From: Comamonadaceae bacterium
GTDB lineage: Bacteria > Pseudomonadota > Gammaproteobacteria > Burkholderiales > Burkholderiaceae_C
DNA: 64,000 nt
Reading direction: 5' to 3'
NCBI GenBank assembly: GCA_947454955.1
Contig: CANGLW010000007.1
Span: 28,915 to 92,914 of the forward strand
Shown: piece by piece, positions 1 to 64,000 of the stretch
Layout: the number at the start of each line of letters is the position of its first letter
Position numbering within the stretch: position 1 is the first letter of the stretch
Notes under the pieces: generated by a model
What the model was told of the DNA's origin: nothing
Database searches by the model: none
Seen by the model: only the letters and a program-made list of their open reading frames with translations
Program-made: the position numbers and the translations under genes

Positions 1-1
1 C

Positions 2-763
2 GAGGCCATGAACACCATGAACATGACCTTCTGGCGTGAGCTGGATGCGACCTTGGACGACTTACACCGCCACAACACGGCGCGCGTGTTGGTCATCTCC
101 AGCACTGGCAAACATTTCAGTGCGGGCATGTCACTTGAGGTGTTTGGTGGCGAGGTGGCCCTCAAGGACAACACCCCTGAAGCCCGTGCAGCCGTGGCCG
201 ATCAACTCAGCAGCTTGCAAGCCACTTTCACTCGTTTGGATGCATTGCGTATCCCGGTGATTGCGGCGCTGCATGGCGGCTGCATTGGCGGTGCGGTGGA
301 CCTGGTGAGTGCGGCCTGCATGCGCTTTGCCAGCGCCGACACCTTCTTTTGCATTCAAGAAATCAACATTGGCATGGTGGCCGACCTGGGCACCTTGCAA
401 CGCTTGCCCAAACTCATGCCCATGGCCTTGGTGAAAGAACTGGCCTACACGGGCAGGCGTTTGAATGCCCAGCGTGCTTTGGCACATGGCTTGGTCAACG
501 AGGTTTTGCCCGATGCGCAAGCTGCACTGGCCGCAGCCATGCAGTGTGCTGCCGAGATTGCAGCCAAGCCGCCGGTGGCGATTTGGGGCACCAAACAGGC
601 CTTGCATTACGCCCGCGACCACAGCGTGGACGACTCGCTCAAGCAAATGGGCTGGTTGCAAGGCGCGATTTGGAGCAACGACCATGTGCGCGAAGCCATC
701 ACCGCCTTCAAGACCAAGCGTGAGGCCCAATTCCCGCCACTGGACAACTTGAATGCTTTGTAA
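2..763 (+). CDS. enoyl-CoA hydratase/isomerase (crotonase) family protein, 5' partial
   Basis: The frame is open to the window edge, with no stop before the ATG at 8. Crotonase-like segments: VLVISSTGKHFSAGMSL and AALHGGCIGGAVDL. In typical family members these lie about 25 aa into the protein, so the true start is probably upstream of the window. Confidence 0.85.
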   Translation, partial: EAMNTMNMTFWRELDATLDDLHRHNTARVLVISSTGKHFSAGMSLEVFGGEVALKDNTPEARAAVADQLSSLQATFTRLDALRIPVIAALHGGCIGGAVDLVSAACMRFASADTFFCIQEINIGMVADLGTLQRLPKLMPMALVKELAYTGRRLNAQRALAHGLVNEVLPDAQAALAAAMQCAAEIAAKPPVAIWGTKQALHYARDHSVDDSLKQMGWLQGAIWSNDHVREAITAFKTKREAQFPPLDNLNAL

Positions 764-784
764 TTTGAACCCGAAGGAAGCGCC

Positions 785-1471
785 ATGATCTCCACCCGCT
801 TAGATGGCAAACGTGTGTTGCTCACGCAGTCGTGTGAGTTCATGGGGCCGGCTTTGCAGGAAACATTTGAAGCCTTGGGTGCCCATGTGATCGCCGATGA
901 GCGGGCTTTAGACCAAGACCCACACTTGCCACAAGCCTTGGTGGACGCAGCGGGCCAGGTGGATGTGCTCTTGTTGCACTTGGCCATTCCCGCGCCCAGC
1001 ACACCAGCGGCTGAGATCAGGGATGACGAATGGCGCCAGGTGTTTGCACATTTGGTCGACCCCATGCCTCGATTGGTGGCTGCGGTCTTGCCGCAAATGA
1101 TGGCACGCGGTTCAGGGCGCATTTTGTTGATGGGCAGTGCGGCCGCTTTGCGTGGGCAAAAGCGCACCGGCAGCTACAGCGCAGCGCGCGGGGCGCAATT
1201 GGCTTATGTGCAATCGGTCGGCCTGGAGCTGGCTGCCTACGGCATTCAACTCAATGCCATTGCGCAAAACTTTGTAGAGAATCCCACCTACTACGGGCCC
1301 GAGGTGCAAGCCAACCCGAGGTTTCAAGAGCGCCTCAAGCGCGATGTGCCCTTAGGCCGTTTGGTCAGCGCGCAAGAAGACGCGGCTTATGCCGCTTACC
1401 TGTGCAGTGATGCAGCAGCGTGCTTTGTGGGCCAGGTGTTTCCCATCAGTGGCGGTTGGGCCAGCCGCTGA
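785..1471 (+). CDS. SDR-like oxidoreductase, atypical
   Basis: 228-aa ORF with Rossmann/SDR-like layout. The glycine motif is degenerate (LLTQSCEFMGPAL) and YSAAR replaces YxxxK. GGAAG lies just upstream of the ATG. Confidence 0.65.
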   Translation: MISTRLDGKRVLLTQSCEFMGPALQETFEALGAHVIADERALDQDPHLPQALVDAAGQVDVLLLHLAIPAPSTPAAEIRDDEWRQVFAHLVDPMPRLVAAVLPQMMARGSGRILLMGSAAALRGQKRTGSYSAARGAQLAYVQSVGLELAAYGIQLNAIAQNFVENPTYYGPEVQANPRFQERLKRDVPLGRLVSAQEDAAYAAYLCSDAAACFVGQVFPISGGWASR

Positions 1472-1487
1472 ACCACCTCCAGTGTCC

Positions 1488-2246
1488 TTAGCCTCTGCCC
1501 ACAAAGGGCATGGCATTGGCCATGATGGTCATGTTGAGCATGTTCACATCCAGCGGCAGCTCGGCCATGTGGCGTACGGCTTGGGCCACGTGTTGCACAT
1601 CCATCATGGGTTCGGCCGCCACCGTGCCATTGGCCTGCAACACGCCCTTGGACATGCGCTGCGAGAGTTCAGTCAGCGCGTTGCCAATGTCAATTTGGCT
1701 CACTGAAATTTGGAAGGCACGGCCATCGAGCGACAGCGCCTTGGTCAGGCCGCTGACCGCGTGTTTGCTGGCGGTGTAGGGCGCAGAAAAAGGGCGGGGC
1801 GCGTGGGCCGAGATGGAGCCGTTGTTGATGATGCGCCCACCCTGTGGTGACTGACGCCGCATCAAAGCAAAAGCAGCACGTGCGCACAAAAACACACCGG
1901 TGAGATTGATGTTGATGACGCTCAGCCACTTCTCAACCGGCAACTCGTCGATGGGCACCGCAGGTGCGTTCACACCCGCATTGTTGAACAGCATGTCCAG
2001 ACGGCCATAGGTGGCTTCAATGCGGGCAAACAACGCTTCCACACTGGCCGGGTCAGCCACATCGGTGGGCACGGCCAAAGCGTGTTGACCTTTGGCCTTG
2101 GCTTCATCGGCCAGGGCTTGCAAGGGTTCTGCGCGGCGGCCCGCTAACACCACTGTCCAGCCATGCTGAAGAAGTTCCAAGGCCGTGGCTCGGCCGATAC
2201 CGCTGCCCGCGCCGGTGATCAAGGCAATTTTGGTGTGTTCAGACAT
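1488..2246 (-). CDS. SDR family NAD(P)-dependent oxidoreductase
   Basis: Classical [10 protein letters not shown] cofactor motif, NNAG, and the catalytic YTASK (YxxxK). Confidence 0.9.
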
Positions 2247-2314
2247 TCAATCTCCTTTTTTATTTCTGGTACATCATAGGCATGTTGATCAAACATTTGA
2301 TGAGGGGACAACAG

Positions 2315-3316
2315 ATGAACAAAACAATTCAAGCCATGCTGGCTTATGCCATGGCCATGCTGTGCTGGTTGCCTGCGGCGTCAGGCGCACAAACCATTGT
2401 GGACGCCGCCTACGTGCAAGCGGCCTTGCAGCGTGGTGTGCAGGTGTGGGACGTGCGCGATGCCAGTGATTACGCCAAGGGCCACCTGCCGGGGGCGTTG
2501 AGCTTGGGGGATGCAGCCAAGCTGCTGCGTGACCCTAACACCGAGGACTTCATGCCTATTCCCCGTTTGGAAGCCATGCTGGGTGCCGCAGGCATCGACC
2601 CCGCACGCGAGACGGTGGTGTACGGATCACGCGGCACCTGGAACGCTTACTTTGGCCGCTACACCCTGCGCTATTTCGGTGGCGATAAGGTCACTGTGTT
2701 TCACGATGGCATCGAGGCTTGGCAAGCAGCGGGCTTGCCGGTGTCCAACAGTGCAGCCCACAATAGCACGGTGCAGCTCAAGCTCGTGCCTCACCCGTCT
2801 GTGGCTGTCACCACCGCTGAGGTGATTCGTCAGCTCAACAACCCATCGGTGCAACTCATCGATGCGCGCACGCCCAAAGAGTTCGCGGGCGAAGACATCC
2901 GTGCCTTGCGGGGTGGCCACATTCCTGGTGCCATCAACATTCCTTACGAGCAAAACTGGATCGACCCGGACACCCAGCTCAAGCTGGCCCAAAAGAAAGT
3001 GAACGACACCAGCGGCATGGCACTGAAAACCAACGCTGAACTCAAAGCCATCTACGCCAAGCTTGACCCCGAGAAAGAAACAGTGGTGTATTGCCAGTCA
3101 GGCGTGCGTGCATCTGAAACAGCAGGGGTGCTTGAACAGCTGGGTTTCAAGAAGGTGCGTGTGTATGACTCGTCATGGTTGGGCTATGGCAACCAACTCG
3201 ATGCCCCTGCCAACAATGCCACTGTGTTCAATGTGGGTGCCCTCAACGGCCGCATGGCCGCCTTGCAGTCGCGCATCGACATGCTAGAGAAGGAATTGGC
3301 ATCTGCCAAGAAGTAA
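2315..3316 (+). CDS. secreted tandem-rhodanese sulfurtransferase
   Basis: Signal peptide (LCWLPAASGAQT), two rhodanese-like halves, and the active-site loop YCQSGVRAS. GAGGGGA lies 6 nt before the ATG at 2315; the ORF-track start at 2282 is probably too early. The C-terminal tail is coiled-coil-like. Confidence 0.8.
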   Translation: MNKTIQAMLAYAMAMLCWLPAASGAQTIVDAAYVQAALQRGVQVWDVRDASDYAKGHLPGALSLGDAAKLLRDPNTEDFMPIPRLEAMLGAAGIDPARETVVYGSRGTWNAYFGRYTLRYFGGDKVTVFHDGIEAWQAAGLPVSNSAAHNSTVQLKLVPHPSVAVTTAEVIRQLNNPSVQLIDARTPKEFAGEDIRALRGGHIPGAINIPYEQNWIDPDTQLKLAQKKVNDTSGMALKTNAELKAIYAKLDPEKETVVYCQSGVRASETAGVLEQLGFKKVRVYDSSWLGYGNQLDAPANNATVFNVGALNGRMAALQSRIDMLEKELASAKK

Positions 3317-3373
3317 GCAGCTTCAACCTGGTGCTGGCGATTTGACGAACGCGCCAGTACAGGCATGAAAAAA

Positions 3374-3398
3374 GCACCGAGATCATCGGTGCTTTTTT
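3374..3398 (+). terminator. rho-independent terminator (potentially bidirectional, A-run upstream)
   Basis: GCACCGA-gatca-TCGGTGC stem-loop followed by TTTTTT, downstream of the rhodanese gene. Confidence 0.6.
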
Positions 3399-3401
3399 GT
3401 T

Positions 3402-3477
3402 TGGCTCCTCAACCTGGGCTCGAACCAGGGACCTACGGATTAACAGTCCGGCGCTCTACCGACTGAGCTATTGAGGA
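3402..3477 (-). tRNA. tRNA-Asn (GTT)
   Basis: The reverse complement reads TCCTCAATAGCTCAGTCGGTAGAGCGCCGGACTGTTAATCCGTAGGTCCCTGGTTCGAGCCCAGGTTGAGGAGCCA. It is 76 nt, folds as a cloverleaf, has anticodon loop CT-GTT-AA, and encodes the CCA end. Confidence 0.95.
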
Positions 3478-3655
3478 AGATATTCGGTCAACAAAACATA
3501 GCTAGGCGCTGTTTTGCAAGACTCACATTGTAGCAAAAAAAACAGCGGTTTTAGCCGGCTCTGAATTTTCTGTCATGGGCCTGGCCACGCCCGTGTTTCC
3601 CTCTCGAGAGGCGCTCTCGTGGGTGGCTACCTTAGGTCGCAATCTAGTACCGATT

Positions 3656-4648
3656 TCAGTCAGCCTTGAAACCGGTGGCTGCCACGGCCTTGCCCCAGGT
3701 TACCGTGTCAGCCGCGATGATGCGCGCAAACTCTTCACGGCTCGTGCCGGTGACCTTGAAACCAGCTTCTTCGAGCTTGGCCTTGGTCTCGGGCGCGTTC
3801 ACGGCTTTTTGCACATCCGCACTGAGCTTGGCCAAGATGTCAGCGGGCACTTTGCTGGGCGTCACAATGCCAAACCACGATGAGAACTCCAGGTTGTTGT
3901 AACCCTGTTCTTTGATGGTTGGCACATCAGGCAGGGCCAGGGTGCGGGTGGCGCCGGTGCTACCTAGCGCGAACAGCTTACCCGCTTTCACATTGGGTGC
4001 GGCCAGTCCCACGCTGGCAAACACGCCTTGCACATCGCCGCTGAACAAGCCACCCAAAGCATCAGCGGTGGACTTGTAATGCACCGCCTCAGGTTTGATT
4101 TTGATGGTGTCACCAAACATGAAGGCGCCGTAGTGCCCCGGTGTGCCCGCGCCAAAGGTGGCCATGAACAGACCATTTTGTTTTTGCGACCATGCCACAA
4201 AGTCTTTCACATTGCGTGCGGGCACTTTGTTGGGGTTGACGAGCAACACAAAGTCGGCGCTGACCACTTGGCTCACCGCCGCGAAGTCTTTGGCTGGGTC
4301 GTAGGGCAGTTTGTTGTAGCTGCTTGGGGCAATGCTGAGTTGCCCGGTCTCGCCCAGCATCAAGGTGTAGCCATCTGCGGGTGCGCGGGCGGCTTCGGTC
4401 GCGGCAATCAGGCCACCAGCGCCAGGTTTGTTGTCCACAATCATGCCGGTGTTGTTCCAACCCTCAGAGAGTTTTTGTGCCAGCAAGCGCGCCACAATGT
4501 CTGGCCCGGTGCCCGCAGGAAAGCCCACGATGATGCGCACAGGGCGGTTGGGGTAAGCGCCTTGTGCGAAAGCCGATACGCTCATGACGGTAGCCAGGCA
4601 GGCTGCGCCCAACAGGGCAAGGCGGCGGGTGAGGGTGGTTGCTTTCAA
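3656..4648 (-). CDS. Bug-family tripartite tricarboxylate transporter substrate-binding protein (TctC-like)
   Basis: Signal peptide followed by the family-typical YPNRPVRIIVGFPAGTGPDIVARLLAQKL. Length of 330 aa fits the family. Confidence 0.9.
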   Translation of the reverse strand: MKATTLTRRLALLGAACLATVMSVSAFAQGAYPNRPVRIIVGFPAGTGPDIVARLLAQKLSEGWNNTGMIVDNKPGAGGLIAATEAARAPADGYTLMLGETGQLSIAPSSYNKLPYDPAKDFAAVSQVVSADFVLLVNPNKVPARNVKDFVAWSQKQNGLFMATFGAGTPGHYGAFMFGDTIKIKPEAVHYKSTADALGGLFSGDVQGVFASVGLAAPNVKAGKLFALGSTGATRTLALPDVPTIKEQGYNNLEFSSWFGIVTPSKVPADILAKLSADVQKAVNAPETKAKLEEAGFKVTGTSREEFARIIAADTVTWGKAVAATGFKAD

Positions 4649-4663
4649 AAGAGTCTCCTTGTT

Positions 4664-5131
4664 TTACAAAACTTCAAACATGCGCATGATGACGCGATCG
4701 GGCTGGCGCGCACCGGTGCCGATGAAGAGCCGCTCGCTGATCCACGACAGGGCTTTGGACGCGGTTTCGAACTGCGGCGTGCAGCGAAAGTAAACTTGCG
4801 CGGGGTCCACGGTTTCGCCGCGGATCAAACGCGCCATCACCTCGGGGGACGCGGTACGCACCGCGCGGTTTTGCACAAAAATCAAATCACCGCCGTCTGT
4901 CTCCAGCACATAGCGGGCATCCAATTCGGCCAGGCCCGCGTTGACGATGAGCTGAAAATCAGCGCCACCAGGCAGCACCTTGGCCGTCCAGCCCTGGCCC
5001 TGAACTTCACCGCCCAAAATAGGAATCACACGCCGCTGACCGTGAATCGCCAAGCCCACTTCCTGGGGCTTGTCCACGCGCACGGTCAGGTCGGCAAACA
5101 GCTTGAGTTCGGGGGTAGGAAGCGTGTTCAT
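4664..5131 (-). CDS. DUF3237 (UPF0311) family protein
   Basis: 155 aa. Segments such as RRVIPILGGEVQG...GGADFQ and the size match my memory of DUF3237. It sits 15 nt upstream of the Bug gene on the same strand. Confidence 0.7.
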   Translation of the reverse strand: MNTLPTPELKLFADLTVRVDKPQEVGLAIHGQRRVIPILGGEVQGQGWTAKVLPGGADFQLIVNAGLAELDARYVLETDGGDLIFVQNRAVRTASPEVMARLIRGETVDPAQVYFRCTPQFETASKALSWISERLFIGTGARQPDRVIMRMFEVL

Positions 5132-5168
5132 GACGCTGAATTATGCTGAATTCGAAAAGCCGTCAATT

Positions 5169-5678
5169 TCACTTTTTCTTGGCCATACCTTCAGCTGAAC
5201 AAGGGTTCTCGGTGGAGCACTTATCGCCAATCACCCCAACGGCTTGAATTTCAATTTCAATGCCTGGACGTGCAAAGTTGGTGACCGTGATCAGCGCGCT
5301 GCCAGGGTAATTACCGTTTTGGAAAAAGTCTTTACGCATTTCCACAAAGCGGTCGCCGTAGCGAGATTCTTTGATGAAGACGGTCATGGTCACGATATTG
5401 GCTAAGCTGCCACCTGCACGGCGCATGACCTGGTCAATTTGGGAAACAACTTGCTTGGTCTGCGCTTCGAAGTTATTGGAAATGTCTTTGCCTTCGTTGT
5501 CGCGCGTGGCGGTTTGGCCTGCCACCCAAACGGTTTTACCGCCCTCGGTGATCACGCCGGGAGAAAATGCACGTGAGAGCTGAAAAGGTGTTTTTTCCAT
5601 GTATTCCGCAGCTTGTGCTGAAGACATCACCAGGCCCAGTGACATAGCCACAAGAATCGCCGAGACAAATTTGTTCAT
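5169..5678 (-). CDS. RidA/YjgF-family protein with N-terminal signal peptide
   Basis: The start is refined to MNKFVSAILVAMSLGLVMSSAQA (ATG at 5676-5678, GGAGAG RBS upstream). The YjgF-like core includes VWVAGQTA...FIKE...PGSALITV. The 321-aa track ORF is an upstream over-extension. Confidence 0.8.
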   Translation of the reverse strand: MNKFVSAILVAMSLGLVMSSAQAAEYMEKTPFQLSRAFSPGVITEGGKTVWVAGQTATRDNEGKDISNNFEAQTKQVVSQIDQVMRRAGGSLANIVTMTVFIKESRYGDRFVEMRKDFFQNGNYPGSALITVTNFARPGIEIEIQAVGVIGDKCSTENPCSAEGMAKKK

Positions 5679-5837
5679 AAAGCTCTCCGATGCAACCATG
5701 GTCAAAATCAACCACAAAACCATTGTGCCCCGTTGTGAGACGCTGCTCTCTAGGTCGAAAGGGCTGGTTCCTGCGGATTGACGGTTGCAGGACTCACGAT
5801 TAAGCTGAATTTCAAAATTTCTAACTGGAGACAAGCC

Positions 5838-6224
5838 ATGAAAACCCAACACATCCTCATCACCCTGGCAGCTTTGGTCTCTGTGCCTTTGTTGGCGCAG
5901 CAGGCTGGCTTCACGCGTGTGGGCTTGCAAACGCAAGACCTGAGCACGCCCGGCAAAGTGGCGGTGCAGGCGCGCGCAGAGTTTGACCCTGGTGTGGCCG
6001 CGGGCCGACACACCCACCCGGGTGAAGAGCTGGGCTATGTGCTTGAAGGCCAGCTGGAACTGCGCATTGACGGTCAGCCACCCAAGATCATCAAAGCGGG
6101 TGAAACCTTCTTTGTGCCTGAGGGCATCGTGCACGACGGCATCAACACCGGCACAGGCAAAGCCAAAGTGCTGGCGACTTATGTGGTGGAAAAAGGCAAG
6201 CCTGTGGCCACACCGGTGAAGTGA
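5838..6224 (+). CDS. secreted cupin-domain protein
   Basis: ATG at 5838 is preceded by GGAG. Signal peptide MKTQHILITLAALVSVPLLAQQ. Cupin motif: GRHTHPGEELGYVLEG ... G..HDG.N. Confidence 0.75.
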   Translation: MKTQHILITLAALVSVPLLAQQAGFTRVGLQTQDLSTPGKVAVQARAEFDPGVAAGRHTHPGEELGYVLEGQLELRIDGQPPKIIKAGETFFVPEGIVHDGINTGTGKAKVLATYVVEKGKPVATPVK

Positions 6225-6225
6225 T

Positions 6226-7149
6226 TCACCGGGCCATGCGTGCTATCAAATGCCTAGCGGTGGCCTCAGGGTTGTTGCTGGTGATGAGCTGACGCACCAT
6301 GGCCACCGAGCCTACACCGCTGGCCAGCACCTCGGGCAGTCGGGCCTCATCCACACCACCAATGCCCACCAAGGGGTAGTAGCGCATCAGCGCTGCATAA
6401 CGCTTCAAGCGGCCCGGGCCTTGCGGCGCGGTGGCCATGCGTTTGAGGGTGGTGGGGTAAATGGCGCCCAGGGCCAAGTAGCTCGGGCTGTGGGCATCGG
6501 CCTTGAGCATCTCGGCATAACCGTGGGTGCTCAAACCCAAACGCAGGCCTGATTCGCGGATGGTTTGAAGGGGTGCATCGGCCATGTCTTCTTGCCCCAG
6601 GTGCACACCATAAGCGCCGGCGCGAATGGCGGCTTGCCAATGGTCGTTGATGAACAAGAGGGCGCCTGTGCCTTGCACGGCTTGCACTGCGGCTTGAACC
6701 TCGTTCTCAATGGCTTGTGGGTCGTCTGACTTGAAACGCAATTGCACCGTGGGCACACCAGAGCGCGCCATGCGACCGCACCAAGCCGCGTCGGGCAAGA
6801 CCGCGTACAAACCCAATTCGGGGCAAGACGCAAATGCATTGGCGCGTGGTTGTGGGCTGATGCCAAAGTCTTGTGGGTTCGTCGGCCAATCGGTGGTGAA
6901 CTCACCTGAGCGCAGTGTTTGTGCCTGCCAGGCCAGGGCCACCACTTGGGCATCTGGCTCAATGAAACCCAAAGCCAATGCAGCCACTTTGGCGGCACGG
7001 TAAGCCAAGCTGTCGTGCGTGAACACCCAAGCAGGCTGGGCAGGCAGGGGCAGCGCCACATCGGGGTGCTGTTCAACGATGGCCAGCGCGGCTGCTTGGA
7101 CGTCTGCGGCTTGCGTGGAGGCACGCACCCAATCTTGTGGCGTGGTCAT
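6226..7149 (-). CDS. thiE: thiamine-phosphate synthase with ~100-aa N-terminal extension
   Basis: The C-terminal ~200 aa is ThiE-like (LYAVLPD...VQLRFK...LFINDHW...GVHLGQED...GLSTH...YLALG.IYPT). It is the last gene of thiO-S-G-E. Confidence 0.85.
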   Translation of the reverse strand: MTTPQDWVRASTQAADVQAAALAIVEQHPDVALPLPAQPAWVFTHDSLAYRAAKVAALALGFIEPDAQVVALAWQAQTLRSGEFTTDWPTNPQDFGISPQPRANAFASCPELGLYAVLPDAAWCGRMARSGVPTVQLRFKSDDPQAIENEVQAAVQAVQGTGALLFINDHWQAAIRAGAYGVHLGQEDMADAPLQTIRESGLRLGLSTHGYAEMLKADAHSPSYLALGAIYPTTLKRMATAPQGPGRLKRYAALMRYYPLVGIGGVDEARLPEVLASGVGSVAMVRQLITSNNPEATARHLIARMAR

Positions 7150-7155
7150 GAATGT

Positions 7156-7962
7156 TCAGGCGTGGTGCCAAAAGGGCGTGCCCAACACGGGCGTGCTGGG
7201 TTGCGCGGCGTCTTGTTCCACCATGGCACCGCTCAAAAATGCATCGCGCCCGGCTTGTGTGGCTGCTGCAAAAGCGCCAGCCATGGCCACCGGGTTTTGC
7301 GACAAGGCCACCGCGGTGTTGAGCAGCACACCATCAAAGCCCCATTCCATCACCTGGCAAGCGTGGCTGGGCAAGCCCAGGCCTGCGTCCACAATCATGG
7401 GCACGCTCAGGCGTTCACGCAGCACGCGCAGCGCGTAGGGGTTGATGGGGCCTTTGCCCGTGCCAATTGGCGCTGCCCAAGGCATCACGGCTTGGCAACC
7501 CACATCCACCAAGCGCTGGCACAGCACCAGGTCTTCGGTGCAGTAGGGCAGCACTTTGAAACCATTTTTGATGAGCCAATCTGCGGCCTCTACCAGGTTC
7601 AAGGTGTCGGGTTGCAGGGTGTAGTCGTCGCCAATCAACTCCAGTTTTACCCAGGGCGTGTCAAACACCTCACGCGCCATTTGCGCGGTGGTCAGCGCCT
7701 CTTGAATGCTGTGACACCCTGCGGTGTTGGGCAGCACCGGCACTTGCAACTCGCGCAGCATCTCCCAAAAGGTGTTGGTGCTCTCATCCGGGTTGGCGGT
7801 TTGGCGGCGCAGCGATGCGGTGAGCATGCCGGGCTTGGCCAGTTGCACCGCGTCTTTGAGGGTTTTGGGCGAGGGGTAACGCGCGGTGCCCAGCAGCAAA
7901 CGGCTCTGAAAAGTTTCGCCGTAAAGCACCAGCGCGTCTTGGGGCGTGGTTGATGTTGTCAT
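7156..7962 (-). CDS. thiG: thiazole synthase
   Basis: ThiG-like LLLGTARYPSP, NTAGC, KLELIGD and VMPWAAPIGTG segments. 268 aa. Confidence 0.95.
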   Translation of the reverse strand: MTTSTTPQDALVLYGETFQSRLLLGTARYPSPKTLKDAVQLAKPGMLTASLRRQTANPDESTNTFWEMLRELQVPVLPNTAGCHSIQEALTTAQMAREVFDTPWVKLELIGDDYTLQPDTLNLVEAADWLIKNGFKVLPYCTEDLVLCQRLVDVGCQAVMPWAAPIGTGKGPINPYALRVLRERLSVPMIVDAGLGLPSHACQVMEWGFDGVLLNTAVALSQNPVAMAGAFAAATQAGRDAFLSGAMVEQDAAQPSTPVLGTPFWHHA

Positions 7963-7965
7963 AGG

Positions 7966-8172
7966 TCAGCCGCCAGTCACAGGAAAGATCACTTCCACCT
8001 CGTCGTCGGGCGACAGGGTGTGGGTGGCATAAGCGGTTTTGGGCACGAATTGCGTGTTCACAGCGGCGGCAAAAGGGGGCTTGGCGTTGATAGCTTGAAC
8101 CGCATCGGCCAAGGTAGCGCCGTGGGGCAACTCAATTTTCTTCTTGTTCACAAACACTTGCATAAGCCGCAA
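7966..8172 (-). CDS. thiS: sulfur-carrier protein ThiS
   Basis: 68 aa, ubiquitin-like, ends in VTGG. Located immediately upstream of thiG. Confidence 0.85.
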   Translation of the reverse strand: MRLMQVFVNKKKIELPHGATLADAVQAINAKPPFAAAVNTQFVPKTAYATHTLSPDDEVEVIFPVTGG

Positions 8173-8184
8173 CCTTACACCAAC

Positions 8185-9261
8185 TCAGCTTGTGCTCAGG
8201 CTGAAACGCTGGGCCAGGGGGGATGTGCCTTGGTTCAGTACGTCCAGCGCCACATCCAGCAAGGCCGGCGAGATCATGAAGCCATGCCGGTACAGGCCGT
8301 TGATTTGCAAGACCCGGGGCGAGAGCAAACGAACCACTGGCAGGTTGTCGGGCAGGGTGGGGCGGGCCTGCGTGGCGATCTCGATGATGCGCCCCTCACC
8401 AAAACCGGGGTGCACCGAATACGCCGCGCTCAGTAGCTCCAAGGTGGAGCGCACGCTGGGCGGCGAGGTGTCGTTACTCTCAATCTCGGTCGCACCAATC
8501 ACAAACAGGTGATCGGGCTTGGGCGCGATGTAGATGGGGTAACGTGGGTGAATCAGGCGTGTGGGGCGGCTCAAATGCACATCGGGCGCGTGGATGCGCG
8601 CCACCTCGCCACGGATGCCACGCAGGGGCAAGCTGCCTTTGGCACCCAGACCTCGGCAGTCCACCACCCAGTCAGGCTCACCCGCTTTTCCGGGGTTGAA
8701 GTCTTCAGGCGCTTTGGCAGTTTGCCAATGCAGTGGCACATTCAGACGTTGCAGTTCATGCAAGAGCGCCGCCATGAGTTCGCGGTTGTCCAATTGCCCT
8801 TCACCAGGCAGGTACAGGCCCTGGGCAAACCGCGTTTCTAAACTGGGCTCCAGCGCTTGCACACCGGCCATGTCCAGGTTTTGCGGCTGCGGCAAGGCCG
8901 GGTTGCTGGCATGGGTGGCGTGCATGATGCGGCCAAAGCGCTGAGCCTCGGCCGCGTCTTGGCGGTGCCACAAAATCAAGGTGCCCATCTGTTGGAAGAA
9001 CACCGGTTGCTCTAATTGTTGTAGCAACTCAGGCCAGCGTGTCAAGGCGTAGCGGCCCATTTCCACCACAGGCGGCTCGGTGATGGCGGACTCGGCCAAA
9101 GGGGCCAACATGGCGGCAGCCACCCGCGCAGGTGAGCTTTGCGCATCAGCACCACCGGCTTCGTACACCGAGACCTGCCAGCCCGCACGCGCCAACTGCC
9201 AGGCCATCAAACGGCCCATGATGCCGGCGCCCAACACAGCAACCGAAGGTTTCAAAGACAT
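8185..9261 (-). CDS. thiO: FAD-dependent glycine oxidase
   Basis: The start is refined to MSLKPSVAVLGAGIMGRLMAW (GxGxxG dinucleotide fold; ATG at 9259-9261). It lies directly upstream of thiS. The 631-aa track ORF runs on antisense through thiD. Confidence 0.85.
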   Translation of the reverse strand: MSLKPSVAVLGAGIMGRLMAWQLARAGWQVSVYEAGGADAQSSPARVAAAMLAPLAESAITEPPVVEMGRYALTRWPELLQQLEQPVFFQQMGTLILWHRQDAAEAQRFGRIMHATHASNPALPQPQNLDMAGVQALEPSLETRFAQGLYLPGEGQLDNRELMAALLHELQRLNVPLHWQTAKAPEDFNPGKAGEPDWVVDCRGLGAKGSLPLRGIRGEVARIHAPDVHLSRPTRLIHPRYPIYIAPKPDHLFVIGATEIESNDTSPPSVRSTLELLSAAYSVHPGFGEGRIIEIATQARPTLPDNLPVVRLLSPRVLQINGLYRHGFMISPALLDVALDVLNQGTSPLAQRFSLSTS

Positions 9262-9306
9262 AGGGGCAACACAGGCTTGTCGCCCAGGTACGAGATAATT
9301 TTGATC

Positions 9307-10194
9307 ATGATGAATACCCCTGATTTTCACCCAGCCAAGGGTGATGGCGCGCCAGCCACCGCGCAAACCCGCCGTTATGCCCGTGTATTGTCCATTGCCG
9401 GTTCTGATTCGGGTGGTGGCGCTGGCATTCAGGCGGACCTGAAAACCTTTGCCGCCCTGGGCTGCTACGGCATGACGGCCATCACCGCCATCACCGCGCA
9501 AAACACCTTGGGCGTGACGGCCATCCACGCTTTGCCACCGGAGTTGCTCAAGGCTCAGATCGACGCGGTGGTGAGCGACATCGGCGTGGATGCGGTCAAG
9601 ATTGGCATGCTGCATGCGCCCGAGATTGTGCGGGTGGTGGCCCAAGCCATCCGCAACCATAGTTTGAAGCAGATCGTGTTTGACCCGGTGATGGTGGCCA
9701 CCAGTGGCGACCGCTTGATTGCCGAAGAAACGGTGCAGGTGCTCAAAGACGAGCTGTTCCCCTATGTGAGCCTGATCACCCCGAACCTGGACGAAGCTGA
9801 GTTGTTGCTGGGCCGCAAGATCAGTGGGGTGGCTGACCTGGACGCTGCCGCTGCAGAGCTCTTGGACCTGGGTGCACCTGCCGTGCTGCTCAAAGGCGGC
9901 CATTTGGCCGAGCGTGGTGGCGGCAACGAGGTGGTGGATGTGCTGTTCACCGCGGATACGCGTTTGCGCTTGGCCAGCGAGCGCATCCAGAGCCACAACG
10001 TGCATGGCACCGGTTGCACCTTGTCCTCGGCGATTGCGGCGCATTTGGCGCTGGGCCATGCCTTGCCGCAAGCGGTGCAACTGGCGCGTGCTTACATTTT
10101 GCAGGCCATCGCCTCAGGTGCCGATGTGAGCACCGGTCAGGGGCACGGGCCTTTGAACCACGGCTTTGCGCCGGTGGCCATGGTCAAGTTTTAA
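9307..10194 (+). CDS. thiD: hydroxymethylpyrimidine/phosphomethylpyrimidine kinase
   Basis: VLSIAGSDSGGGAGIQADLKTF, KIGML and VHGTGCTLSSAIAA motifs. The start is set to the ATG at 9307 (MMNTPDF). Confidence 0.9.
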   Translation: MMNTPDFHPAKGDGAPATAQTRRYARVLSIAGSDSGGGAGIQADLKTFAALGCYGMTAITAITAQNTLGVTAIHALPPELLKAQIDAVVSDIGVDAVKIGMLHAPEIVRVVAQAIRNHSLKQIVFDPVMVATSGDRLIAEETVQVLKDELFPYVSLITPNLDEAELLLGRKISGVADLDAAAAELLDLGAPAVLLKGGHLAERGGGNEVVDVLFTADTRLRLASERIQSHNVHGTGCTLSSAIAAHLALGHALPQAVQLARAYILQAIASGADVSTGQGHGPLNHGFAPVAMVKF

Positions 10195-10204
10195 ATTTAA
10201 AAAT

Positions 10205-11278
10205 TCAGGTCTTGTCTGGGTGCGCCACACCCAGAATTTGGTGAAGCTTGCTGCTGGTGGTGGTGTACTGCAGCAGGGTGGGTGCGTCGGGTCGCAGGTA
10301 AGCCGCAGCGCCAAATGCGGCTAGCGCGCATTCATGAAAGCCCGAGACCAGCAGCTTCTTTTTGCCGGGGTAGGTGTTGATGTCACCCACCGCAAAAATG
10401 CCCGGCACGCTGGTGGTAAAGGTTTCGGTGTTCACCTCCACTTGCTTGCGCGACATGGCCAGGTTCCACTCCGCCACGGGGCCGAGCTTGGGTGAGAGAC
10501 CCAAAAACACCAACAGCATATCCACATCCAGCGTCACAGTTTGACTTTCGGGCGTGAGCACGTCTAACTGCGTTAATCGACCAGATGCCTCATCAACCGA
10601 ATAATGCAGGGCTTGGCCAGCTACCACTTTGATAGCGCCAGTCTGCCGCAAAGCATGGAACTTTTCCAGCACCTCAGGCTCGGCTTTGAACACATCACGG
10701 CGGTGCAGAACAGTCACGCGCTTAGCACTTGATGTGGCAGCGATCGCGGCTTTGAGCGCGTCGTCTTCGCCACCCACCACCAGCACATGGCCTTCAGGCT
10801 TGGGTGATTGATGCAGGTGGTAAAAAAGCTGCGAGCCTTCAAACCGGGCGATGTCCACACCCGCAGCATCGGCCACTTTGAGGTGGCGCGCTTGAAACGC
10901 GCCCACACCTGCGGCCACAAAGATGCTGCGTGTATGCAAGGTTCTGCCTTGGCGGGTGCTGACCTTGAACGAACGACCTGACGAATCGTCCAACACCTCA
11001 ATACCGCTGACCTCATCACCCAGGTGCATGGGCACCTGCATGGGGGTGATTTGCTGCATCAAGGACGCGGTGAGTTCACGCCCCGAAATGCACGGCAAGC
11101 CGGGCAGGTCGTAAATGGGTTTGTCGGGGTAGAGGGTTTCGGGCTGGCCGCCAGGGTAGGGCAGCGCGTCGATGATGTGGGCTTTGATTTCCAGCAGACC
11201 GAGCTGGAACGCCATGTACAGGCCCACCGGACCGGCGCCCACAATCAGGGCGTCGGTGCGCACATCGGGGTGGGCCAT
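10205..11278 (-). CDS. thioredoxin-reductase-like ferredoxin-NADP(+) reductase
   Basis: DALIVGAGPVGLY FAD fold, a second dinucleotide fold VLVVGGEDDA, and C-terminal GDINTYPGK. Adjacent to fdxA. Confidence 0.85.
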   Translation of the reverse strand: MAHPDVRTDALIVGAGPVGLYMAFQLGLLEIKAHIIDALPYPGGQPETLYPDKPIYDLPGLPCISGRELTASLMQQITPMQVPMHLGDEVSGIEVLDDSSGRSFKVSTRQGRTLHTRSIFVAAGVGAFQARHLKVADAAGVDIARFEGSQLFYHLHQSPKPEGHVLVVGGEDDALKAAIAATSSAKRVTVLHRRDVFKAEPEVLEKFHALRQTGAIKVVAGQALHYSVDEASGRLTQLDVLTPESQTVTLDVDMLLVFLGLSPKLGPVAEWNLAMSRKQVEVNTETFTTSVPGIFAVGDINTYPGKKKLLVSGFHECALAAFGAAAYLRPDAPTLLQYTTTSSKLHQILGVAHPDKT

Positions 11279-11284
11279 GTCGGT

Positions 11285-11614
11285 TTAACGCTGGAGTTCG
11301 CCCAGCTTGCCGGTCTTGTCTTTCCAGTTGTCGGCGTCGGGCAGCGGCGCTTTGCGCTTGGTGATGCTCTTCCACTCGGGCAGGCGGGCCAAGTCGGCGT
11401 TGAGTTGGGTCATGTGCTGCTGGTCAGCGGGCACGTCTTCTTCGGCGTAGATGGCATTGACCGGGCACTCGGGAATGCACACCGCGCAGTCGATGCACTC
11501 ATCGGGGTCGATGGTCAAGAAATTCGGGCCTTCGCGGAAGCAATCAACGGGGCAAACGTCGACGCAGTCGGTGTATTTGCACTGGATGCAGGATTCGGTG
11601 ACAACGTGGGTCAT
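11285..11614 (-). CDS. fdxA: 7Fe ferredoxin (FdxA type)
   Basis: [18 protein letters not shown] and [12 protein letters not shown] cluster motifs. 109 aa. Confidence 0.9.
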
Positions 11615-11703
11615 GGTCGTTCAGAATTAGCGAAAGCTTGATTTTAGAGGCGTTTCGCTGGGTTGACAGGGTGGGTGTTAATCAGGGTTGACGTTTAGGG
11701 TTT

Positions 11704-13029
11704 TCAAGCGTTCAGCAGCAAAGCACCCGAAGTCTTGTGGCTGGCGGTGTCCACCAGAATCATCGAGCCCAGCACGCGTGAGCGTTCAAAGGGCAGCAGC
11801 GGAATGGCTTCTTGCAGCGCCAGCTCCACATGGCCAATGGCGTTGGGCGGCAGCTCGGTGGCGTCTTCCTCAGCCAGGGTGTTGATGTTCAGACGGTGGT
11901 GGATGCGCTTGACGCGCGCCTTGACCCAGCGGTGGCCATGCAGCGCCAGGTACACACGCCCGGCCACCAGCGGCTCGTCGTCCATCCAGGCCACGGTGGT
12001 GTGGAGTTCTCGGGTGACCGTGAACGGGCCTTGGGGCGTGTCGTCAAAATCATCGGCAGGCGCTTTTGTGGGGGCGCTGTCGTTCGACAACAACCAGTCG
12101 CCACGCGACACATCGACCTCGCGGTCCAGCACAATGCCCGCGCTGTGCCCGGCTTGCACACTTTGCGGCACGCGCACGGTGTTGAGCACCTGGGCGATGT
12201 TGGCGGTCTGGCCACTGGGCAAAATCTTGATGGTCTGGCCCACGCTGGCCGAGCCGGTGGCCAAGCGGCCCCAGAACACACGACGGCCTTGCGAGGTGTC
12301 GGAGCTGCTGGAATTTTTTTCCACCCACTGCACTGGAAACGCAAACGGCTCTTGCTGATCAGCCGGGGTAACAGGCAGTTGCTCCAGAATTTGTAGCAAG
12401 GTTGGACCGCTGTAGCCGCACCAGTTCGCATCTTGCGCGGCTTCCACCACGTTCCAGCCTTTGAGGGCCGAGACGGGCACGGTGGCGGCTGTATGTACTT
12501 TAGCCTCTGCTGCAAAAGCGTTCAAAGCGCCGCAAATGTTTTTGTAAGCCAGGGCCGGGTCGGCCACGGCGTCGAGTTTGTTGACGGCAAACACGATGGA
12601 AGTGACACGCAACAGGTTCACCAACAAGGTGTGACGGCGGGTTTGCGGCAGCAAGGTAAGAGCTGGGTTGGCCCAATCGAGTTTGGTGGCGTCCACCATC
12701 ACCACCGCGGCGTCTGCACTGGAGGCTGCCGTGACCATGTTGCGGGTGTACTGCTCGTGGCCAGGCGCGTCGCCAATGATGAACTTGCGGTCTTCGGTGC
12801 TGAAGTAACGGTAAGCCACATCGATGGTGATGCCTTGCTCCCGCTCGGCGCTCAAGCCGTCGGTGAGCAAAGCCAAATCGGTTTCGCCCTGGCGCTGCAC
12901 GCCGGCCAAGTGGTCTTGCAGCACAGCCTTGCTGTCAACCAGCAAGCGCCCAATGAGCGTGCTCTTGCCATCGTCCACACTGCCGCAGGTGATGAAGCGC
13001 AGTGCCGAAGTGTTGTTCACGGTGGTCAT
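11704..13029 (-). CDS. cysN: sulfate adenylyltransferase subunit 1 (GTPase), no APS-kinase domain
   Basis: LRFITCGSVDDGKSTLIGRL G1 motif and DAPGHEQY. The start ATG at 13027-13029 lies 1 nt after the cysD stop. At 441 aa there is no fused CysC domain. Confidence 0.9.
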   Translation of the reverse strand: MTTVNNTSALRFITCGSVDDGKSTLIGRLLVDSKAVLQDHLAGVQRQGETDLALLTDGLSAEREQGITIDVAYRYFSTEDRKFIIGDAPGHEQYTRNMVTAASSADAAVVMVDATKLDWANPALTLLPQTRRHTLLVNLLRVTSIVFAVNKLDAVADPALAYKNICGALNAFAAEAKVHTAATVPVSALKGWNVVEAAQDANWCGYSGPTLLQILEQLPVTPADQQEPFAFPVQWVEKNSSSSDTSQGRRVFWGRLATGSASVGQTIKILPSGQTANIAQVLNTVRVPQSVQAGHSAGIVLDREVDVSRGDWLLSNDSAPTKAPADDFDDTPQGPFTVTRELHTTVAWMDDEPLVAGRVYLALHGHRWVKARVKRIHHRLNINTLAEEDATELPPNAIGHVELALQEAIPLLPFERSRVLGSMILVDTASHKTSGALLLNA

Positions 13030-13030
13030 C

Positions 13031-13963
13031 TCAAAAGTACCCATCTTTTTTACGCTTCTCCATCGAAGCCTCGGAAGTTTTGTCGTCCATGCGCGTGGCA
13101 CCGCGTTCGCTCACATCGGCAGCCAAGGTCTCGATCACAATCTCTGCGGCCGTTGCCGCCAGGCTTTCCACCGGGCAGGTGCAGGTGATGTCACCCACTG
13201 TGCGAAAACGCACATCACGTATCTGCACGGTCTCGCCTTCAGCCGGCGGGGTCAGGTGGGTCACCGGCACCAAGAGGCCGCGGCGGTCGACCACCTCGCG
13301 TTGGTGGGTGTAGTAAATCGAGGGCAGGGCGATGTTTTCGCGCTCGATGTATTGCCACACATCGAGTTCTGTCCAGTTGGAAATGGGAAACACACGGAAG
13401 TGTTCGCCCGGTTGCAAACGCGTGTTGAACAGCGTCCACAACTCAGGCCGCTGGGCCTTGGGTTGCCACTGACCAAAGCTGTCGCGGTGGCTGAAGATGC
13501 GCTCTTTGGCACGCGCTTTTTCTTCATCGCGCCGCGCACCGCCAATGAGGGCGTCAAAGCGAAATTCTTCAATAGCCTCGAGCAGCGTGACCGACTGATG
13601 CACATTGCGGCTCTCGCCCGGGTGCGCCAATCGCACCGTGCCACGAGCCATGGAGTCTTCAACGCTGCGCACGATCAATTCAGCGCCCAACTCTTGCGCG
13701 CGGAAGTCTCGAAAATCCGTCACCTCAGGGAAGTTGTGGCCGGTGTCGATCATCAACAGCGGATACGGCAAGCCACCGCCGCTGGCTTTGGTGCCAAACG
13801 CTTTCTCTGCACACTTGAGCATGACCAGCGAATCTTTGCCGCCCGAAAACAAAAGCGCCGGCCGCTCAAACGAGGCCGCCACTTCGCGCAGCACGAAGAT
13901 GGTTTCTTCTTCCAGCGCATCGAGGTGAGCATTGCTCAGGTGATGCAGTTCATGTTGTGTCAT
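13031..13963 (-). CDS. cysD: sulfate adenylyltransferase subunit 2
   Basis: LLFSGGKDS PP-loop and CysD-like ...NWTELDVWQYI... segments. The start is taken at MTQHELHHL (ATG at 13961-13963), with an alternative ATG at 13972. No clear SD is present. Confidence 0.9.
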   Translation of the reverse strand: MTQHELHHLSNAHLDALEEETIFVLREVAASFERPALLFSGGKDSLVMLKCAEKAFGTKASGGGLPYPLLMIDTGHNFPEVTDFRDFRAQELGAELIVRSVEDSMARGTVRLAHPGESRNVHQSVTLLEAIEEFRFDALIGGARRDEEKARAKERIFSHRDSFGQWQPKAQRPELWTLFNTRLQPGEHFRVFPISNWTELDVWQYIERENIALPSIYYTHQREVVDRRGLLVPVTHLTPPAEGETVQIRDVRFRTVGDITCTCPVESLAATAAEIVIETLAADVSERGATRMDDKTSEASMEKRKKDGYF

Positions 13964-14038
13964 AGCGTTCATGAATTGACGTTGGTATTCAATGTTCAAA
14001 ATTTGTAGCAATCAGCAGAGCAATGCTGACAGCGGACC

Positions 14039-14189
14039 CCGATTTCTGCGCGAAGCGCTGTATGAGGGGACCGTTGTTGGCGTTGTTCTGCGTTCTATAC
14101 ATGCTTAGGCTTTGTTTGTGTTCGTGTCTGGTGGCGGCAGCACCAGGCAACTACCGTTCGCCTCATACAGCGCTGCGCGCAGAAATCGG
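14039..14189. repeat. long imperfect inverted repeat in cysH-cysD spacer
   Basis: 29-nt arms at 14039-14067 and 14161-14189 match 28/29 when one is reverse-complemented. Weaker complementarity continues inward to a CTGGTG/CACCAG apex at about 14128-14146. Confidence 0.8.
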
Positions 14190-14270
14190 CGCCCAGTACT
14201 TGCCTGGCGCTACTGGGAGCGCTTATGTTTTTCGTGCCGCTTAATGTCTTCATGTTTTGTTCGGTCGCGT

Positions 14271-14372
14271 CTTGTTCACTCAACTCAGCAGCGTGATGGC
14301 GTCATGCAGCGTGAACAAACAGCGACGTAGCGTGAGCAAACAGCCAAGCACCGTGAACAAAGAGCAACAAGC
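14271..14372. repeat. array of GTGAACAA-type motifs: 3 x 21-bp tandem repeats plus one inverted copy
   Basis: Three 21-bp units at 14310-14330, 14331-14351 and 14352-14372 read CGTGA[A/G]CAAA.... TTGTTCAC at 14272-14279 is the inverted partner. Confidence 0.8.
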
Positions 14373-14391
14373 AAAAGAAGAGGCATCAACA

Positions 14392-15162
14392 TCAGCCTTT
14401 GACGTGCAGCCCACATTCTTTGGCCGCCTCGTTTTCCCACCACCAGCGGCCTGCACGGAAGTCTTCACCCAGGCTGATGGCCCGCGTGCAAGGCGCGCAG
14501 CCGATGCTGGGGAAAAATTCGTCATGCAATTGGTTGTAGGCCACCTTGTTCGTGCCGATGTAATGCCAGACATCTCCCCAGGTCCAATCGGCCAGTGGGT
14601 TGAACTTCACACGCGACTCAGATGTGTCAACAAGTGGAACTTCGGCACGCGCGCCTGATTGCTCACGGCGCAGGCCGGTGATCCACGCGGTTTTGCCATG
14701 CAAGGCGCGACCCAAAGGTTCCATCTTGCGCACTTGGCAGCAGGCTTTGCGCAGCTCGATGCTCTTGTACATCGGCTCTTCGCCTTCGCGCTTCACAAAC
14801 TCAACCACGGCTTCGTTGTTGGGGATATAAACCGTCACCGGGGCTTGTGAGCTGGCCTTGAGCTGCTCCAAAAGTTGTAGCGTTTGAGTATGCAGCTTGC
14901 CGGTTTCCAGCACAAACATGCCGATGTTCAAGCCCAGGCTGTTGATGAGGTGGGCCACCACCATGTCCTCAGCGCCCAAGCTGCAGGCAAAGGTGACCTT
15001 GTCGCCATGCTCGGCAGACGCTTGCCTCAAGGTGGCTTGGGCTTGTGCCAGCTTTTGAGCAAAACCATCAGAGGCTTTGGCGTTAAGGTCAATCGCGCTC
15101 AACTTGACCGCGTTGTTCATGATGGACGTGATGTCCATGCTGATGTTGAGTTCTTCGTTCAT
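14392..15162 (-). CDS. cysH: assimilatory APS/PAPS reductase, Fe-S (APS reductase) type
   Basis: C-terminal ECGLH motif plus the cysteine pairs KACCQVRK and GCAPCT that typify the 4Fe-4S APS-reductase subclass. ATGA overlap with the upstream DUF934 gene. Confidence 0.9.
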   Translation of the reverse strand: MNEELNISMDITSIMNNAVKLSAIDLNAKASDGFAQKLAQAQATLRQASAEHGDKVTFACSLGAEDMVVAHLINSLGLNIGMFVLETGKLHTQTLQLLEQLKASSQAPVTVYIPNNEAVVEFVKREGEEPMYKSIELRKACCQVRKMEPLGRALHGKTAWITGLRREQSGARAEVPLVDTSESRVKFNPLADWTWGDVWHYIGTNKVAYNQLHDEFFPSIGCAPCTRAISLGEDFRAGRWWWENEAAKECGLHVKG

Positions 15163-15524
15163 GCGGCCGCCTTGGCAAAGTGGGGTTGCGGGTCGGCTGC
15201 GCTGCCTTGGTAAAAGCCAGCAAAGCGGTCGAGCTGGCGTTGTGCCACGGCCAAGTCTTGGCCGGCTTTGAGCACCGCTGAATCAAAGCCGGTGCGCGAC
15301 ATTTGCAGCACCTGGTCCACCAGCACATCACCGGTGGCGCGAATCTCGCCGGTGAAGCCCAAGCGGCGCAGCATGAAGGCTTGGCTGTAGGCGCGGCCGT
15401 CGGTGAATTTGGGAAAATGCAGGTCAATGCGGCTGATGCCTTGCAGGCTCACGCTGCGCACGTCCACATCGTTAGCCAGGGCCAACACGCTTTGGCTTTC
15501 GGTGTTTTCAGTCAAGAGTTTCAT
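15159..15524 (-). CDS. DUF934-domain protein
   Basis: 121 aa with FPKFTDGRAYSQA...LR.LGF.GE.RA.GDVL, as I recall for DUF934. It occupies the conserved position between cysI and cysH. Confidence 0.8.
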   Translation of the reverse strand: MKLLTENTESQSVLALANDVDVRSVSLQGISRIDLHFPKFTDGRAYSQAFMLRRLGFTGEIRATGDVLVDQVLQMSRTGFDSAVLKAGQDLAVAQRQLDRFAGFYQGSAADPQPHFAKAAA

Positions 15525-15533
15525 GATGTGTCC

Positions 15534-17348
15534 TCAAGCTTCTTGAGCGTCTTTGGCAAAGCCAGGGGTTTTGGGCAGCACATGCAATTCGTCATGCGCT
15601 TGGGGCCAGCGTGCGGCGTTGGCGGCTACCTTGAACGCATCGAAGCCCACGCGACGCAGGGTGTCGATGAAGGTCTCGCGGCCTTGGCGCTCTTGGCGGA
15701 ACACCTCCAACACCGCTTCAACCACACCAGGCACTTCGCCTGCGCTGAACGACGGGCCCACCACTTTGCCCGCTACTGCCGCGCCACTCAGTTTGGAGCC
15801 ATCAGAGCCACCCAGCGAGACCTGGTACCACTCCTTGCCATCTTTGTCCACGCCCAGAATGCCGATGTGGCCGCTGTGGTGGTGGCCGCAAGAGTTGATG
15901 CAGCCGCTGATGTGCAGGTCAATCTCACCCAGGTCGTGCAGCTCGTCCATGTCCTGGTAGCGCTCGGTGATGGCCGCGGCAATCGGGATGGAACGCGCGT
16001 TGGCCAAAGCGCAAAAATCGCCGCCGGGGCAGGCAATCATGTCGGAGAGCAAACGGATGTTGCTGCGCGCCAAACCCGCGTGGCTGGCAGCCACCCACAG
16101 CGCCGGCAGGTCTTGCTCGCGCACCCAGGGCAGCAACAAGTTTTGGTCGTGCGTCACGCGCACTTCACCGGCTGAGAATTCATCGGCCAGGTCTGCTGCG
16201 GTGTCGAGCTGATCGGCATCGGCGTCACCCGGCGCTTGGCCCAGGCGTTTGAATGACAACGTGACCGCGCGCAATGCCGGGTTCTTGTGCGCAGCCACGT
16301 TTTGCTTGAGCCAACGCTCGTAGTCTTTCTGACGTTCAGTGGGCACTGCTACGGTTTTGGAAGCGCTTGTTGCAGATTGCGTGAGGGCTGGGGCCACAAA
16401 GCAGGCCGACACACGGTCCAGCTCAGACTGCGGGATGGTGTGAGTCGCGCCATTGCTCAGAATGGTTTGGTACTCGGCCTCCACCTCGTCCATGTAACGC
16501 TGGCCTTCGGCCTTCACCAAAATTTTGATGCGCGCTTTGTACAGGTTGTCACGACGGCCCCAGCGGTTGTAAACGCGCACCACCGCCTCGAGGTAATTCA
16601 TGATTTGGTGCCAGGGCAGGAACTCACGAATCACCGTGCCGGTGATGGGTGTGCGGCCCATGCCGCCACCCACCAGCACCTTGAAGCCCAACTCGCCCTG
16701 CGCGTTCTTGATGAGGTGCAGGCCCACGTCATGCCAAGCCACTGCCGCGCGGTCTTCACGCGCGCCGGTGATGGCGATCTTGAACTTGCGTGGCAAAAAC
16801 GCGAACTCGGGGTGCAGCGTGCTCCACTGGCGCAGAATTTCTGCAAAGGGGCGCGGGTCGGCAATTTCATCGGGGGCCACGCCCGCCAATTCGTCGCTGG
16901 TGATGTTGCGGATACAGTTGCCGCTGGTCTGAATGCCGTGCATGTTGACCGTGGCCAAGAGGTCCATCACATCGGCACTTTTGGCCAGCGGAATCCAGTT
17001 GAACTGCACGTTTTGGCGGGTTGTGAAGTGGCCGTAGCCCACCGGCAGGTGTGTGGTGCCCCAAGTGGCTTGGGTGCCGATGGCTTTGTCGAACACCTCT
17101 TTGCTGGGGTGGTCGTACTCGCGGGCGATGCGCGCCAGCACCCGCAGTTGTGCGCTGGACAACTCGCCATAAGGCACCGCCACGCGCAGCATGGGCGCGT
17201 ATCGCTGCACATACCAGCCGTTTTGCAGGCGCAGGGGGCGGAAGTCCTCGTCACTCAAGGTGCCGGCCAGGTTGCGTTCAAGCTGGTCGCGGTGCTGCGC
17301 GGCACGGGCGCGCACAAAGGCTTTGTCAAATTCGGTGTACTGGTACAT
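15534..17348 (-). CDS. cysI: sulfite reductase hemoprotein (nitrite/sulfite reductase family)
   Basis: Two NiR/SiR repeats and siroheme/4Fe-4S cysteines (ACPGGDFC...SGCINSCGHHH). The start is refined to MYQYTEFDK (ATG at 17346-17348). Confidence 0.9.
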   Translation of the reverse strand: MYQYTEFDKAFVRARAAQHRDQLERNLAGTLSDEDFRPLRLQNGWYVQRYAPMLRVAVPYGELSSAQLRVLARIAREYDHPSKEVFDKAIGTQATWGTTHLPVGYGHFTTRQNVQFNWIPLAKSADVMDLLATVNMHGIQTSGNCIRNITSDELAGVAPDEIADPRPFAEILRQWSTLHPEFAFLPRKFKIAITGAREDRAAVAWHDVGLHLIKNAQGELGFKVLVGGGMGRTPITGTVIREFLPWHQIMNYLEAVVRVYNRWGRRDNLYKARIKILVKAEGQRYMDEVEAEYQTILSNGATHTIPQSELDRVSACFVAPALTQSATSASKTVAVPTERQKDYERWLKQNVAAHKNPALRAVTLSFKRLGQAPGDADADQLDTAADLADEFSAGEVRVTHDQNLLLPWVREQDLPALWVAASHAGLARSNIRLLSDMIACPGGDFCALANARSIPIAAAITERYQDMDELHDLGEIDLHISGCINSCGHHHSGHIGILGVDKDGKEWYQVSLGGSDGSKLSGAAVAGKVVGPSFSAGEVPGVVEAVLEVFRQERQGRETFIDTLRRVGFDAFKVAANAARWPQAHDELHVLPKTPGFAKDAQEA

Positions 17349-17480
17349 AGGGTTACGCGGTTTTCTGGGCGTCAATGGCGGGCTCAATTGAGCTTGATGC
17401 AGGAAACGTTGTTGCAAACGTCCCTTTTTCTGCCATGGGCCATGACTCTAAGCTCTGAGACATATATTCCAAACTACAAA

Positions 17481-19139
17481 TTAATCATGCATATATGTCT
17501 GTTTGGTTTTAAAGAACCGGTCTGCGCGCACAAACTTGGCCAAGTCTGTGCTGATGGGGGCAGGTTCTTGGTGCCACAGGGCCGCCATTTGCTCGCCGCA
17601 CAAGGCTGCAAAACTCAAACCCCTTGAGCCCAAGCCGGTGCACAGCCACAGGGTTTGCGCCTCGTCCAGCGGGCCAAGGATGGGAAAGCGGTCGGTGGTC
17701 ACACAACGTTCGCCTTGCCAGTGTTGCAAAGCGTCTATGTTTTGGCTGTCGGGAATCAGGTGGGCCAGTTCGGGCAGCAGCGCGGCTAATTTGGCTTGGT
17801 TGGCCTGGATGTGTTGGTCCACGTTCAAGGGCTCTGCGTTGGTGGACTCATAAGTCGCGCCAAAGGCCCAGGCTGTGCCGGTGGGTGTGGGCAAGTTCGG
17901 GATGAAGCCGCCGTTGCCGTTGATGGGGTGTGTGGGCCAATCTTTTGCAACTGTGGGTTGCTCGCCCATGACCACCAAGCCGCGCATGCCATGCGCCACG
18001 CCTTCGGGCAGAGCTAGGATATTGGAAGCTGGTGCGCTGCCCGTTGCTTTCGACAACGTCGACTTGATCAAGCTCAGACTATTCAGCGCATGGGCCAGCA
18101 CCACGCGCGGTGCTTGCGCCAATGTTTGGCCTTGCGCATTCAAGGCAAACCACTGACCGTCTTGCTGCCTCAAGCTAACCACGTCACTTTTGCCCTGAAA
18201 TCTCACACCCGGCGTGGCCAGCCAATGCTGCACCAAGGCTGCAGGGCTGACCCAGGCGGCATGGGGGTGCCACACATCCTTGCCTTGCTTGAGAGACCAA
18301 TCTTCCAAGCCCTCAAGCTCAGGCATGGAGCTGGCTGCTTTTTTCTCAAGCAAACCGCTCATGGCATAGCCGTCTTTCAGGTGGGTGATGGCTTGCAAGC
18401 TCAAACGCAAACCCGCGCGAATCAGCCGTGAGCGCGGGTTGTCGTCTTTGGAGATCAAAGGCGCCATCAAGCCCGCAGGTAAGCCGGATGCACCAGCGGC
18501 GGGGTGTTCAGCGCCATCCAAGACGGTGACGGTGTGCCCCCGCCGTGCAAGTGCTGCTGCCACGCTAGAACCTGCTAAGCCAGCGCCGATCACCAGCACA
18601 GGTTCTGGCTCAAGGCCAACGCGCACAGGGGCAGGGCGGCGCTGCTTGGCTTGCCAGCTGGGTTGGTAGGTCCAGGTGTGGGGGGTGTTTTGCTCAGGGT
18701 GATGCACAAAACCAGCTTGGCGGAGCAGCTCAACGGGCACGTCATCTTCAAGGTGCAAGACCGTGCCCAGGCGGCTCTTTTGTGCCAAGGCTTTGAACCA
18801 CCATTTGTCGGCTGCACCTGTCTGCCAGACCTCGTCAAACACCGCGTTCAAGGCCTTGAGTTGGTCAAGCTTCTCGCCCACACACAGGGTGAGTTGAACC
18901 GACCCCAAGTCAAAGCGGTGAAAGCCCTCGCTCAAGCCCCACCAGTGATTTTTCAGAACAGATAAATGACGGCGAAGCTCTGCGTTGAGTTGCGACCAAG
19001 TCGGCGCACGTTCGCACAAAGCCACCACATGGGTGGTGATGCGGTGCGACGGGTCTGCATGGCTGGCAATAGCTTGTTGCCAGACATGAAAAAAGCGCGC
19101 GCCATCACCCCAATCGGTGATGAGCACACGCTTAGACAA
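17481..19139 (-). CDS. mnmC: MnmC-like tRNA mnm5s2U biosynthesis protein (FAD oxidoreductase with N-terminal MnmC-type domain)
   Basis: C-terminal DAO-type FAD domain (VLVIGAGLAGSSVAAALARRG). The N-terminal ~200 aa resembles the methyltransferase-like MnmC domain but is shorter than in the E. coli enzyme. Confidence 0.7.
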   Translation of the reverse strand: MSKRVLITDWGDGARFFHVWQQAIASHADPSHRITTHVVALCERAPTWSQLNAELRRHLSVLKNHWWGLSEGFHRFDLGSVQLTLCVGEKLDQLKALNAVFDEVWQTGAADKWWFKALAQKSRLGTVLHLEDDVPVELLRQAGFVHHPEQNTPHTWTYQPSWQAKQRRPAPVRVGLEPEPVLVIGAGLAGSSVAAALARRGHTVTVLDGAEHPAAGASGLPAGLMAPLISKDDNPRSRLIRAGLRLSLQAITHLKDGYAMSGLLEKKAASSMPELEGLEDWSLKQGKDVWHPHAAWVSPAALVQHWLATPGVRFQGKSDVVSLRQQDGQWFALNAQGQTLAQAPRVVLAHALNSLSLIKSTLSKATGSAPASNILALPEGVAHGMRGLVVMGEQPTVAKDWPTHPINGNGGFIPNLPTPTGTAWAFGATYESTNAEPLNVDQHIQANQAKLAALLPELAHLIPDSQNIDALQHWQGERCVTTDRFPILGPLDEAQTLWLCTGLGSRGLSFAALCGEQMAALWHQEPAPISTDLAKFVRADRFFKTKQTYMHD

Positions 19140-19151
19140 GGTGGGTGAGGC

Positions 19152-19424
19152 TTAGGCGCTGGGGGGCACGTAGCCTTGGGCGGCATCTGCGCCATCGCCA
19201 AAGAAATGGTTTTCCATTTGGCGGGCCAGGTACTGGCGGGCGCGCTGGTCGGCCAGGTTCAGGCGGTTTTCATTGACCAACATGGTCTGGTGCTTGAGCC
19301 AGGCGGCCCACGCTTCTTTGCTCACAGACTCCCAGATGCGTTTGCCCAGGTCGCCGGGGTAGGGCGGGAAGTCCAGGCCCTCGGCCTCTTTGCCCAATTT
19401 GATGCAGTTCACAGTGCGTGCCAT
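19152..19424 (-). CDS. yggX: Fe(2+)-trafficking / oxidative-damage protection protein
   Basis: 90 aa. [30 protein letters not shown]...W..W...QTMLINE matches YggX. Confidence 0.9.
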
Positions 19425-19462
19425 GGTGTTCTCTTGTAGTGTTGGGGTCAGACTTTAGCGCA

Positions 19463-20239
19463 TCACTGCTCAGCAAATGCGCGCTCAATCACAAAGTCGC
19501 CGGGCTTGGTGGTGTTGCCTTCCATGAAGCCGCGCTTTTCCAGCATGTGCTTCAAGTCGCGCAGCATCTCGGGGCTGCCGCAAATCATCACGCGGTCGTT
19601 GGCCGCATCGAGCTTGGGCAGGCCCAAATCAGCTTCGATTTTGCCGGCCTCCAGCAAGTCGGTGATGCGGCCCTGGTTGCGAAACGTCTCACGCGTGACG
19701 GTGGGGTAGTACAGCATTTGTTCGCTGACCATCTCGCCCAAAAACTCGTGTTGCGGCAACTCCTGGGTGAGGTAGTCGTGGTAGGCCAGCTCAGCCACTT
19801 CACGCACGCCGTGCACGATGATGACTTTCTCAAACTTCTCGTAAGTGGCGGGGTCGCGAATCACGCTCAAAAACGGCGCCACACCGGTGCCCGTGCCCAG
19901 CAAATACAAGTTTTTGGCCGGCAGCAGGTAGTCAATCAACAGCGTGCCAGTGGGTTTGCGGCCCACCACAATTTTGTCGCCCACTTGGATGTGTTGCAGC
20001 TTGGAGGTCAATGGGCCATCGGGCACCTTGATGCTCAAAAACTCCAGGTGTTCTTCGTAATTGGCGCTCACGATGCTGTAGGCGCGCAGCAGGGGCTTGC
20101 CGTTGTCTTGACGCAGGCCAATCATGGTGAAGTGGCCGTTGGAGAAGCGCAGCGCCTGGTCCCGGGTGGTGGTGAAACTAAAGAGTCGGTCCGTCCAGTG
20201 GTGGACACTTAAAACGGTTTCGTCGAGAAATGCGCTCAT
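19463..20239 (-). CDS. fpr: ferredoxin-NADP(+) reductase (plant-type Fpr)
   Basis: The start is refined to MSAFLDETVLSV (ATG at 20237-20239). RAYSIVS FAD motif and GTGTGVAPF NADP motif. 258 aa. Confidence 0.9.
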   Translation of the reverse strand: MSAFLDETVLSVHHWTDRLFSFTTTRDQALRFSNGHFTMIGLRQDNGKPLLRAYSIVSANYEEHLEFLSIKVPDGPLTSKLQHIQVGDKIVVGRKPTGTLLIDYLLPAKNLYLLGTGTGVAPFLSVIRDPATYEKFEKVIIVHGVREVAELAYHDYLTQELPQHEFLGEMVSEQMLYYPTVTRETFRNQGRITDLLEAGKIEADLGLPKLDAANDRVMICGSPEMLRDLKHMLEKRGFMEGNTTKPGDFVIERAFAEQ

Positions 20240-20368
20240 GAGGGGCCTTGAGAGGGTCGTCTGCTGCCAAGTCTTGCAGCGGCAAAGCCTTCGATTGTAA
20301 AAGCTTCGCTTTGACCTTGCCCAAAGCGCTGTGTGGCCGCTCTCAAGTGCGCGCATTTTTGCGCCACA

Positions 20369-20893
20369 ATGCGATTGATGTCTTTGAACCTCAACGCCCT
20401 TCGAACCCTGCCGCCGCGTGCGCTCTTTGCTGTGCTGGCCTTGGTCTGCGTGGCCCTGCTGGCCTTTGGTTTGTACCTGCAACACGTGGTGGGTTTAGAG
20501 CCGTGCCCGATGTGCATTGTGCAGCGCTACGCTATGATTTTCATAGCTGTTATGTCAGCTTTGGCATGGTTCATCAGCCGAAAAGGTTTGCAAGCGGTGC
20601 TGAGCGTTGTCTTGGTCGTGGCCGCTGGTTTTGGCGCTTTTGTCGCAGCCAGACAAAGCTGGTTGCAGTGGTACCCACCTGAGGTGGCAAGCTGCGGGCG
20701 CGATTTTTACGGGATGATTGAGAGCTTCCCCTTGCAACGCGCCATCCCCATGATTTTTCGCGGCAGCGGTGACTGCACCAAGGTCGACTGGACTTTCCTG
20801 GGCGGCTCAATTGCCAACTGGTCCTTCGTCTGCTTCACCCTCATGGGGGTGGTGCTGCTGATCCATCTGGCGCAGTTGCGTCAACGCCGTTAA
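20369..20893 (+). CDS. dsbB: disulfide bond formation protein B
   Basis: Four predicted TM segments, the CPMCIVQRY active-site pair, and a second periplasmic cysteine pair (C...C). The start ATG is at 20369 or 20378. Confidence 0.85.
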   Translation: MRLMSLNLNALRTLPPRALFAVLALVCVALLAFGLYLQHVVGLEPCPMCIVQRYAMIFIAVMSALAWFISRKGLQAVLSVVLVVAAGFGAFVAARQSWLQWYPPEVASCGRDFYGMIESFPLQRAIPMIFRGSGDCTKVDWTFLGGSIANWSFVCFTLMGVVLLIHLAQLRQRR

Positions 20894-20906
20894 TTTTTGA
20901 GGTTTT

Positions 20907-21851
20907 ATGAGCCAAAGCAATGCCACCCTGAACCGTGATGCCCAAGGGGTTTACCTCATCACCGTCACGCCCTTCACCGACACTGGCGCGCTGGACCTGG
21001 CCAGCACCGACCGCATGGTGGACTTTTATCTGGAAAAAGGCGTCACCGGCCTGACCATTTTGGGCATCATGGGCGAGGCGCCCAAGCTGACCATGGAAGA
21101 GTCGCGCATCTTCGTCAAGCAGGTGCTCGCCCGCGTCAAAGGCGCGGTGCCCGTCGTTGTTGGCGCGTCCAGCCCAGGCTTTGCGCCCATGAAGGAACTC
21201 ACCCACAGCGTGATGGACCTGGGTGCGGGTGGCGTGATGGTGGCGCCACCCGGCACGGTGCGCACCGATGACCAGATCTTGGCGTATTTCGACATGGTCA
21301 ACGAGACCTTGGGCAACACGCCCTGGGTGCTGCAAGACCACCCGGTGGCCACCGGCGTGCAAATGTCCACCGCGGTGGAAATCAAAATTCTGAAAAACTC
21401 ACCCCACTGCGTGATGCTCAAGCACGAGGACTGCCCGGGCCTGGCCAAGCTCAGCGCCATCCGCGCTGCCACCGAGCGTGGCGAGCTGCCGCGCATGTCC
21501 ATCTTGACCGGTAACGGTGGCGGTTTGTTCTTGCCCGAAGAGCTGGTGCGCGGCGCCGATGGCGCGATGACCGGCTTTGCTTACCCCGAGATGATGGTGG
21601 ACGTGGTGGCCGCGCACCAAGCGGGCAATACCGAGCGCGCGTTTGATCTGTTTGACGCTTACCTGCCCTTGGCCCGTTACGAGCAGCAGCCCAACATTGG
21701 CTTGGCGGTGCGCAAACACATCATGAAAGAGCGCGGTGTGATTGCCTCAGCCGCGGTGCGAAAGCCCGGGCCGAAGCTCTCGGCACAAGATGTGGCCGAC
21801 ATCGAACGATTGACCCGCAGACAGGTCAAGCGCTTGGCTGAGCTCGGCTAA
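20907..21851 (+). CDS. dihydrodipicolinate synthase (DapA/NAL) family aldolase
   Basis: GLTILGIMGE, VVVGASS and KHEDC segments are typical of the DHDPS family. 314 aa. Confidence 0.8.
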   Translation: MSQSNATLNRDAQGVYLITVTPFTDTGALDLASTDRMVDFYLEKGVTGLTILGIMGEAPKLTMEESRIFVKQVLARVKGAVPVVVGASSPGFAPMKELTHSVMDLGAGGVMVAPPGTVRTDDQILAYFDMVNETLGNTPWVLQDHPVATGVQMSTAVEIKILKNSPHCVMLKHEDCPGLAKLSAIRAATERGELPRMSILTGNGGGLFLPEELVRGADGAMTGFAYPEMMVDVVAAHQAGNTERAFDLFDAYLPLARYEQQPNIGLAVRKHIMKERGVIASAAVRKPGPKLSAQDVADIERLTRRQVKRLAELG

Positions 21852-21876
21852 GCCGAACGACAGCGCTCTCAAAAAC

Positions 21877-23226
21877 TCAGTTCAGCTTTTTCACCAGCAC
21901 CTGCGACTTGCGGTCCCAGTTGTACTTGCGTTTGCGCGCCTCGGGCAAATGCTCGGGGTCGGTTTGCACAAAGCCGCGGCGCAAGAACCAGTGCATGGTG
22001 CGGGTGGTCAGCACAAAAATGCTGTCCAGGCCCATGGCCTTGGCGCGCTGTTCCACACGTTTGAGCACCCGCTCACCATCACCTTGACCCTGTGAGTCGG
22101 GCGAGACGGTGAGCGCAGCCATCTCGGCGGTGCGGTTCTCTGGGTAGGGGTAGAGCGCGGCGCAGGCAAAGATCACCCCGTCGTGCTCAAGGATGGTGTA
22201 GTTGCCAATGTCGCGTTCAATCTCGGTGCGGCTGCGGGTGACCAGGGTGCCGTCTTTCTCAAACGGCTCGATGAGCTGCAAGATGCCGCCCACATCATCG
22301 GCCGTGGCTTCGCGCAGGGCTTCGAGTTTTTCGTCCACCACCATGGTGCCAATGCCGTCGTGCACATAAATCTCCAGCAGCAGCGCGCCATCCACCGCAA
22401 ACGGCAAGATGTGGCTGCGCTCCACACCGGCTTTGCAGGCCTTCACGCAGTGCTGCAGGTAAAACGCGATGTCGGTGGGCTGCTTGGCATCGGGCAGGGC
22501 GGCCAGCAGCTTCTCAGCAGCTTTGAGCGGCAGCTCGGTGTCGATCGGGTTGTCTTCGCTCTCAGGCGCAAACGGGTCGATGCGGATGCCGGGAATCTCA
22601 GTGACGAAAATCAACTTGTCGGCCTGCAACGCACTGGCCACCGAGGTGGCCACCTCTTCCATGGTGAGGTTGAAGGCCTCGCCGGTGGGTGAAAAACCAA
22701 AGGGCGAGAGCAGCACCATGGCCCCAAAGTCCAGGGTTTGCTTGATGCCGGCGGTGTCCACCTTGCGCACCAGACCCGAGTGCTGAAAGTCCACGCCGTC
22801 CACAATGCCCACAGGGCGCGCGGTGATGAAGTTGCCCGAAATCACCCGCACGGTCGAGCCCGCCATGGGCGTGTTGGGCAGGCCCTGGCTGAAAGCCGCT
22901 TCAATCTCGTAGCGCAGTTGGCCAGCGGCTTCTTGCGCGCAGTCCAGCGCCACCTCGTCGGTGATGCGCATGCCGTGTGAGTATTTGGGGCTGTGGCCTT
23001 TGGCCGCCAGTTGTTCATTCACCTGAGGGCGAAAACCATGCACCAGCACAATTTTCACGCCCATGCTTTGGATGAGCGCCAGGTCTTGCGCCAGGTGGTG
23101 CAGCTTGCCCGCAGCAATGGCCTCGCCCGCGATGCCCACCACAAACGTCTTGCCACGGTGCATGTGGATATAAGGCGCCACCGAACGGAACCAGGGCACA
23201 AAAGTGAAATTGAAGACAGCGGTCAT
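21877..23226 (-). CDS. argA: amino-acid N-acetyltransferase (N-acetylglutamate synthase)
   Basis: N-terminal amino-acid-kinase fold (FVPWFRSVAPYIHMHRGKTFVV) plus a C-terminal GNAT domain (QGQGDGERVLKRVEQRAKAMG). Confidence 0.9.
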   Translation of the reverse strand: MTAVFNFTFVPWFRSVAPYIHMHRGKTFVVGIAGEAIAAGKLHHLAQDLALIQSMGVKIVLVHGFRPQVNEQLAAKGHSPKYSHGMRITDEVALDCAQEAAGQLRYEIEAAFSQGLPNTPMAGSTVRVISGNFITARPVGIVDGVDFQHSGLVRKVDTAGIKQTLDFGAMVLLSPFGFSPTGEAFNLTMEEVATSVASALQADKLIFVTEIPGIRIDPFAPESEDNPIDTELPLKAAEKLLAALPDAKQPTDIAFYLQHCVKACKAGVERSHILPFAVDGALLLEIYVHDGIGTMVVDEKLEALREATADDVGGILQLIEPFEKDGTLVTRSRTEIERDIGNYTILEHDGVIFACAALYPYPENRTAEMAALTVSPDSQGQGDGERVLKRVEQRAKAMGLDSIFVLTTRTMHWFLRRGFVQTDPEHLPEARKRKYNWDRKSQVLVKKLN

Positions 23227-23246
23227 GGTGTGATTGTGATGTTGTT

Positions 23247-23549
23247 TTAGACGGCTTCTCTGAACACCCGCACACGCTGGGCGATCTGGTCGATGGTAGC
23301 GCGTGACGCCACCCGCATGTCGTACTCACTTTGCAGGTTCATCCAGAACCTTGGCTCCATGTTGAAAAACAAGCCCAAGCGCAAGGCGGTATCAGCGGTG
23401 ATGGGGCGTTTAGCGTTGACCACATCGCTGATGCGGCTGGGTGGCACATCAATATCGGCCGCGAGTTGGCGCGCGGTGATGCCCATGGGCTTCATGAATT
23501 CTTCAAGAAGAATTTCCCCAGGGTGAATCTCGTCCAAAATTTTCGGCAT
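23247..23549 (-). CDS. higA: HigA-family antitoxin (XRE HTH)
   Basis: IHPGEILLEEFMKPMGITARQLAADIDVPPSRISDVVNAKRPITADTALRL is the HigA/VapI signature. It is 9 nt downstream of higB. Confidence 0.85.
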   Translation of the reverse strand: MPKILDEIHPGEILLEEFMKPMGITARQLAADIDVPPSRISDVVNAKRPITADTALRLGLFFNMEPRFWMNLQSEYDMRVASRATIDQIAQRVRVFREAV

Positions 23550-23558
23550 GGTCTGGTC

Positions 23559-23837
23559 CTAATGGTAATCAACGATTTCAACTTGGCTCGCACCGGCGTC
23601 TTGCCACACAAAACACAAGCGCCATTGCGCGTTGATCCGTAAGCTGTGTTGCCCTTTGCGCGAACCCTTCAAAGCTTCCAGCTGGTTGCCCGGTGGCACC
23701 TTCAAGCTGGCCAGCTCGGTCGCGGCATGCAGCTGAAGCAGTTTTCTGCGGGCAACCCGCTCCATGTTTTTGAAGCGCGGCACCAGCTGACTGTGAAACA
23801 AAGCCTCGGTGTCTGCGCATGAAAACGACTGAATCAT
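23559..23837 (-). CDS. higB: HigB-type toxin (RelE/ParE superfamily, plasmid maintenance system killer)
   Basis: 92 aa with ...LEALKGSRKGQHSLRINAQWRLCFVW....VEIVDYH, as I recall for the HigB family. The toxin-first gene order is typical of higBA. Confidence 0.85.
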   Translation of the reverse strand: MIQSFSCADTEALFHSQLVPRFKNMERVARRKLLQLHAATELASLKVPPGNQLEALKGSRKGQHSLRINAQWRLCFVWQDAGASQVEIVDYH

Positions 23838-23966
23838 GGGCCATGATATTCCGTGATACAGAACCTGTCAATCGGATTTCCCGTTGATTTTCCAATCGAA
23901 AAACCATGTCGTATGAGAGAAACGGCCTCGATGGCCTGAGATAATCGAGGGTTAGCACCACTCCCC

Positions 23967-26900
23967 ATGATCACGCCTGCCCAGCCCTTGTTGATTGAGT
24001 TCCCAGAATCCCTGCCAGTGTCGGGCAAACGCGACGAGATCATGGCGGCGATTGCGCAGCATCAGGTCGTCATCGTCTGCGGGGAGACCGGTTCGGGCAA
24101 GACCACGCAGCTGCCCAAAATCGCCCTGGCCATGGGGCGAGGGCGCATCAACGCTGCGCCCGGGCAGCGCGGCCAACTCATTGGCCATACCCAGCCGCGG
24201 CGCATTGCGGCCAGTTCGGTCGCCAAGCGCATTGCCGAAGAACTCAACACCCCGCTGGGCGAGGTGGTGGGTTACAAGGTGCGTTTTGCCGACCGCCTGA
24301 GCAAAGACGCCAGCGTCAAGCTCATGACCGACGGCATCTTGCTGGCCGAAACCCAGACCGACCCGCTCCTCAAGGCCTACGACACCATCATCATCGACGA
24401 GGCGCATGAGCGCAGCCTCAACATCGACTTTTTGCTGGGTTATCTGCGACAGATCTTGCCGCGCCGGCCTGACCTGAAAATCATCGTGACCTCGGCCACG
24501 ATCGATGCGGACAGGTTTGCCAAGCACTTTGCGTCTACAAAAGGTCCGGCGCCAATCATTCTTGTGTCGGGCCGTACCTTTCCGGTTGAACAACGCTACA
24601 AACCCTTTGAAGAATCGCGCGACTTCGATTTGAACGACGCCATTGCCGATGCGGTCGACGAGCTGTGGTCTGCTCCGCAAAACATGGGCGACATCTTGGT
24701 GTTTTTGCCGGGTGAGCGCGAAATTCGCGAAGCCGCTGATCATCTGCGCGCGCACCTGAGCCACAAGGCTTTGACGCGCCATGCCGAGGTGCTGCCTTTG
24801 TTTGCGCGCTTGAGCCAAGCCGAGCAAGACCGGATTTTCGATAGCCATACGGGCCGGCGCATCGTGTTGGCCACCAACGTGGCAGAAACGTCACTGACCG
24901 TGCCAGGCATCCGATACGTGATTGACTCAGGCACTGCCAGGGTCAAGCGCTACAGTTTCAGGAGTAAGGTGGAACAACTGTTGGTTGAGCCTGTTAGCCA
25001 AGCTGCAGCCAACCAACGCGCCGGGCGTTGCGGGCGCGTTGCCAATGGCATTTGCATCCGCCTTTACGACGAGAAAGATTTCGCCTCACGCCCGCGCTTC
25101 ACCGACCCTGAAATTCTGCGTTCATCGTTGGCTGGCGTGATTCTGCGCATGAAGGCCCTGCACCTGGGCGTGGTGGAAGACTTCCCGTTTTTAGAAGCGC
25201 CCAGCGGCCGCGCGATTGCCGATGGTTACCAACTCTTGGCGGAACTCGGTGCGGTGGACGAGGCCAACGAGCTCACCCCGATTGGCCGCGAACTCTCACG
25301 CGTGCCGCTGGACCCGCGGGTGGGGCGCATGATTTTGGAGGCGCGCAGCCGCCAGGCTCTGAGCGAGGTGTTGGTGATTGCCTCGGCGCTTAGCGTGCAA
25401 GACGTGCGCGACCGCCCCATGGACGCGCAAACCCAAGCTGACCAGGCGCACGCCAAGTTTGACGATGAAAAGAGCGAGTTTTCGGGCTACCTGCGTCTGT
25501 GGCAATGGCTGGAAGACAGCCGCGGCGGCAAAAATAATGGGGGTCAGACCCCAATTAATTCCCCAATTAATTCGACGCACAAGCTCTCGAACCGTCAGTA
25601 CGAGCAGCTGCTGCGGCAAAACTTCATCAGCATGCGCCGGGTGCGCGAATGGCGTGACATCTACACCCAACTGTTGACGGTGGTGGCCGAGCACAAGTGG
25701 CCCATCAACACCGCACCTGCGAGTTACGAGCAGATTCACCAGACCATGTTGGCTGGCCTGCTGGGTAACATCGGCTGCAAGGTGGAAGATGAATCCACCG
25801 AGTACCTGGGCGCGCGCGGCATCAAGTTTCACCGCCACCCGGGTGCGCATTTACGGAAAAAACCTGGGCGTTGGATCGTCTGCGCTGAGTTGGTGGAAAC
25901 CACGCGCTTGTTTGGCCGGGGTATCGCCAACATTGAGCCGCAGTGGGTCGAGAGTTTGGCTGGGCACTTGCTGAAAAAACAGCTGCTCGACCCGCATTGG
26001 GAGAAAAAGGCTGCTGAGGTGGTAGCCTTTGAACGCGCCACTTTGTATGGCTTGGTGATTTACAGCGGCCGGCGCACCAGCTTCGGACGGGTGGACCCGG
26101 TGGGTGCGCGTGAGATTTTCATCCGCGAAGCGCTGGTGGCTGGCGACTGGGACACAAAGCTGCCGTTTTTGGCCGCGAACCAAAAGCTCATCCGCCAGGT
26201 GCAAGACCTGGAACACAAATCACGCCGTCAAGACGTGCTGGTGGACGACGAGTTGATTTACGCGTTTTACGACCAGCAGATTCCGCAAGATGTGGTCAGT
26301 GGTGCCGGCTTGGAGCGTTGGTACAAGCTGAAAAACCAGCCCGACTTGCTGATGCTCACCCGCGAAGAATTGATGCGCCACGAGGCTGCGGGCATCACCA
26401 CCCAGTCCTTCCCCAAAACGCTCAGGCTCGGGGGCGTGGATTGTGCAGCCACTTACCTGCACGAGCCGGGCGATCCCAAAGACGGCCTGACTGTCACCGT
26501 GCCGCTGTTTGTGCTCAACCAAGTGAGTGAGGAGCGTTGCGAGTGGTTGGTGCCGGGCATGCTCAAAGACAAGATTCAGGCCCTGCTCAAAAGCCTGCCG
26601 CAACGCCCGCGCAGCCGTTTTGTGCCGCTGCCTGAATCTGCCGCGCGTTTGGCAGAAGTTCTGGGTGTGCCTGAGAAGTTTGGTGCGGGTGGTTTGACGG
26701 ATGCCTTGCTCAAACAAGTGCGCGACATCACCAGCCTGGACGTGAAGCGCGCCGACTTCAAGCTCGACATGCTCAGCCCCCATTTTTTCATGAACTTTCG
26801 GGTGGTGGACGAGCACGGCCGCCAGCTCGGCCATGGTCGCAACTTAGGTGCTTTGAAAGCTGAGTTGGGTGCGAAGGCGCGTGGCGCGTTTCAAGCGCTG

Positions 26901-27929
26901 GCTCAGCTTAAAAATCAATTGGGGTCTGACCCCAATTCTTCTGCTTCTGCTCCTTTGGTTGGCGAGGCACAGGACACACGCCGGGCTCCTCATGGCTCTC
27001 ACAAATCGTCACCCGGTGTGCATCCTGCGCCTACGGCGGACGGTTTAAAGACAAGCAAAAACACAACTTCTTCTGACGCCCGCTACACCACCTGGACCTT
27101 CGGCGAATTGCCAGAGCTGATGGAAATCCGCAAGGGTGGGCAGACGCTGATTGGCTTTCCAGCCCTTATCGACCAAGGTGATGCGGTGACCATCGAGGTG
27201 TTTGATGAGCCTGAGGTGGCTGCTAACAAGCACCGCGCGGGCTTGAAGCGTTTGTTTGCTTTGCAGATCAAGGACGCGCTCAAGTACCTCGAGAAGAACC
27301 TTCCCGAGCTGCAAAAAATGGCGGTGGCTTTTATGGCGCTGGGAACGCAAGATGAGCTCAAAGCGCAGATCATCGATGTGGCTTTGGACCGTGCGTTTTT
27401 ACCGCCAGGTGAGGCCATGCCTGCCAACGCACAAGAATTTCAAGCGCGATTGGATGGCGGGCGAGGGCGCTTGACCTTGATTGCCAATGAAGTGGCGCGT
27501 CTGTGCGCTGTCATCTTGACGGAATACGCGGTCGCGCTTCGCAAAATCAAAGACAGCCGGCATGCGCCTGAGGCGTGTGCAGACTGCACGCAGCAGTTGC
27601 AACGCCTCATGCCCAAGCGATTTGTGGCGCAAACGCCGTGGACGCAGTTGCAGCATTTTGCGCGCTACCTCAAGGCCATCACCTTGCGCTTGGACAAGTA
27701 CCGTGCCGACCCCGCGCGCGATACCACCCGCATGAAAGAACTGCTGCCGCAAGAGCAGCGTTACTGGCGCCTGGTGGCTGAACGCAAGGGCGTGATGGAC
27801 GACCGGCTGCAAGAGTTCCGGTGGTTGCTTGAAGAACTGCGGGTGAGCTTTTTTGCCCAAGAGTTACGCACGCCCCAACCGGTGAGCCTCAAACGCCTGG
27901 ACAAAGCGTGGGCGCAGATCAACACGTGA
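23967..27929 (+). CDS. hrpA: ATP-dependent RNA helicase HrpA (DEAH box)
   Basis: GETGSGKTTQLP, DEAHERS, SATID and QRAGRCGR motifs, plus a long C-terminal HrpA-specific region. 1320 aa. Confidence 0.95.
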   Translation: MITPAQPLLIEFPESLPVSGKRDEIMAAIAQHQVVIVCGETGSGKTTQLPKIALAMGRGRINAAPGQRGQLIGHTQPRRIAASSVAKRIAEELNTPLGEVVGYKVRFADRLSKDASVKLMTDGILLAETQTDPLLKAYDTIIIDEAHERSLNIDFLLGYLRQILPRRPDLKIIVTSATIDADRFAKHFASTKGPAPIILVSGRTFPVEQRYKPFEESRDFDLNDAIADAVDELWSAPQNMGDILVFLPGEREIREAADHLRAHLSHKALTRHAEVLPLFARLSQAEQDRIFDSHTGRRIVLATNVAETSLTVPGIRYVIDSGTARVKRYSFRSKVEQLLVEPVSQAAANQRAGRCGRVANGICIRLYDEKDFASRPRFTDPEILRSSLAGVILRMKALHLGVVEDFPFLEAPSGRAIADGYQLLAELGAVDEANELTPIGRELSRVPLDPRVGRMILEARSRQALSEVLVIASALSVQDVRDRPMDAQTQADQAHAKFDDEKSEFSGYLRLWQWLEDSRGGKNNGGQTPINSPINSTHKLSNRQYEQLLRQNFISMRRVREWRDIYTQLLTVVAEHKWPINTAPASYEQIHQTMLAGLLGNIGCKVEDESTEYLGARGIKFHRHPGAHLRKKPGRWIVCAELVETTRLFGRGIANIEPQWVESLAGHLLKKQLLDPHWEKKAAEVVAFERATLYGLVIYSGRRTSFGRVDPVGAREIFIREALVAGDWDTKLPFLAANQKLIRQVQDLEHKSRRQDVLVDDELIYAFYDQQIPQDVVSGAGLERWYKLKNQPDLLMLTREELMRHEAAGITTQSFPKTLRLGGVDCAATYLHEPGDPKDGLTVTVPLFVLNQVSEERCEWLVPGMLKDKIQALLKSLPQRPRSRFVPLPESAARLAEVLGVPEKFGAGGLTDALLKQVRDITSLDVKRADFKLDMLSPHFFMNFRVVDEHGRQLGHGRNLGALKAELGAKARGAFQALAQLKNQLGSDPNSSASAPLVGEAQDTRRAPHGSHKSSPGVHPAPTADGLKTSKNTTSSDARYTTWTFGELPELMEIRKGGQTLIGFPALIDQGDAVTIEVFDEPEVAANKHRAGLKRLFALQIKDALKYLEKNLPELQKMAVAFMALGTQDELKAQIIDVALDRAFLPPGEAMPANAQEFQARLDGGRGRLTLIANEVARLCAVILTEYAVALRKIKDSRHAPEACADCTQQLQRLMPKRFVAQTPWTQLQHFARYLKAITLRLDKYRADPARDTTRMKELLPQEQRYWRLVAERKGVMDDRLQEFRWLLEELRVSFFAQELRTPQPVSLKRLDKAWAQINT
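25533..25572. repeat. palindromic REP-like element copy (degenerate) plus 12-bp tandem duplication, in frame in hrpA
   Basis: GGGGTCAGACCCC core at 25540-25552 with partly complementary AT-rich flanks. CCCCAATTAATT is duplicated (25549-25560 and 25561-25572), giving PINSPINS. Confidence 0.8.
26917..26937. repeat. perfect 21-nt palindromic REP-like element, in frame in hrpA
   Basis: AATTGGGGTCTGACCCCAATT has 10-nt arms and a 1-nt centre. It is translated as NQLGSDPN. Confidence 0.9.
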
Positions 27930-28002
27930 ACACGGTCACTGACCTGATGGGGACAGGCTGCAACGCCAGCTGACTTTAAGATCAAGACCCAAGCCAGACC
28001 CC

Positions 28003-28962
28003 ATGAACCGACGTCGCTCACACCGCCACCGCATCACGCCACATTTGGCGCGTGCGCCTTGGCAGCGGCGCTTTGACTTGACGCGCCATCGCACCACCCG
28101 CCTGCACCCCACGGTACGCGGCTTGCTGTGGACGCTGGTGGCCAGTGTGTTGTTTGTGTTGCTCAACACCACCGCGCGTTACCTCACCCAGCAGTTCGAC
28201 CCCTTTCAGTCTCAGTTTTTGCGTTACTTCTGCGGCCTCCTGGTCATCTTGCCGTTTGTGTTTCGCAGTGGCGTCGCCAACTTCATGCCGCAAAGCATCA
28301 AGGGCCAGTTTGTGCGCGGCATTGTTCACACCATCGGCCTGGCGATGTGGTTCACCGCGCTGCCCAACATCCCCTTGGCTGACATGACGGCCTTGGGTTT
28401 CACCACGCCCATCTTCATCATGCTGGGTGCCGCTTTGTTTTTGCGCGAGTCCATGCACTGGGAACGCTGGGTGGCCGCAGCCGTTGGGTTTGCGGGGGTG
28501 CTGCTGGTGCTGGGCCCCAAGCTCTCAGGCAATGGGGGATGGTTTCACCTGGTCATGCTGGCTTCGTCGCCTGCGTTTGCGGCCTCGTTTTTGATTTCCA
28601 AAGCGCAAACCCGATATGAGTCAGCCGGTGTGATTTTGCTTTGGCAAGCCATCACCGTGGCACTGTTCAGCTTGCCCATGGCTTTGCCCAATTGGCGCAC
28701 GCCGGGCCTGTGGGAATGGGGTGGCTATGTGTTGGCCGGTGCACTGGGCGGCCTGGCGCATTACTGCTTGCTGCGCTCGTACCGATTGGCCGACATATCC
28801 GCTACCCAGTCCTTCAAGTTTTTGGACCTGGTGTGGGCATCTTTCATGGGCTGGCTGGTGTTTGGCGACCACCCCAGTTCGTCCACTTTGGCCGGCGGCG
28901 TGGTGATTGCCGCCTCGACCTTGTGGATCGCGCAGCGCGAGTCCAAACGCCGTTCTGCTTAA
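28003..28962 (+). CDS. DMT-superfamily (EamA-like) transporter
   Basis: About 10 hydrophobic segments in two EamA-like halves. The first ~40 aa are very basic and non-membrane, so the true start may be an internal non-ATG codon. Confidence 0.75.
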   Translation: MNRRRSHRHRITPHLARAPWQRRFDLTRHRTTRLHPTVRGLLWTLVASVLFVLLNTTARYLTQQFDPFQSQFLRYFCGLLVILPFVFRSGVANFMPQSIKGQFVRGIVHTIGLAMWFTALPNIPLADMTALGFTTPIFIMLGAALFLRESMHWERWVAAAVGFAGVLLVLGPKLSGNGGWFHLVMLASSPAFAASFLISKAQTRYESAGVILLWQAITVALFSLPMALPNWRTPGLWEWGGYVLAGALGGLAHYCLLRSYRLADISATQSFKFLDLVWASFMGWLVFGDHPSSSTLAGGVVIAASTLWIAQRESKRRSA

Positions 28963-29019
28963 ACCTGGATAGCGGCCCAATTTCGGGCAGGTCACCCCGA
29001 TCAAGTCATGGTTTCCCGC

Positions 29020-29047
29020 TTGACAGCGGTGTGTCACTTTGCAAAAT
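29020..29047 (+). promoter_or_regulatory. possible sigma70 promoter for the Rieske-like gene
   Basis: TTGACA (29020-29025), a 16-nt spacer, then CAAAAT (29042-29047). The AGAGGTGA RBS precedes the ATG at 29066. Confidence 0.3.
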
Positions 29048-29065
29048 AAACGGCAGAGGTGACCC

Positions 29066-29764
29066 ATGGACCGACGCGCTTTTTGCTCTTCTGCCACCAC
29101 TTGCATGACCTTGACCAGCTTGCCCTTGGCGGCATGGTCGGCCAACGCCAAACCCCAGGCCTACCAGCGCGTGTTGCTGACCGACGACCTGGGTAAACCC
29201 GTCAAAGCCTCAGAGCTGCAGACCCACACCAACTATGTCTTCCATTACCCCTTTGAAGGCACACCGGTGTTCTTGCTCAAGCTCGACAAGCCTGCTGCGC
29301 CACAGCAACTCAGCACCCGCTACAAAACCGCGTATGACTGGCCGGGTGGGGTGGGACCGCAGCGCAACATTGTGGCGTTTTCAGCCATTTGCGCGCATCA
29401 GTTGGTCTACCCCACGCCGCAGCTGAGCTTCATCAGCTTTCGCAAAACCAAGTCGGCCAAAGGGGTGCAAGACAATTTGATTCACTGCTGCGCTGAACAC
29501 AGCCAGTACGACCCGGCGCGCGGTGCCCGGGTGATGAACGGGCCAGCTGAACAACCGCTGTGCGCCATCTTGCTGGAACACGACCCCAAGGCTGACACCT
29601 TGACGGCTTACGCCACCTTGGGCGGTGAATTGTTCGATGAATTTTTCAAGAAATACGAGTTCAAGCTCAGCATGGACGTGGGGCCCAAAGCCCGTCAGCA
29701 AGTGGCCGTGCAATCGGTGGTCAAAGGCTTAGACAAGTTTTGTAAAAACCCGGTTCAGTGTTGA
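29066..29764 (+). CDS. Tat-signal Rieske-like [2Fe-2S] domain protein, no partner subunit nearby
   Basis: MDRRAFCSSA...AWSANA looks like a twin-arginine signal. CAH (CxH) and CAEH (CxxH), about 40 aa apart, resemble Rieske ligands, as in AioB-type small subunits. Confidence 0.55.
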   Translation: MDRRAFCSSATTCMTLTSLPLAAWSANAKPQAYQRVLLTDDLGKPVKASELQTHTNYVFHYPFEGTPVFLLKLDKPAAPQQLSTRYKTAYDWPGGVGPQRNIVAFSAICAHQLVYPTPQLSFISFRKTKSAKGVQDNLIHCCAEHSQYDPARGARVMNGPAEQPLCAILLEHDPKADTLTAYATLGGELFDEFFKKYEFKLSMDVGPKARQQVAVQSVVKGLDKFCKNPVQC

Positions 29765-29818
29765 AACCTCGGTGTAGACCTCTTCAAGCCTTGCGTTTTT
29801 GCTCTCAAAAACAGAGCG

Positions 29819-30994
29819 TCAAAGTTTGGCCAAACGCTCCAAGGCAGTGTTGAGTGTGGCGTCTTGCTTGGCAAAGCAAAAACGCACCACGCGTTGGTCG
29901 AACCCGTTGCCGTAAAACGCGGAGAGCGGAATGGCGGCCACGCCGATCTCGGTGGTGAGCCACATGCAGAAGTCCGCCTCGTTCAAGTCGCTCACCTCAG
30001 AAATGTCCACGCACTGAAAGTAGGTGCCTTGGCCAGGTAACAACTTGAAGCGTGTGTTGGCCAAGCCGGCACGGAACAGGTCGCGCTTGCGGGCGTAAAA
30101 CGCGGGCAGCTCTTTATAAGGTGCGGGGTCGGCCATGTACTTGGCCAGGCCGTGTTGCACCGGGGTGTTGACGGTGAACACATTGAACTGGTGCACCTTG
30201 CGGAACTCTGCACTCAGGCTCGCTGGCGCGGCGACCATGCCCACTTTCCAGCCGGTCACATGGTAGGTTTTGCCAAAGCTCGACACAATGAACGCGCGGG
30301 CAGCCAAGCCCTCAAAACACGCGGCACTCCAATGCGGCTGGCCGTCAAACACCATGTGTTCATAGACCTCGTCGCTGATCAGCAGCACGTTGGTGGGCGC
30401 CAGCATCTCTTGCAACTGCAGCATCTCTTCGCGGCTCCACACCATGCCGCTGGGGTTGTGCGGTGAATTGATGATGATGGCGCGCGTCTTGGGCGTGAGG
30501 GCCGCGGTAATTTTGTCGAAGTCGGGTCGGAAAGTGCCTGGGGTGAGCGGCACACGCACCACGGTGCCACCGGCCAGCTCAATGTTGGGCACATAACTGT
30601 CGTAACAAGGCTCGAGCACGATGACCTCATCACCCGGGTGCACGATGGCCAGGATGATGGTCAGGATGGCCTGCGTGGCCCCCGCGGTGATGGTGATTTC
30701 GCTCACCGGGTCATACCGACGACCATAGAGTGCTTCAATTTTTGTAGCAAGCGCTTCACGTATCGGCGCAATGCCGGTCATGGGCGGGTATTGGTTCAAG
30801 CCACTGCGCATGGCGTCGTTGACTGCATCCAGGAGCTTGGGGTCGCAACCAAAATCAGGAAAGCCTTGACCAAGATTCACCGCACCTTTTTCAGTGGCCA
30901 GGGCCGACATGACGGTGAAGATGGTGGTGCCCACGTTGGGCAAGCGGCTTTGCAGGGCAGGGGTCACAGGGGTGGAGTTCAGAACAGCTGACAT
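29819..30994 (-). CDS. class I/II PLP-dependent aminotransferase (YbdL/methionine aminotransferase-like)
   Basis: NLGQGFPDF, NSPHNPSG and SFGKTYHVTGWKVG (PLP lysine) motifs. 391 aa. Confidence 0.85.
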   Translation of the reverse strand: MSAVLNSTPVTPALQSRLPNVGTTIFTVMSALATEKGAVNLGQGFPDFGCDPKLLDAVNDAMRSGLNQYPPMTGIAPIREALATKIEALYGRRYDPVSEITITAGATQAILTIILAIVHPGDEVIVLEPCYDSYVPNIELAGGTVVRVPLTPGTFRPDFDKITAALTPKTRAIIINSPHNPSGMVWSREEMLQLQEMLAPTNVLLISDEVYEHMVFDGQPHWSAACFEGLAARAFIVSSFGKTYHVTGWKVGMVAAPASLSAEFRKVHQFNVFTVNTPVQHGLAKYMADPAPYKELPAFYARKRDLFRAGLANTRFKLLPGQGTYFQCVDISEVSDLNEADFCMWLTTEIGVAAIPLSAFYGNGFDQRVVRFCFAKQDATLNTALERLAKL

Positions 30995-30996
30995 GG

Positions 30997-31953
30997 TTAA
31001 TTTTTGCCGTGAGCAGACAGCGCGCGGTTGATGGCCGCACGGTCGAGTTGAGGGTTGAGGAGTTCTGCGAACTCATACACAAAATTGCGCAGGTAAACGC
31101 CGCGTTTGAAGGCCACACGCGAGACGTTCACGCCAAACAGATGGCCCAAGGGACGCACCACCAGCTCGCCTGGCGGTGAGCCTGCTGGGGCTTCATGCGA
31201 GAGGTCACGGACCGACATCTCGGCCGCAATGCCCAAGCCCATACCCAAACGCACATAGGTTTTGATCACATCTGAATCGATGGCTTCTAGCGCAATGCGC
31301 GGGGTAAGTTTGCGTTTGTCAAAGGCTTGGTCGATGCGGGTACGGCCGGTGAAGGTGGGGTGGTAAGTGATGAGCGGCTCTGACGCGATGTCTTCCAGCG
31401 TGAGCTTGGCGCGCTTGGCCAGCGGGTGCTCCGCAGGCAGCACCAGCATGTGTTGCCATTCGTAGCAGGGCAGGGTCACGAGCTCGTCGTAGTTCGACAA
31501 ACTCTCGGTGGCCATGCCGATCTCGGCCACCTCTTCAATCAGCATGCGCGCGACTTGGTCGGGCGTGCCCTGGTGCATGCTCAGGTTCACCTTGGGGTAG
31601 GTGTGGCGCAGCTTGGCCACCGGCTCGGGCAACACATAACGCGCCTGGGTGTGGGTGGTGGCAATCGACAACGTGCCGCTGTCTTGCGCGCTGAATTGCT
31701 CGCCAATGCGCTTGAGGTTGCTGATCTCGCGCATGATGATGTCGATGCTTTTGAGCACGTGCTGACCAGGCTCGGTCACGCGTTTGAGGCGCTTGCCATG
31801 GCGGGCAAAAATGTCGATGCCCAGCTCTTCTTCCAGCTCAATGATGGCCTTGGACACCCCCGGCTGCGAGGTGTGCAAGGCCTTGGCCGCCTCGGTCAGG
31901 TTGAGGTTGTGCCGCGCAGCTTCTTGGGCGTAACGGAATTGGTGCAGGTTCAT
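30997..31953 (-). CDS. cysB: LysR-family regulator, CysB/Cbl type
   Basis: The N-terminal HTH (LNLTEAAKALHTSQPGVSKAI.ELE.ELG) and the ATTHTQARY.LP segment closely parallel E. coli CysB as I remember it. Confidence 0.8.
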   Translation of the reverse strand: MNLHQFRYAQEAARHNLNLTEAAKALHTSQPGVSKAIIELEEELGIDIFARHGKRLKRVTEPGQHVLKSIDIIMREISNLKRIGEQFSAQDSGTLSIATTHTQARYVLPEPVAKLRHTYPKVNLSMHQGTPDQVARMLIEEVAEIGMATESLSNYDELVTLPCYEWQHMLVLPAEHPLAKRAKLTLEDIASEPLITYHPTFTGRTRIDQAFDKRKLTPRIALEAIDSDVIKTYVRLGMGLGIAAEMSVRDLSHEAPAGSPPGELVVRPLGHLFGVNVSRVAFKRGVYLRNFVYEFAELLNPQLDRAAINRALSAHGKN

Positions 31954-32014
31954 ATCAAATTACCGCTAAAGAACCAGTTCATTATGCCTGATGACCAGTC
32001 TTTACAAGGTGGCT

Positions 32015-32626
32015 TCAAACTGGATGCCAGGGCTGTTCGCGGTAAAAGGCCTCCTGGGCCATGCGCAGCATGGGCAAGTCGCCCCGGGTGTCGCCGTAAG
32101 CCGTCAGGTGGGCGTTGCTCAAACCTTGGTCTTGCCGCCAAGCTTGTAAGCGCCGCACTTTCTCTGGTCCGTGGCAGTTGGCGCTGGCCATCTGACCGGT
32201 GTAGAGGTCACCACGACGTTCAAGCTCGGTGCACAACAAATGAACGCCCAGGTGTTGCGCCACGGCTTGTAAATAAATGTCGGGCGAGGCACTGACCATC
32301 ACACACACATCGCCTTGTGCTTGGTGTTCGCGCAGTCGGGCCATGCCCCAAGGTGCGAGTAGCTTAGGCAAGCTGGTGGCTACAAAATCATTCGACCACG
32401 TGTGCGCTGTGGTGACTGGCAACCCAGCAAAACTCAAACGCAGCAAACGTGCTTTGGCCACGTGGTTGGGCATTAGACGCAGCACATACAAGGCAAGCCA
32501 CGGTGAGCACATGAAGATCACCCACATGAGCTTGACCGCGCCCAGGTAGTGCCACAAAAACGGCAGCAAGGTGTCGCCGCGGGTCAGGGTGCCGTCAAAG
32601 TCAAACGCGGCCACACGCTGAATCAT
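32015..32626 (-). CDS. HAD-IB family hydrolase/phosphatase
   Basis: AAFDFDGTLT (DxDGT) motif, and YGDTRGDLPML near the C-terminus. The start ATG at 32624-32626 overlaps the GT-C stop (ATGA). Confidence 0.7.
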   Translation of the reverse strand: MIQRVAAFDFDGTLTRGDTLLPFLWHYLGAVKLMWVIFMCSPWLALYVLRLMPNHVAKARLLRLSFAGLPVTTAHTWSNDFVATSLPKLLAPWGMARLREHQAQGDVCVMVSASPDIYLQAVAQHLGVHLLCTELERRGDLYTGQMASANCHGPEKVRRLQAWRQDQGLSNAHLTAYGDTRGDLPMLRMAQEAFYREQPWHPV

Positions 32627-34152
32627 GGGCAACGCACCTGGCCGCAGTAGCGCACGCAAAACGGGCAACCGGTCATGGGCAGCCAGTTGGGTATTTTGTA
32701 ATAGCGCTTGAAAATCTCGCCCAGCACGCCGCTGCGGTAAGCCTCAAAGTTGAAGCCTTCGCCTTCAACCACATGGAAGACCACGCCGCTTTGCTCAATG
32801 GGCAAGGCACGCACGCGTTCGAAGTAGGGCGCAAAGTCCGCCATGTTGGGCGTGTCCGACAAAATCACCCGCACGGTTTTGCCCTGGTAGATGCTGAAGT
32901 CCACCAGCATGTCGTCCTGGCGCGCATGGAACTTACCCGGGCCAAACACCGGCATGTACGCGTGCCTTGAATAGCCGTAAATGGAAGCTGGGGTGTAAGC
33001 ATCGGACATCAACACCACGTCTTGCAGCGCTGTGCCGTTGAGCGTGGGCAATTTCTGGACCTTGTCCAACAGCTCGGTGGTTTTGTAACTGCGAATGATG
33101 TTGGTGTGCAGTTTGGTGCCAGCCCATTGGTCGGGCGTGGTGAACGACACCCCCACCACCGCCAAGGCGTGCAGTGCGGCGAACAGCCCCAAACCAACGG
33201 CGGCTGTTTTCAAACGCTGTGGCGGCAAGCCCCAGGCCAGCAAGGCAAAACCGAAGGGGTAAAACGACAGCACCCAATGCAGGCCCACCACTTTTTTGAG
33301 CGAGAGCAACGCAAAAAACGCCAGCGGCACCAGCACCAAACACGCCAAGATTCGCTGTTGACGTGCCGCGTCTTTCAGGGCTGCGCGCTCTTTGAACCAC
33401 AACCACAAGACCACCGGCGACATGAGGTAGGCCATCATGCCCAGGTACAAGAACGGTTTGTTCCATGCAAAGCCGGCATCGGCGTTGCGGTTGTACACAT
33501 TGAACATGATGTTGGGCCAGCCGTGCGACATGTTCCAGCCAAAATTGATCAGCGGCCCGGGCAGCGCGCACAGCACCATGAAAGCCAAAGCGGTCCAGCG
33601 TTCGCGCCGGTACAGGCAGAAGTAAACCAGGTAACACAGGCCCAGCACCACGCTGAAGTACTTGCTTAAAAACGCGCAACCCAAGGCCAAGCCACTGATG
33701 GCGTAAAGGCCCCAGGCACTTGGCTTTTGCTCGGCGCGCACCAAACAAGCTACCGAGACCATGCTCCAGAAAATCAGCGGCGTGTCGGTGGTGATCAGCG
33801 CGTTGAGCCAGTTGATGGGCGCAAGCCAAAACAACAAGACCGCCCAAGCGGCGCGCTCTTTGTTCAGGGGCGACCAGGCCCAGTACATCAAGCCGCCCAA
33901 AAGCAGGGGCAGGGCGATGATGGGCAAGCGAATACTCAGGGTGGTGTCAGACATCGCGCGCATGAGCGCGATGACCCAGCCCACCATGGGCGGGTGGTCG
34001 TAATAGCCCCAGTCAGGGACAACGCCCCACCAATAAAAAAACGCTTCGTCCCCGGTGATGGGAAACGCCCAGCCGATCCACAAGCGCAGCGCCAGGCTCA
34101 AGAGCGCGGTGAGCCACAAGGCGCGTTGCAGATAAGTGGGTAAAGCGGGCAT
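32623..34152 (-). CDS. GT-C fold glycosyltransferase (ArnT / PMT family 39-like)
   Basis: FPITGDEAFFYWWG...YYDHPPMVGW is the DE/periplasmic-loop signature of ArnT/PMT_2 enzymes. It has 10 or more TM segments, a ~130-aa soluble C-terminal domain and a Cys-rich tail (CPFCVRYCGQVRC). Confidence 0.8.
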   Translation of the reverse strand: MPALPTYLQRALWLTALLSLALRLWIGWAFPITGDEAFFYWWGVVPDWGYYDHPPMVGWVIALMRAMSDTTLSIRLPIIALPLLLGGLMYWAWSPLNKERAAWAVLLFWLAPINWLNALITTDTPLIFWSMVSVACLVRAEQKPSAWGLYAISGLALGCAFLSKYFSVVLGLCYLVYFCLYRRERWTALAFMVLCALPGPLINFGWNMSHGWPNIMFNVYNRNADAGFAWNKPFLYLGMMAYLMSPVVLWLWFKERAALKDAARQQRILACLVLVPLAFFALLSLKKVVGLHWVLSFYPFGFALLAWGLPPQRLKTAAVGLGLFAALHALAVVGVSFTTPDQWAGTKLHTNIIRSYKTTELLDKVQKLPTLNGTALQDVVLMSDAYTPASIYGYSRHAYMPVFGPGKFHARQDDMLVDFSIYQGKTVRVILSDTPNMADFAPYFERVRALPIEQSGVVFHVVEGEGFNFEAYRSGVLGEIFKRYYKIPNWLPMTGCPFCVRYCGQVRCP

Positions 34153-34176
34153 GGATGACGTGAAAGGGCGACAGGC

Positions 34177-35211
34177 CTACCAAGGCCGGCGCCACGCACT
34201 ATAAAGCAAGGTCAAGAGCCCCAAGGCCACGGCCAGCCACAAGGTGAGCAAGCGCACCACCAGGGTGATGACCACCGCTTGGGCCAAGCTCAATGTTTGC
34301 GCGCTGATCTGCGCCACCCACATCAGCAAACCCGTCATGATGGCCTCGGTGCCACCCAAACCCGCGGGCAACATGGACAGCGCACCACCCACCATGCTCA
34401 GCGCATACACACCGCTGGCCAAAAGCCAATGCAGCTCCAAGCCTTGTCGGGTGCAGATGAGCCAGACTGCCACGCCTTGAGCTAACCAGGCCAGCACCGT
34501 CAAGGCCAACCATTGCAGCGGCTGATGGCACAGGCAGCCCCAGGCTTGCAGCAAGGCTTGCTGCGCTTTTTGTAGCAAGGTGGGTTTGAGGGTGGGCTCT
34601 TCCAAGGCCCGGGGCGCCAGCACCACAGGCGGTTGAGTGTCTGTCGAATGGCGAGACTTCGAGTCACGGTCGGCCTCAGACGCTGATGAGCCGGGCAATG
34701 AGCGCCACGACTGGCTCACGCGCCAAGCCAAGACCGCGAGCATGCCCAAGCCCATCACCGACACCCACCAGTCATAACCCAGCGTGCCCAGCATCCACAG
34801 CACCGCAGGCACGCACAGCAGCAACAAGCCCAGCAAATCAGCCACGCGTTCAGCCCCAAAAATAGACACGCTGTGCGCCGCGCTTAAACGCGGTTTGAGC
34901 AACATGCCGCGCGCTGCCTCGCCCACATTGCCCGGGGTGGCGGTGAAGGCGTAGCCGCACAGGTAAATGCGCAGCGCAGTCAAGGCGGGCAGGGGGTGCC
35001 CCAGGTGCTGCATCCAACTGCGCCAACGCCAGCCGCGCAGGGCGTAGTTGCTCAGGCAGAGCAGTAAGACCACCGCACCGGTGTGGGAGGCCAGGGCGTT
35101 GGACAACTCGGCCAGCGGCACATCGCCACTGAGGGTGAGCGCCAGGGCATACAGGCTCAAGGCCACGCCCAGCACCAGCAAGAGGGTGATCACTGGGGGC
35201 TTGGTTTTCAC
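34177..35211 (-). CDS. flippase-like / lysyl-PG-synthase-TM (UPF0104) family membrane protein
   Basis: About 8 TM segments interrupted by a ~45-aa hydrophilic loop. Its general look matches the UPF0104 family that accompanies GT-C/GT2 lipid-sugar systems. This call is weaker than the neighbouring ones. Confidence 0.6.
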   Translation of the reverse strand: MKTKPPVITLLLVLGVALSLYALALTLSGDVPLAELSNALASHTGAVVLLLCLSNYALRGWRWRSWMQHLGHPLPALTALRIYLCGYAFTATPGNVGEAARGMLLKPRLSAAHSVSIFGAERVADLLGLLLLCVPAVLWMLGTLGYDWWVSVMGLGMLAVLAWRVSQSWRSLPGSSASEADRDSKSRHSTDTQPPVVLAPRALEEPTLKPTLLQKAQQALLQAWGCLCHQPLQWLALTVLAWLAQGVAVWLICTRQGLELHWLLASGVYALSMVGGALSMLPAGLGGTEAIMTGLLMWVAQISAQTLSLAQAVVITLVVRLLTLWLAVALGLLTLLYSAWRRPW

Positions 35212-35212
35212 G

Positions 35213-36058
35213 TCAGCTGCGCAGCCCGAAAAACAAGCCCAGGTACATCAGGGCCGACATGGCAATCCAGGGGTCACGCAGCAGGTCGCGCGACACATCT
35301 TCGCCGCGGCCGCGGTGCACCTGCAGCATGTAACGCATCATGGCAAAAATGACCACCGGCACGGTGTAGACCAGCCGCTCGCCGTGCTGCGCCAAGGTCT
35401 CGGTGCTGGTGGCGTACAAGCTGTAGGTGGTGATGGTGGCGGTCATGGTCACCGCCATCAAGGTGTCGAGCAAGGCGCTGGGGTAATGCTCCAGGACCGC
35501 GCGCTGCTGGGCCGAGTCGTGAAAGCTCTCGGCCTTGCGTTTGGAGAAACCTAAAAACAGAGCCACAAACAAACCGGTGAGCAGCATCCACCGCGACGGC
35601 GCAATGCCCACCGCGATGGTGCCGGCCAGCAAGCGCAACATGAAGCCGCTGGCGATGATGCTCACATCGACCACCGGCACATGTTTCAAGCCTAGCGAGT
35701 AAGCCAGGTTCATGGCCACATAAACAGCCAACAGCACCAGCAGCACGACATTGCCCCAAGCTAAGCCAAGACCTAACGCTCCTAAAACCAGAGCTAACAC
35801 ACCAGCTGTGGCGGGGCTCACAGCCCCACTGGCTAAGGGGCGGCGGCGCTTGGTGGGGTGGCGCGCATCGGCTTGGCGGTCGCGCCAATCGTTCAAGATG
35901 TACACCAGGCTGGAGATGCAGCAAAACGCGGCAAACACCGCCAGCACGCGTTGCAACAAAGGCCCGTTGGTCAGGTTCTGGCTGAACATCAGGCCCGCAA
36001 ACACAAAGCTGTTTTTCAGCCACTGGTGCGGCCGCATCAATTCGATTGCTTTAAGCAT
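35213..36058 (-). CDS. UbiA-family polyprenyl-phosphate phosphoribosyltransferase (DPPR-synthase-like)
   Basis: RPHQWLKN start, the Asp-rich NDWRDRQAD motif (NDxxDxxxD) and RRRPLASG. 281 aa with about 8 TM segments, like mycobacterial Rv3806c. Confidence 0.75.
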   Translation of the reverse strand: MLKAIELMRPHQWLKNSFVFAGLMFSQNLTNGPLLQRVLAVFAAFCCISSLVYILNDWRDRQADARHPTKRRRPLASGAVSPATAGVLALVLGALGLGLAWGNVVLLVLLAVYVAMNLAYSLGLKHVPVVDVSIIASGFMLRLLAGTIAVGIAPSRWMLLTGLFVALFLGFSKRKAESFHDSAQQRAVLEHYPSALLDTLMAVTMTATITTYSLYATSTETLAQHGERLVYTVPVVIFAMMRYMLQVHRGRGEDVSRDLLRDPWIAMSALMYLGLFFGLRS

Positions 36059-36725
36059 GGCGGTGCTTCGCCTCTTTGTAAAACAAGCTCAAACCTTGCC
36101 ACACCAACCAGGCACTGAGCAGGGTCAGCGGGTAAGCCCACAGCACATCGCTGAGCCAATGCGCCCCCACACCAATGCGCGCAAAACCTATGCCCAAACC
36201 CGCCACCAAACCTGCGCCCAACCACCAATAACGGCGGCGTGGGTAGAGCAGCATGAGGCCGGCCAAAGCCATGCCGCAAGCCGCGTGGCCGCTCACAAAA
36301 GCGCAGTTGTCTTCGCACTGGTTCACACGCGCCAGGGCCGGTGAGAATTCTCGTGTGCCACCGAACTGCTGCACATCAAACGGACGGGCGCGCAAGTGGT
36401 GGTCTTTGACCAAGTAAGTGGCATATCCTGGCCCCAAGCCGATGGACAAACCCACAAAGGCAAAGGCCAAAGCCGCATGGCGCCAGCGTGGCACCAGGCT
36501 GCTGACGATCCAGGCCAAGGCGCACAAAATCACCAAGCTTCGAAACACATCGGGCGTGTATTCATTGACCTGCACCACCCACCACCACTCGGTGGGTTTG
36601 ATGGGCGGGTTGGGCTGCAAAAAATAGCCCGATACCGCCAGGTCCATGGCCGGGAAGAGGGCGGTGGCGACAGCCAACACCAGGCTCACCAGCATCAGCG
36701 CAAAGAACAAAGTTTTGGTGCGCAA
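36051..36725 (-). CDS. PAP2-family lipid phosphatase
   Basis: All three PAP2 motifs are present: KDHHLRARP, VSGH and ARIGVGAHWLSD. It overlaps the UbiA-family gene by 8 nt. Confidence 0.8.
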   Translation of the reverse strand: MRTKTLFFALMLVSLVLAVATALFPAMDLAVSGYFLQPNPPIKPTEWWWVVQVNEYTPDVFRSLVILCALAWIVSSLVPRWRHAALAFAFVGLSIGLGPGYATYLVKDHHLRARPFDVQQFGGTREFSPALARVNQCEDNCAFVSGHAACGMALAGLMLLYPRRRYWWLGAGLVAGLGIGFARIGVGAHWLSDVLWAYPLTLLSAWLVWQGLSLFYKEAKHRHA

Positions 36726-36736
36726 GCCGGTGTCCT

Positions 36737-37102
36737 TTAAGAAGCCACCGCGATGCGCGCGAGCAAATCCACCACCGCGGGGTGTTCACCCACCGCGGCT
36801 TGCAGGCTGAATTGCACGTGCGGGTGCGCAGCCTTGAGCTCGTTCATCAGCACCGGCAAATCTTCGCGCGCGTGTTTGCCCACGCCCAGAAACATGGGCA
36901 CCACGGTGATGGCATTCACACCGCTTTGCACCATCTGCGCACACACGGTGGGCAAGTCGGGCTCGGTCAGCTCCAGGTACGCGCAGGCCACGGTGGCTGA
37001 GTCGTCTAGGCTGGCTGCGTGCTTGGCCACCGCTTCCATGGGCGCGCGCCACAGCGGGTCGCGTGAACCGTGGGCAAACAGCACCACACCGCGTTGCGTC
37101 AT
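36737..37102 (-). CDS. CbiX/SirB-type (sirohydrochlorin) chelatase, short form
   Basis: The start is refined to MTQRGVVLFAHGSRDP (ATG at 37100-37102), followed by ...VVPMFLGVGKH. 121 aa. Confidence 0.7.
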   Translation of the reverse strand: MTQRGVVLFAHGSRDPLWRAPMEAVAKHAASLDDSATVACAYLELTEPDLPTVCAQMVQSGVNAITVVPMFLGVGKHAREDLPVLMNELKAAHPHVQFSLQAAVGEHPAVVDLLARIAVAS

Positions 37103-37116
37103 CTTGTGTCCTTCAT

Positions 37117-38226
37117 CTAGCGCCTCAACACCAACCAGCCAAAAGCTGTGAGGGAGATCAGCGAATAAATCATGCCCGGCAGCGCGGCGGTGAGCCAAGG
37201 CTGCCAGTGTTGCAGCTCACCAATGTAGCCCATGACGTTGTTGAGAAAAAAGAAACTGATGCCCGCCATCACCCCGCCAAACACATAGCCCGAGATGCCG
37301 CTGCTGCGAAAGTGCAGGTAGGCAAAGGGCAGGGCCAGCACCACCATCACCAGGCAGCTCAAGGGGTAAAACACTTTTTTCCAAAACTCAATTTCGTAGC
37401 GCTCGGCCGATTGGTTATTGGCGTCCAAGTGGCGGATGTACTGGAACAAATCCAGTGTGGCCATGCGGTCGGGGCGCAGCACCGCCGCACTCACCATCTC
37501 CGCACTGATCTCGGTGGGCCAGCGCAGGCTAGGCACAGTTTGGCGCTCCAGTTTCTCTTGTGAGGGCTCAGCCCGGGCTTTGAATTCGGTGCGCTGGGCT
37601 TGCTCGAGCTGCCAGCCGGCATCCACAAACTTGGCCGTATCAGCCTTGGTCAGGCTCACCAAAAAGCCCTGGTTGTCGAACTCAAAAATACGCACACCTT
37701 GCAGCGAACCTTCGCTGGTCAACGAATTCACATTCACCGCAAATTGCCCAAAGGTTTGTTTTTCTTTGAGCCACGCCCCAGTTTGCCCCACGCTGATGTT
37801 GCCCTGGTAGCGCGCTTTGAGCAGCTGCGCTGTGCGGTCGGCCCAAGGCGCCAGGTAGTCGCCCACCACAAAGGTGGCCACCACAAACACCACACCGGTC
37901 ACCAGCAGGGTGCGCAGCGCGCGCCACGGCCCCAAGCCACTGGTGCGCAGGATGGTGAACTCCGAGCTTTGTGCCAGGCGCGTCATCACAAAAATGGTGC
38001 CTATCAACACGGTGATGGGCAACAGTTCGTACAAATGGCTGGGGATGAGCAGGGCCACATAGGTCACCGCTTGCGGAATTTTGTAGCCCTCACCCATGCC
38101 CGGGCGGCCGATGGCGGGCAGTTGGTCCACCAGGTCAAAAAACGAGAACAGCGCCAAGAAAGCCAGTGTCACAAACAAGACGGCCGAGAACACCTCGCCA
38201 TAAATCAAGCGGCGTATGGTCTTCAT
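37117..38226 (-). CDS. lptG: LPS export ABC permease LptG
   Basis: The start is refined to MKTIRRLIYGEV (ATG at 38224-38226, ATGA overlap with the lptF stop). YjgP/YjgQ topology with a large periplasmic loop. Confidence 0.9.
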   Translation of the reverse strand: MKTIRRLIYGEVFSAVLFVTLAFLALFSFFDLVDQLPAIGRPGMGEGYKIPQAVTYVALLIPSHLYELLPITVLIGTIFVMTRLAQSSEFTILRTSGLGPWRALRTLLVTGVVFVVATFVVGDYLAPWADRTAQLLKARYQGNISVGQTGAWLKEKQTFGQFAVNVNSLTSEGSLQGVRIFEFDNQGFLVSLTKADTAKFVDAGWQLEQAQRTEFKARAEPSQEKLERQTVPSLRWPTEISAEMVSAAVLRPDRMATLDLFQYIRHLDANNQSAERYEIEFWKKVFYPLSCLVMVVLALPFAYLHFRSSGISGYVFGGVMAGISFFFLNNVMGYIGELQHWQPWLTAALPGMIYSLISLTAFGWLVLRR

Positions 38227-39326
38227 GCGGCCACCTTCTTTGTGGTGGCCCGCTTCAGCCAAGACACACCCAGGTTGTGGTGCCGCTTGTAAAGCCACGC
38301 CACGCCCAGTAACAACACGCCACCATGCAAGCCCACCATGAAGCCCACAAAGCTCACCTGCTGGGTGGCCACCCAGGTTTGGCCCAGGCTGAGCAAGTTC
38401 AAATACACCTGAAACGCCAGGAGCGAGAACACCAGATTCCACGAGCGGCCCACCCGTGGGTTCACCCGCGTGGCGGCCAGCGCGATGATGAGCAGGTTCA
38501 AGGCCGCAAGTGCAAAGCCCGAGCGAAACGCGATTTCGCCCAAGTTGGTGGGCGTGGGGTCTTGCAACAGCTTCAAAGTGGGCACGGTGTTGAGCGGCAC
38601 CTCGGGCGCAGCGCCCAGCACGCCCTGGTCGGCTAGCACGCGGTAGTTGTCAAAGGCCATCACCCGCAGGGCGGTCTTGCCAATTTGGCTCTCCAGCCGC
38701 TGGCCGTTTTCCAGCACCAAAAACCGGTCTTCGCCCTCGGTCACCACACGGCCGCTGCGTGCGGTGGTGATGGTTTCTTTGCCCGCCTCGTTGGTGGCGA
38801 TGAACACATTGCTGGCGGTTTGCTCGGCCATCAGGCTTTTCTCAATGAAAAACACCTTGCTGCCGCCCCCAGACTCCTGAAACTGGCCCGGCTGCACCCT
38901 CTCCAGGTCACCCCGGTTTTCGTAGTGCGACTTCATGTCCTCAATTTGCTGGTACGACCAAGGCAGCACAAACAGCGCCAAACCACCCACGGCCAGCAAC
39001 ACCGGCCAGGCAAAGCGCAGCACCGGGCGCAGCACAAGCCCCAGGCCCACGCCGCTGTTGAACCAAATCACCATTTCAGAGTCGCGGTACATGCGGGTCA
39101 GCGTCGAGACCGTGGCCACAAACAGGCCCATGGTCATGATGTTGGGCAGAAACGCCAGCACGTTGTAGCCCATCACCAGCATCACATCCGAGGGGTTGAA
39201 GCTGCCGCGCGAGGCTTGGCCCAGCGTGCGGATCAGCGTCATGGTCATCACCACCGTGACCAGCACGATCAGCGTAGCCCCAAAACTGCGGGCCAGCTCC
39301 TTGCGGATGGAGGAATGGAATAACAT
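38223..39326 (-). CDS. lptF: LPS export ABC permease LptF
   Basis: MLFHSSIRKELARSF start (ATG at 39324-39326; the track start at 39347 is TTG). YjgP/YjgQ family. Divergent from pepA, as in many proteobacteria. Confidence 0.9.
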   Translation of the reverse strand: MLFHSSIRKELARSFGATLIVLVTVVMTMTLIRTLGQASRGSFNPSDVMLVMGYNVLAFLPNIMTMGLFVATVSTLTRMYRDSEMVIWFNSGVGLGLVLRPVLRFAWPVLLAVGGLALFVLPWSYQQIEDMKSHYENRGDLERVQPGQFQESGGGSKVFFIEKSLMAEQTASNVFIATNEAGKETITTARSGRVVTEGEDRFLVLENGQRLESQIGKTALRVMAFDNYRVLADQGVLGAAPEVPLNTVPTLKLLQDPTPTNLGEIAFRSGFALAALNLLIIALAATRVNPRVGRSWNLVFSLLAFQVYLNLLSLGQTWVATQQVSFVGFMVGLHGGVLLLGVAWLYKRHHNLGVSWLKRATTKKVAA

Positions 39327-39349
39327 TGATGGCAACGAAAAGCCCAATT

Positions 39350-40816
39350 ATGAACTTTCAACTCAAGACCCTCAGCCTCAGCCAAGCCGCCACCCAAAAA
39401 ACCGACGCACTACTGGTGCTCGTTCCCGAAGGTTACAAGCCGGTGCAAGCCCTCAAGGCCCCGCCCGAGGACCTCAACCAAGTCATCGCCCAAGCCCTGA
39501 GCCGGGGCGACTTGCTCACCAAACCCGGCAAGTGGCTGGCCTTGCACCGCCCCGCAGGCGTGGCCGCCACCCGTGTGTTGTTGGCCGGTGTGGGCGAGGG
39601 CAAGCCTGCCCAAGTGCGCAGCGCCATGAACGCGGCCTGGGGCGCTTTGCGTGCCAGCGCGCCAGGCTTGGAAACCCTCACAGTGGTTTTCGCAGGTTCG
39701 GCTAACGCGGCTGCATTGCGTGCCAGTATTTTGGCCTTGAGCGACGCAGGCTATGTCTACAGTGCTACCAAAAAAATAGCAGAGCCCATCACCCTGGACA
39801 AAGTGACGCTGGGTGTGACGGATGCCAAACCCTTGCAAACCGCGTTCAAACACATCTTGGCCACGGCCGAGGGTGTGGCCATGGCCAAAGAATGGGCCAA
39901 CCGCCCGGCTAACCACGCCACGCCCACGTTGCTGGCCAACGCGGCCAAGGGTTTGGCCAGCACCGCCGCGAAATTGAGCTGCCAGGTGCTTGGCCCCAAA
40001 GAGGTGGACAAGCTGGGCATGGGTTCCTTCATGGCGGTGGCCCAGGGCTCGCGCGAGCCGCTGCGCTTCATCGTGCTGAACTACCAGGGCGCGGCCAAAA
40101 CCCTGGCGCCCACCGTGCTGGTGGGCAAGGGCATCACCTTTGACACGGGGGGTATTTCCATCAAGCCCGCGGCTGAGATGGACGAGATGAAGTTCGACAT
40201 GTCGGGTGCGGCGAGCGTGCTGGGCGTGTTCAAGGCCCTGCGCGAGTTGCAGCCCAAGATCAACGTGGTGGGTTTGATTCCCGCAGCTGAAAACATGCCC
40301 GGTGGCAACGCCATCAAACCCGGTGACGTGGTCAAGAGTATGAGCGGCCAAACGATTGAGATTTTGAACACCGACGCCGAAGGCCGCCTGGTGCTGTGCG
40401 ACGCGCTGACCTACGCCGAGCGCTTCAAACCCAAAGCGGTGATTGACATCGCGACCCTGACCGGTGCTTGCGTGATTTCCCTGGGCGCGGTTCGTAGCGG
40501 CTTGTTTGCCAGCAAAGACGATTTGGCTCACGCCTTGCTCAAAGCCGGCGAGGCCGCGCAAGACCTGGCTTGGCGCTTGCCGCTGGACGACGACTACGCC
40601 GAAGGCCTCAAATCCAACTTCGCCGATGTGGCGAATGTGGGCGGGCGTGCTGGCGGGGCCATCACCGCGGCCAAGTTTTTGCAGCGCTTTGCCACCAAAT
40701 TCGACTGGGCGCACCTGGACATTGCCGGCACCGCCTGGAAGGGCGGCGCGGCCAAAGGCGCCACCGGCCGCCCGGTGGGTTTGCTGCTGAGTTATTTGCT
40801 GGGCGAGACGGTTTAA
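39350..40816 (+). CDS. pepA: leucyl aminopeptidase
   Basis: M17 motifs VGKGITFDTGGISIKP and NTDAEGRLVLCDAL. The start ATG is at 39350 (alternative at 39329). Confidence 0.9.
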   Translation: MNFQLKTLSLSQAATQKTDALLVLVPEGYKPVQALKAPPEDLNQVIAQALSRGDLLTKPGKWLALHRPAGVAATRVLLAGVGEGKPAQVRSAMNAAWGALRASAPGLETLTVVFAGSANAAALRASILALSDAGYVYSATKKIAEPITLDKVTLGVTDAKPLQTAFKHILATAEGVAMAKEWANRPANHATPTLLANAAKGLASTAAKLSCQVLGPKEVDKLGMGSFMAVAQGSREPLRFIVLNYQGAAKTLAPTVLVGKGITFDTGGISIKPAAEMDEMKFDMSGAASVLGVFKALRELQPKINVVGLIPAAENMPGGNAIKPGDVVKSMSGQTIEILNTDAEGRLVLCDALTYAERFKPKAVIDIATLTGACVISLGAVRSGLFASKDDLAHALLKAGEAAQDLAWRLPLDDDYAEGLKSNFADVANVGGRAGGAITAAKFLQRFATKFDWAHLDIAGTAWKGGAAKGATGRPVGLLLSYLLGETV

Positions 40817-40830
40817 AAAGTGGTCCACGC

Positions 40831-41259
40831 ATGACCCAAGTCGCTTTTCACTTCAACGCCCCTGACAAGCTGCAGTACGCCGCGCGTTTGCTGCGCAAGG
40901 CCAGCGCGCAGGGGGCCAAAGTGGCGGTGGTGGGTTTGCCTCAGGACCTGCAGGCGCTGGACGTGCAGCTGTGGACGCTCTCGCCCCAAGACTTCATTGC
41001 CCACGCGGCTTGGCCGGCCGAGCCCCAAGTGTGGTCGGCCTCACCGGTGTTGTTGTGTGAAACCGCACAGCAAAGCCACCACCGCGAGGTGCTGGTGAAC
41101 CTGGGACACAGCGTGCCCCAGGGCTACGCAGAATTTGCCCGTGTGATTGAAGTGGTGACGGTGGACGATGCCGAGCGCCAAGCCGCTCGTGGCCGCTGGA
41201 AGCACTACAGCGAGCAGGGCTTGACCATCGTGCGGCATGATATTGCTGTGAACGCTTGA
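40831..41259 (+). CDS. holC: DNA polymerase III subunit chi
   Basis: 142 aa, starting MTQVAFHFNAPDKLQYAARLLRKA. It is downstream of pepA as in E. coli. The 229-aa track ORF overlaps the pepA 3' end. Confidence 0.8.
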   Translation: MTQVAFHFNAPDKLQYAARLLRKASAQGAKVAVVGLPQDLQALDVQLWTLSPQDFIAHAAWPAEPQVWSASPVLLCETAQQSHHREVLVNLGHSVPQGYAEFARVIEVVTVDDAERQAARGRWKHYSEQGLTIVRHDIAVNA

Positions 41260-41280
41260 TTTTTTCTTGAGGAGAAACCC

Positions 41281-42456
41281 ATGAATGCGAAAACCCTGAC
41301 CCTGTCTCTGAGCCTGATCGCTGCAGCCACCCTGGTGGCTTGTGGCAAAAAAGAAGAGGCGCCTAAAGCTGCCGCACCCGCTGCGGTGGTGGTGAAAATC
41401 GGCCACGTGGGCCCGATCAGCGGCGCCATTGCCCACCTGGGCAAAGACAACGAAAACGGCGCGCGCCTGGCGGTTGAAGAACTCAACGCCGCGGGCGTGA
41501 CCATCAACGGCCAAAAAGTCACCCTGGAACTGGTGGCTGAAGACGACGCCGCCGACCCCAAACAAGGCACCGCCGTGGCGCAAAAGCTGGTCGACGCCAA
41601 AGTGGCCGGTGTGGTGGGCCACCTCAACTCAGGCACCACCATTCCGGCTTCCAAAATTTACAGCGACGCAGGCATCCCGCAAATTTCGCCCTCGGCCACC
41701 AACCCCAAATACACCCGCCAGGGCTTCAAAACGGCTTTTCGCGTGGTGGCTGATGACGTGCACCTGGGCTCCACCCTGGGCCAGTACGCGGTGAAAACGC
41801 TGAGTGCGAAAACCATCGCCGTCATTGACGACCGCACCGCTTATGGCCAGGGCGTGGCTGAAGAGTTCACCAAAGCCGCCGAAGCCGCAGGTGCCAAGAT
41901 TGTGGACAAGCAGTTCACCAACGACAAAGCCACCGACTTCAACGCCATCCTGACCGCCATCAAGGCCAAAAAGCCTGATGTGATCTTCTTCGGCGGCATG
42001 GACGCGGTGGGCGGCCCCATGCTCAAGCAAATGAAATCGCTGGGCATCAAGGCCAAGTTCATGGGCGGTGACGGCATTTGCACCACCGACCTGATCAAGT
42101 TCGCGGGCGACGCCATCGGTGAAGAGCAGGTGTTCTGCGCTGAAGCCGGTGGTGTGGAAGGCGAGGGCAAGGCCGGCATGGACGACTTCCGCGCCAAGTT
42201 CAAAACCAAGTTCAACGCCGATGTGCAGCTTTACTCGCCCTATGTGTACGACGCGGTCAAGGTCATGGTGGCAGCCATGGTCAAAGCCAATTCGTCGGAC
42301 CCCGCCAAGTACCTGAGCGAGCTGGCCGCCACGGCCGACTACAAAGGCGTGACCGGCCCCATCACCTTTGACGAGAAGGGCGACATCAAAAACGGCGCGC
42401 TCACCTTGCTGACCTACAAAGGCGGCCAGCGCACCCAGTTGGCCGTCATCCGCTGA
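41281..42456 (+). CDS. branched-chain amino acid ABC transporter substrate-binding lipoprotein (LivJ/K-like)
   Basis: Lipobox LVAC followed by the type-I PBP pattern VKIGHVGPISG...GKD..NGA.LAVEE.N. 391 aa. Confidence 0.85.
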   Translation: MNAKTLTLSLSLIAAATLVACGKKEEAPKAAAPAAVVVKIGHVGPISGAIAHLGKDNENGARLAVEELNAAGVTINGQKVTLELVAEDDAADPKQGTAVAQKLVDAKVAGVVGHLNSGTTIPASKIYSDAGIPQISPSATNPKYTRQGFKTAFRVVADDVHLGSTLGQYAVKTLSAKTIAVIDDRTAYGQGVAEEFTKAAEAAGAKIVDKQFTNDKATDFNAILTAIKAKKPDVIFFGGMDAVGGPMLKQMKSLGIKAKFMGGDGICTTDLIKFAGDAIGEEQVFCAEAGGVEGEGKAGMDDFRAKFKTKFNADVQLYSPYVYDAVKVMVAAMVKANSSDPAKYLSELAATADYKGVTGPITFDEKGDIKNGALTLLTYKGGQRTQLAVIR

Positions 42457-42512
42457 AATTCATCCATCCCGCTCCAGCAAGCCCGTCTTCCTCGGTTAGA
42501 ATACGAGGCTCT

Positions 42513-42602
42513 GGAGAGGTGGATGAGCGGTTTAAGTCACACGCCTGGAAAGCGTGCGTGGGGTAAAACCCACCGCGGGTTCGAATCCCGCCTTCTCCGC
42601 CA
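42513..42602 (+). tRNA. tRNA-Ser (GGA)
   Basis: GGAGAGGTGGATGAGCGG...CACGC-CTGGAAA-GCGTG... with a long variable arm and a GGTTCGAATCC T-loop, ending in CCA. 90 nt. Confidence 0.95.
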
Positions 42603-42609
42603 GATTGGA

Positions 42610-42641
42610 AAGCCCTGCACCTCACGGTGTGGGGCTTTTTT
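42610..42641 (+). terminator. rho-independent terminator after tRNA-Ser
   Basis: AAGCCCTGCACC-tcac-GGTGTGGGGCTT imperfect stem followed by TTTTT. Confidence 0.5.
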
Positions 42642-42773
42642 CATAGGGTTTTGGTGGGTTTTCAAGCTTGCTTTTCATTTGTAAGATCGATCCAAACCGT
42701 CGCCCGGCTCGCTGCCAGGCACCTGAGTTGGGCCGCATCTTCGGCCTGACCGTTGATCGGTTCTAGGGGGCCT

Positions 42774-43601
42774 ATGTCGCCAGCCAGCCAACTGCAGCGT
42801 TCCTCCGGGCTTGAGTCCGGTTCGCTAGACGCGTGCAAACGGTCATTGCTCTCGGTCATTGAATCGCAGATCGTGCCGCAACTCGTGCGCGCGCACGCTG
42901 ACCAACTCGCCAGCGGCCCCACACCGGCCACCCAACACCTCAACCCTAGCGAAGCCACGGTGGCGGAATTTGCCACCCAATGCCACCAGGAAGACGAGCG
43001 CGCCTGCTGGGATTTTGTCGACAGCTTGGTGCAAGAGCACCACAGCGTGCCAGAAATTTTGCTCAACCTCATCACCCCGGCAGCACGTTATTTGGGTGAG
43101 CTGTGGGTGCAAGACCGGCTGGATTTTTCGCACGTGACCCTGGGCCTGCTGCGCATGCAAAACATGACGCACCACTACGGCTTTTTGAACCGCCGCCCCT
43201 ACCACCAAGCCGGCCCCAAATACCGCGCCATGGTGGCCGCAGCACCGGGCTCGCAGCACTTGCTGGGCTTGGCCATGGTGTCGGAGTTCTTTGTGAACGA
43301 CGGCTGGGACGTCTCGGTGGAGGTGACCACCAGCGAACAAGCCTTGTTGGAGGCCGTGCACAAAGACTGGTTTGAGGTGCTGGGCCTCTCAGTGGGCTTG
43401 CTCGAGCAGCTCGACGGCTTGCCCGCGCTCATCCAGGGCTTGCGCCAGCGCTCGCTCAACCCGAAATTGGTGGTGATGCTGGGTGGGGCCGCCTTCACCC
43501 ACCCCGGCACGGTGGATCGACCTTACGGGGCCGATGCGGTCTGCTTGGAGCCACTGGCCGCCATGGCCATGGCGCGTGAGCTGGCGGGCAAATCCACATG
43601 A
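42774..43601 (+). CDS. cobalamin (B12)-binding domain protein (AerR/PpaA / CarH-C-terminal-like), no DNA-binding domain seen
   Basis: A helical B12-binding_2-like segment (LITPAARYLGELWVQDRLDFSHV) is followed by a Rossmann B12 domain with SQHLLG (xxHxxG lower-ligand motif) and VVMLGGAAF. ATG at 42774 follows GGGGG. Confidence 0.6.
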   Translation: MSPASQLQRSSGLESGSLDACKRSLLSVIESQIVPQLVRAHADQLASGPTPATQHLNPSEATVAEFATQCHQEDERACWDFVDSLVQEHHSVPEILLNLITPAARYLGELWVQDRLDFSHVTLGLLRMQNMTHHYGFLNRRPYHQAGPKYRAMVAAAPGSQHLLGLAMVSEFFVNDGWDVSVEVTTSEQALLEAVHKDWFEVLGLSVGLLEQLDGLPALIQGLRQRSLNPKLVVMLGGAAFTHPGTVDRPYGADAVCLEPLAAMAMARELAGKST

Positions 43602-45283
43602 AACACGCTGCCTGAACCCACCGTGCTTTGGTAGCTGATGCTGCCGTGCATGCTTTCTGCCAGCTGTTTGCACACCGCCAAGCCGATGCCCGCGCCCTCG
43701 TAGCCAAAGTCGGGCAGGGTGCCGCGGTAAAACGGCTCAAACACCCGTTCACCCACCGACGCGTCGATGCCCGGGCCTTGGTCGCGCACCGACAAGCGCA
43801 GCTGGCTGTTGCCCAGCAAGCGGCTGGAGACATGCACCTGGCTGCCCTCAAAGCTGTACTTGATGGCGTTGCTCAGCAGGTTGATGACCACCTGCTGCAA
43901 GCGCAGCGGGTCGGCCAACACCCATTCCCCGTCTTGCAAATCTTGGTGCAGGGTGATGCGCCGCTCCTGGGCCTGAGGGGCGAGCATGTTGCGGCAGGTT
44001 TGCACCACTTGTGCAAGCGATGTCGGTTTGAGCAGCGGCGCAGCCACACCCTGACCGGGTTTGAACTTGGTGATGTGCAGCAAGTCATTGACCAGGTTGA
44101 GCAAATGCCGCCCGCCTGAGAGCACGCTGGTGATGTGCTCTTCCTGCCGCTCGGTGGTGCCGCCTTCCATGCGCAAGAGCTGGGTGTAGCCCAAGATGGC
44201 GTTGAGCGGTGTGCGCAGCTCATGGCTCATGCGTGACAAAAATTCGCTCTTGGCGCGGTTGGCGGTTTCAGCAGCCTCGCGGGCTTCTTGAATTTGGGTG
44301 ATGTCAATGCTGATGCCGCGCATCAAGGTGGGTTTGCCCTGCGCGTCGCGCGCCACAATTTCGCCTCTGCCAAACAACCAAATCCAACGGCCATCGGCAT
44401 GACGGGCACGAAACGGGTGTTGGTAGACATCCATCTGGCCATTGAGGTAATCCTCGCGCAGTTGTTTGAGCATGGGCCAATCGTCTGGGTGCACCAGGCT
44501 GTCGAATTCAAAAGTTTCAAAACCGTCACCATCGTTCACAGGCAGACCCAAGAGCGCGCGCATGTACTTGTTGCCCACCCGCTGCTTCGTGACCAAATCG
44601 AGCTCCCACACCCCAAGCTTGGAGAGGTCAACGATGTTCTGCACATAGCCCATCAGGATTTCTTTGGCCATTTCGGCTTGCTTGCGCTGCGTCACGTTTT
44701 GGATGCTGCCCTCCACCACCAAGGGCTCGCCTTTGGACAGATAGCTTTTGCCCACCAAGGCAATCCACACCTCGTTGCCCATGCGGGTCACAAAGGGCAA
44801 CTCCATCTCAAACGTGCCACCCACCGGGGTGATTTTTTCGAGCTTTTGCAAGAAGCGCTCGCGGTCTGAGGGCTTTTTGAAGCCGCTCAAAAACTGTTCC
44901 AAGGTGTATTGCTTGGCGTCGGTCACGCCTTGGCTCAGCCACACATCGGCGCTGGCCTCAAAGGTTTTGTCTTTCACGTCGTAACGCCAGTAACCCAGGC
45001 GAGCCACCCGGCGCAAGCGCGACTCACGCCGCTGCAGCACGACAAAGTCCAGCATCACCCGGTAGCCCAGCCACAGCCCACTCAGGGTCAGCAGCAGGCC
45101 GGGCAGCCACATCAACAGCACCAACTGGCCGGCCATCTCAAGTTCGGCGTTGACCAGTTGGCGAAACACCACCAGGCTGAGCAAGAGGCTCAACAGCGTG
45201 GCAAGCAGCGCAGCGACGATGAACCACCCGCGCAACTGTTGCGGCTCAATGCGGCGCACCTGCAGGGGTAAGTTCTTCAACAA
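43523..45283 (-). CDS. membrane PAS-domain sensor histidine kinase (no receiver domain)
   Basis: Two N-terminal TM segments, two PAS-like regions, the H-box SRMSHELRTPLNAILGY, and N/G1/G2 boxes (LLSNAIKYS, DQGPGI, GAGIGL). TTG start 4 nt after the upstream kinase stop. Confidence 0.85.
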   Translation of the reverse strand: MLKNLPLQVRRIEPQQLRGWFIVAALLATLLSLLLSLVVFRQLVNAELEMAGQLVLLMWLPGLLLTLSGLWLGYRVMLDFVVLQRRESRLRRVARLGYWRYDVKDKTFEASADVWLSQGVTDAKQYTLEQFLSGFKKPSDRERFLQKLEKITPVGGTFEMELPFVTRMGNEVWIALVGKSYLSKGEPLVVEGSIQNVTQRKQAEMAKEILMGYVQNIVDLSKLGVWELDLVTKQRVGNKYMRALLGLPVNDGDGFETFEFDSLVHPDDWPMLKQLREDYLNGQMDVYQHPFRARHADGRWIWLFGRGEIVARDAQGKPTLMRGISIDITQIQEAREAAETANRAKSEFLSRMSHELRTPLNAILGYTQLLRMEGGTTERQEEHITSVLSGGRHLLNLVNDLLHITKFKPGQGVAAPLLKPTSLAQVVQTCRNMLAPQAQERRITLHQDLQDGEWVLADPLRLQQVVINLLSNAIKYSFEGSQVHVSSRLLGNSQLRLSVRDQGPGIDASVGERVFEPFYRGTLPDFGYEGAGIGLAVCKQLAESMHGSISYQSTVGSGSVFHVDLPASSRAMAMAASGSKQTASAP

Positions 45284-45287
45284 GGGC

Positions 45288-47900
45288 TTACACCGTACTT
45301 TCAGAGTCTTGGTTCACGCCGACCCGAGAAGTCTTGGGGGACGACGCATCCGTCACAAGCGGGCGAACCTCCGAGCGCATCTCGTTGTCGCCCTGGGGGC
45401 TGTCCGCGCCCGCGCTGTCTGGCGTGGCCAGCGGCAAATCCAGGTGGAACACGGTGCCGATGCCCAGCACGCTGTCAAAACTGATGTTGCCGCCCATTTG
45501 CTGCGCCAAGCGCAAGCTCACGGTCAGGCCAATGCCTGTGCCTTCTGTGGTCTGTTGGGCGTCTTGGCTGCGGTAGAAAGGCTCGAACACCTGTTGACCC
45601 ACATCCGCAGCAATGCCCGGCCCCTGGTCGCGCACCGACAGACGCAGCACCTGGGGGGAGGGCAGGCTCACCTCCAGGCTGATGGTGGTGTGTGCCTCGG
45701 TGTACTTGATGGCATTGGCCAAAATATTGATGACGCACTGCTGCGCGCGCAGGGTGTCGGCCATCACCCAATGCTCGGCCGAGATGCGGTTGCGCAGGAC
45801 CAGCTGTTTCTCGGTCATCAGCGGCTGCATGAGGTTGATGCAGCGCAGGCACAACTCGCTCATGTTCACAGCTTGCGGCTTGAGGGGAACGGCCTGTGGG
45901 TCGTCGCGGGTGATTTGCAGCAGGTCGTTGATGAGGTTGAGCAAATGCCGCGAGCCGGCCAGCACCGCGTTCACATGGTCTTGCTCTTGCGCCTCGAGGT
46001 GGGGGCTCAAGCGCAGCAGCTGGGTGTAGCCCATGATGGCGTTGAGCGGCGTGCGCAGTTCGTGGCTCATGCGCGAGAGGAAACGGGTCTTGGCCTGGTT
46101 GGCTTCTTCAGCGTCGATGCGGGCTTGGTGCAGCTCGGTCGCGTCAATCGCGGTGCCGCGCATCACGGTGGGTTTGCCCGTGTCGTCGAAGGCCATGAAC
46201 TGCCCCTCAATGACCAGAAAAACCCAATGCCCATCGGTGTGCTGTATGCGGCACTGCGATTTGAAAACCGCAGACTTGCCAGCCAAATAATCTGCCCGTG
46301 CTTGGCGCATGGCTGGCAGGTCTTGAGGGTGAACCTTGGCCGTCCAGTCATGGGCCATAAACTCTTGGCCTGGCGCCATGGTCAAGCCCAACATGTCGTG
46401 CAGGTAGCGGTTGATGCGTCGCTCATCACTGGGAATATCAAACTCCCAAACACCGAGCTTGGACCAGTCCACAATGTTTTTCACCGCATGGCGCAAGCTC
46501 TCGGCGGCCAGCTCGGCTTCTTTGCGTTTGGTGATGTTTTGCACCGAGCCTTCAATCCAGCCCCGGCTGGCAGGTTCCTGGCTTAAGGTTCCGTTAACCA
46601 GGCCCCAGCCTTGGGCGCCGTTGTCACGGTTGTGCATCAGCAGCTCGAGCTCGAAACCTTGACCCGTTAACAAGGTGTTTTGGATGGCCACCTGAAACGC
46701 TTGGCGGTCTGCATCGGTGTCAAAACACGCCAGCCAGGCTTGCCAGAGTTGCTGCGGGTTGCCCTTGATGGACAGGGTTTTGTGAAACACCCCGCTCAAT
46801 TCCAGATGTTTGGTGCTGGGGTTGAAGCGCCAATAGCCCAAACCAGCAATGCGGCGTATGGATGCCTCTCGTTGGCGAAAGGTTTCAATGGCCAATGAGC
46901 GGCGGTAAAGCAAGCCAACGGCCGTGAGCAAGAGCACCAGGCCTGAGCCCCAAATGCCCGAGACCAGTTGCGCGTTGCTCTGCAAGACCTTTTTCAACTC
47001 CACAGGGCTCACCCAAGACACCATGGTGAACTTGGGGCTGCGAACCATGGCCTGCTCTTTGGGGTCTGCCCACACCATGCGCCGCCAGACCAGGCCGTGG
47101 TCCCCCTCACCAAACACTTGCGTTTGCATGTTGGCCCACAACTCAGGGTGTTCCTTCTGAACGACCCGCAAATCACTGATGGCCGCGCTGTTGTCACCTT
47201 GTGACTGCCCCGATGCGTTGACCAAGCTCATGCGGGGTAACTCTGCGCCCGCTGTATCGTTGGCATACCCGCGCATGAAGCGCAGCATATCGACACCGAT
47301 CAACACATGGCCGCGCGCTGCACCTTGTGCGTCAGGAACGGCAATGGCCCCGTAAATCAGCGGTTTTGTTGACTTGGCTTCTTCGTTTTTGATAGCAACG
47401 AGGTCTGAAAACCAAAGCTCATGGGGCTTGATGTTGAGGGCCTCAAGAAGCTGCTCGGGCAGGACAAGTTCGGTACTTGAGCTTTGGGGCGAGGGTTTGC
47501 CATCGGCACGCCATAGGTTTTGCAGAACCTGCCCTTGAGGGCTCACCCACAGCACATGGTTGATGATCGGGTTGATTCGAAACATCCGCGCAAGCACGGT
47601 GCCCAAGGCATCAGGGTCTTGAGTGTCTGCCGCAAACCTCTCATCTTGAGCATAGGCTTTGAGCAGCCCATGGAATCGCAGGCTCAGCAGTTCAAGTTGT
47701 CCCACAGAGGTGTTGACTTGCAACTGCCCGACCTGCTTGAGCCGCTTGAGGTCCCGTTCGTTGAGCTGTTGCACCACCAATGCAGCGGTGACCACCGTGA
47801 TGGCGGTGAGCAAAAGGGCCAAGAACGCAAAGCCTTTGCCCAAACGGCTGTGCGTGTTGAGCTTGAAAGCTTGTAACCACCCCGAAAAACGAGACAACAT
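45288..47900 (-). CDS. sensor histidine kinase with large periplasmic (Cache-like) domain and PAS domains
   Basis: TM, ~280-aa periplasmic region, TM, two PAS-like regions, then the H-box SRMSHELRTPLNAIMGY and an HATPase domain. It is a paralogue of the downstream kinase. The start is the ATG at 47900 or the TTG at 47927. Confidence 0.85.
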   Translation of the reverse strand: MLSRFSGWLQAFKLNTHSRLGKGFAFLALLLTAITVVTAALVVQQLNERDLKRLKQVGQLQVNTSVGQLELLSLRFHGLLKAYAQDERFAADTQDPDALGTVLARMFRINPIINHVLWVSPQGQVLQNLWRADGKPSPQSSSTELVLPEQLLEALNIKPHELWFSDLVAIKNEEAKSTKPLIYGAIAVPDAQGAARGHVLIGVDMLRFMRGYANDTAGAELPRMSLVNASGQSQGDNSAAISDLRVVQKEHPELWANMQTQVFGEGDHGLVWRRMVWADPKEQAMVRSPKFTMVSWVSPVELKKVLQSNAQLVSGIWGSGLVLLLTAVGLLYRRSLAIETFRQREASIRRIAGLGYWRFNPSTKHLELSGVFHKTLSIKGNPQQLWQAWLACFDTDADRQAFQVAIQNTLLTGQGFELELLMHNRDNGAQGWGLVNGTLSQEPASRGWIEGSVQNITKRKEAELAAESLRHAVKNIVDWSKLGVWEFDIPSDERRINRYLHDMLGLTMAPGQEFMAHDWTAKVHPQDLPAMRQARADYLAGKSAVFKSQCRIQHTDGHWVFLVIEGQFMAFDDTGKPTVMRGTAIDATELHQARIDAEEANQAKTRFLSRMSHELRTPLNAIMGYTQLLRLSPHLEAQEQDHVNAVLAGSRHLLNLINDLLQITRDDPQAVPLKPQAVNMSELCLRCINLMQPLMTEKQLVLRNRISAEHWVMADTLRAQQCVINILANAIKYTEAHTTISLEVSLPSPQVLRLSVRDQGPGIAADVGQQVFEPFYRSQDAQQTTEGTGIGLTVSLRLAQQMGGNISFDSVLGIGTVFHLDLPLATPDSAGADSPQGDNEMRSEVRPLVTDASSPKTSRVGVNQDSESTV

Positions 47901-48060
47901 CACCTGAAAAGCCACCGACCGGCGCAAATATTTGATAGCTGATTTTTATCATGTTTTTATCATTTTTCGCACTTAGGGGAATTGTTGATAGGCGCTTTCA
48001 TCCAAGCAAATGCAGGGTGTTTAGCCCGTATTTCCTGTCGTTTCCTGGCATTCGTAGGTT

Positions 48061-49455
48061 TTAAGGCAATAGCAGCGACAACTCGGGGTTGTCCACCGCG
48101 CTGGTGTCGCGGTCGTACAGGTCTTGGCGGGTCAGCGGCACCGGCCAGGCGCCGTGATCGGGTTTGGCAGCCAAAATTTGGTGCAGCCCGGTGCCGCCAG
48201 CTTCAAATTCCAGCGCGCAGGCGGCCATGTACAAGCGCCATACCCGGTAGGTACGCTCACCCACCAGGGCCATGGCCTGTTCGCGCTGGGCTTCCAGGCG
48301 CGTGACCCAATGCCGCAAGGTCAGAGCGTAGTGGGGGCGCAGGGCTTCGATGTCCACAATCTCAAAACCTGCGCGCTCCATGCCCAGCGAGATGTTGCTC
48401 ACGCAGTCCAGCTCGCCGTCGGGGAACACATAACGGTTGATGAACTCGGTGGCCACGCTGCGGTGCCAACCTTCCTCGTCGTGGGTGATGCCGTGATTCA
48501 AAAACAGCCCGCCAGGCTTGAGCAAGCGGTGCACTTGCGCGTTGTACTGCGGCAAGTTGGCCAGGCCTACGTGCTCAAACATGCCCACGCTGCTGATGCG
48601 GTCAAACTGCGCCTCTTGCACGTCGCGGTAGTCGCACAGCGCCACGGTCACGCGGCCTTGCAGGCCCTCGCGCTGGATGCGTTCCTGCGCGTAGGCCAGT
48701 TGTTCTTGGCTTAAGGTGATGCCGTGCGCGCGCACACCGTGGTGCTTGGTCGCCCAACACACCAAAGCGCCCCAGCCGCAGCCGATGTCGAGCAGCGTGT
48801 GGCCGGGTTGCAGGCGCAGCTTGCGGCAAATGTGTTCGAGCTTGTTGCGCTGGGCCTGGTCCAGGCTGTCTTGCGGTGTGCTGAAGTAGGCGCATGAATA
48901 CACCCGCGCCTCGTCCAGCCACAGGCCGTAAAAGTCGTTGGACACATCGTAGTGAAAAGCGATGGCGGCCTGGTCGCTGGCTTTGGTGTGTTGATGCTCA
49001 AAGTGATGTTTGCTTTGCTGCTTGGCGTGCTGTTTTGCTCCGTTGGGCTTGCTTGTCTTGCTATGGTTTTTGATGTTCTGCCCAGCGTCGGCTTCAAGTG
49101 AAACTGCGTGTTTGGGCAGGTTCAGCGCGTCGAGCCACAGGCTCCAGCGATCACGCCAGCTCAACTGCAGGTGCGAGAAATGGTCTTTGAGCGAAAGCAC
49201 CTCGTAAATATCGCCTTCCACATCCAGCAGGTCGTCAAAGTAGGCCTGGGCCAGCAGCAGCGGGTCGGGCTTTAAAACAAGCTGACGCAGCAGAGACGGG
49301 TCGCGCAAGACCAGGGTGAAGGCCGGTGCGGCTTGCCCCAGGGCGTGGCGGGTGTTGTCCCACAGGCGTATGGCCGCGTTACCGCGGTAGCCCTGCATGA
49401 GGCGCTCAAAAATACGCAGGGCAGGTTGCTCAGTTCGCAGGGCGGTGGTGGTCAT
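48061..49455 (-). CDS. cfa: cyclopropane-fatty-acyl-phospholipid synthase family SAM methyltransferase
   Basis: HYDVSNDFY, YSCAYF and LLDIGCGWG (SAM motif I) are typical of CFA synthases. It has a K/Q/H-rich insertion at residues ~121-160. Confidence 0.85.
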   Translation of the reverse strand: MTTTALRTEQPALRIFERLMQGYRGNAAIRLWDNTRHALGQAAPAFTLVLRDPSLLRQLVLKPDPLLLAQAYFDDLLDVEGDIYEVLSLKDHFSHLQLSWRDRWSLWLDALNLPKHAVSLEADAGQNIKNHSKTSKPNGAKQHAKQQSKHHFEHQHTKASDQAAIAFHYDVSNDFYGLWLDEARVYSCAYFSTPQDSLDQAQRNKLEHICRKLRLQPGHTLLDIGCGWGALVCWATKHHGVRAHGITLSQEQLAYAQERIQREGLQGRVTVALCDYRDVQEAQFDRISSVGMFEHVGLANLPQYNAQVHRLLKPGGLFLNHGITHDEEGWHRSVATEFINRYVFPDGELDCVSNISLGMERAGFEIVDIEALRPHYALTLRHWVTRLEAQREQAMALVGERTYRVWRLYMAACALEFEAGGTGLHQILAAKPDHGAWPVPLTRQDLYDRDTSAVDNPELSLLLP

Positions 49456-49807
49456 GAGGTGACTTTCGTGAGGGAGGAAAAGTCAGTCTAAAAACGCTGT
49501 GCTGCGAAAGTTTGATGTTGCTCAAGCTTCTGTTTTGATAGCAATACTGCAATACGCAGCAAGGCTTGGTGCACACAAACGCTTGAGATTTGTCAAAGCA
49601 ATTTGTGTGGGTGTGGCTACAGTCAACTTGCCACTGCACGATGTGTCACGCAACCACCCTTGAAGATTTGGGGGGTGAGGGGCCAGGGCCGAACGTCGAA
49701 GCTGCCAACGCTTCTGGGTGTGACGTGATCTGTCACAGACGCGAACGCTCCCCCCGGTTGCCGCGCTTCGCGCAATGACTGCGTGCGGTGGCAACCTTGA
49801 AAGGCTT

Positions 49808-49841
49808 GAACCATGATCTCTCGAACCATGATCTCTCGAAC
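49808..49841. repeat. 15-bp tandem duplication spanning the start codon of the Spy/CpxP-like gene
   Basis: GAACCATGATCTCTC occurs twice (49808-49822 and 49823-37) and is followed by GAAC. This gives two in-frame ATGs and the N-terminus MISRTMISRT. Confidence 0.9.
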
Positions 49842-50328
49842 TGTAGGCACCTTGAGCTTGTTGGCATGTTGCCTCACCCTCGCACATGCCCAAACCACCC
49901 CACGCACCGACCCGGCGCCCGCTGGCGATGTCGCGAGCCCTTCGCCAGGCATGGGTGGCCATGGACCGGGGGCGATGGGCCGCTGGATGAACGAGCGCAT
50001 GAGCAAGGTGCACCAGCGCCAGTTGGATGTGCTGAAAAAAGAGTTGCACCTCAAGCCTGACCAGGAGGTTGCCTGGACCACCTACGACAAAGCCATGAAC
50101 GCGCCGCTGGAGGGCTGGGGCGCTGCGCCCAAGAAAGACCTCTACAAGCTCACCACGCCCGAGCGCCTGGACGCCATGAACCAGCACATGCAGCAAATGC
50201 AAACCTTCCACCAGCAACGCGCCAACGCCACCAAGGCGCTGTACGGCGCGCTCACCCCCGAGCAGCAAAAGATCTTCGACACCCAAACCCGCCGCGGCCC
50301 AGGCCTCATGCACTGCGACCGCGACTGA
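49813..50328 (+). CDS. Spy/CpxP-family periplasmic protein (LTxxQ motif)
   Basis: Signal peptide (LLACCLTLAHAQ), a helical Q/K-rich body, and LTPEQQKIFD (LTxxQ). The start is at 49813 or 49828. Confidence 0.7.
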   Translation: MISRTMISRTVGTLSLLACCLTLAHAQTTPRTDPAPAGDVASPSPGMGGHGPGAMGRWMNERMSKVHQRQLDVLKKELHLKPDQEVAWTTYDKAMNAPLEGWGAAPKKDLYKLTTPERLDAMNQHMQQMQTFHQQRANATKALYGALTPEQQKIFDTQTRRGPGLMHCDRD

Positions 50329-50331
50329 TTT

Positions 50332-50352
50332 AATTGGGGTCAGACCCCAATT
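50332..50352. repeat. perfect 21-nt palindromic REP-like element, intergenic
   Basis: AATTGGGGTCAGACCCCAATT lies 3 nt after the Spy-like stop and upstream of the decarboxylase gene. Confidence 0.9.
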
Positions 50353-50464
50353 ATTGAGAAATTAGCGGAAATCTGGGCTCCAGTCACAGTGAGGGCGCAA
50401 TAAGTCCTTACACTTCGCGCTTCGACTTTTATCTTAGGCGCGCCCCTGGCCGGTTGGAGCTTGC

Positions 50465-52729
50465 ATGAAATTTCGCTTTCCCATCGTCATCATTGACGAA
50501 GACTTCCGCTCGGAAAACACCTCCGGTTTGGGCATCCGTGCGCTGGCGCAGGCCATCGAGTCTGAGGGCTACGAGGTCATGGGCGCTACCAGTTACGGCG
50601 ACCTGAGCCAGTTCGCGCAGCAGCAAAGCCGCGCCAGCGCCTTCATTTTGTCGATTGACGACGAGGAATTCACCCCCGGCCCCGACCTGGACCCCGCGGT
50701 TTTGAATTTGCGTCACTTCATTGAAGAGGTGCGCTTTAAAAACGCCGATGTGCCGATCTATATCTACGGCGAAACCAAAACCTCGCGCCATTTGCCCAAC
50801 GACATCTTGCGCGAGTTGCATGGCTTCATTCACATGTTTGAGGACACGCCCGAGTTCGTGGCGCGTCACATCATCCGCGAAGCCAAGTCTTATTTAGAAG
50901 GCCTCCAGCCCCCGTTTTTCAAGGCGCTGTTGGATTACGCCGAAGACGGCTCCTACTCCTGGCATTGCCCCGGACACTCCGGTGGCGTGGCGTTTTTGAA
51001 GAGCCCGGTGGGCCAGATGTTCCACCAGTTTTTCGGTGAGAACATGCTGCGCGCTGACGTGTGCAACGCGGTGGAAGAACTCGGCCAGCTGCTCGACCAC
51101 GACGGTGCGATTGGCGAGAGCGAGCGCAACGCCGCGCGGATCTTCAACGCCGACCACTGCTTTTTTGTGACCAACGGCACCAGCACCTCCAACAAAATGG
51201 TGTGGCACCACGCGGTGGCCCCGGGCGACGTGGTGGTGGTGGATCGCAACTGCCACAAGTCGGTGCTGCACGCCATCATCATGACCGGCGCGGTGCCCGT
51301 GTTTTTGAAGCCCACGCGCAACCATTTCGGCATCATCGGCCCGATCCCTAAAAGCGAGTTCGAGCCCGTAGCCATCCAGGCCAAGATCAAGGCCAACCCT
51401 TTGCTCAAAGGAGTGGATGCGAAAAAGGTCAAGCCGCGCATGCTCACGCTCACGCAAAGCACCTACGACGGCGTACTCTACAACACCGAGACCATCAAGC
51501 ACCAACTTGACGGCTATGTGGACAACCTGCACTTTGACGAGGCTTGGTTGCCGCACGCGGCCTTCCACCCGTTTTACGGCACCTTCCACGCCATGGGCAA
51601 AAAGCGCCCACGCCCGAAAAACTCGGTGGTGTACGCTACCCAGTCCATCCACAAGTTGCTGGCGGGCATCAGCCAGGCCAGCCATGTGCTGGTGCAAGAC
51701 TCGCAAAACACCAAGCTGGACCGCCACCTCTTCAACGAGGCGTATTTGATGCACACCAGCACCAGCCCGCAGTACAGCATCATTGCCAGCTGCGACGTGG
51801 CTGCGGCCATGATGGAGCCACCCGGCGGCACCGCGCTGGTGGAGGAAAGCATTGCCGAGGCCATCGATTTCCGCCGCGCCATGCGCAAGGTGGACGAGGA
51901 ATATGGCAAAGACTGGTGGTTCAAGGTGTGGGGCCCCGAGAAGATGACCGAAGACGGCATCGGCCGCGCGGAAGACTGGGTCATCAAGGCCGACACCAAG
52001 TCGAGCAAATGGCACGGCTTTGGCAAGTTGGCCGACGGCTTCAACATGCTCGACCCGATCAAGGCCACCATCGTCACCCCGGGCATGGACCTCAACGGCA
52101 AGTTCGACAAGACCGGCATTCCCGCGAGCATCGTGACCAAGTTTTTGGCCGAGCACGGCGTGATTGTGGAAAAGACGGGCCTGTACAGCTTCTTTGTGAT
52201 GTTCACCATCGGCATCACCAAGGGCCGCTGGAACTCGCTCTTGACCGCGTTGCAGCAGTTCAAAGACGACTATGACAAGAACCAGCCGATGTGGCGCATC
52301 TTGCCGGAGTTCTGCCAGAAGCACCGCCGCTACGAGCGCATGGGCCTGCGCGATTTGTGCCAGCACATCCACGCCATGTACGCCAAGTACGACATCGCGC
52401 GTTTGACGACCGAGATGTACCTGAGCGACTTGACACCCGCCATGAAGCCCAGCGACGCCTACGCCCACATTGCCCAGCGCAAAACCGAGCGTGTGCCGAT
52501 TGACGACCTGGAAGGCCGCATCACCGTGGGCTTGGTCACACCTTACCCACCCGGCATTCCTTTGCTGGTGCCTGGTGAGGTGTTCAACCGCAAAATCGTC
52601 GACTACCTCAAGTTCTCACGCGAATTCAACCAGCAGTGCCCGGGCTTTGAGACCGACATCCACGGCCTGGTGGAGGTGGAAGACGACGACGGGAAACGCA
52701 GTTACTTTGCGGACTGCGTCAAACTTTAA
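50465..52729 (+). CDS. Orn/Lys/Arg decarboxylase, large (wing + PLP + C-terminal) type
   Basis: 754 aa with an N-terminal receiver-like wing domain. CPGHSGG and SIHKLL (PLP lysine) motifs are as in LdcC/AdiA/SpeF-type enzymes. Substrate cannot be assigned by eye. Confidence 0.9.
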   Translation: MKFRFPIVIIDEDFRSENTSGLGIRALAQAIESEGYEVMGATSYGDLSQFAQQQSRASAFILSIDDEEFTPGPDLDPAVLNLRHFIEEVRFKNADVPIYIYGETKTSRHLPNDILRELHGFIHMFEDTPEFVARHIIREAKSYLEGLQPPFFKALLDYAEDGSYSWHCPGHSGGVAFLKSPVGQMFHQFFGENMLRADVCNAVEELGQLLDHDGAIGESERNAARIFNADHCFFVTNGTSTSNKMVWHHAVAPGDVVVVDRNCHKSVLHAIIMTGAVPVFLKPTRNHFGIIGPIPKSEFEPVAIQAKIKANPLLKGVDAKKVKPRMLTLTQSTYDGVLYNTETIKHQLDGYVDNLHFDEAWLPHAAFHPFYGTFHAMGKKRPRPKNSVVYATQSIHKLLAGISQASHVLVQDSQNTKLDRHLFNEAYLMHTSTSPQYSIIASCDVAAAMMEPPGGTALVEESIAEAIDFRRAMRKVDEEYGKDWWFKVWGPEKMTEDGIGRAEDWVIKADTKSSKWHGFGKLADGFNMLDPIKATIVTPGMDLNGKFDKTGIPASIVTKFLAEHGVIVEKTGLYSFFVMFTIGITKGRWNSLLTALQQFKDDYDKNQPMWRILPEFCQKHRRYERMGLRDLCQHIHAMYAKYDIARLTTEMYLSDLTPAMKPSDAYAHIAQRKTERVPIDDLEGRITVGLVTPYPPGIPLLVPGEVFNRKIVDYLKFSREFNQQCPGFETDIHGLVEVEDDDGKRSYFADCVKL

Positions 52730-52744
52730 AGCGATGCACCAAAG

Positions 52745-52775
52745 AAAAAGGGCAGCTTAGAGCTGCCCTTTTTTT
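52745..52775. terminator. bidirectional rho-independent terminator
   Basis: AAAAA-GGGCAGCT-tag-AGCTGCCC-TTTTTTT. It sits between the convergent decarboxylase gene and the puc operon. Confidence 0.75.
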
Positions 52776-52800
52776 CGCCAGCCGAAACTGGCCTGATGGA

Positions 52801-52893
52801 TCACTTCTTGTTCTTGGGGCGGTTGAGCCAGTTGGCCAGCACGAACACGCAGAACACGCCGAACATCAGGATGATGACATTTTGAACGCTCAT
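52801..52893 (-). CDS. unannotated 30-aa single-TM peptide ORF downstream of pucC
   Basis: MSVQNVIILMFGVFCVFVLANWLNRPKNKK. AAGGAG lies 5 nt upstream of the ATG (52891-52893). The ORF starts 28 nt after the pucC stop and is followed by the terminator at 52745-52775. It is below the ORF-track size cutoff. Confidence 0.45.
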   Translation of the reverse strand: MSVQNVIILMFGVFCVFVLANWLNRPKNKK

Positions 52894-52921
52894 GGGAACT
52901 CCTTGTGGATGGGTAAGTGCA

Positions 52922-54277
52922 TTATCGCGATATTAATGGCCGAATCAGCCAAAGGGTCAACATCAGCAGCAGTATTTCCAGACCATAGACCACGCTGTAG
53001 CCCGAAGCGCTGCCCACCGCCAGGGTGAGCACGTCGCGGAAAATACCACCCAAAGCCATGCCCAAACCGCCGGCGGTGGCTTGCGCAGCACCCCACGCGC
53101 CCAGGGCCAGGCCCACTTGTTCTTTGGGGGCCATTTGCATGGTGTTGGTCAGTGTGCCGTGGCCAAACAGGCCGCCGCCCAGACCAATCAAAAACACACC
53201 CACGCCAAAAACCCATACAGATAACCAGGGTGCGGCCAAAATCACCGCGGCAAACGCTGGGATGCCCACACGCGCACCCAGGCGGGCCATGCGCATCGGG
53301 TCCACGCCCCGCGCCAGCACTTTGGAGGCCCAGGCAAAGCCCATCAAGCCGCCTCCTGCCAGTGTGGCGGTGAGCAGGGTGGTGGCTGACACGCTCATGC
53401 CCAACACCTCGCCGCCATAAGGCTCCAGCAGCACGTCTTCCATGGTGAAGGCCATGGTGCCCACCGCCACCACTGCCATGCGGCGTATCGCGTGTTGGCC
53501 TTGGCTAAAGCTGGCCCAGACTTCTGAAAAACTGCCCTCGGTGGGTGTGCCGGGTTTGCGCATGCGGCTACGGGCTTCTTGCTTCCACACCGCCACCACA
53601 TTGAGCACCATGGTGGTCAGCGCTGTGCCTTGCACCACCTGAATGAGTTGGCCCGGGCTGTATTCAGCCAGCAATTGCCCAAACACCAAGGCGCTGAAAA
53701 TCATGCCCACCAGGAGCATCACGTACATCAGGCCCACCACTTTGGGGTGGTCTTGTTGTGGGGCCAAATCGGTGGCCAGGGCCAGGCCCACGGTTTGGGT
53801 GGTGTGGATGCCTGCACCCACCAGCAAAAATGCCACCGCAGCGCCCATTTGCCCAACCCAAGCTGGCGCGCTGTGCGACTGGCCCGCACCGGCCAACACC
53901 AACAAGGCAAAAGGCATGATGGCAAAGCCACCGAATTGCAAAAGCGTGCCCATCCAGATGTAAGGCACACGGCGCCAACCCAACTCAGAGCGGTGGTTGT
54001 CTGACTTGAAGCCAATCAGGGCGCGTGCGGGGGCGAAGAGCAGGGGCAGCGAGACCATGATGGCCACCAGGGCTGCGGGCACTTTGAGCTCCACAATCAT
54101 CACCCGGTTGAGCGTGCCCACCAGCATGACCATGGCCATGCCGACTGAAATTTGAAACAAGGAAAGCCGGAGCAAACGGCTCAACGGCAAGTTGTCCGAC
54201 GCGGCGTCGGCAAAGGGCAAAAAACGCGTGCCCAGGGTCACCCAGCTGTGTGCGAGTTTTCGGGGTTGGGTGGACAT
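52922..54277 (-). CDS. pucC: BCD-family MFS protein PucC/LhaA (light-harvesting complex assembly)
   Basis: 12-TM MFS. The N-terminus ...FLPFADAASDNLPLSRLLRLSLFQISVGMA.V.L.GTLNRVMIVEL matches my memory of the PucC/LhaA/Bch2 family. It is directly downstream of the antenna genes. Confidence 0.85.
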   Translation of the reverse strand: MSTQPRKLAHSWVTLGTRFLPFADAASDNLPLSRLLRLSLFQISVGMAMVMLVGTLNRVMIVELKVPAALVAIMVSLPLLFAPARALIGFKSDNHRSELGWRRVPYIWMGTLLQFGGFAIMPFALLVLAGAGQSHSAPAWVGQMGAAVAFLLVGAGIHTTQTVGLALATDLAPQQDHPKVVGLMYVMLLVGMIFSALVFGQLLAEYSPGQLIQVVQGTALTTMVLNVVAVWKQEARSRMRKPGTPTEGSFSEVWASFSQGQHAIRRMAVVAVGTMAFTMEDVLLEPYGGEVLGMSVSATTLLTATLAGGGLMGFAWASKVLARGVDPMRMARLGARVGIPAFAAVILAAPWLSVWVFGVGVFLIGLGGGLFGHGTLTNTMQMAPKEQVGLALGAWGAAQATAGGLGMALGGIFRDVLTLAVGSASGYSVVYGLEILLLMLTLWLIRPLISR

Positions 54278-54283
54278 AGAAAT

Positions 54284-54309
54284 GGGTCGGGGCCTTGCAA
54301 CCCCGACCC
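54284..54309 (-). promoter_or_regulatory. intercistronic stable hairpin between pucA and pucC
   Basis: Perfect 9-bp GC-rich stem GGGTCGGGG / CCCCGACCC with an 8-nt loop. On the coding strand it is followed by AUUUCU. Confidence 0.55.
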
Positions 54310-54323
54310 GAGTGCGGGAAGCG

Positions 54324-54512
54324 TTACTTCTTCGCCGCGTCTGCAGGCGCCGTCACAGCAGCTTTAACGCCACCGTTCAAGAAGCCTTTGACCCAGGTCG
54401 TGTTGGACACGATGGCCAGGTGCACGCTGAAGGAACCGATCGCCACGGCAGCCAGGAACACTGGGATGCCGACGGATGGTTTCACAACACACCACATTTT
54501 GGAATAAATCAT
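54324..54512 (-). CDS. pucA: light-harvesting (LH2-type) alpha polypeptide
   Basis: MIYSKMWCVVKPSVGIPVFLAAVAIGSFSVHLAIVSNTTW... has one TM helix with the BChl-ligand His and an Ala/Pro-rich C-terminal tail. It closely resembles Rubrivivax gelatinosus PucA as I remember it. GGGAG RBS. Confidence 0.8.
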   Translation of the reverse strand: MIYSKMWCVVKPSVGIPVFLAAVAIGSFSVHLAIVSNTTWVKGFLNGGVKAAVTAPADAAKK

Positions 54513-54524
54513 GATGCGCTCCCT

Positions 54525-54677
54525 TTACTTCAGCCAGGGTGAGTAGATATAGGCCAGCAAATGCGCGAATGCAGCAATCATTCCGAATATTTGCGTGCCC
54601 TGGATGAGGTTGCGGTGCACCTCTTCCGATTCGGCCTCGGTCAATCCCGTGGGCCAGACTTTGTCTTTATCAGACAT
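54525..54677 (-). CDS. pucB: light-harvesting (LH2-type) beta polypeptide, 50 aa, absent from ORF track
   Basis: Hand translation: MSDKDKVWPTGLTEAESEEVHRNLIQGTQIFGMIAAFAHLLAYIYSPWLK. It shows the conserved E-E-x-H and AHLL....PWL antenna-beta signatures. AAGGAG RBS lies upstream of the ATG (54675-54677). Confidence 0.8.
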   Translation of the reverse strand: MSDKDKVWPTGLTEAESEEVHRNLIQGTQIFGMIAAFAHLLAYIYSPWLK

Positions 54678-54783
54678 AGTTTGTTCTCCTTAGTTAAGAA
54701 GCTCACAAACGTGCTTAAACCCGCACGAGGGCACTTCACAACCACCTTTGATTGCAAAGCAGCCGGGCTGGAACCCCGCTACC

Positions 54784-54827
54784 TGTAATCTAGACCTTAC
54801 TGCTATTAATGTCAATTAGATAAGACA
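54784..54827 (-). promoter_or_regulatory. puc promoter with paired PpsR/CrtJ-type palindromes
   Basis: In gene orientation the sequence reads TGTCTTATCTAATTGACA (perfect TGT-N12-ACA, 54810-54827), an 8-bp spacer, then AGTAAGGTCTAGATTACA (half-degenerate, 54784-54801). TTGACA (54810-54815), 17 nt, then TAGATT (54787-54792) forms a sigma70-like -35/-10 embedded in the two sites. Confidence 0.5.
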
Positions 54828-54876
54828 CATCGGTCTGTCAAGCGGGTAAATCAAGGGGTTGGTGGTAAAAAACTGA

Positions 54877-54912
54877 CAAAAAAGGCCTGCAAAACAGGTT
54901 TGCAGGCCTTTT
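54877..54912 (-). terminator. rho-independent terminator of fabI
   Basis: AGGCCTGCAAA-acag-GTTTGCAGGCCT stem. On the minus strand it is followed by TTTTTT. Confidence 0.65.
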
Positions 54913-54980
54913 CAAGGGGTTCGGAGATCAGCTTGGTCGACAAGCCACACCAAATTTGACAGGTAACTGAGTTAGATCAC

Positions 54981-55784
54981 TTACCCGCCAGCAGGAACAT
55001 CAGGCTCGGCAATGCCGCCCACCACTTGGCTGAAACCGCCGTCCACATAGGTGATTTCGGCGCTCACGCCGCCTGCCAAATCGCTAAGCAAAAAGGCAGC
55101 CACATTGCCCACGTCTTCAATGGTGACGTTGCGGCGAATCGGGGAGGCTTCGGCCACCACATTCAAAATTTTGCCGAAGCCCTTGATGCCGCTGGCTGCC
55201 AAAGTTTTGATGGGGCCCGCGCTGATGCCGTTGACGCGCATGCCCTTGGGGCCGAGCGACTCAGCCAGGTAGCGCACCGAGGCTTCCAAACTGGCTTTGG
55301 CCAAACCCATGGTGTTGTAGTTGGGCACGGTGCGAATGGCACCCAAATAGGTGAGCGTGAGCAGCGCCGACTTGGGGTTGAGGTAGGGCAGGGCTGCTTT
55401 GGCCATCGCGGGAAAACTGTAAGCGCTGATGTCGTGCGCAATTTTGAAGCCCTCGCGGCTCAGGCCATCCAAAAAGTCACCGGCAATCGCGTCGCGCGGG
55501 GCGTAGCCGATGCTGTGCACAAAGCCGTCAAAGGTGGGCCAATGGGTGCTGAGGTCTTTGAAAAGCTTGTCGATCTGCGCGTCGTCGCCCACATCGCAAT
55601 CAAAAATCAGCTTGGAGCCAAAGTCAGCCGCAAATTCGGTGATGCGGTCTTTGAATCGTTCGCCCACGTAGCTGAAAGCCAGCTCGGCGCCTTGCTCGTG
55701 GCAGGCTTTGGCGATGCCGTAGGCGATCGAGCGGTTGCTCAAGACGCCGGTGATCAGAAGTTTTTTACCTTGCAGGAAGCCCAT
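54981..55784 (-). CDS. fabI: enoyl-ACP reductase (NADH)
   Basis: [26 protein letters not shown] starts the protein, and the Y...Y..MG.AKA.LE catalytic region is present. 267 aa. Confidence 0.95.
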
Positions 55785-55822
55785 AGTGTTCTCAGGTGAT
55801 CAAAGTTAGGCAGAATTGTCGC

Positions 55823-57754
55823 ATGCGTTCATGGCGAGTCAGTCTGTTGGGGAGAGGCGTACAAGCAAAACCGGGCGGGGCAATCCGTCTGAATGCGCTC
55901 GATCTGCGAGCTGTGTGCATGGGTCTGCTGGGCGCCTGGCTGTGTCTGAGCCTCATGCACCCAGCTTGGGCCGCCCACGCCTACGCACAGTACGGTGACA
56001 TCAAATACCCCGCGGGGTTTTCGCACTTGGCGTATGTGAACCCGCAAGCGCCCAAGGGCGGCGAAATTTCCCTGGTGCCGCCCACGCGCCTGAGCAACTT
56101 TGACAAATACAACCCCTTCACTTTGAAGGGTAGCGCCCCGCCTGCCCTGGGCAGCTTGGTGTTTGAAACCCTGCTGACCGGCACGCTGGACGAGCCCACC
56201 ACGGCTTATGGCTTGCTGGCCAATGACGTGACAGTGGCGGCAGACAAAAAATCAGTCACCTTCACCCTCAACCCCCTGGCCAAGTTCCACAATGGCGAAG
56301 CGGTGTTGGCCACCGATGTGAAGCATTCGTTTGACCGCCTCACCAGCAAAGAAGCCGCGCCGCAGTACCGCACGATTTTTGGCGACATCGCCTCAGCCAC
56401 CGTGGTGGCCGAGCGGGTGGTGCGCTTTGACTTCAAACGCGTCAACCCGGAGTTGCCGCTGATTGCGGGCAGCCTGCCGGTGTTCAGCCAAAAGTGGGGG
56501 GTAGAAGGCGGCAAGGCCAAACCGCTGGACAAAATCATCACCGACACGCCCATCGGGTCTGGCCCCTACAAAATTGGACCGGTCACCTTTGGCAAAGACA
56601 TCACCTATATCCGCGACCCCGCTTACTGGGGGCAAGACTTGAACGTGCGCCGCGGCATGTTCAACTTTGACCGCATCACCTACAAGCTCTACAAAGACAG
56701 CACCGCGCAGCTCGAAGCCTTCAAGGCGGGCGAGTTCGATTACATCCAGGCCTTTGTGGCTCGCGAATGGGCCAGGGCCTATGCCGGCAAACAGTTTGAC
56801 AACGGCACGCTATCGAAAAAAGAGCTGCAACACGGCAACGCCGGGGACTTCCAGGGCTTTTTGTTCAACACCCGCAAGGCCAAGTTTCAAGACGAGCGGG
56901 TGCGCGAAGCCATCACCCTGGCCATGGACTTTGAGTGGATGAACCGCCAGCTGTTCTACAAGGCCTACACCCGGGTGCGCGGTTATTTTGTCGGCAGCGA
57001 CTTCGAAGCCAAGGGCGCGCCGGGTGCGGATGAGCAACGCATCATCGAAGCCCTGCAAGCGCGCTTTGGCACCCATGTGCCTGCGCAAATCATGCAAGAC
57101 GTGCCCTTGCCACCCGCCACGCTGCTTGACCCCGCCAGCGGCAAAACCCTGCGCGACAACCTGCGCCGCGCCCGCGACCTGCTGGCCCAAGCGGGTTGGA
57201 CTTACACCGACGGCGCACTGCGTAACAACCGTGGCGAGCCTTTCACCATCGAGTTTCTGGACAGCTCGGGCTCCATGGGCCGTGTGGTCACGCCTTACGC
57301 CAAAAACCTGGAGAAACTGGGCTTCAAGGTGAATTACAAGGTGATTGACTTTGCCATCCTGCAAAAGCGCATGGACGTGTTTGATTTCGAGATCATCAGC
57401 AACCGCAACGTGGGCAGCGAGTCGCCCGGCACCGAGCTGCTTGAGCGCTTTGGCTCCAAAGCAGCCGACACCGAAGGCTCGGGCAATGTGATCGGCTTGA
57501 AAAACCCTGCGGTCGATGCGCTCCTAGACCAGATCGTGACCGCGCAAACCCGTGATGAACTGATTCCCCGACTGAGGGTTTTAGATCGCGTGCTGCGCTG
57601 GGGACATTACGCGGTGCCGCATTGGTACAGCGGCATTCACCGCGTGGCTTACCGCAACGGCAAGTTTGAACAACCCGCCACCATGCCGCGCTATTACCAA
57701 CCCGAGTTCTGGGTCACCAGCACCTGGTGGGCGGTGCGACCGTCGGAGAAGTGA
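55823..57754 (+). CDS. yejA: ABC transporter substrate-binding protein, family 5 (YejA-like)
   Basis: About 600-aa SBP_bac_5-type protein with a signal peptide (LCLSLMHPAWAAHA). It is the first gene of a yejABEF-like operon. The start is uncertain: 55796 GTG, 55823 ATG or 55919 ATG. Confidence 0.8.
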   Translation: MRSWRVSLLGRGVQAKPGGAIRLNALDLRAVCMGLLGAWLCLSLMHPAWAAHAYAQYGDIKYPAGFSHLAYVNPQAPKGGEISLVPPTRLSNFDKYNPFTLKGSAPPALGSLVFETLLTGTLDEPTTAYGLLANDVTVAADKKSVTFTLNPLAKFHNGEAVLATDVKHSFDRLTSKEAAPQYRTIFGDIASATVVAERVVRFDFKRVNPELPLIAGSLPVFSQKWGVEGGKAKPLDKIITDTPIGSGPYKIGPVTFGKDITYIRDPAYWGQDLNVRRGMFNFDRITYKLYKDSTAQLEAFKAGEFDYIQAFVAREWARAYAGKQFDNGTLSKKELQHGNAGDFQGFLFNTRKAKFQDERVREAITLAMDFEWMNRQLFYKAYTRVRGYFVGSDFEAKGAPGADEQRIIEALQARFGTHVPAQIMQDVPLPPATLLDPASGKTLRDNLRRARDLLAQAGWTYTDGALRNNRGEPFTIEFLDSSGSMGRVVTPYAKNLEKLGFKVNYKVIDFAILQKRMDVFDFEIISNRNVGSESPGTELLERFGSKAADTEGSGNVIGLKNPAVDALLDQIVTAQTRDELIPRLRVLDRVLRWGHYAVPHWYSGIHRVAYRNGKFEQPATMPRYYQPEFWVTSTWWAVRPSEK

Positions 57755-57756
57755 GC

Positions 57757-58791
57757 ATGTGGGCCTACATCTTCAAGCGTTTGTTGCTGATGATCCCCAC
57801 CTTGCTGGGCGTGCTTTTGCTCACCTTCGTGGTGATTCAGTTTGTGCCTGGCGGGCCGGTGGAGCAAATGGTTTCGCAACTGCAGGGCCGCGACACGGGA
57901 GGTGAGGGCGCAGCCGCCAGCGGCGCGGGCTACCGGGGCCGTCAAGGTGTGGACGCGGCGCGCATTGAGGAAATCAAAGCCTTGTACGGCTTTGACAAAC
58001 CTGCCACCGAACGCTTTGTGCAGATGGTCGGGCAGTTTGCGCGGTTTGACTTGGGCAAGAGCTTTTTCTACCCCAAAGATGTGTGGCAGCTGGTCAAAGA
58101 AAAGCTGCCCGTCTCCATCAGCCTGGGGTTGTGGACGTTCTTTTTGAGCTACCTGATTTCTGTGCCACTGGGCATTGCCAAAGCGGTGCGCGCTGGCACC
58201 CGGTTTGACACGCTCACCAGTCTCTTGGTGCTGGTGGGTTACGCCATTCCCGGCTTTGTGCTGGGCGTGGCCTTGCTGGTGGTGTTTGGTGGGCAGCTGC
58301 AGTGGTTTCCGCTGCGCGGGCTGACCTCCAGCAACTGGGAGGCCTTGAGCTGGGGCGCGAAAATCACCGACTACCTGTGGCACATCGCCATGCCCATCAC
58401 CGCCAGTGTGCTGGGGGCGTTTGCGGTGACCACCATGCTCACCAAAAACGCGTTTTTGGAAGAGATACGCAAGCAATACGTGCTAACCGCCCGCGCCAAG
58501 GGCCTGAGCGAAAACAAGGTGCTTTACAAGCATGTGTTTCGCAATGCGCTGATTCCCATCGTCACCGGTTTTCCGGCGGCTTTCATTGGGGCGTTTTTTG
58601 CCGGTTCGCTGTTGATTGAAACCTTGTTTTCTTTGGACGGATTGGGGCTTTTGTCTTACGAGTCCGTCATGCGGCGCGACTATCCCGTTGTGCTCGGTAC
58701 GCTGTATTTGTTCACCTTGATAGGCCTGGTGACCAAGTTGATTTCTGACCTTTGCTACATCTTGGTCGACCCAAGAATCAAGTATGAATGA
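57757..58791 (+). CDS. yejB: ABC transporter permease (YejB-like)
   Basis: MWAYIFKRLLLMIPTLLGV...FVVIQFVPGGP is the typical DppB/YejB N-terminus. ATG at 57757 follows the SBP stop by 2 nt. Confidence 0.9.
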   Translation: MWAYIFKRLLLMIPTLLGVLLLTFVVIQFVPGGPVEQMVSQLQGRDTGGEGAAASGAGYRGRQGVDAARIEEIKALYGFDKPATERFVQMVGQFARFDLGKSFFYPKDVWQLVKEKLPVSISLGLWTFFLSYLISVPLGIAKAVRAGTRFDTLTSLLVLVGYAIPGFVLGVALLVVFGGQLQWFPLRGLTSSNWEALSWGAKITDYLWHIAMPITASVLGAFAVTTMLTKNAFLEEIRKQYVLTARAKGLSENKVLYKHVFRNALIPIVTGFPAAFIGAFFAGSLLIETLFSLDGLGLLSYESVMRRDYPVVLGTLYLFTLIGLVTKLISDLCYILVDPRIKYE

Positions 58792-59848
58792 GGCCTCCAC
58801 GATGAATGTGGCGTCCCCGTCGCCTTCGCCTTCTCCGTCATTGAGGGCCTGGCGGCGCTTCAAGCGAAACCGGCTGGGCTTTTGGAGTTTGGTGCTGTTT
58901 GTCGCGCTGTTTGTGCTGAGCCTGGGCGCTGAGCTCATCAGCCACGACAAGCCCATCGTGGCGCGCTACAACGGCCAGTGGTTTACCCCCATGTTGCAAG
59001 ACGTGCCCGAGACCACATTTGGCGGCGACTTCGCCACGCCCACCGACTTTCTCGACCCATTCATTCAGACGCAGTTTGCCAAGCCTGGCAACTGGGCGCT
59101 GTACCCCATCAACCGCTACCACCACAGCACCATCAACTACTTCGCCAAAGAGCCCAACCCGGCCGCGCCGGGTGCGGACAACTGGCTGGGCACAGACGAC
59201 CGTGGGCGCGATGTGTTCGCACGCCTGCTGTACGGCTTTCGCATCTCGGTGTTGTTCGCGCTGGCCTTGACGGTGTTGGGCGTGTTGCTGGGTGTGGTCA
59301 CTGGGGCGATTCAAGGCTTTGCCGGCGGCAAGACTGATTTGTTGTTTCAGCGTTTCATTGAAATTTGGGGCGCCATGCCCGAGCTGTATTTGCTCATCAT
59401 TTTTGCAGCCATGTTCGACCCCAGCGTGCTGCTGCTGCTGGTCTTACTCAGTCTTTTTGGTTGGATGGGTTTGTCGGACTATGTGCGCGCCGAGTTTTTG
59501 CGCAACCGCCAACTCGACTACGTGCGCGCAGCCAAGGCGCTGGGCTTGTCGAACACCGCCATCATCTGGCGCCATGTGCTGCCCAACAGCTTGACGCCGG
59601 TTGTGACCTTTCTGCCCTTTCGCATGAGCGGGGCGATTTTGGCGCTCACCTCGTTGGACTTTTTGGGCTTGGGTGTGCCACCGGGCACGCCGTCGCTGGG
59701 CGAGTTGCTGGCTCAGGGCAAAAACAACATTGATGCGTGGTGGATTTCGCTCTCCACCTTCGCGGTGCTGGTGCTGACACTCTTGCTGCTGACCTTCATG
59801 GGCGACGCATTGCGCGATGCGCTCGACCCCCGAAAGGCCGACGCATGA
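58784..59848 (+). CDS. yejE: ABC transporter permease (YejE-like)
   Basis: DppC/YejE-like, with FKRNRLGFWS and NWLGTDDRGRDVFARL segments. It overlaps the yejB stop. Confidence 0.9.
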   Translation: MNEASTMNVASPSPSPSPSLRAWRRFKRNRLGFWSLVLFVALFVLSLGAELISHDKPIVARYNGQWFTPMLQDVPETTFGGDFATPTDFLDPFIQTQFAKPGNWALYPINRYHHSTINYFAKEPNPAAPGADNWLGTDDRGRDVFARLLYGFRISVLFALALTVLGVLLGVVTGAIQGFAGGKTDLLFQRFIEIWGAMPELYLLIIFAAMFDPSVLLLLVLLSLFGWMGLSDYVRAEFLRNRQLDYVRAAKALGLSNTAIIWRHVLPNSLTPVVTFLPFRMSGAILALTSLDFLGLGVPPGTPSLGELLAQGKNNIDAWWISLSTFAVLVLTLLLLTFMGDALRDALDPRKADA

Positions 59849-61470
59849 AGCTCTTAGAGGTGCGAGACCTGCAGGTGGCCTTTGGCGGCAAGACCGTGGT
59901 GCATGGCGTGAGCTTTGACATCCAGCAGGGCGAAAAGCTGGCCTTGGTGGGCGAATCGGGCTCGGGCAAAACCGTCACCGCTTTGAGTTTGCTGCGTTTG
60001 TCGGGCGCCAAGCTCATGGGCTCTGCAAAGCTTTTCGGTGCTCAAGCCTCACCAGATGGCCTTGAGTTGCTATCTAGTTCAGAGCAAACGCTGCGCGGCA
60101 TCCGCGGGCGCGACATCGCCATGATCTTCCAAGAGCCGATGACCGCGCTCAACCCGGTGCTGACCATCGGCGACCAAATTGTGGAAGTTCTGACCAACCA
60201 GGGCGTGCCCAAAGCGCAAGCCTGGCAAGAGGCGCTTGGGTGGCTCAAAGACACGGGCATACCCGAGCCTGAGCGGCGCATGAAGGCCTACCCGCACCAG
60301 CTGAGTGGTGGGCAGCGCCAGCGCGCCATGATTGCCATGGCCCTGGCCGGCAAACCCAAACTGCTGCTGGCCGATGAGCCCACCACCGCGCTGGACGTGA
60401 GCCTGCGGGCGCAAATTTTGGAGCTGCTGAACGACCTGCAATGCAAGCACGGCATGGCGGTGCTCATCATCACCCACGACCTGAACCTGGTGCGCCGCTT
60501 CGCCCAACGCGTGGTGGTGATGGAGCAGGGCCGCGTGGTGGAGCAGGGCGCGGTGACCGAGGTCTTCGCCCAACCTCAGCACCCTTACACCCGCCAGTTG
60601 CTGGACAGCGAACCGGTGCGTGATGTGTTGGACGAACCATCCCAAGCAATACCACTTCTGCAAACCAAAAACCTGCGGGTGACTTACCCCATTCCCTTGC
60701 CTGGGTTTCGTGGCTGGTTCAAGCCGGGTGAGTTTGCGGCGGTCAAAAGTGCCAGCTTGAGCTTGCCCCGCGGCCGCACGCTGGGCGTGGTGGGCGAATC
60801 CGGTTCAGGCAAATCCACCCTCGCTTTGGCGGTGTTGGGCTTACAGGCCTTCAGTGGCCAGCTGCAGTTCAGCGCCAGCGACTCGACAACCAACACCAAC
60901 ACCAATACCAACACCTGGGGGCAAAGCCAAGCCGCTGATTTGGCCCTGCGCCGCCGGGTTCAAGTGGTCTTCCAAGACCCGTTTTCATCACTCTCACCTC
61001 GCATGACGGTCGAAGCCCTGGTGGGTGAGGGCCTGTTGGTGCATGACCGAGAGCTGAATGTTGCCCAGCGCCAGGCCAGAGTGATTGAGGCCCTGGCCGA
61101 GGTGGGCATGGATGAGGCGCAGTTTCCTGGCCTTTTGCAACGTTACCCGCATGAATTCTCAGGCGGGCAGCGCCAACGGCTGGCCATTGCCCGCGCTTTG
61201 ATCGTGCGGCCTGAATTGCTGGTGCTTGACGAACCCACCAGCGCGCTGGACGTGACCATTCAAAAACAGGTGCTACAGCTTTTGCAGCGTTTGCAGCGCG
61301 AGCGGGGCTTGAGCTACCTGCTCATCACCCACGATGTGGCGGTGATTCGGGCCATGGCGCACGAGGTCATGGTGATGAAAGACGGCCAAGTGGTGGAGTC
61401 AGGCAGCTGGCAAGTGGTGCTGGACGCGCCCCAGCACCCCTACACCCGCAGCCTGCTGGCCTCGGCTTGA
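59845..61470 (+). CDS. yejF: ABC transporter ATP-binding protein with duplicated ATPase domains (YejF-like)
   Basis: Two Walker A motifs (GESGSGKT and GESGSGKS), two LSGGQRQR signatures and two Walker B motifs. ATGA overlap with yejE. Confidence 0.9.
60886..60915. repeat. imperfect hexanucleotide repeat (AACACC)n inside yejF
   Basis: ACAACC AACACC AACACC AATACC AACACC encodes TTNTNTNTNT, between Walker A and the Q-loop of the second ATPase domain. Confidence 0.85.
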
Positions 61471-61532
61471 AAAAAACCTTATAAATCAAGGGACTTGAAG
61501 CCGTTTTGTTGTACAATGCGAGGATTGCGACC

Positions 61533-61565
61533 AAACGGGCGGAAACCAACCGCCCGTTTTTTTTG
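61533..61565 (+). terminator. rho-independent terminator after the yej operon
   Basis: AAACGGGCGG-aaaccaa-CCGCCCGTTT followed by TTTTTT. Confidence 0.7.
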
Positions 61566-61596
61566 GCCGATCCTTTTTTGAAGTACCCAATTACAC

Positions 61597-62184
61597 GTGG
61601 CATTGCAGGACATCGTTGAGCAAATTGTGACCGGACTCGGTTACGACCTGGTGGAGATCGAACGCTCCGCCGGGGGCTTGTTGCGCATCACGATCGACCT
61701 GCCTTGGGTGCCCGAGGCTTCCAGCAGCCTGCCTGAGCAATTTGTGACGGTGGAAGACTGCGAAAAAGTCACCCGTCAGCTGCAGTTCACCCTGGAGGTG
61801 GACGGCATTGAGTACAAGCGCTTGGAGGTGTCTTCACCCGGTATTGACCGCCCCTTGCGCCACGAACAAGATTTTGAGCGTTTTTTAGGCTCGGTCATCG
61901 ACGTGACCTTGAAGGCCCCGCTGGGTGCGGCTGCCACAGGGCAGGTCAATGCCAACCGTAAAAAATTTCGCGGCACGCTGGAGCGGTCTGAAAACGCAGA
62001 GAACGCTGGAAAAGCGGGTCACTGGCAAATTGTTTGGCGTGATGAGCCCGATGTGAAACCCGGTGCGCGTGTGAGCAAGAAACGTGAAGCGGCGCCCCTG
62101 CAGGCGTTGGGCTTCACCCTCGATGAGTTGCGTGAGGCGCGTTTGGCGCCGATTGTGAATTTCAAAGGCCGCGGTGCGGCCTGA
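61597..62184 (+). CDS. rimP: ribosome maturation factor RimP
   Basis: GTG start, then [20 protein letters not shown]...[12 protein letters not shown], the RimP signature. It is directly upstream of nusA. Confidence 0.9.
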
Positions 62185-62210
62185 CCTATGAATTTGATTT
62201 GGAGGTGGTC

Positions 62211-63707
62211 ATGAATCGCGAATTACTGATGTTGGTTGAAGCCATTTCGCGCGAAAAGAACGTCGAGCGCGACGTGGTGTTCGGCGCGGTGGAAGCCGCC
62301 CTGGCGCAAGCCACGAAAAAGCTTTACGAAGGCGATGTGGACATCCGCGTGGCCATTGACCGCGACAGCGGCAATTACGAGACCTTCCGTCGCTGGCACG
62401 TGGTGCCCGATGAAGCCGGTCTGCAACTGCCCGACCAGGAAATTCTGTTATTTGAAGCCCTCGAGCAAATCCCCGACATCGAGGTGGACGAGTACATCGA
62501 AGAAGCGGTGGAGTCTTTGCCGATTGGCCGCATTGGCGCCATGGCGGCCAAGCAAGTCATTCTGCAAAAAATCCGCGACGCTGAGCGCGAGATGCTGCTC
62601 AACGACTTCATGTCGCGCGGCGAAAAGATTTTTGTGGGCACCGTCAAACGCATGGACAAGGGCGACATCATCGTCGAGAGCGGCCGTGTGGAAGGCCGCC
62701 TGCGTCGCAGCGAGATGATCCCCAAGGAAAACCTGCGTACCGGTGACCGTGCCCGCGCCATGATCATGGAAGTGGACCTGACCCTGCGCGGCGCACCCAT
62801 CATCCTCTCGCGCTCAGCGCCTGAGTTCATGATCGAGCTGTTCCGCCAGGAAGTGCCCGAGATCGAGCAGGGCCTGCTGGAGATCAAATCTTGCGCCCGT
62901 GACCCCGGTTCGCGCGCCAAGATCGCGGTACTGAGCCACGACAAACGTGTGGACCCGATCGGCACCTGCGTGGGTGTGCGCGGCACACGTGTGAACGCGG
63001 TGACCAACGAGCTCGCCGGCGAGCGCGTGGACATTGTGCTGTGGAGCGAAGACCCTGCCCAGTTCGTGATTGGCGCCTTGGCCCCGGCCAACGTGCAGTC
63101 CATCGTGGTGGACGAAGAAAAACACGCCATGGACGTGGTGGTGGACGAGGAAAACCTCGCGATTGCCATCGGACGCGGCGGCCAAAACGTGCGTTTGGCC
63201 TCTGACTTGACTGGTTGGAAGATCAACATCATGGACGCGGCCGAGTCGGCCCAGAAACAAGCCAACGAAACCGACGGTATTCGCAAGCTGTTCATGGCCA
63301 AGTTGGACGTGGACGAAGAGATTGCCGACATCCTGATTTCTGAAGGCTTCACCAGCCTGGAAGAAGTGGCTTATGTGCCGATCCAGGAAATGTTGGAGAT
63401 CGAGAGCTTCGACGAAGACACCATCAACGAGCTGCGCTCACGCGCCAAAGACGCTTTGTTGACGATGGAAATTGCCCGCGAAGAGAGCGTGGAAGAAGTG
63501 TCGCAAGACCTGCGTGACCTCGAGGGCCTCACCCCTGACCTGATTGCCAAATTGGCAGACGGCGGCGTGCATTCCCGCGACGATTTGGCCGATTTGGCCG
63601 TGGATGAGCTTACCGAGTTGACAGGTCAGTCAGCGGACGAAGCCAAGGCCCTGATCATGAAAGCGCGCGAACACTGGTTCACCAGTGATGCCGCTTCTCA
63701 AGAGTAA
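62211..63707 (+). CDS. nusA: transcription termination/antitermination factor NusA
   Basis: [18 protein letters not shown] start preceded by GGAGG. S1 and two KH regions ([25 protein letters not shown]), plus C-terminal acidic repeats. Confidence 0.95.
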
Positions 63708-63731
63708 CGGTCATGAAAGGTTACACAACAA

Positions 63732-64000
63732 ATGTCCAGTACGACTGTTTCCGAGTTTGCCAGCGAACTCAAAAAATCAACCGACACGCTGCTTGAGCAG
63801 CTCAAAGCCGCCGGCGTGGCCAAGGCGTCTGCCTCAGACGCCCTGACCGATGCTGACAAACAAAAACTGCTGAGCTACTTGCAAGCCAGCCACGGCACCG
63901 TCAGTGGTGAGCGCAAAAAAATCACCTTGGTGAAAAAGTCCACCACGGAAATCAAACAAGCCGACGCCACCGGCCGCGCCCGCACCATCCAGGTGGAAGT
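63732..64000 (+). CDS. infB: translation initiation factor IF-2, 3' partial (runs off window)
   Basis: Hand translation: [36 protein letters not shown]... This is the IF-2 N-terminal domain in the conserved nusA-infB position. No stop occurs before the window end. Confidence 0.9.

What the first reader, a model, noticed from the sequence alone, without database searches (positions are those of the whole stretch)
25533..25572. REP-like palindrome copy plus 12-bp tandem duplication inserted in frame in hrpA (GGKNNGGQTPINSPINS)
A GGGGTCAGACCCC core with AT-rich, partly complementary flanks sits inside the hrpA reading frame. It belongs to the same family as the perfect copies at 26917 and 50332. 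It is followed by an exact tandem duplication of CCCCAATTAATT.

Compared with the E. coli HrpA sequence as I remember it (...LGEQQKALSSNAFRRLC...YLRVREWQDIY), this region carries roughly 13-15 extra residues exactly where the element lies. That suggests an in-frame insertion tolerated in a surface linker.

This parallels the in-frame Rickettsia palindromic elements, which is unusual for REP-type repeats.
Basis: partly seen in the sequence, partly recalled or inferred. Interest (0 to 1): 0.6.

Follow-up and report, generated by a model that had tools for sequence, protein, structure and literature searches.

The report
In-frame REP palindrome inside hrpA
A 21-base palindrome that belongs to the small repeat family of this bacterium's own domesticated transposase sits in frame in a floppy loop of the RNA helicase HrpA; this kind of thing has been described before, but these copies are unusually well preserved.

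Summary
Window 25536-25556 holds the palindrome AATGGGGGTCAGACCCCAATT. It is followed by an exact 12-bp tandem duplication (25549-25560 and 25561-25572). All of it lies in frame in hrpA (23967-27929).

It is a genuine REP-type repeat. The genome has 11 copies, and 10 of them are identical 21-mers. Two copies flank a single-copy, syntenic RAYT/TIRYT tyrosine-transposase gene. The core GGGGTCAG fits the published TIRYT repeat motif GGGGWSAS.

Three of the 11 copies are in frame in genes: two hrpA linkers and a nasA-like nitrate reductase.

- **Insertion:** Related Limnohabitans MAGs keep an empty site (RGGKNNEHK). Only the sister species G021 shares the insert, and it lacks the 12-bp duplication.
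- **Location:** The insert maps to a low-confidence coil between two helices. It falls exactly at an 18-residue gap against E. coli HrpA.

In-frame REPs are already published (Di Nocera 2013), including two in Opitutus terrae HrpA. This is therefore a new member of a known kind.

One point is unexplained. The copies are perfectly conserved at orthologous sites, for example hrpA linker 2 in five lineages, despite near-saturated synonymous divergence. That suggests nucleotide-level maintenance or repeated re-insertion.

The parts
23967..27929 (+). hrpA coding sequence (1320 aa, DEAH/RHA ATP-dependent RNA helicase HrpA), intact
   Evidence: ORF. Translation. Pfam DEAD, Helicase_C, HA2, OB_NTP_bind and DUF3418. 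E. coli HrpA structures match with E = 0.
25536..25556 (.). REP copy 1, AATGGGGGTCAGACCCCAATT. It has one mismatch to the family 21-mer. It lies in frame in HrpA linker 1 and reads N-G-G-Q-T-P-I.
   Evidence: The sister species G021 has the same copy with the same AATG variant.
25539..25577 (+). 39-nt block that is extra relative to the empty site. The empty site reads GGC AAA AAT AAC GAA CAC AAG (RGGKNNEHK) in Limnohabitans MAGs L236 and L252. One Glu codon is replaced, for a net gain of 12 aa.
   Evidence: empty versus filled site. (minimal RGGHGEHK linker in many species of the genus).
25549..25560 (+). Tandem duplication unit 1, CCCCAATTAATT (right arm of the REP plus its flank)
25561..25572 (+). 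Tandem duplication unit 2, CCCCAATTAATT. It adds P-I-N-S and is absent from sister species G021.
26917..26937 (.). REP copy 2, a perfect 21-mer with central T. It lies in frame in HrpA linker 2 and reads L-G-S-D-P-N. The same site and frame are occupied in G021, L090, L031 and L101.
50332..50352 (.). REP copy 3, a perfect 21-mer, intergenic, 3 nt after a TGA stop. G021 has a doublet at the orthologous site.

Best explanation
**What it is**
The palindrome is one copy of the short repeat (REP/TIR) family serviced by the genome's single, vertically inherited RAYT/TIRYT-type HUH-Y1 transposase. That gene lies outside the window at G000 C5:55698-56411. It is flanked on both sides by the same 21-mer.

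**How it got there (inferred)**
A copy became inserted after an A-rich AAAAATAA stretch in the linker between two helices of the HrpA ratchet/HA2 region. This happened in the common ancestor of G000 and G021. The likely route is the single-strand hairpin, 'peel and paste' chemistry of the IS200/IS605-RAYT family.

**Why the frame survived**
The 21-mer is exactly seven codons long. It is open in five of its six reading frames.

**Why the protein tolerates it**
The site is a disordered surface loop.

**The duplication (inferred)**
In the G000 lineage only, the right arm plus flank (CCCCAATTAATT) was later duplicated in tandem. Hairpin-promoted replication slippage is the probable cause. This added PINS.

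**Shown versus inferred**
Shown: family membership, the RAYT association, insertion polarity, the loop location, and the lineage-specific duplication. Inferred: the transposition chemistry and the slippage mechanism.
For: **Repeat family**
- G000 has 11 copies and 10 are identical 21-mers.
- The window holds 3 places, against 0.17 matches expected by chance.

**Association with the transposase**
- The layout is REP-RAYT-REP.
- The protein scores Pfam Y1_Tnp 40.7 bits against a cut-off of 23, and NCBIfam REP_Tyr_transpos 74.8 bits against a cut-off of 80.
- Its only PDB match is E. coli TnpA-REP 4ER8, with the HUH motif and the Y-I-x-x-N-P-V tyrosine aligned.
- The gene is single-copy and syntenic in 43 of 44 genomes of the genus.
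- Divergent RAYT homologues (30-65% identity) sit next to the same 21-mer in other phyla.
- GGGGTCAG fits the TIRYT motif GGGGWSAS of PMC3733652.

**Insertion polarity**
- Only G000 and G021 carry both the repeat family and the peptide.
- An empty site, RGGKNNEHK, exists in L236 and L252.
- The alignment to E. coli has an 18-residue gap at exactly this place.

**Loop location**
- In the AF2 model, fragment residues 170-185 (HrpA 522-537) have pLDDT below 50 and form coil between helices 152-166 and 190-199.

**Duplication**
- It is exact, and it is absent in G021.

**Other in-frame copies**
- nasA in G000.
- uvrA2-like, penicillin amidase and cobQ genes in other taxa.
Against: - No transposition is demonstrated. 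Ten of G000's 11 sites have an orthologous counterpart in G021. The C50 copy was not matched there. The family therefore looks static since that split.
- The REP lacks the GTAG head that defines classical RAYT-REPs.
- The NCBIfam score is just under its cut-off.
- In nasA the REP replaces about 9 residues for a net gain of only 1. That is not what a simple insertion predicts.
- The RNA fold of copy 1 in its context is not better than shuffles (z = -1.28).
- Perfect conservation of the copies argues against a purely passive passenger.
Confidence: 0.85

Rival explanations
1. The intragenic palindromes are cis-elements kept by selection on their nucleotide sequence, not passive passengers. They could serve as a binding or processing site for the domesticated transposase or another factor, acting on single-stranded DNA or on hrpA mRNA. 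hrpA and uvrA2 linkers would then be functional locations.
For: - The hrpA linker-2 copy is identical at 20 of 20 non-central positions in five lineages. Only 24.6% of four-fold sites in hrpA are invariant across the same five. The sole variable base is the loop centre.
- In genome G060 that copy is the only perfect 21-mer in the genome, and its RAYT flanks carry a different variant.
- G000 has no degenerate copies within 3 mismatches. Yet 27% of four-fold sites differ between G000 and G021, and ten of G000's 11 sites are orthologous.
- In uvrA2 the same site carries the REP in two different reading frames. The DNA is kept while the peptide is not.
- Variants differ by C/T changes that keep G:C or G:T pairing on one strand.
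Against: - No functional data exist.
- 18 of 20 sampled HrpA sequences from the genus (all except G000 and G021) lack the element and have intact hrpA.
- There is no Rfam family here.
- Hairpin stability is modest.
- Many unrelated palindromic repeats occupy the same linkers in other Comamonadaceae. That fits a permissive dump site.
Confidence: 0.25
2. The apparent conservation at one site comes from repeated re-insertion or homing. New REP copies would land in or next to old REP copies, or in the same A/T-rich target. The site would then stay occupied by a fresh perfect copy, leaving partial older arms beside it.
For: - Partial half-copies lie next to perfect copies. Examples are the 12-nt right arm in G000 linker 1, 15-nt and 27-nt left-arm repeats in L031 and L101, C29:9800 in G000, and half-sites beside the RAYT.
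- Doublets in G021 sit where G000 has singlets.
- Arrays of several copies occupy linker 1 of L218 and L224.
- All three in-frame G000 copies follow an AAAAAT-type stretch.
- AATTGGGG half-sites number 32-34, against 6-11 for control words.
Against: - No new site arose between G000 and G021, so activity is at best very low.
- In G060 there is no perfect donor copy elsewhere.
- The HrpA tree favours one gain and one loss over three gains.
Confidence: 0.2
3. The peptide is ancestral HrpA sequence and the palindrome is coincidental, or the feature is an assembly artefact.
For: Linker 1 is length-variable in the family, so some extra residues are native.
Against: - The same 21-mer flanks the RAYT and occurs 11 times in the genome.
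- Orthologues without the family lack the peptide.
- Two independent assemblies (G000, G021) agree at orthologous sites.
Confidence: 0.02

Closest known systems
TIRtrons / TIRYT-associated repeats with the GGGGWSAS motif (Di Nocera, De Gregorio, Rocco 2013, BMC Genomics 14:522, PMC3733652)
   Same: - A tyrosine (HUH-Y1) transposase gene is flanked by inverted repeats that begin GGGGTCAG, which fits GGGGWSAS.
- The repeats form a small genomic family, partly self-complementary, arranged as singles, dimers and clusters.
- The paper names Acidobacteria as carriers. The exact 21-mer was found here next to RAYT homologues in Acidobacteriota MAGs.
   Different: - The exact 21-mer is not quoted in the text or supplements that I could search.
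- The paper tabulates intragenic copies for GTAG and CGTC REPs, not for TIR repeats.
- Here 3 of 11 copies are intragenic.
Classical REP/REPIN-RAYT systems (E. coli, Pseudomonas; Nunvar 2010; Bertels and Rainey 2011; bioRxiv 10.1101/2021.07.10.451892)
   Same: - The RAYT is single-copy, vertically inherited and sits in a fixed extragenic location, flanked by its repeats.
- The repeats are short palindromes, mostly placed just after or before genes, and often occur as inverted doublets.
- Duplication rates are extremely low.
   Different: - There is no GTAG/GTGG head.
- The population is tiny (about 11 copies, and 1-8 of the variant form in other species of the genus) rather than hundreds.
- There is no mutational cloud.
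- The protein is 237 aa, longer than the 146-position NCBIfam model.
Intragenic in-frame REPs in DNA/RNA-metabolism genes, including Opitutus terrae HrpA Oter_0009 with two REPs (PMC3733652, Additional file 3)
   Same: - Two separate short REP-encoded 7-8-residue segments lie in one HrpA.
- UvrA genes are also hit at linkers. I saw the same in uvrA2-like genes of Limnohabitans, Rhodoferax and Ramlibacter.
   Different: - The REP families (GTAG-18/19) and the phylum differ.
- I could not fetch Oter_0009 to test whether residues 662-668 and 1241-1248 correspond to linkers 1 and 2 here.
Rickettsia palindromic elements (RPE; Ogata et al. 2000)
   Same: Palindromic repeats are inserted in frame in functional genes at surface-exposed sites.
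   Different: - By my recollection, RPEs are roughly 100-150 bp, encode tens of residues and have no known cognate transposase.
- This element is 21 nt (7 codons) and has a RAYT.

Membership tests
REP/TIR repeat of a RAYT/TIRYT (REPtron/TIRtron) | A short palindromic sequence repeated many times more than chance in one genome | tested here: met
   There are 11 copies in 2.78 Mb and 10 are identical 21-mers. The window holds 3 places, against 0.17 matches expected.
REP/TIR repeat of a RAYT/TIRYT (REPtron/TIRtron) | Copies flank, in inverted orientation, a single-copy HUH-Y1 transposase gene | tested here: met
   The gene lies at C5:55698-56411, with repeats at C5:55581 and C5:56465. It is single-copy and syntenic in 43 of 44 genomes.
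REP/TIR repeat of a RAYT/TIRYT (REPtron/TIRtron) | The transposase has an HUH motif, a catalytic tyrosine and RAYT-type signatures | tested here: met
   HFH and the Y-I-D-L-N-P-V tyrosine align to E. coli TnpA-REP 4ER8. Pfam Y1_Tnp is above its cut-off. NCBIfam REP_Tyr_transpos scores 74.8 against a cut-off of 80, just below.
Classical GTAG-REP | A GTAG (GTGG) tetranucleotide at the 5' side of the hairpin | tested here: not met
   The consensus TTAATTGGGGTCWGACCCCAATTAA has no GTAG or GTGG.
TIRYT repeats (PMC3733652) | The TIR shares the motif GGGGWSAS | tested here: met
   GGGGTCAG fits the motif, which is quoted.
REP/REPIN as a mobile element | Evidence of duplication to new sites | tested here: inconclusive
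   An empty versus filled site exists for hrpA linker 1. However, no site differs between G000 and G021 apart from singlet versus doublet state.
Repetitive EXTRAgenic palindrome | Location outside coding regions | tested here: not met
   For this copy the feature is not met. In G000, 3 of 11 copies are inside intact genes and 8 are within about 25 nt of gene ends or starts.
Rickettsia palindromic elements | A 100-150 bp element encoding a 30-50 aa insert, with no cognate transposase (size figures from my own recollection) | tested here: not met
   The element is 21 nt and has a RAYT.

The most novel reading that the evidence does not exclude
This 21-nt palindrome is actively kept identical at the nucleotide level, by selection or by transposase-dependent renewal. 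It is kept so at orthologous in-frame linker sites of nucleic-acid helicase and repair genes (hrpA, uvrA2) across genera, and the same sequence serves divergent RAYTs in several phyla. If true, a domesticated transposase-repeat pair has a host-level role that uses sites inside coding regions, and the encoded peptide is irrelevant.
Probability: 0.3. Interest if true: 0.65.

Novelty: new member of a known kind. Interest (0 to 1): 0.38.

Why it matters
The finding gives a clean, dated example of a protein gaining residues from a transposase-serviced palindrome. An empty site, a filled site and a filled site with a secondary duplication are all available. It also ties an in-frame REP to its own RAYT.

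Such inserts inflate and vary linker lengths in HrpA and UvrA-type proteins. They can mislead annotation and alignment.

The broader pattern is a tractable test case for whether REP-RAYT systems are maintained for a host function. That pattern has three parts:
- an identical 21-mer occurs across phyla;
- there is no mutational cloud;
- copies are conserved at orthologous intragenic sites.

Tried and rejected
- **Literature search by sequence:** searching for the 13-mer and 11-mer cores gave no relevant paper. The supplements of PMC3733652 do not contain GGGGTC or GACCCC.
- **Rfam:** an E-value-threshold scan of 25300-27200 found nothing.
- **RNA folding:** copy 1 in context is not better than shuffles (z = -1.28). 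Copies 2 and 3 are modestly better (z = -2.06 and -3.44). An mRNA-hairpin role is therefore unsupported for copy 1.
- **Tn3-end idea:** I considered that the palindrome was a collapsed pair of Tn3-type ends (GGGGTCTGAC...) or an excision footprint. I dropped this once the RAYT flanked by the same repeat was found.
- **Gene conversion among copies:** I considered this as the reason for identity. It is weakened because G060 has only one perfect copy.
- **First ORF-picking script:** it chose antisense frames in some loci. It was redone by k-mer match to HrpA.
- **Opitutus terrae HrpA:** I did not fetch it, so the correspondence of its two REP sites to linkers 1 and 2 is untested.
- **Not run:** no complex prediction and no read mapping were run, because they would not bear on the claim.

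Full report
**1. Observation**

One search shows GGGGTCAGACCCC at window 25540-25552. With its flanks it forms the 21-mer AATGGGGGTCAGACCCCAATT at 25536-25556. An exact tandem CCCCAATTAATT x2 follows at 25549-25560 and 25561-25572.

The region lies in a 1320-aa open frame, 23967-27929. The product has the DEAD, Helicase_C, HA2, OB_NTP_bind and DUF3418 domains of HrpA and matches E. coli HrpA structures at E = 0. The segment reads K522-NNGGQTPINSPINS-T537.

The 13-mer occurs at three places in the window, against 0.17 matches expected by chance. The second copy (26917-26937) is also inside hrpA. The third (50332-50352) starts 3 nt after a stop codon.

**2. A real and unusually uniform family**

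The genome (G000, 2.78 Mb, 59.6% GC) has 11 copies. Ten are the identical 21-mer AATTGGGGTCWGACCCCAATT. The copy under study is the only variant, with one mismatch. No further copies appear even when 3 mismatches are allowed.

Half-sites AATTGGGG and CCCCAATT are about three times commoner than control words.

In 44 genomes of the genus, the palindrome occurs only in G000 (10 matches) and G021 (11 matches). G021 is the sister species, with 94-95% HrpA identity.

**3. It is the repeat of a RAYT-type transposase**

Two copies (C5:55581 and C5:56465) bracket a 237-aa gene at C5:55698-56411. The evidence on that gene:
- Pfam Y1_Tnp scores 40.7 bits against a cut-off of 23.
- NCBIfam 'REP-associated tyrosine transposase' scores 74.8 bits, just under its cut-off of 80.
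- Its only PDB match is E. coli TnpA-REP 4ER8, with the HUH motif and the Y-I-x-x-N-P-V tyrosine aligned.
- It is single-copy and sits between the same neighbours in 43 of 44 genomes of the genus. This is the pattern described for domesticated RAYTs (bioRxiv 10.1101/2021.07.10.451892).

In the other species the flanking repeats are the imperfect forms GGGGTCAGATTCC or GGGGTCAGATCCC and their complements. These number 1-8 per genome. They differ from the perfect palindrome by C/T changes that keep G:C or G:T pairing on one strand only. That fits a single-strand hairpin substrate; this last point is inference.

GGGGTCAG fits the motif GGGGWSAS, which Di Nocera et al. 2013 reported for the inverted repeats of 'TIRYT' tyrosine transposases (PMC3733652). 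There is no GTAG head, so it is not a classical GTAG-REP.

**4. The hrpA copy is an insertion in a loop**

Within the genus, many species have the minimal linker RGGHGEHK. G021 has RGGHQNNGGQTPINATHK, which carries the same palindrome with the same AATG variant but no 12-bp duplication.

Two Limnohabitans MAGs (L236, L252) carry RGGKNNEHK, encoded as GGC AAA AAT AAC GAA CAC AAG. G000 reads GGC AAA AAT AAT, then 39 nt, then CAC AAG. This is an empty-site versus filled-site pair. It places the extra block at 25539-25577, for a net gain of 12 residues. Four of those residues come from the later duplication.

phmmer against E. coli HrpA (9ggr) leaves an 18-residue gap at exactly this place.

An AlphaFold2 model was built for HrpA residues 353-679 with a 22-sequence alignment (mean pLDDT 74). 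Fragment residues 170-185 (HrpA 522-537) have pLDDT below 50 and form coil between helices at 152-166 and 190-199.

**5. The tandem duplication**

The duplication is exact and specific to G000. The genome has 22 exact tandem duplications of 12 nt or more, mostly of 12 or 15 nt. The event type is therefore ordinary.

Partial arm duplications next to this REP recur, however:
- a 15-nt left-arm repeat in L031 and a 27-nt one in L101;
- a partial left arm at C29:9800;
- half-sites beside the RAYT.

Hairpin-promoted slippage, or insertion of a new copy into an old one, would both explain this. Neither is shown.

**6. Other in-frame copies**

In G000 a third in-frame copy lies in a 928-aa molybdopterin nitrate reductase (NasA-like), read as NWGQTPI. 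G021 shares it. Three other species have an unrelated 8-9-residue segment there, so the net change is only one residue. This looks like replacement rather than simple insertion and is unexplained.

The 21-mer is seven codons long and is open in five of six frames (read directly from the sequence).

The exact 21-mer was found in more than 116 contigs of the species-representative genome collection. These include Comamonadaceae, Acidobacteriota, an alphaproteobacterial MAG, Desulfurivibrio, Bacteroidales, Phycisphaerales and others. Nine of those stretches have a RAYT homologue (30-65% identity) beside it.

Of 139 copies, 33 lie in long open frames. Seven of eight frames tested by Pfam are real proteins:
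- four giant double-UvrA proteins;
- a penicillin amidase with a doublet;
- CobQ/CobD;
- an oxidoreductase pair.

**7. Conservation that a passive passenger does not predict**

The linker-2 copy occupies the same site and frame (LGSDPN) in G000, G021, L090, L031 and L101. On an HrpA tree these form the three deepest branches around a clade of 18 sequences that lack it. One gain and one loss is therefore the most parsimonious history.

Across these five sequences only 24.6% of 374 four-fold sites are invariant. Yet 20 of 20 non-central positions of the palindrome are invariant. The only variable base is the loop centre.

In the genome of L090 this is the only perfect copy, and its RAYT flanks carry GATCCC.

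Ten of G000's 11 REP sites have an orthologous counterpart in G021. The C50:2290 copy was not matched there. Flanks are 78-91% identical and the 21-mers are perfect. G021 has doublets where G000 has singlets at three sites.

In the double-UvrA proteins, one inter-module site carries the REP as LGSDPN in L114 but as NWGQTPI in L138 and L084. The DNA is kept while the peptide is not.

These facts point to nucleotide-level selection or to renewal by re-insertion. I cannot separate the two.

**8. hrpA linkers as recurrent hosts**

Across 80 Comamonadaceae hrpA loci, linker 1 ranges from 16 to 84 residues. It holds arrays of this REP (L218, L224), doublets (L090, L251) and at least three other palindromic repeat types.

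Within the genus, an unrelated element of about 75 nt, GC-rich and encoding GRPK..SGGSDDAQRGAWG, sits in frame at about residue 193 or about residue 580 in different species.

**9. Comparison with the literature**

Di Nocera et al. [quoted passage not shown] Their list includes two in Opitutus terrae HrpA (Oter_0009, residues 662-668 and 1241-1248) and dual inserts in both of its uvrA genes.

**10. Verdict**

It is strengthened by the RAYT link, the empty site and the loop model.

The phenomenon is published, so this is a new member of a known kind. The specific 21-mer family and its near-absolute sequence uniformity are, as far as I could search, undescribed. So is its conservation at orthologous intragenic sites. 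These are the part worth following.

The organism is a Comamonadaceae, probably Limnohabitans-like. This is inferred from the titles of the nearest loci.

Noticed in passing
G000 C1:112301-112321 (L147:2802-2822), outside the window: The same 21-mer lies in frame (NWGQTPI) inside a 928-aa NasA-like nitrate reductase. Compared with three congeners it replaces an 8-9-residue segment, for a net gain of only one residue. G021 shares it.
   Followed up: yes
G000 C5:55581-56485 (L150:2082-2986), outside the window: A single-copy 237-aa RAYT/TIRYT gene is bracketed by two perfect 21-mers. An extra half-site and a small hairpin lie on one side. The locus is syntenic across the genus, but most other species carry the imperfect repeat GGGGTCAGATTCC.
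   Followed up: yes
Genome-contig loci L031-L146: The exact 21-mer occurs in more than 116 contigs from many phyla (Acidobacteriota, Bacteroidales, Phycisphaerales, Desulfurivibrio, Alphaproteobacteria and others). It often occurs in doublets 25-49 nt apart. In nine cases it lies next to a RAYT homologue only 30-65% identical.
   Followed up: partly
L064, L046 (site after IEAIEVALKRG..VYA); L114, L138, L084 (site before SIQIINA): Giant double-UvrA proteins of Limnohabitans, Ramlibacter and Rhodoferax carry the REP in frame at two orthologous linker sites. At one site it is read in different frames in different genera.
   Followed up: partly
L082:3455-6034: A REP doublet (NWGQTPISAKLGSDPN) lies in frame at about residues 292-301 of a penicillin amidase. 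By position it may be in the spacer region between the two subunits. This was not checked.
   Followed up: no
L013 (G021 hrpA, about residue 193); L017-L019 and L031 at the same site; L026 and L027 at about residue 580: An unrelated GC-rich repeat of about 75 nt, encoding GRPK..PSGGSDDAQRGAWG, sits in frame at two different HrpA sites in different species. Weak matches exist in G000 at C3:30554 and C8:7509.
   Followed up: partly
L011 and L016 linker 1; L218 and L224 linker 1: A longer hairpin (about 55-68 nt) has the same GGGGTC...GACCCC termini (GGGGTCGGATCCCGATT...GGGCTCTGACCCC) and occupies the same hrpA linker. The 21-mer looks like a collapsed form of such a doublet.
   Followed up: no
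L009, L027, L011 linker 2; L182, L233, L245 linker 1: A different REP class, translated as (T)VRPELVEG...SARTE, is also found in frame in the two HrpA linkers.
   Followed up: no
window 26938-27110: HrpA linker 2 is about 62 residues here, against about 10 in E. coli. It is low-complexity (S/P/A/T-rich) and differs almost completely even from G021.
   Followed up: partly

What the first reader, a model, noticed from the sequence alone, without database searches (positions are those of the whole stretch)
32015..36725. PAP2 / UbiA phosphoribosyltransferase / flippase-like / GT-C / HAD cluster: candidate polyprenyl-phospho-ribose glycosylation system lacking DprE1/E2
Five same-strand genes are packed head to tail: an 8-nt overlap at 36051-36058, a 1-nt gap at 35212, a 24-nt gap, and an ATGA overlap at 32623-32626. 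They lie directly downstream of lptF-lptG-cbiX.

The UbiA-family protein carries NDWRDRQAD (NDxxDxxxD) and RRRPLASG, like decaprenyl-phosphate phosphoribosyltransferase (mycobacterial Rv3806c). It is paired with a PAP2 phosphatase, as Rv3806c is with Rv3807c.

In the characterised pathway the ribose lipid is epimerised by DprE1/DprE2 to the arabinofuranose donor. No such oxidoreductases are in or next to this cluster. Instead there is a UPF0104 flippase-like protein, an ArnT/PMT-like GT-C enzyme with a soluble C-terminal domain, and a HAD-IB phosphatase.

My inference is that a lipid-linked ribofuranose, not arabinose, is built from PRPP, dephosphorylated, flipped and transferred to a periplasmic acceptor. 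The lptFG linkage makes lipid A or LPS core attractive as that acceptor. Alternatively, the PAP2 protein could be an LpxE/LpxF-like lipid A phosphatase that prepares the acceptor.

I do not know of a characterised Gram-negative system with this gene composition.
Basis: partly seen in the sequence, partly recalled or inferred. Interest (0 to 1): 0.72.

Follow-up and report, generated by a model that had tools for sequence, protein, structure and literature searches.

The report
Lipid-linked ribose envelope glycosylation module
This is a compact gene set, conserved across freshwater and soil Comamonadaceae, that most likely builds a lipid-carried ribose sugar from PRPP and attaches it to an unknown target outside the inner membrane. 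It is an uncharacterised variant of a pathway proven in Citrobacter in 2024, not a new kind of system.

Summary
Five minus-strand genes lie at the stated coordinates with the stated junctions: PAP2, a UbiA-type polyprenyl-phosphate phosphoribosyltransferase, a PplT/MprF-type flippase-like protein, a PMT_2 GT-C glycosyltransferase and a HAD-IB hydrolase.

In 80 Comamonadaceae species loci the conserved unit is UbiA, flippase, GT-C and HAD.
- GT-C plus HAD: 59 of 59 loci with enough flank.
- Flippase: 55 of 59.
- PAP2: 16 of 60.
- lptG-cbiX linkage: 24 of 60.
- No DprE1 homologue in the 64-kb window or within 10 kb in any locus.

The concept is already characterised. Kelly et al. 2024 (PMC11127046) showed that a HAD-UbiA enzyme, a flippase and a GT-C add ribofuranose in the periplasm of Citrobacter without epimerases.

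This cluster differs in four ways:
- the flippase family is PplT, not MATE or SMR;
- the GT-C is closest in fold to ArnT and has no detectable similarity to the one likely GT136-type neighbour compared;
- the HAD is a separate protein;
- the module stands alone, outside any glycan locus.

The HAD, not PAP2, is the conserved phosphatase. PAP2 is an accessory, periplasm-facing enzyme that resembles LpxF rather than Rv3807c. The acceptor is unknown, and lipid A is possible but weakly supported.

Verdict: new variant of a known kind, of moderate interest.

The parts
35213..36058 (-). UbiA-family polyprenyl-phosphate 5-phosphoribosyltransferase (PPPRS/DPPRS type), the donor-synthesis step
   Evidence: PF01040. 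NCBIfam NF008977 scores 242.8 (cut-off 234) and NF008978 scores 223.3 (cut-off 207). Full-length alignment to Mtb DPPRS 8J8J, E 3e-38, with NDxxDxxxD, HPTKRxRP and KRxAE conserved. These motifs are kept in 78-80 of 80 orthologues.
32015..32626 (-). HAD-IB hydrolase, the proposed cytoplasmic, membrane-associated polyprenyl-P-ribose-5-phosphate phosphatase (PRP equivalent)
   Evidence: PF12710 and TIGR01490, 129.8 bits (cut-off 98.3). The DxDGT motif lies at residues 9-13, so there is no room for a signal peptide. The cap region 20-52 is hydrophobic. The gene is present with the GT-C in 59 of 59 loci, and DxDGT is kept in 61 of 61. Related proteins occur as HAD-GT-C, HAD-PplT and HAD-UbiA fusions. 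The nearest named HAD family of the PRP-type domain in a HAD-UbiA fusion is also TIGR01490.
34177..35211 (-). PplT / LPG_synthase_TM (UPF0104, MprF-flippase-like) membrane protein, the proposed flippase for polyprenyl-P-ribofuranose
   Evidence: PF03706 full length (2-302 of 302), E 3e-35; TIGR00374 flippase-like domain. Present in 55 of 59 loci. In Salinibacter ruber a HAD-PplT fusion sits beside DprE1-like, DprE2-like and UbiA genes.
32623..34152 (-). GT-C glycosyltransferase (PMT_2; closest in fold to ArnT) with a roughly 170-residue C-terminal periplasmic alpha/beta domain and an invariant four-cysteine tail, the proposed periplasmic ribofuranosyltransferase
   Evidence: PF13231, E 2e-17. 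No NCBIfam hit and no PDB sequence hit. AF2 model has pLDDT 79.8 and pTM 0.83. Best fold matches are ArnT 5EZM/5F15 (E 2e-6, TM 0.60), then Pmt4, AglB, ALG9 and AftB. The GDE motif at 34-36 and the C..C...C....C tail are invariant.
36051..36725 (-). PAP2 lipid-phosphate phosphatase, an accessory component with an inferred periplasm-facing active site that resembles LpxF; its substrate is unresolved
   Evidence: PF01569. Best NCBIfam match is LpxF, 84 bits over the full length, far below the 400-bit cut-off. KX6RP, SGH and RX5HX3D motifs are intact here and in 20 of 20 orthologues. The positive-inside rule places the motifs in the periplasm. Present in 16 of 60 loci, including one (L051) that is not linked to lptFG.
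36737..39347 (-). Context only: lptF (39347-38223), lptG (38229-37117) and cbiX (37102-36737). They are probably co-transcribed with the module in this genome but are not part of it.
   Evidence: PF03739 twice and PF01903. Spacings are -7, 14 and 11 nt. The linkage is present in 24 of 60 loci.

Best explanation
This is a self-contained periplasmic pentofuranosylation module. Each step below is inferred by homology and synteny unless marked otherwise.

1. On the cytoplasmic face, the UbiA enzyme transfers ribose-5-phosphate from PRPP to a polyprenyl phosphate, presumably undecaprenyl-P. The product is polyprenyl-P-beta-D-ribofuranose-5-P.
2. The stand-alone HAD-IB enzyme is cytoplasmic and has a hydrophobic cap that probably docks it on the membrane. 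It removes the 5-phosphate to give polyprenyl-P-Ribf.
3. The PplT/MprF-type protein flips this donor to the periplasmic leaflet.
4. The GT-C enzyme, closest in fold to ArnT, transfers the ribofuranose to an envelope acceptor that is still unknown, and the polyprenyl-P is released.

No epimerase is linked to the module in any species examined, so the transferred sugar is most likely ribofuranose itself. The PAP2 protein is an optional add-on and not the pathway's 5-phosphatase.
For: - UbiA is DPPRS-type. It exceeds two equivalog cut-offs, and its catalytic motifs align with the solved Mtb enzyme.
- Experimental precedent exists. C. youngae ORF15 (HAD-PRP fused to UbiA) makes polyprenyl-P-Ribf from PRPP, and a GT-C transfers the sugar in the periplasm. 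Epimerases are present only when the sugar is Xylf or Araf.
- Synteny is strong. GT-C plus HAD follow UbiA in 59 of 59 species loci and the flippase in 55 of 59, in at least three unrelated genomic contexts.
- Fusions tie the HAD to each partner: HAD-GT-C (P0242; L095), HAD-PplT (P0272; Salinibacter) and HAD-UbiA (NF006088; Jannaschia).
- In Salinibacter ruber the HAD-PplT fusion sits in one cluster with DprE1-like and DprE2-like genes and a DPPRS-type UbiA of 36% identity. This links both the HAD subfamily and the PplT domain to lipid-linked pentofuranose synthesis in another phylum.
- The PRP-type HAD of a HAD-UbiA fusion has TIGR01490/PF12710 as its nearest HAD family, the same as the window HAD.
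- The GT-C has a confident GT-C fold, with ArnT as the top structural match, and an invariant GDE motif after TM1.
- A validated DprE1 query found no hit in the window or in 88 related loci. No FAD_binding_4 domain was found among the 28 window proteins scanned (8, 20).
- Catalytic motifs of all five proteins are conserved across orthologues.
Against: - Nothing here is biochemical. No product, acceptor or phenotype is known for any member of this variant.
- The HAD is only weakly similar to a bona fide PRP-type domain: 24% identity over 96 residues, pairwise E 2e-4.
- The GT-C showed no detectable sequence similarity to the one probable GT136-type GT-C compared, the Jannaschia neighbour. Its donor specificity is therefore inferred from context only.
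- Flippase activity of PplT-only proteins toward polyprenyl-P-sugars has never been shown. Four species lack the flippase gene altogether.
- Epimerases could be encoded elsewhere in the genome, which I could not search.
- 22 of the 50 large ORFs in the window were not scanned against Pfam.
Confidence: 0.72

Rival explanations
1. This is a lipid A-directed version of the same chemistry. The LpxF-like PAP2 removes a lipid A phosphate in the periplasm. The GT-C then caps lipid A (its phosphate or the freed hydroxyl) or inner-core Kdo with ribofuranose before LptFG extracts the LPS.
For: - ArnT, a lipid A glycosyltransferase, is the best structural match of the GT-C.
- The best family match of the PAP2 is lipid A 4'-phosphatase LpxF over its full length, E 1e-23, and its active site is inferred to face the periplasm.
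- The module directly follows lptFG in this genome and in 23 other species.
- PAP2-UbiA adjacency also occurs away from lptFG, in L051.
- A Legionella UbiA plus GT-C pair lies beside the mla, murA and kdsD-like genes.
- Natural lipid A variants whose phosphates carry D-arabinofuranose are recorded (PMC5713287). From my own recollection the organism is Rhodocyclus tenuis, a betaproteobacterium.
Against: - PAP2 is absent from 44 of 60 loci, yet the GT-C is about equally conserved with or without it.
- lptFG linkage is absent from 36 of 60 loci.
- The LpxF score of 84 bits is far below the 400-bit cut-off.
- The GT-C hits no NCBIfam model, including any ArnT model the library holds.
- Fold similarity among GT-C enzymes does not report acceptor type: Pmt4, AglB and ALG9 score next.
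- The isolated C-terminal domain has no informative fold match.
Confidence: 0.22
2. The transferred sugar is arabinofuranose or xylofuranose rather than ribofuranose. Polyprenyl-P-Ribf would be epimerised by DprE1/DprE2-like or ORF13-like enzymes encoded elsewhere in the genome.
For: - Relatives with the same building blocks do carry adjacent DprE1/DprE2 genes: Chondrinema L093 and Salinibacter L107.
- The rest of this genome could not be searched.
- D-Araf on lipid A is documented.
Against: - No DprE1 hit in the 64-kb window or within 10 kb in 88 related loci across three genomic contexts.
- In every characterised or predicted system surveyed by Kelly et al., the epimerase genes sit inside the modification locus.
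- The module behaves as a mobile, self-contained unit.
Confidence: 0.15
3. The PAP2 protein is the functional analogue of mycobacterial Rv3807c. It would dephosphorylate polyprenyl-P-ribose-5-P, possibly after flipping, and the HAD would have another role.
For: - PAP2 overlaps UbiA by 8 nt, a layout that resembles the adjacent PAP2-DPPRS genes (start and stop coincide) in Tsukamurella and Rhodococcus.
- A 'divergent PAP2' follows the DPPRS gene in Marivivens.
Against: - No pairwise similarity to an Rv3807c-type PAP2 beyond the catalytic motif, and different best-match subfamilies.
- The active site is inferred to be periplasmic, whereas PRPP chemistry is cytoplasmic.
- PAP2 is absent from 44 of 60 loci, whereas the HAD is in 59 of 59.
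- The HAD is the enzyme fused to UbiA, PplT or GT-C in other lineages.
Confidence: 0.12
4. The UbiA protein is an aromatic or quinone/haem prenyltransferase, and the cluster has nothing to do with glycosylation.
For: Some pipelines label homologues '4-hydroxybenzoate polyprenyltransferase'.
Against: - UbiA, haem O synthase, chlorophyll synthase and MqnP models score 45 bits or less, against 243 bits for DPPRS.
- The only PDB sequence match is DPPRS.
- The constant partners are a GT-C and a flippase-like protein.
Confidence: 0.02

Closest known systems
Three-component periplasmic pentofuranose addition system of Citrobacter youngae O1/O2 (ORF15 PRP-PPPRS, ORF14 flippase, ORF12 GT136 GT-C; Kelly et al. 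2024, PMC11127046)
   Same: - The logic is the same: a UbiA-type synthase uses PRPP, a HAD-family phosphatase removes the 5-phosphate, a dedicated flippase moves the donor, and a GT-C with an extra C-terminal periplasmic domain transfers the sugar.
- No epimerase is present when the sugar is ribofuranose.
- The host is Gram-negative.
   Different: - The HAD is a separate gene rather than an N-terminal domain.
- The flippase is a PplT/LPG_synthase_TM protein. Kelly et al. reported only MATE or SMR transporters.
- The GT-C belongs to Pfam PMT_2 and is closest in fold to ArnT. It shows no detectable similarity to the one likely GT136-type neighbour compared.
- The module is not embedded in an O-antigen or polysaccharide locus.
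- An optional LpxF-like PAP2 is present.
- The acceptor is unknown.
Mycobacterial decaprenyl-P-arabinose pathway (Rv3806c DPPRS, Rv3807c PAP2, DprE1/DprE2, Rv3789, Emb/Aft GT-Cs)
   Same: - The UbiA enzyme is homologous, E 3e-38 to 8J8J.
- A PAP2 gene lies immediately upstream of UbiA.
- GT-C enzymes consume the lipid-linked pentofuranose.
   Different: - No DprE1/E2 genes are linked.
- The PAP2 belongs to another subfamily and is optional.
- The conserved phosphatase is a HAD.
- The flippase family differs.
- The GT-C is not Emb- or Aft-like: AftB and EmbB are only weak fold hits.
ArnT / Ara4N lipid A modification (ArnC, ArnD, ArnE/F, ArnT)
   Same: - ArnT is the best structural match of the GT-C (TM 0.60).
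- The strategy is the same: make an Und-P-pentose, flip it and transfer it in the periplasm.
   Different: - The donor is made from PRPP by a UbiA enzyme, not from a UDP-sugar by a GT2 enzyme.
- No ArnT-family NCBIfam hit was found.
- The flippase is not an ArnE/F-type SMR.
- The acceptor has not been shown to be lipid A.
Pseudomonas aeruginosa PA7/Pa5196 pilin D-arabinofuranosylation (PPPRS, DprE1/E2 homologues, TfpW GT-C)
   Same: - A Gram-negative PPPRS homologue feeds a GT-C.
   Different: - That system has DprE1/E2 and a pilin-linked GT-C encoded in the pilin locus.
- No pilin genes or epimerases are present here.
MprF / GpgF-type PplT flippase domains (pfam03706)
   Same: - The flippase-like protein is a full-length PplT domain.
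- HAD-PplT fusions were noted in the PplT survey (bioRxiv 10.1101/2022.03.11.483950).
   Different: - Known or proposed PplT substrates are modified phospholipids (Lys-PG, GlcN-PG), not polyprenyl-P-sugars.
- Here the genomic partners point to a polyprenyl-P-pentofuranose substrate.

Membership tests
DPPRS/PPPRS (UbiA-type polyprenyl-phosphate 5-phosphoribosyltransferase) | Sequence membership above curated family thresholds, and closer to DPPRS than to aromatic prenyltransferases | tested here: met
   NF008977 scores 242.8 (cut-off 234) and NF008978 scores 223.3 (cut-off 207). Quinone, haem and chlorophyll models score 45 bits or less. The only PDB hits are DPPRS 8J8J and 8J8K.
DPPRS/PPPRS (UbiA-type polyprenyl-phosphate 5-phosphoribosyltransferase) | Catalytic loop-II NDxxDxxxD motif and loop-IV R/E residues shown to matter in Mtb DPPRS and ORF15 | tested here: met
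   NDWRDRQAD and KRKAE align with NDVRDVEAD and KRYAE of 8J8J. They are conserved in 79 of 80 and 80 of 80 orthologues. Mutational importance comes from PMC11127046.
DPPRS/PPPRS (UbiA-type polyprenyl-phosphate 5-phosphoribosyltransferase) | PRPP-dependent formation of polyprenyl-P-ribose-5-P | not testable with these tools
   Needs a membrane assay with PRPP plus farnesyl-P or Und-P.
Three-component pentofuranose addition system (Kelly et al. 2024) | PPPRS plus a PRP (HAD) phosphatase activity in the locus | tested here: met
   UbiA and a HAD-IB gene co-occur in 59 of 59 loci. The HAD subfamily matches the nearest family of a PRP-type domain. Phosphatase specificity is inferred, not shown.
Three-component pentofuranose addition system (Kelly et al. 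2024) | Dedicated transporter of the MATE or SMR family | tested here: not met
   The transporter candidate is PF03706 (PplT). Kelly et al. list only MATE or SMR. The role is filled by a non-homologous protein.
Three-component pentofuranose addition system (Kelly et al. 2024) | GT-C-fold transferase encoded next to the synthase (GT136 in the prototype) | tested here: inconclusive
   The GT-C fold is confirmed. There is no detectable similarity to a probable GT136-type neighbour in Jannaschia. The ORF12 sequence itself was not available for comparison.
Three-component pentofuranose addition system (Kelly et al. 2024) | Location within or beside a glycan (OPS/CPS) biosynthesis locus whose product is the acceptor | tested here: not met
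   Neighbours are lptFG-cbiX and cysB here, a molybdopterin oxidoreductase and peptidase M20 in Polaromonas, and rpoD/MFS in L051.
Mycobacterial-type DPA pathway | DprE1 (FAD_binding_4/ALO) and DprE2 (SDR) epimerase pair | tested here: not met
   A validated DprE1 query gives no tblastn hit in the window or in 88 loci. DprE2 gives only weak, generic SDR hits. The rest of the genome was not searchable.
Mycobacterial-type DPA pathway | Rv3807c-type PAP2 phosphatase | tested here: not met
   No significant similarity to the Tsukamurella Rv3807c-position PAP2. Best families differ: LpxF versus SepP/Und-PP phosphatases.
LpxF/LpxE lipid A phosphatases | Score above the curated LpxF equivalog cut-off | tested here: not met
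   84 bits against a cut-off of 400, although LpxF is the best and a full-length match.
LpxF/LpxE lipid A phosphatases | Intact PAP2 catalytic triad motifs facing the periplasm | tested here: met
   KX6RP, SGH and RX5HX3D are present. The positive-inside rule places them in the periplasm. The topology is an inference, not a measurement.
ArnT (GT83) lipid A aminoarabinosyltransferase | Sequence membership in ArnT family models | tested here: not met
   No NCBIfam hit at E <= 0.01 and no PDB sequence hit at E <= 1. Only the Pfam PMT_2 match and fold-level similarity remain.
PplT / MprF flippase domain (PF03706) | Full-length match to the domain model | tested here: met
   122.4 bits, residues 13-331 on profile positions 2-302 of 302.

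The most novel reading that the evidence does not exclude
Comamonadaceae decorate lipid A or the inner core with ribofuranose. An Und-P-Ribf donor made from PRPP would be flipped by an MprF-type (PplT) flippase and transferred by a GT-C enzyme closest in fold to ArnT. In some lineages an LpxF-like phosphatase would prepare the site. That would be a new lipid A/core modification and the first assigned polyprenyl-P-sugar substrate for a PplT flippase.
Probability: 0.2. Interest if true: 0.7.

Novelty: new variant of a known kind. Interest (0 to 1): 0.45.

Why it matters
Periplasmic pentofuranose addition was established only in 2024, and only for O-antigen side chains with MATE or SMR flippases and GT136 enzymes. 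This module suggests the same PRPP-to-lipid-ribose chemistry has been combined with a different flippase family and a different GT-C family. It forms a portable four-gene unit that is near-universal in Polaromonas, Curvibacter and Hylemonella-type bacteria, which are common in freshwater, ice and soil.

If confirmed, it would do three things:
- assign the first non-phospholipid substrate to the widespread PplT/UPF0104 flippase domain;
- define a new ribofuranosyltransferase GT-C family;
- reveal an unknown envelope glycoconjugate, possibly on LPS, in an ecologically important family.

Culturable carriers exist, so it is directly testable.

Tried and rejected
- **C-terminal domain as a clue to the acceptor.** I modelled the GT-C C-terminal domain alone (pLDDT 76) and searched the PDB. 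Nothing was significant (best E 0.08, TM <= 0.31), so it gives no clue.
- **Direct sequence matches for the GT-C.** None in the PDB and none in NCBIfam. There was also no similarity to the Legionella GT39-type or Jannaschia GT136-like neighbours of UbiA homologues.
- **A DprE1 reference from Tsukamurella.** The 'FAD-binding oxidoreductase' next to its DPPRS gene turned out to be D-2-hydroxyglutarate-dehydrogenase-like, not DprE1. I replaced it with the Chondrinema protein, validated at E 3e-83 against DprE1 structures.
- **A possible hidden epimerase in Polaromonas.** A 665-aa NAD_binding_4/SDR protein recurs 4-9 kb from the module. I rejected it: it is never adjacent, it lies on variable sides, it has a fatty-acyl-CoA-reductase-like domain set beside WS/DGAT and phasin genes, and the window has no counterpart beyond a generic SDR hit.
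- **Metagenome scan with the HAD-GT-C fusion.** Only one locus (L095) carried the full module. The other 11 were stand-alone GT-Cs.
- **Literature searches.** I found nothing on ribose or pentofuranose on Comamonadaceae LPS, and no later work on PplT-type pentofuranose systems.
- **Promoter and terminator scan.** It gave no usable operon boundary.

Full report
**1. Observation**

The five genes exist as described. All are on the minus strand.

| Gene | Coordinates | Length |
|---|---|---|
| PAP2 | 36725-36051 | 224 aa |
| UbiA | 36058-35213 | 281 aa |
| UPF0104 / LPG_synthase_TM | 35211-34177 | 344 aa |
| GT-C | 34152-32623 | 509 aa |
| HAD | 32626-32015 | 203 aa |

- The junctions are an 8-nt overlap, a 1-nt gap, a 24-nt gap and an ATGA overlap.
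- lptF, lptG and cbiX precede the cluster with spacings of -7, 14 and 11 nt. Eight genes are therefore packed with gaps of 24 nt or less.
- The scan found no promoter-like site in 31800-39600, and no terminator-like match lies in an intergenic gap.
- Pfam and NCBIfam confirm every domain call.
- Identical loci occur in several public MAGs. The closest species representative is a 'Hylemonella sp.' MAG of the Comamonadaceae, at 88% UbiA identity.

**2. What the parts are**

*UbiA.*
- It exceeds the curated cut-offs of two NCBIfam 'decaprenyl-phosphate phosphoribosyltransferase' models (242.8 against 234; 223.3 against 207).
- Every quinone, haem, chlorophyll and menaquinone prenyltransferase model scores 45 bits or less.
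- Its only sequence matches in the PDB are M. tuberculosis DPPRS 8J8J and 8J8K. The alignment to 8J8J (E 3e-38) is full length and keeps the NDxxDxxxD, HPTKRxRP and KRxAE motifs.

*Flippase-like protein.* It is a full-length PplT/MprF-flippase domain, PF03706 positions 2-302 of 302.

*GT-C.*
- It matches Pfam PMT_2 only. It has no NCBIfam hit and no PDB sequence hit.
- An AlphaFold model built from 28 homologues has pLDDT 79.8 and pTM 0.83.
- That model is most similar to ArnT of Cupriavidus metallidurans (E 2e-6, TM 0.60). Pmt4, AglB, ALG9 and AftB follow.
- A GDE motif after the first TM helix and a C-terminal C-x2-C-x3-C-x4-C tail are invariant.

*HAD.*
- It is a TIGR01490-type HAD-IB protein.
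- Its catalytic DxDGT motif lies at residues 9-13, which leaves no room for a signal peptide. The enzyme is therefore cytoplasmic.
- Its cap region, residues 20-52, is hydrophobic and conserved in orthologues.

*PAP2.*
- All three catalytic motifs are intact.
- The short loops rich in Arg and Lys (PRWRH, PRRRYW) and both termini lie on one side of the membrane. The catalytic motifs lie on the other side, so the active site is inferred to face the periplasm.

**3. Comparative genomics**

One genome scan returned 80 species-level loci with UbiA identities of 67-88%. They come from Hylemonella, Curvibacter, Polaromonas and Rhodoferax. I ran tblastn with the window proteins against these loci.

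| Feature | Loci with enough flank | Present |
|---|---|---|
| GT-C and HAD downstream of UbiA | 59 | 59 |
| Flippase downstream of UbiA | 59 | 55 |
| lptG-cbiX immediately upstream | 60 | 24 (15 with PAP2, 9 without) |
| None of lptG, cbiX, PAP2 upstream | 60 | 35 |
| PAP2-UbiA in an rpoD/MFS context (L051) | 60 | 1 |

- The four loci without a flippase have the UbiA and GT-C genes overlapping, as read directly in L071.
- The Polaromonas locus examined in detail (L087) has a bare four-gene unit. It lies between a molybdopterin oxidoreductase and a peptidase M20.
- L051 is described.

Three conclusions follow.
- The functional unit is UbiA, flippase, GT-C and HAD.
- PAP2 is an optional component that travels with the module, not with lptFG.
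- The lptFG adjacency is lineage-specific.

Catalytic motifs of all five proteins are conserved in orthologues.

**4. Fusions and cross-phylum links**

- A library-wide HMMER search with the HAD found two kinds of fusion. One is a HAD-GT-C(PMT_2) protein, P0242, at 54% identity. The other is a HAD-PplT protein, P0272.
- NCBIfam NF006088 is itself a HAD-UbiA fusion family. The window UbiA matches its C-terminal half and the window HAD matches its N-terminal half.
- Metagenome locus L095 carries UbiA, flippase and GT-C followed by a HAD fused to a second GT-C.
- In Salinibacter ruber the HAD-PplT fusion lies directly after DprE1-like (FAD_binding_4/ALO) and DprE2-like (SDR) genes. A DPPRS-type UbiA of 36% identity lies 1.6 kb away.
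- This evidence from another phylum ties both this HAD subfamily and the PplT domain to lipid-linked pentofuranose synthesis.
- In Jannaschia, a HAD-UbiA fusion sits in an O-antigen-like locus. Its PRP-type HAD domain has TIGR01490/PF12710 as its nearest HAD family, the same as the window HAD.
- Direct pairwise similarity between those two HADs is weak, E 2e-4.

**5. Epimerases**

- The Chondrinema protein next to a DPPRS gene is a genuine DprE1 homologue, E 3e-83 to DprE1 structures.
- Used as a query, it finds nothing in the 64-kb window or in 88 Comamonadaceae loci with 10-kb flanks.
- The neighbouring DprE2-like SDR finds only weak, generic SDR matches.
- I scanned 20 further large ORFs of the window against Pfam, in addition to the 8. 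They show sulfate-assimilation, transport and other housekeeping functions and no FAD_binding_4 domain.
- The rest of the genome could not be searched.

**6. Comparison with what is known**

Kelly et al. 2024 (PMC11127046) showed the following by experiment in Citrobacter youngae O1.
- ORF15 is an N-terminal HAD 'PRP' domain fused to a UbiA 'PPPRS'. It makes polyprenyl-P-Ribf from PRPP.
- ORF12 is a GT-C that founded family GT136 and has a C-terminal carbohydrate-binding domain. It transfers the ribofuranose to the O-antigen in the periplasm.
- ORF14, a MATE-family protein, is the predicted flippase; Kelly et al. did not test its activity.
- Epimerases (ORF13, or DprE1/E2 homologues) are present only where the final sugar is Xylf or Araf.

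That is an already characterised mechanism in a Gram-negative bacterium.

The window cluster differs from that prototype in five ways.
- The flippase family is PplT. Kelly et al. found only MATE or SMR.
- The GT-C family is PMT_2, closest in fold to ArnT. It has no detectable similarity to the one likely GT136-type protein compared.
- The HAD is a separate protein.
- The module is not embedded in any glycan locus.
- An accessory PAP2 is present.

In the held literature I found no later paper describing this variant.

**7. The PAP2 question**

- The analogy between Rv3806c/Rv3807c and this UbiA/PAP2 pair does not hold as homology.
- The window PAP2 has no significant similarity to the PAP2 at the Rv3807c position in Tsukamurella.
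- That protein's best matches are undecaprenyl-diphosphatases. The window PAP2's best match is the lipid A 4'-phosphatase LpxF model. The match covers the full length (E 1e-23, 84 bits) but is far below the 400-bit equivalog cut-off.
- With a periplasm-facing site and presence in only 16 of 60 loci, PAP2 is unlikely to be the pathway's obligatory 5-phosphatase.
- I could not determine its substrate. Candidates are lipid A, flipped lipid-P-ribose-5-P and Und-PP.

**8. The acceptor**

Hints for lipid A or core:
- the best structural match of the GT-C is ArnT;
- the PAP2 resembles LpxF;
- the module adjoins lptFG in this lineage;
- a Legionella UbiA plus GT-C pair lies beside the mla, murA and kdsD-like genes;
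- lipid A variants whose phosphates carry D-arabinofuranose are documented (PMC5713287).

Points against:
- two of these hints are missing from most carriers;
- GT-C fold similarity does not report acceptor type;
- the isolated C-terminal domain gave no informative fold match.

I put lipid A/core at about 0.2 and regard the acceptor as open.

**9. Verdict**

The mechanism is right in outline. It is wrong about PAP2, it overlooks the HAD, and it is wrong that no characterised Gram-negative counterpart exists.
- The cluster is a conserved, uncharacterised variant of the known periplasmic pentofuranosylation systems.
- Three things are new: the likely use of a PplT flippase for a polyprenyl-P-sugar, a new ribofuranosyltransferase-type GT-C family, and an unidentified envelope acceptor in a widespread bacterial family.
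- Interest is moderate, 0.45.

Noticed in passing
window 52922-54277 (-): A PucC-family protein (PF03209, E 2e-150). PucC is normally tied to light-harvesting complex assembly, so the organism may be an aerobic anoxygenic phototroph.
   Followed up: no
window 11704-17417 (-), 30997-31953 (-), 36737-37102 (-): Sulfate-assimilation genes surround the module: a CysN-like GTPase, PAPS reductase and sulfite reductase, plus a CysB-family regulator directly downstream of the HAD. A small CbiX-type chelatase lies between lptG and PAP2. The cbiX gene probably serves sirohaem synthesis rather than the glycosylation module.
   Followed up: partly
L095:8013-10082: In one metagenome contig the module's HAD is fused to a second, divergent PMT_2 GT-C, so the module has two GT-Cs. 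This hints at a more elaborate, two-step or two-acceptor version.
   Followed up: partly
L107:4797-11139 (Salinibacter ruber JANTZL010000013.1): A DprE1-like gene, a DprE2-like gene, a HAD-PplT fusion and a DPPRS-type UbiA form a candidate arabinofuranose-lipid pathway in the Rhodothermota. Between the fusion and UbiA lies 1.6 kb with only fragmented ORFs of a membrane protein, possibly a decayed GT-C. Toxin-antitoxin genes flank the cluster.
   Followed up: partly
L089:6974-9342 (Legionella adelaidensis NZ_LR134420.1): A two-gene UbiA(DPPRS-type) plus GT39-annotated GT-C pair lies directly after mlaFEDCB-ibaG-murA-nif3, with no adjacent flippase or HAD. The record is labelled 'plasmid 11' but carries core chromosomal genes.
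   Followed up: no
L087:18784-20781 and equivalents in about 30 Polaromonas loci: A highly conserved 665-aa protein with NAD_binding_4/3beta-HSD and SDR domains recurs 4-9 kb from the module, on either side. In L087 it lies near WS/DGAT, phasin and PHA-granule genes. It is probably a fatty acyl-CoA reductase for wax esters and unrelated to the module.
   Followed up: partly
L058, L070: Two MAG contigs titled 'Synechococcus sp. UW140' and 'Asaia bogorensis' carry the Comamonadaceae-type module (UbiA 70-71% identical, full four-gene order). This suggests binning or taxonomy errors in those assemblies.
   Followed up: no
window 32623-32670 (GT-C residues 494-509): An invariant tail, TGCPFCxRYCGQVRC, with four cysteines ends the periplasmic domain of the GT-C. 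It could form two disulfides or a metal site. AlphaFold confidence is low there, and the domain has no recognisable fold match.
   Followed up: partly
window 6919-7953 (+): A 344-aa ORF with coding-like GC3 (0.66) has no Pfam match at E <= 1e-5.
   Followed up: no
L071, L074, L082, L019: Four species carry the module without any flippase gene. In L071 the UbiA stop overlaps the GT-C start. Flipping is therefore either dispensable or supplied in trans.
   Followed up: partly

What the first reader, a model, noticed from the sequence alone, without database searches (positions are those of the whole stretch)
42774..47927. B12-binding-domain protein next to two tandem paralogous PAS histidine kinases with no response regulator
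A 275-aa protein consists only of a helical B12-binding_2-like segment plus a Rossmann B12-binding domain (SQHLLG lower-ligand motif). I see no HTH. This is the architecture of AerR/PpaA-type antirepressors and of the CarH light-sensing module.

It converges on an operon of two sensor kinases whose PAS and catalytic cores are clearly paralogous: the H-boxes SRMSHELRTPLNAILGYTQLLRM and SRMSHELRTPLNAIMGYTQLLRL are nearly identical. One kinase has a ~280-aa periplasmic Cache-like domain; the other has only a short loop.

Neither kinase carries a receiver domain, and no response regulator is encoded nearby. The locus sits 7-11 kb from a pucBAC antenna operon with a PpsR-type operator.

My inference is that this may be a light/B12/redox input module for antenna expression, or a kinase pair working as a heterodimer with a distal regulator.
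Basis: partly seen in the sequence, partly recalled or inferred. Interest (0 to 1): 0.62.

Follow-up and report, generated by a model that had tools for sequence, protein, structure and literature searches.

The report
Second AerR-type B12 sensor beside kinases
A freshwater photosynthetic bacterium carries a second, undescribed type of vitamin-B12-binding light/redox sensor protein, encoded away from its usual partner gene and next to two sensor kinases found only beside this protein, which hints at a B12-based input to kinase signalling.

Summary
Window 42774-43601 (+) encodes a 275-aa protein made only of a helical cap and a Rossmann B12-binding domain. It converges on two PAS histidine kinases without receiver domains, and the whole 102.7-kb contig has no response regulator.

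The B12 protein is AerR/PpaA-like: AerR (7TE2) is its best sequence and fold match, and the B12-contact residues are kept. It is not the genome's canonical AerR, which lies beside ppsR on another contig.

It belongs to a separate, 100/100-supported paralogue clade ("AerR2") that is never ppsR-adjacent and has an invariant Cys21. The clade was found only in this bacterial family, almost always alongside a second, ppsR-type copy (adjacency checked for most), and it often sits next to bchO.

In the window's subclade the gene has left the photosynthesis cluster. In 6 of 11 contexts it lies within four genes of a histidine kinase of some kind.

The two kinases are old paralogues (43.5% identical). 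The short one is the type-A kinase that lost its periplasmic dCache domain. All four known members of this kinase clade lie next to this B12 gene.

My best reading is a B12/light accessory sensor for the kinases (about 0.45). The main rival is a second PpsR co-regulator with unrelated kinase neighbours (about 0.35). I rate it a new variant of a known kind, of moderate interest.

The parts
42513..42602 (+). tRNA-Ser(GGA). It marks the start of a variable island between the conserved PBP6 and Orn/Lys/Arg decarboxylase genes.
   Evidence: ARAGORN and Rfam. A terminator-like hairpin lies at 42620-42634. Genus synteny is shown.
42774..43601 (+). AerR2: a stand-alone cobalamin-binding protein of the AerR/PpaA family, 275 aa. 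Key residues: Cys21 (42834-36), Trp111 (43104-06), Phe118 (43125-27), His120 (43131-33), lower-ligand His162 (43257-59), Ser206 and Gly238.
   Evidence: Pfam; PDB sequence match to AerR 7TE2, E = 2e-9; AF2 model with pLDDT 79, top fold hit 7TE2; clade-invariant residues; tree; codon positions.
43523..43601 (.). 79-bp convergent overlap of the 3' ends of the B12 gene and the short kinase gene. It is a by-product of losing the intergenic terminator.
   Evidence: In L039 the genes are separated by 34 bp that include a hairpin followed by a T-run. The kinase tail encoded in the overlap is not conserved.
43523..45283 (-). Type-A PAS histidine kinase ('HKshort', 586 aa). It has two TM helices with a loop of about 10-14 aa, two PAS-like regions, and HisKA + HATPase_c. 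The phospho-acceptor is His354 (44222-44224). It has lost the periplasmic domain.
   Evidence: Pfam; TM scan. It is 69.6% identical over 513 aa to the long kinase of L039, which keeps a periplasmic domain. Tree; motifs.
45288..47927 (-). Type-B dCache-PAS histidine kinase ('HKlong', 879 aa from the TTG start; a likely ATG start lies at 47900). The periplasmic domain spans residues 53-320. The phospho-acceptor is His622 (46062-46064).
   Evidence: Pfam; 42% identical along its whole length to the G319 kinase; sister to it in the tree, 99/96; dCache-type fold matches.
47928..48060 (-). AT-rich upstream region of the kinase operon. It contains no PpsR-type palindrome.
   Evidence: Sequence; TGT-N12-ACA scan; no sigma-70 consensus found.
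48061..50313 (-). The rest of the island: a cyclopropane-fatty-acid synthase-like gene (48061-49455) and a 263-aa protein with no family match (49522-50313).
   Evidence: Pfam. Among the 13 genus genomes examined, these genes occupy this site only in G000 and G319.
52922..54827 (-). Displaced LH2 antenna operon: pucB (54525-54677), pucA (54324-54512) and pucC (52922-54277), with a PpsR-type TGT-N12-ACA site at 54810-54827.
   Evidence: Pfam PUCC; ORFs; motif scan. Inserted between the decarboxylase and FabI genes only in G000 and G319.

Best explanation
This is a three-gene sensory module.

**The sensor.** The 275-aa protein is a cobalamin-binding sensor of the AerR/PpaA family, from a distinct paralogue clade ('AerR2'). 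It is not the AerR that partners PpsR, which is encoded on another contig. It has no output domain, so it must act by binding another protein.

**Proposed mechanism.**
1. It holds B12 between the helical cap (Trp111, Phe118) and the Rossmann domain (His162).
2. Light, B12 supply or thiol redox (invariant Cys21, near-invariant Cys70) changes its conformation.
3. In one state it docks on the cytoplasmic PAS region of the adjacent kinases, as AerR and AppA dock on the PAS region of CrtJ/PpsR, and alters their autophosphorylation.
4. The type-B kinase adds a periplasmic dCache input. The type-A kinase has lost its own.
5. The signal leaves through an unlinked response regulator. The displaced pucBAC antenna operon 5-7 kb away is a plausible target.

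**Shown:** fold, ligand residues, paralogy, gene neighbourhoods and kinase phylogeny.

**Inferred:** B12 binding, the docking partner and the output.
For: **Identity as an AerR-family B12 sensor**
- Best PDB sequence hit is AerR 7TE2 (E = 2e-9), with AerR W94, F101, H145, T189 and G220 matched by W111, F118, H162, S206 and G238.
- The AF2 model has pLDDT 79, and 7TE2 is its top fold hit.

**A distinct paralogue**
- The canonical AerR-PpsR pair lies on contig C32.
- A 100/100 clade of 29 proteins is never ppsR-adjacent.

**Link to kinases**
- The four kinases found next to this gene form a private 100/100 clade. The nearest relatives found are at most 39% identical, both in same-genus genomes and in the scan of 185,579 species genomes.
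- Each paralogue type occurs alone beside the B12 gene in another genome (L039 has type A, G319 has type B).
- In the window's subclade, 6 of 11 contexts have a histidine kinase of some kind within four genes:
  - convergent dCache-PAS kinase
  - KaiC-like ATPase plus hybrid kinase, twice
  - divergent PAS kinase, twice
  - HbpS-like gene beside a kinase-regulator pair
- In the rest of the clade the count is 0 of 11. Fisher p = 0.012 to 0.026; binomial p = 4e-5 to 0.013.
- His120 is shared only by the kinase-linked proteins and their closest relatives.

**Precedent.** HbpS, a protein that binds haem and aquo-cobalamin, controls the kinase SenS (PMC4991794). Operons combining B12-binding and kinase genes have been reported bioinformatically (PMC8717448).
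Against: - The B12 gene and the kinases are convergent, not co-transcribed.
- The three loci with this kinase clade share wider synteny, so their adjacency may be inherited rather than selected.
- In G319 the B12 gene is split by a frameshift.
- None of the 150 best library representatives is fused to a kinase.
- Every studied family member acts on PpsR/CrtJ.
- The kinases seen in other contexts belong to unrelated families.
- The context counts were compiled after the fact and are not fully independent.
- No sequence similarity was found between the kinase PAS regions and PpsR.
Confidence: 0.45

Rival explanations
1. AerR2 is a second cobalamin-dependent co-regulator of PpsR, as AppA acts beside PpaA in Rhodobacter sphaeroides. 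The two kinases would then be functionally unrelated neighbours that share a variable island.
For: - All characterised relatives bind PpsR/CrtJ (PMC9144470, PMC6199135).
- The clade occurs only in genomes that also carry a second, ppsR-type AerR-like copy; ppsR adjacency of that copy was checked for most of them.
- Eight clade members sit next to bchO/bchIDO at the edge of the photosynthesis gene cluster, in two of the three subclades.
- The puc promoter nearby has a PpsR-type site.
- The island also carries unrelated genes, such as the CFA synthase.
Against: - It does not explain why the gene repeatedly lands near kinases after leaving the cluster.
- It does not explain why the kinase clade is known only from beside this gene.
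- No PpsR palindrome lies in the B12 or kinase promoters.
Confidence: 0.35
2. The two kinases work as an obligate pair. The short kinase, lacking a sensor domain, would depend on the long one through heterodimerisation or cross-phosphorylation.
For: - The genes are 4 nt apart on the same strand.
- The short kinase lost its periplasmic domain only here.
- Both genes are kept in a strain about 95% identical.
- Both have intact H, N, G1, F and G2 boxes.
Against: - They are only 43.5% identical.
- The duplication is old, and each type occurs alone elsewhere.
- Kinases this diverged normally homodimerise (general knowledge).
Confidence: 0.2
3. The locus is decaying. The short kinase is truncated, the terminator is deleted, and the module no longer functions.
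For: - The periplasmic domain and the intergenic terminator have both been lost.
- The B12 gene is frameshifted in G319.
Against: - All three reading frames are intact, with every catalytic and ligand residue present.
- The sequence is identical in several lake metagenomes, and both kinases persist in a strain about 95% identical.
Confidence: 0.08
4. It is a metabolic corrinoid carrier for a methyltransferase.
For: Weak NCBIfam matches to MtbC and MtgC. Some JGI automatic names say 'methanogenic corrinoid protein'.
Against: - Those scores are 21-22 bits against cut-offs of 350-370.
- No corrinoid methyltransferase or activase appears in any context.
- The best structural and sequence relative is AerR.
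Confidence: 0.03

Closest known systems
AerR (Rhodobacter capsulatus, PDB 7TE2) and PpaA (R. sphaeroides): cobalamin-binding co-regulators of CrtJ/PpsR
   Same: - Four-helix cap plus Rossmann B12 domain with no output domain.
- Lower-ligand His in the same loop, cap Trp/Phe, and the conserved Gly.
- Found only in phototrophs.
- An N-terminal helix is present, as in the long AerR isoform.
   Different: - Only about 21-33% identical.
- A separate paralogue clade that is never next to ppsR.
- Invariant Cys21, which canonical AerR lacks.
- The genome already has a ppsR-linked AerR.
- Here the gene sits beside kinases.
AppA SCHIC domain (R. sphaeroides): a second, haem-binding PpsR antirepressor
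   Same: The same fold. It is a precedent for a second AerR-like sensor acting in parallel with the canonical one.
   Different: - AppA has BLUF and Cys-rich domains.
- Its ligand His is shifted by two positions.
- The Pfam AppA_SCHIC score here is 17.7 bits, below the 28.6 cut-off.
CarH/LitR AdoCbl photoreceptor repressors
   Same: The B12-binding module, the lower His and the cap Trp.
   Different: - No MerR DNA-binding head.
- No Glu-His after the Trp.
- No His next to the Trp.
HbpS-SenS-SenR three-component system of Streptomyces (PMC4991794)
   Same: A separate tetrapyrrole-binding protein (haem or aquo-cobalamin) that modulates a histidine kinase. One subclade member (L248) is encoded beside an HbpS-like gene and a kinase-regulator pair.
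   Different: HbpS is secreted and has an unrelated fold. The interaction proposed here would be cytoplasmic.
Photoglobin/photocobilin B12 modules in two-component operons (PMC8717448)
   Same: A CarH/AerR-type B12 module genomically tied to kinases.
   Different: Those modules need a globin partner and are co-operonic or fused. No globin gene is present here, and the genes are convergent.
Tandem bacteriophytochrome kinases RpBphP2/RpBphP3 near pucBAd in Rhodopseudomonas palustris (from my own knowledge, not checked here)
   Same: Two adjacent paralogous light-linked kinases close to an antenna operon, signalling to separate regulators.
   Different: In those kinases the chromophore domain is fused to the kinase, and the sensor is a bilin rather than B12.

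Membership tests
AerR/PpaA family | Helical cap plus Rossmann B12-binding domain with no output domain | tested here: met
   Pfam; AF2 secondary structure; top fold hit 7TE2.
AerR/PpaA family | Lower axial His (AerR His145), cap Trp94/Phe101 and Gly220 | tested here: met
   His162, Trp111, Phe118 and Gly238 align with them and are invariant in 67 clade members.
AerR/PpaA family | Gene immediately upstream of ppsR/crtJ | tested here: not met
   ppsR lies on contig C32 beside another B12 gene that is 32% identical. None of the 29 clade members is ppsR-adjacent.
AerR/PpaA family | Upper-ligand His in the N-terminal region (His10 of long AerR) | tested here: inconclusive
   His41 is present here but is not conserved in the clade. 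Cys21 is the invariant residue instead.
AerR/PpaA family | Binds cobalamin and PpsR/CrtJ | not testable with these tools
   Requires biochemistry.
CarH/LitR photoreceptors | N-terminal MerR-type HTH | tested here: not met
   No HTH in Pfam.
CarH/LitR photoreceptors | W-x9-E-H motif in the cap | tested here: not met
   The sequence LW111VQDRLDFSHVT has Val121-Thr122 at W+10/+11.
Corrinoid proteins of methyltransferase systems (MtbC, MtgC) | Score above the family cut-off and an adjacent methyltransferase | tested here: not met
   21-22 bits against cut-offs of 350-370. No corrinoid methyltransferase partner in any context.
AppA SCHIC | Pfam PF21966 score above cut-off | tested here: not met
   17.7 bits against a cut-off of 28.6.
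HisKA-type sensor histidine kinases (both kinases) | H-box His plus N, G1, F and G2 boxes | tested here: met
   Pfam; motifs located.
Hybrid histidine kinases (TorS/ArcB/BarA-like, the best NCBIfam matches) | Receiver and HPt domains | tested here: not met
   No Response_reg domain. NCBIfam matches cover only the kinase core and fall far below cut-off.
dCache sensor domain (long kinase) | Periplasmic double-PDC fold between two TM helices | tested here: met
   Support is moderate only: Pfam is weak here, the G319 homologue scores above cut-off, and a pLDDT-61 model matches only dCache/double-PDC domains, down to E = 9e-6.
Photoglobin/photocobilin split sensors | Globin-fold partner gene beside the B12 gene | tested here: not met
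   Only tRNA-Ser lies upstream and the kinase downstream. No intervening ORF.

The most novel reading that the evidence does not exclude
An AerR-type cobalamin protein has switched partner from the PAS repressor PpsR to PAS histidine kinases. The result would be a split, B12-dependent light/redox-sensing two-component system that tunes LH2 antenna synthesis in freshwater aerobic phototrophs. A cysteine (Cys21), not a histidine, would serve as the light-state or redox ligand.
Probability: 0.25. Interest if true: 0.7.

Novelty: new variant of a known kind. Interest (0 to 1): 0.48.

Why it matters
AerR, PpaA and AppA are the textbook B12- and haem-based switches of photosystem expression, all working through PpsR/CrtJ.

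A second, conserved AerR paralogue in the betaproteobacterial phototrophs that are common in lakes is, as far as the searchable literature shows, undescribed. Its invariant cysteine and its habit of sitting at the bchO edge of the photosynthesis cluster are also unreported.

Its repeated association with kinases would extend B12 photoreception from transcription factors to two-component signalling through a detachable sensor subunit.

It also gives concrete, cheap experiments: one small soluble protein, two kinase cytoplasmic domains and one PpsR.

Tried and rejected
- **Metagenome scan for more orthologue contexts:** it gave one 1.7-kb contig.
- **PpsR-type palindromes:** none in the B12 or kinase promoters. 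The window total of 11 is below the chance expectation of 16.
- **Promoter and terminator scan:** nothing informative apart from the tRNA terminator.
- **Rfam:** only the tRNAs.
- **118 loci of distant kinase homologues:** none has an AerR-like neighbour, so the link is not a property of the wider kinase family.
- **BLASTP of the kinase against PpsR:** no similarity.
- **Search for B12-kinase fusions among the 150 best representatives:** none. One has a C-terminal HTH and one is a likely BchI gene-call fusion.
- **Joints in run X10 suggesting a strain without the long kinase:** they rest on 30-nt sides, and an X13 contig crossing the junction contradicts them, so I left this as unresolved.
- **Subfunctionalisation of long and short AerR isoforms into two genes:** dropped. 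Other genomes with AerR2 keep the N-terminal helix in their canonical AerR.
- **Class-level sampling:** no AerR2-type copy outside this family, but few phototrophs were sampled.
Full report
**Observation**

- The plus-strand ORF at 42774-43601 gives a 275-aa protein. PF02310 is above cut-off, PF02607 is just below it, and there is no DNA-binding or enzymatic domain.
- It converges on two minus-strand kinases, at 43523-45283 and 45288-47927, that are 4 nt apart. Each has PAS_3, HisKA and HATPase_c and no receiver domain.
- None of the genome's 27 receiver-domain matches lies on this 102.7-kb contig.
- pucC, pucA and pucB follow 5-7 kb beyond the kinases, with one TGT-N12-ACA site at 54810-54827.
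- Contigs from two independent lake studies cover 42576-48200 without a single difference. A strain about 95% identical keeps the junction between the two kinase genes.

**What the B12 protein is**

Its best solved relative by sequence is AerR of Rhodobacter capsulatus (7TE2, E = 2e-9), followed by the AppA SCHIC domain.
- In that alignment AerR Trp94, Phe101, His145, Thr189 and Gly220 correspond to Trp111, Phe118, His162, Ser206 and Gly238. PMC9144470 names the AerR residues as the cobalamin cap, lower ligand and tail contacts.
- All of these positions are invariant in 67 relatives.
- An AF2 model (pLDDT 79) shows an N-terminal helix, a four-helix bundle and a Rossmann domain. Its top fold match is again 7TE2.
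- The CarH motif W-x9-E-H is absent.
- Corrinoid-carrier models score 22 bits against cut-offs of 350.

**It is not the genome's AerR**

Contig C32 carries a 265-aa B12 protein directly upstream of a PAS + HTH_8 PpsR. The two B12 proteins are 32% identical.
- Across 301 genomes of the family, 51 have an AerR-like gene.
- Within the genus, 9 of 44 genomes have one, in every case two or three copies.
- A maximum-likelihood tree of 62 proteins places the ppsR-adjacent genes basally.
- It unites 29 genes that are never ppsR-adjacent in a 100/100 clade, which I call AerR2.
- The clade has an invariant Cys21 and a near-invariant Cys70 that canonical AerR lacks.
- Eight members lie beside bchO/bchIDO at the edge of the photosynthesis gene cluster, in two of the three subclades. 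That is probably the ancestral site.
- In this genome bchIDO sits on contig C16 with no B12 gene beside it.
- I found no description of such a paralogue in the searchable literature.

**The island**

Across the genus the backbone is PepM17 - PBP6 - [tRNA-Ser and a variable 3-9 kb segment] - Orn/Lys/Arg decarboxylase - FabI.

Among the 13 genus genomes examined, only this genome and G319 (Hylemonella sp. UBA6679) hold a B12 gene, kinase(s) and a CFA synthase in the variable segment, with pucBAC inserted after the decarboxylase.

A 69%-identical orthologue elsewhere is flanked by transposase genes, a BLUF gene and bchM. This fits a mobile gene.

**The kinases**

They are 43.5% identical. In a tree, the four kinases found next to this B12 gene form a 100/100 clade with two types:
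- Type A: the short kinase plus the L039 kinase.
- Type B: the long kinase plus the G319 kinase.

The L039 type-A kinase still has a periplasmic domain. The window's short kinase is therefore a type A that lost about 270 aa.

The long kinase's periplasmic part is dCache-like. The homologue scores above the Pfam cut-off, and the fold matches are exclusively dCache sensors, though from a weak model.

The nearest relatives found for this kinase clade are at most 39% identical, in same-genus genomes and in the species-genome scan. None of the 118 loci from that scan has an AerR-like neighbour.

The 79-bp gene overlap arose by deletion of the intergenic terminator that L039 still has. The overlapping kinase tail is not conserved.

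**Is the adjacency meaningful?**

The window's B12 protein sits in a 100/100 subclade on a long branch. I collected 11 contexts for this subclade.

Contexts with a histidine kinase within four genes (6 of 11):
- the convergent kinase of this clade (window, L039 and G319)
- a KaiC-like ATPase with a hybrid kinase, in two arrangements
- a divergent PAS kinase, twice
- an HbpS-like gene beside a kinase-regulator pair

Contexts without a kinase (5 of 11):
- a sigma-54 activator
- a DUF7379 gene
- transposase genes and a BLUF gene
- an ArsR-type gene
- nothing notable

None of the 11 contexts in the rest of the AerR2 clade has a kinase within 9 kb. Rough tests give p = 0.01-0.03 (Fisher) and p = 4e-5 to 0.013 (binomial). 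These counts were compiled after the fact and are not fully independent.

His120 is shared only by the kinase-linked proteins and their closest relatives.

Points against a functional link:
- The genes are convergent.
- The three loci with this kinase clade share synteny.
- The G319 B12 gene carries a frameshift.
- No kinase fusions occur among the near relatives.

**Verdict**

That this is an AerR-family cobalamin sensor of a distinct paralogue clade is well supported (about 0.85).

Its partner is not shown. I favour an accessory B12/light/redox sensor for the PAS kinases (0.45) over a second PpsR co-regulator with coincidental kinase neighbours (0.35). The two readings are not exclusive.

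I rate it a new variant of a known kind, of moderate interest.

Noticed in passing
window 43131-43133 (His120 of the B12 protein): His120 lies two residues after the cap Phe. It is shared only by the kinase-linked proteins (window, L039, G319) and their close relatives. All 10 other subclade members have Gln, Glu or Asp there.
   Followed up: partly
L040:3676-6960 and L041:1902-5243: Orthologues of the B12 protein (72% and 69% identical) lie next to a KaiC-like double-ATPase gene, a small ORF with no family match and a hybrid histidine kinase. This could be a B12 input to a KaiC-type timer.
   Followed up: no
L248:3665-7889: A 51%-identical orthologue is co-directional with an HbpS-like gene and a transthyretin-like gene, and divergent from a PhoQ-like kinase / OmpR-type regulator pair. 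The layout recalls the HbpS-SenS-SenR three-component system.
   Followed up: no
protein P0135 (389 aa, from the representative library): An AerR-like protein, 40% identical, carries a C-terminal XRE-type HTH (HTH_3/HTH_31). This would be a one-component, DNA-binding version of the family.
   Followed up: no
L005:8067-8240 (G319, Hylemonella sp. UBA6679): The B12 gene is split by a frameshift in the variable linker between the N-terminal helix and the cap. It could be a real pseudogene or a MAG assembly error.
   Followed up: partly
window 41281-42456 and 50465-52729 compared with L124: PBP6 and the decarboxylase are 98.6% and 99.7% identical between this genome and G319. PepM17, the CFA synthase, the B12 protein and the kinases are 78%, 73%, 67% and 42-48% identical. 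The region is a mosaic, which suggests recombination around the island.
   Followed up: no
L006:3467-4264 (own canonical AerR) and L079-L081: The ppsR-linked AerR of this genome, and look-alike copies in three congeners (ppsR adjacency not checked there), lack the N-terminal '...IIPRL..AHR' helix. AerR2 and most canonical AerR proteins keep it.
   Followed up: partly
window 45317-47905, runs X10 and X12: Short-sided joints in wastewater metagenome contigs hint at a strain variant without the long kinase. Other contigs from the same study cover that gene, so this stays unresolved.
   Followed up: partly
L244:210-5292: A 69%-identical orthologue is flanked by DDE and Mu-type transposase genes, with a BLUF-domain gene and bchM close by.
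   Followed up: no
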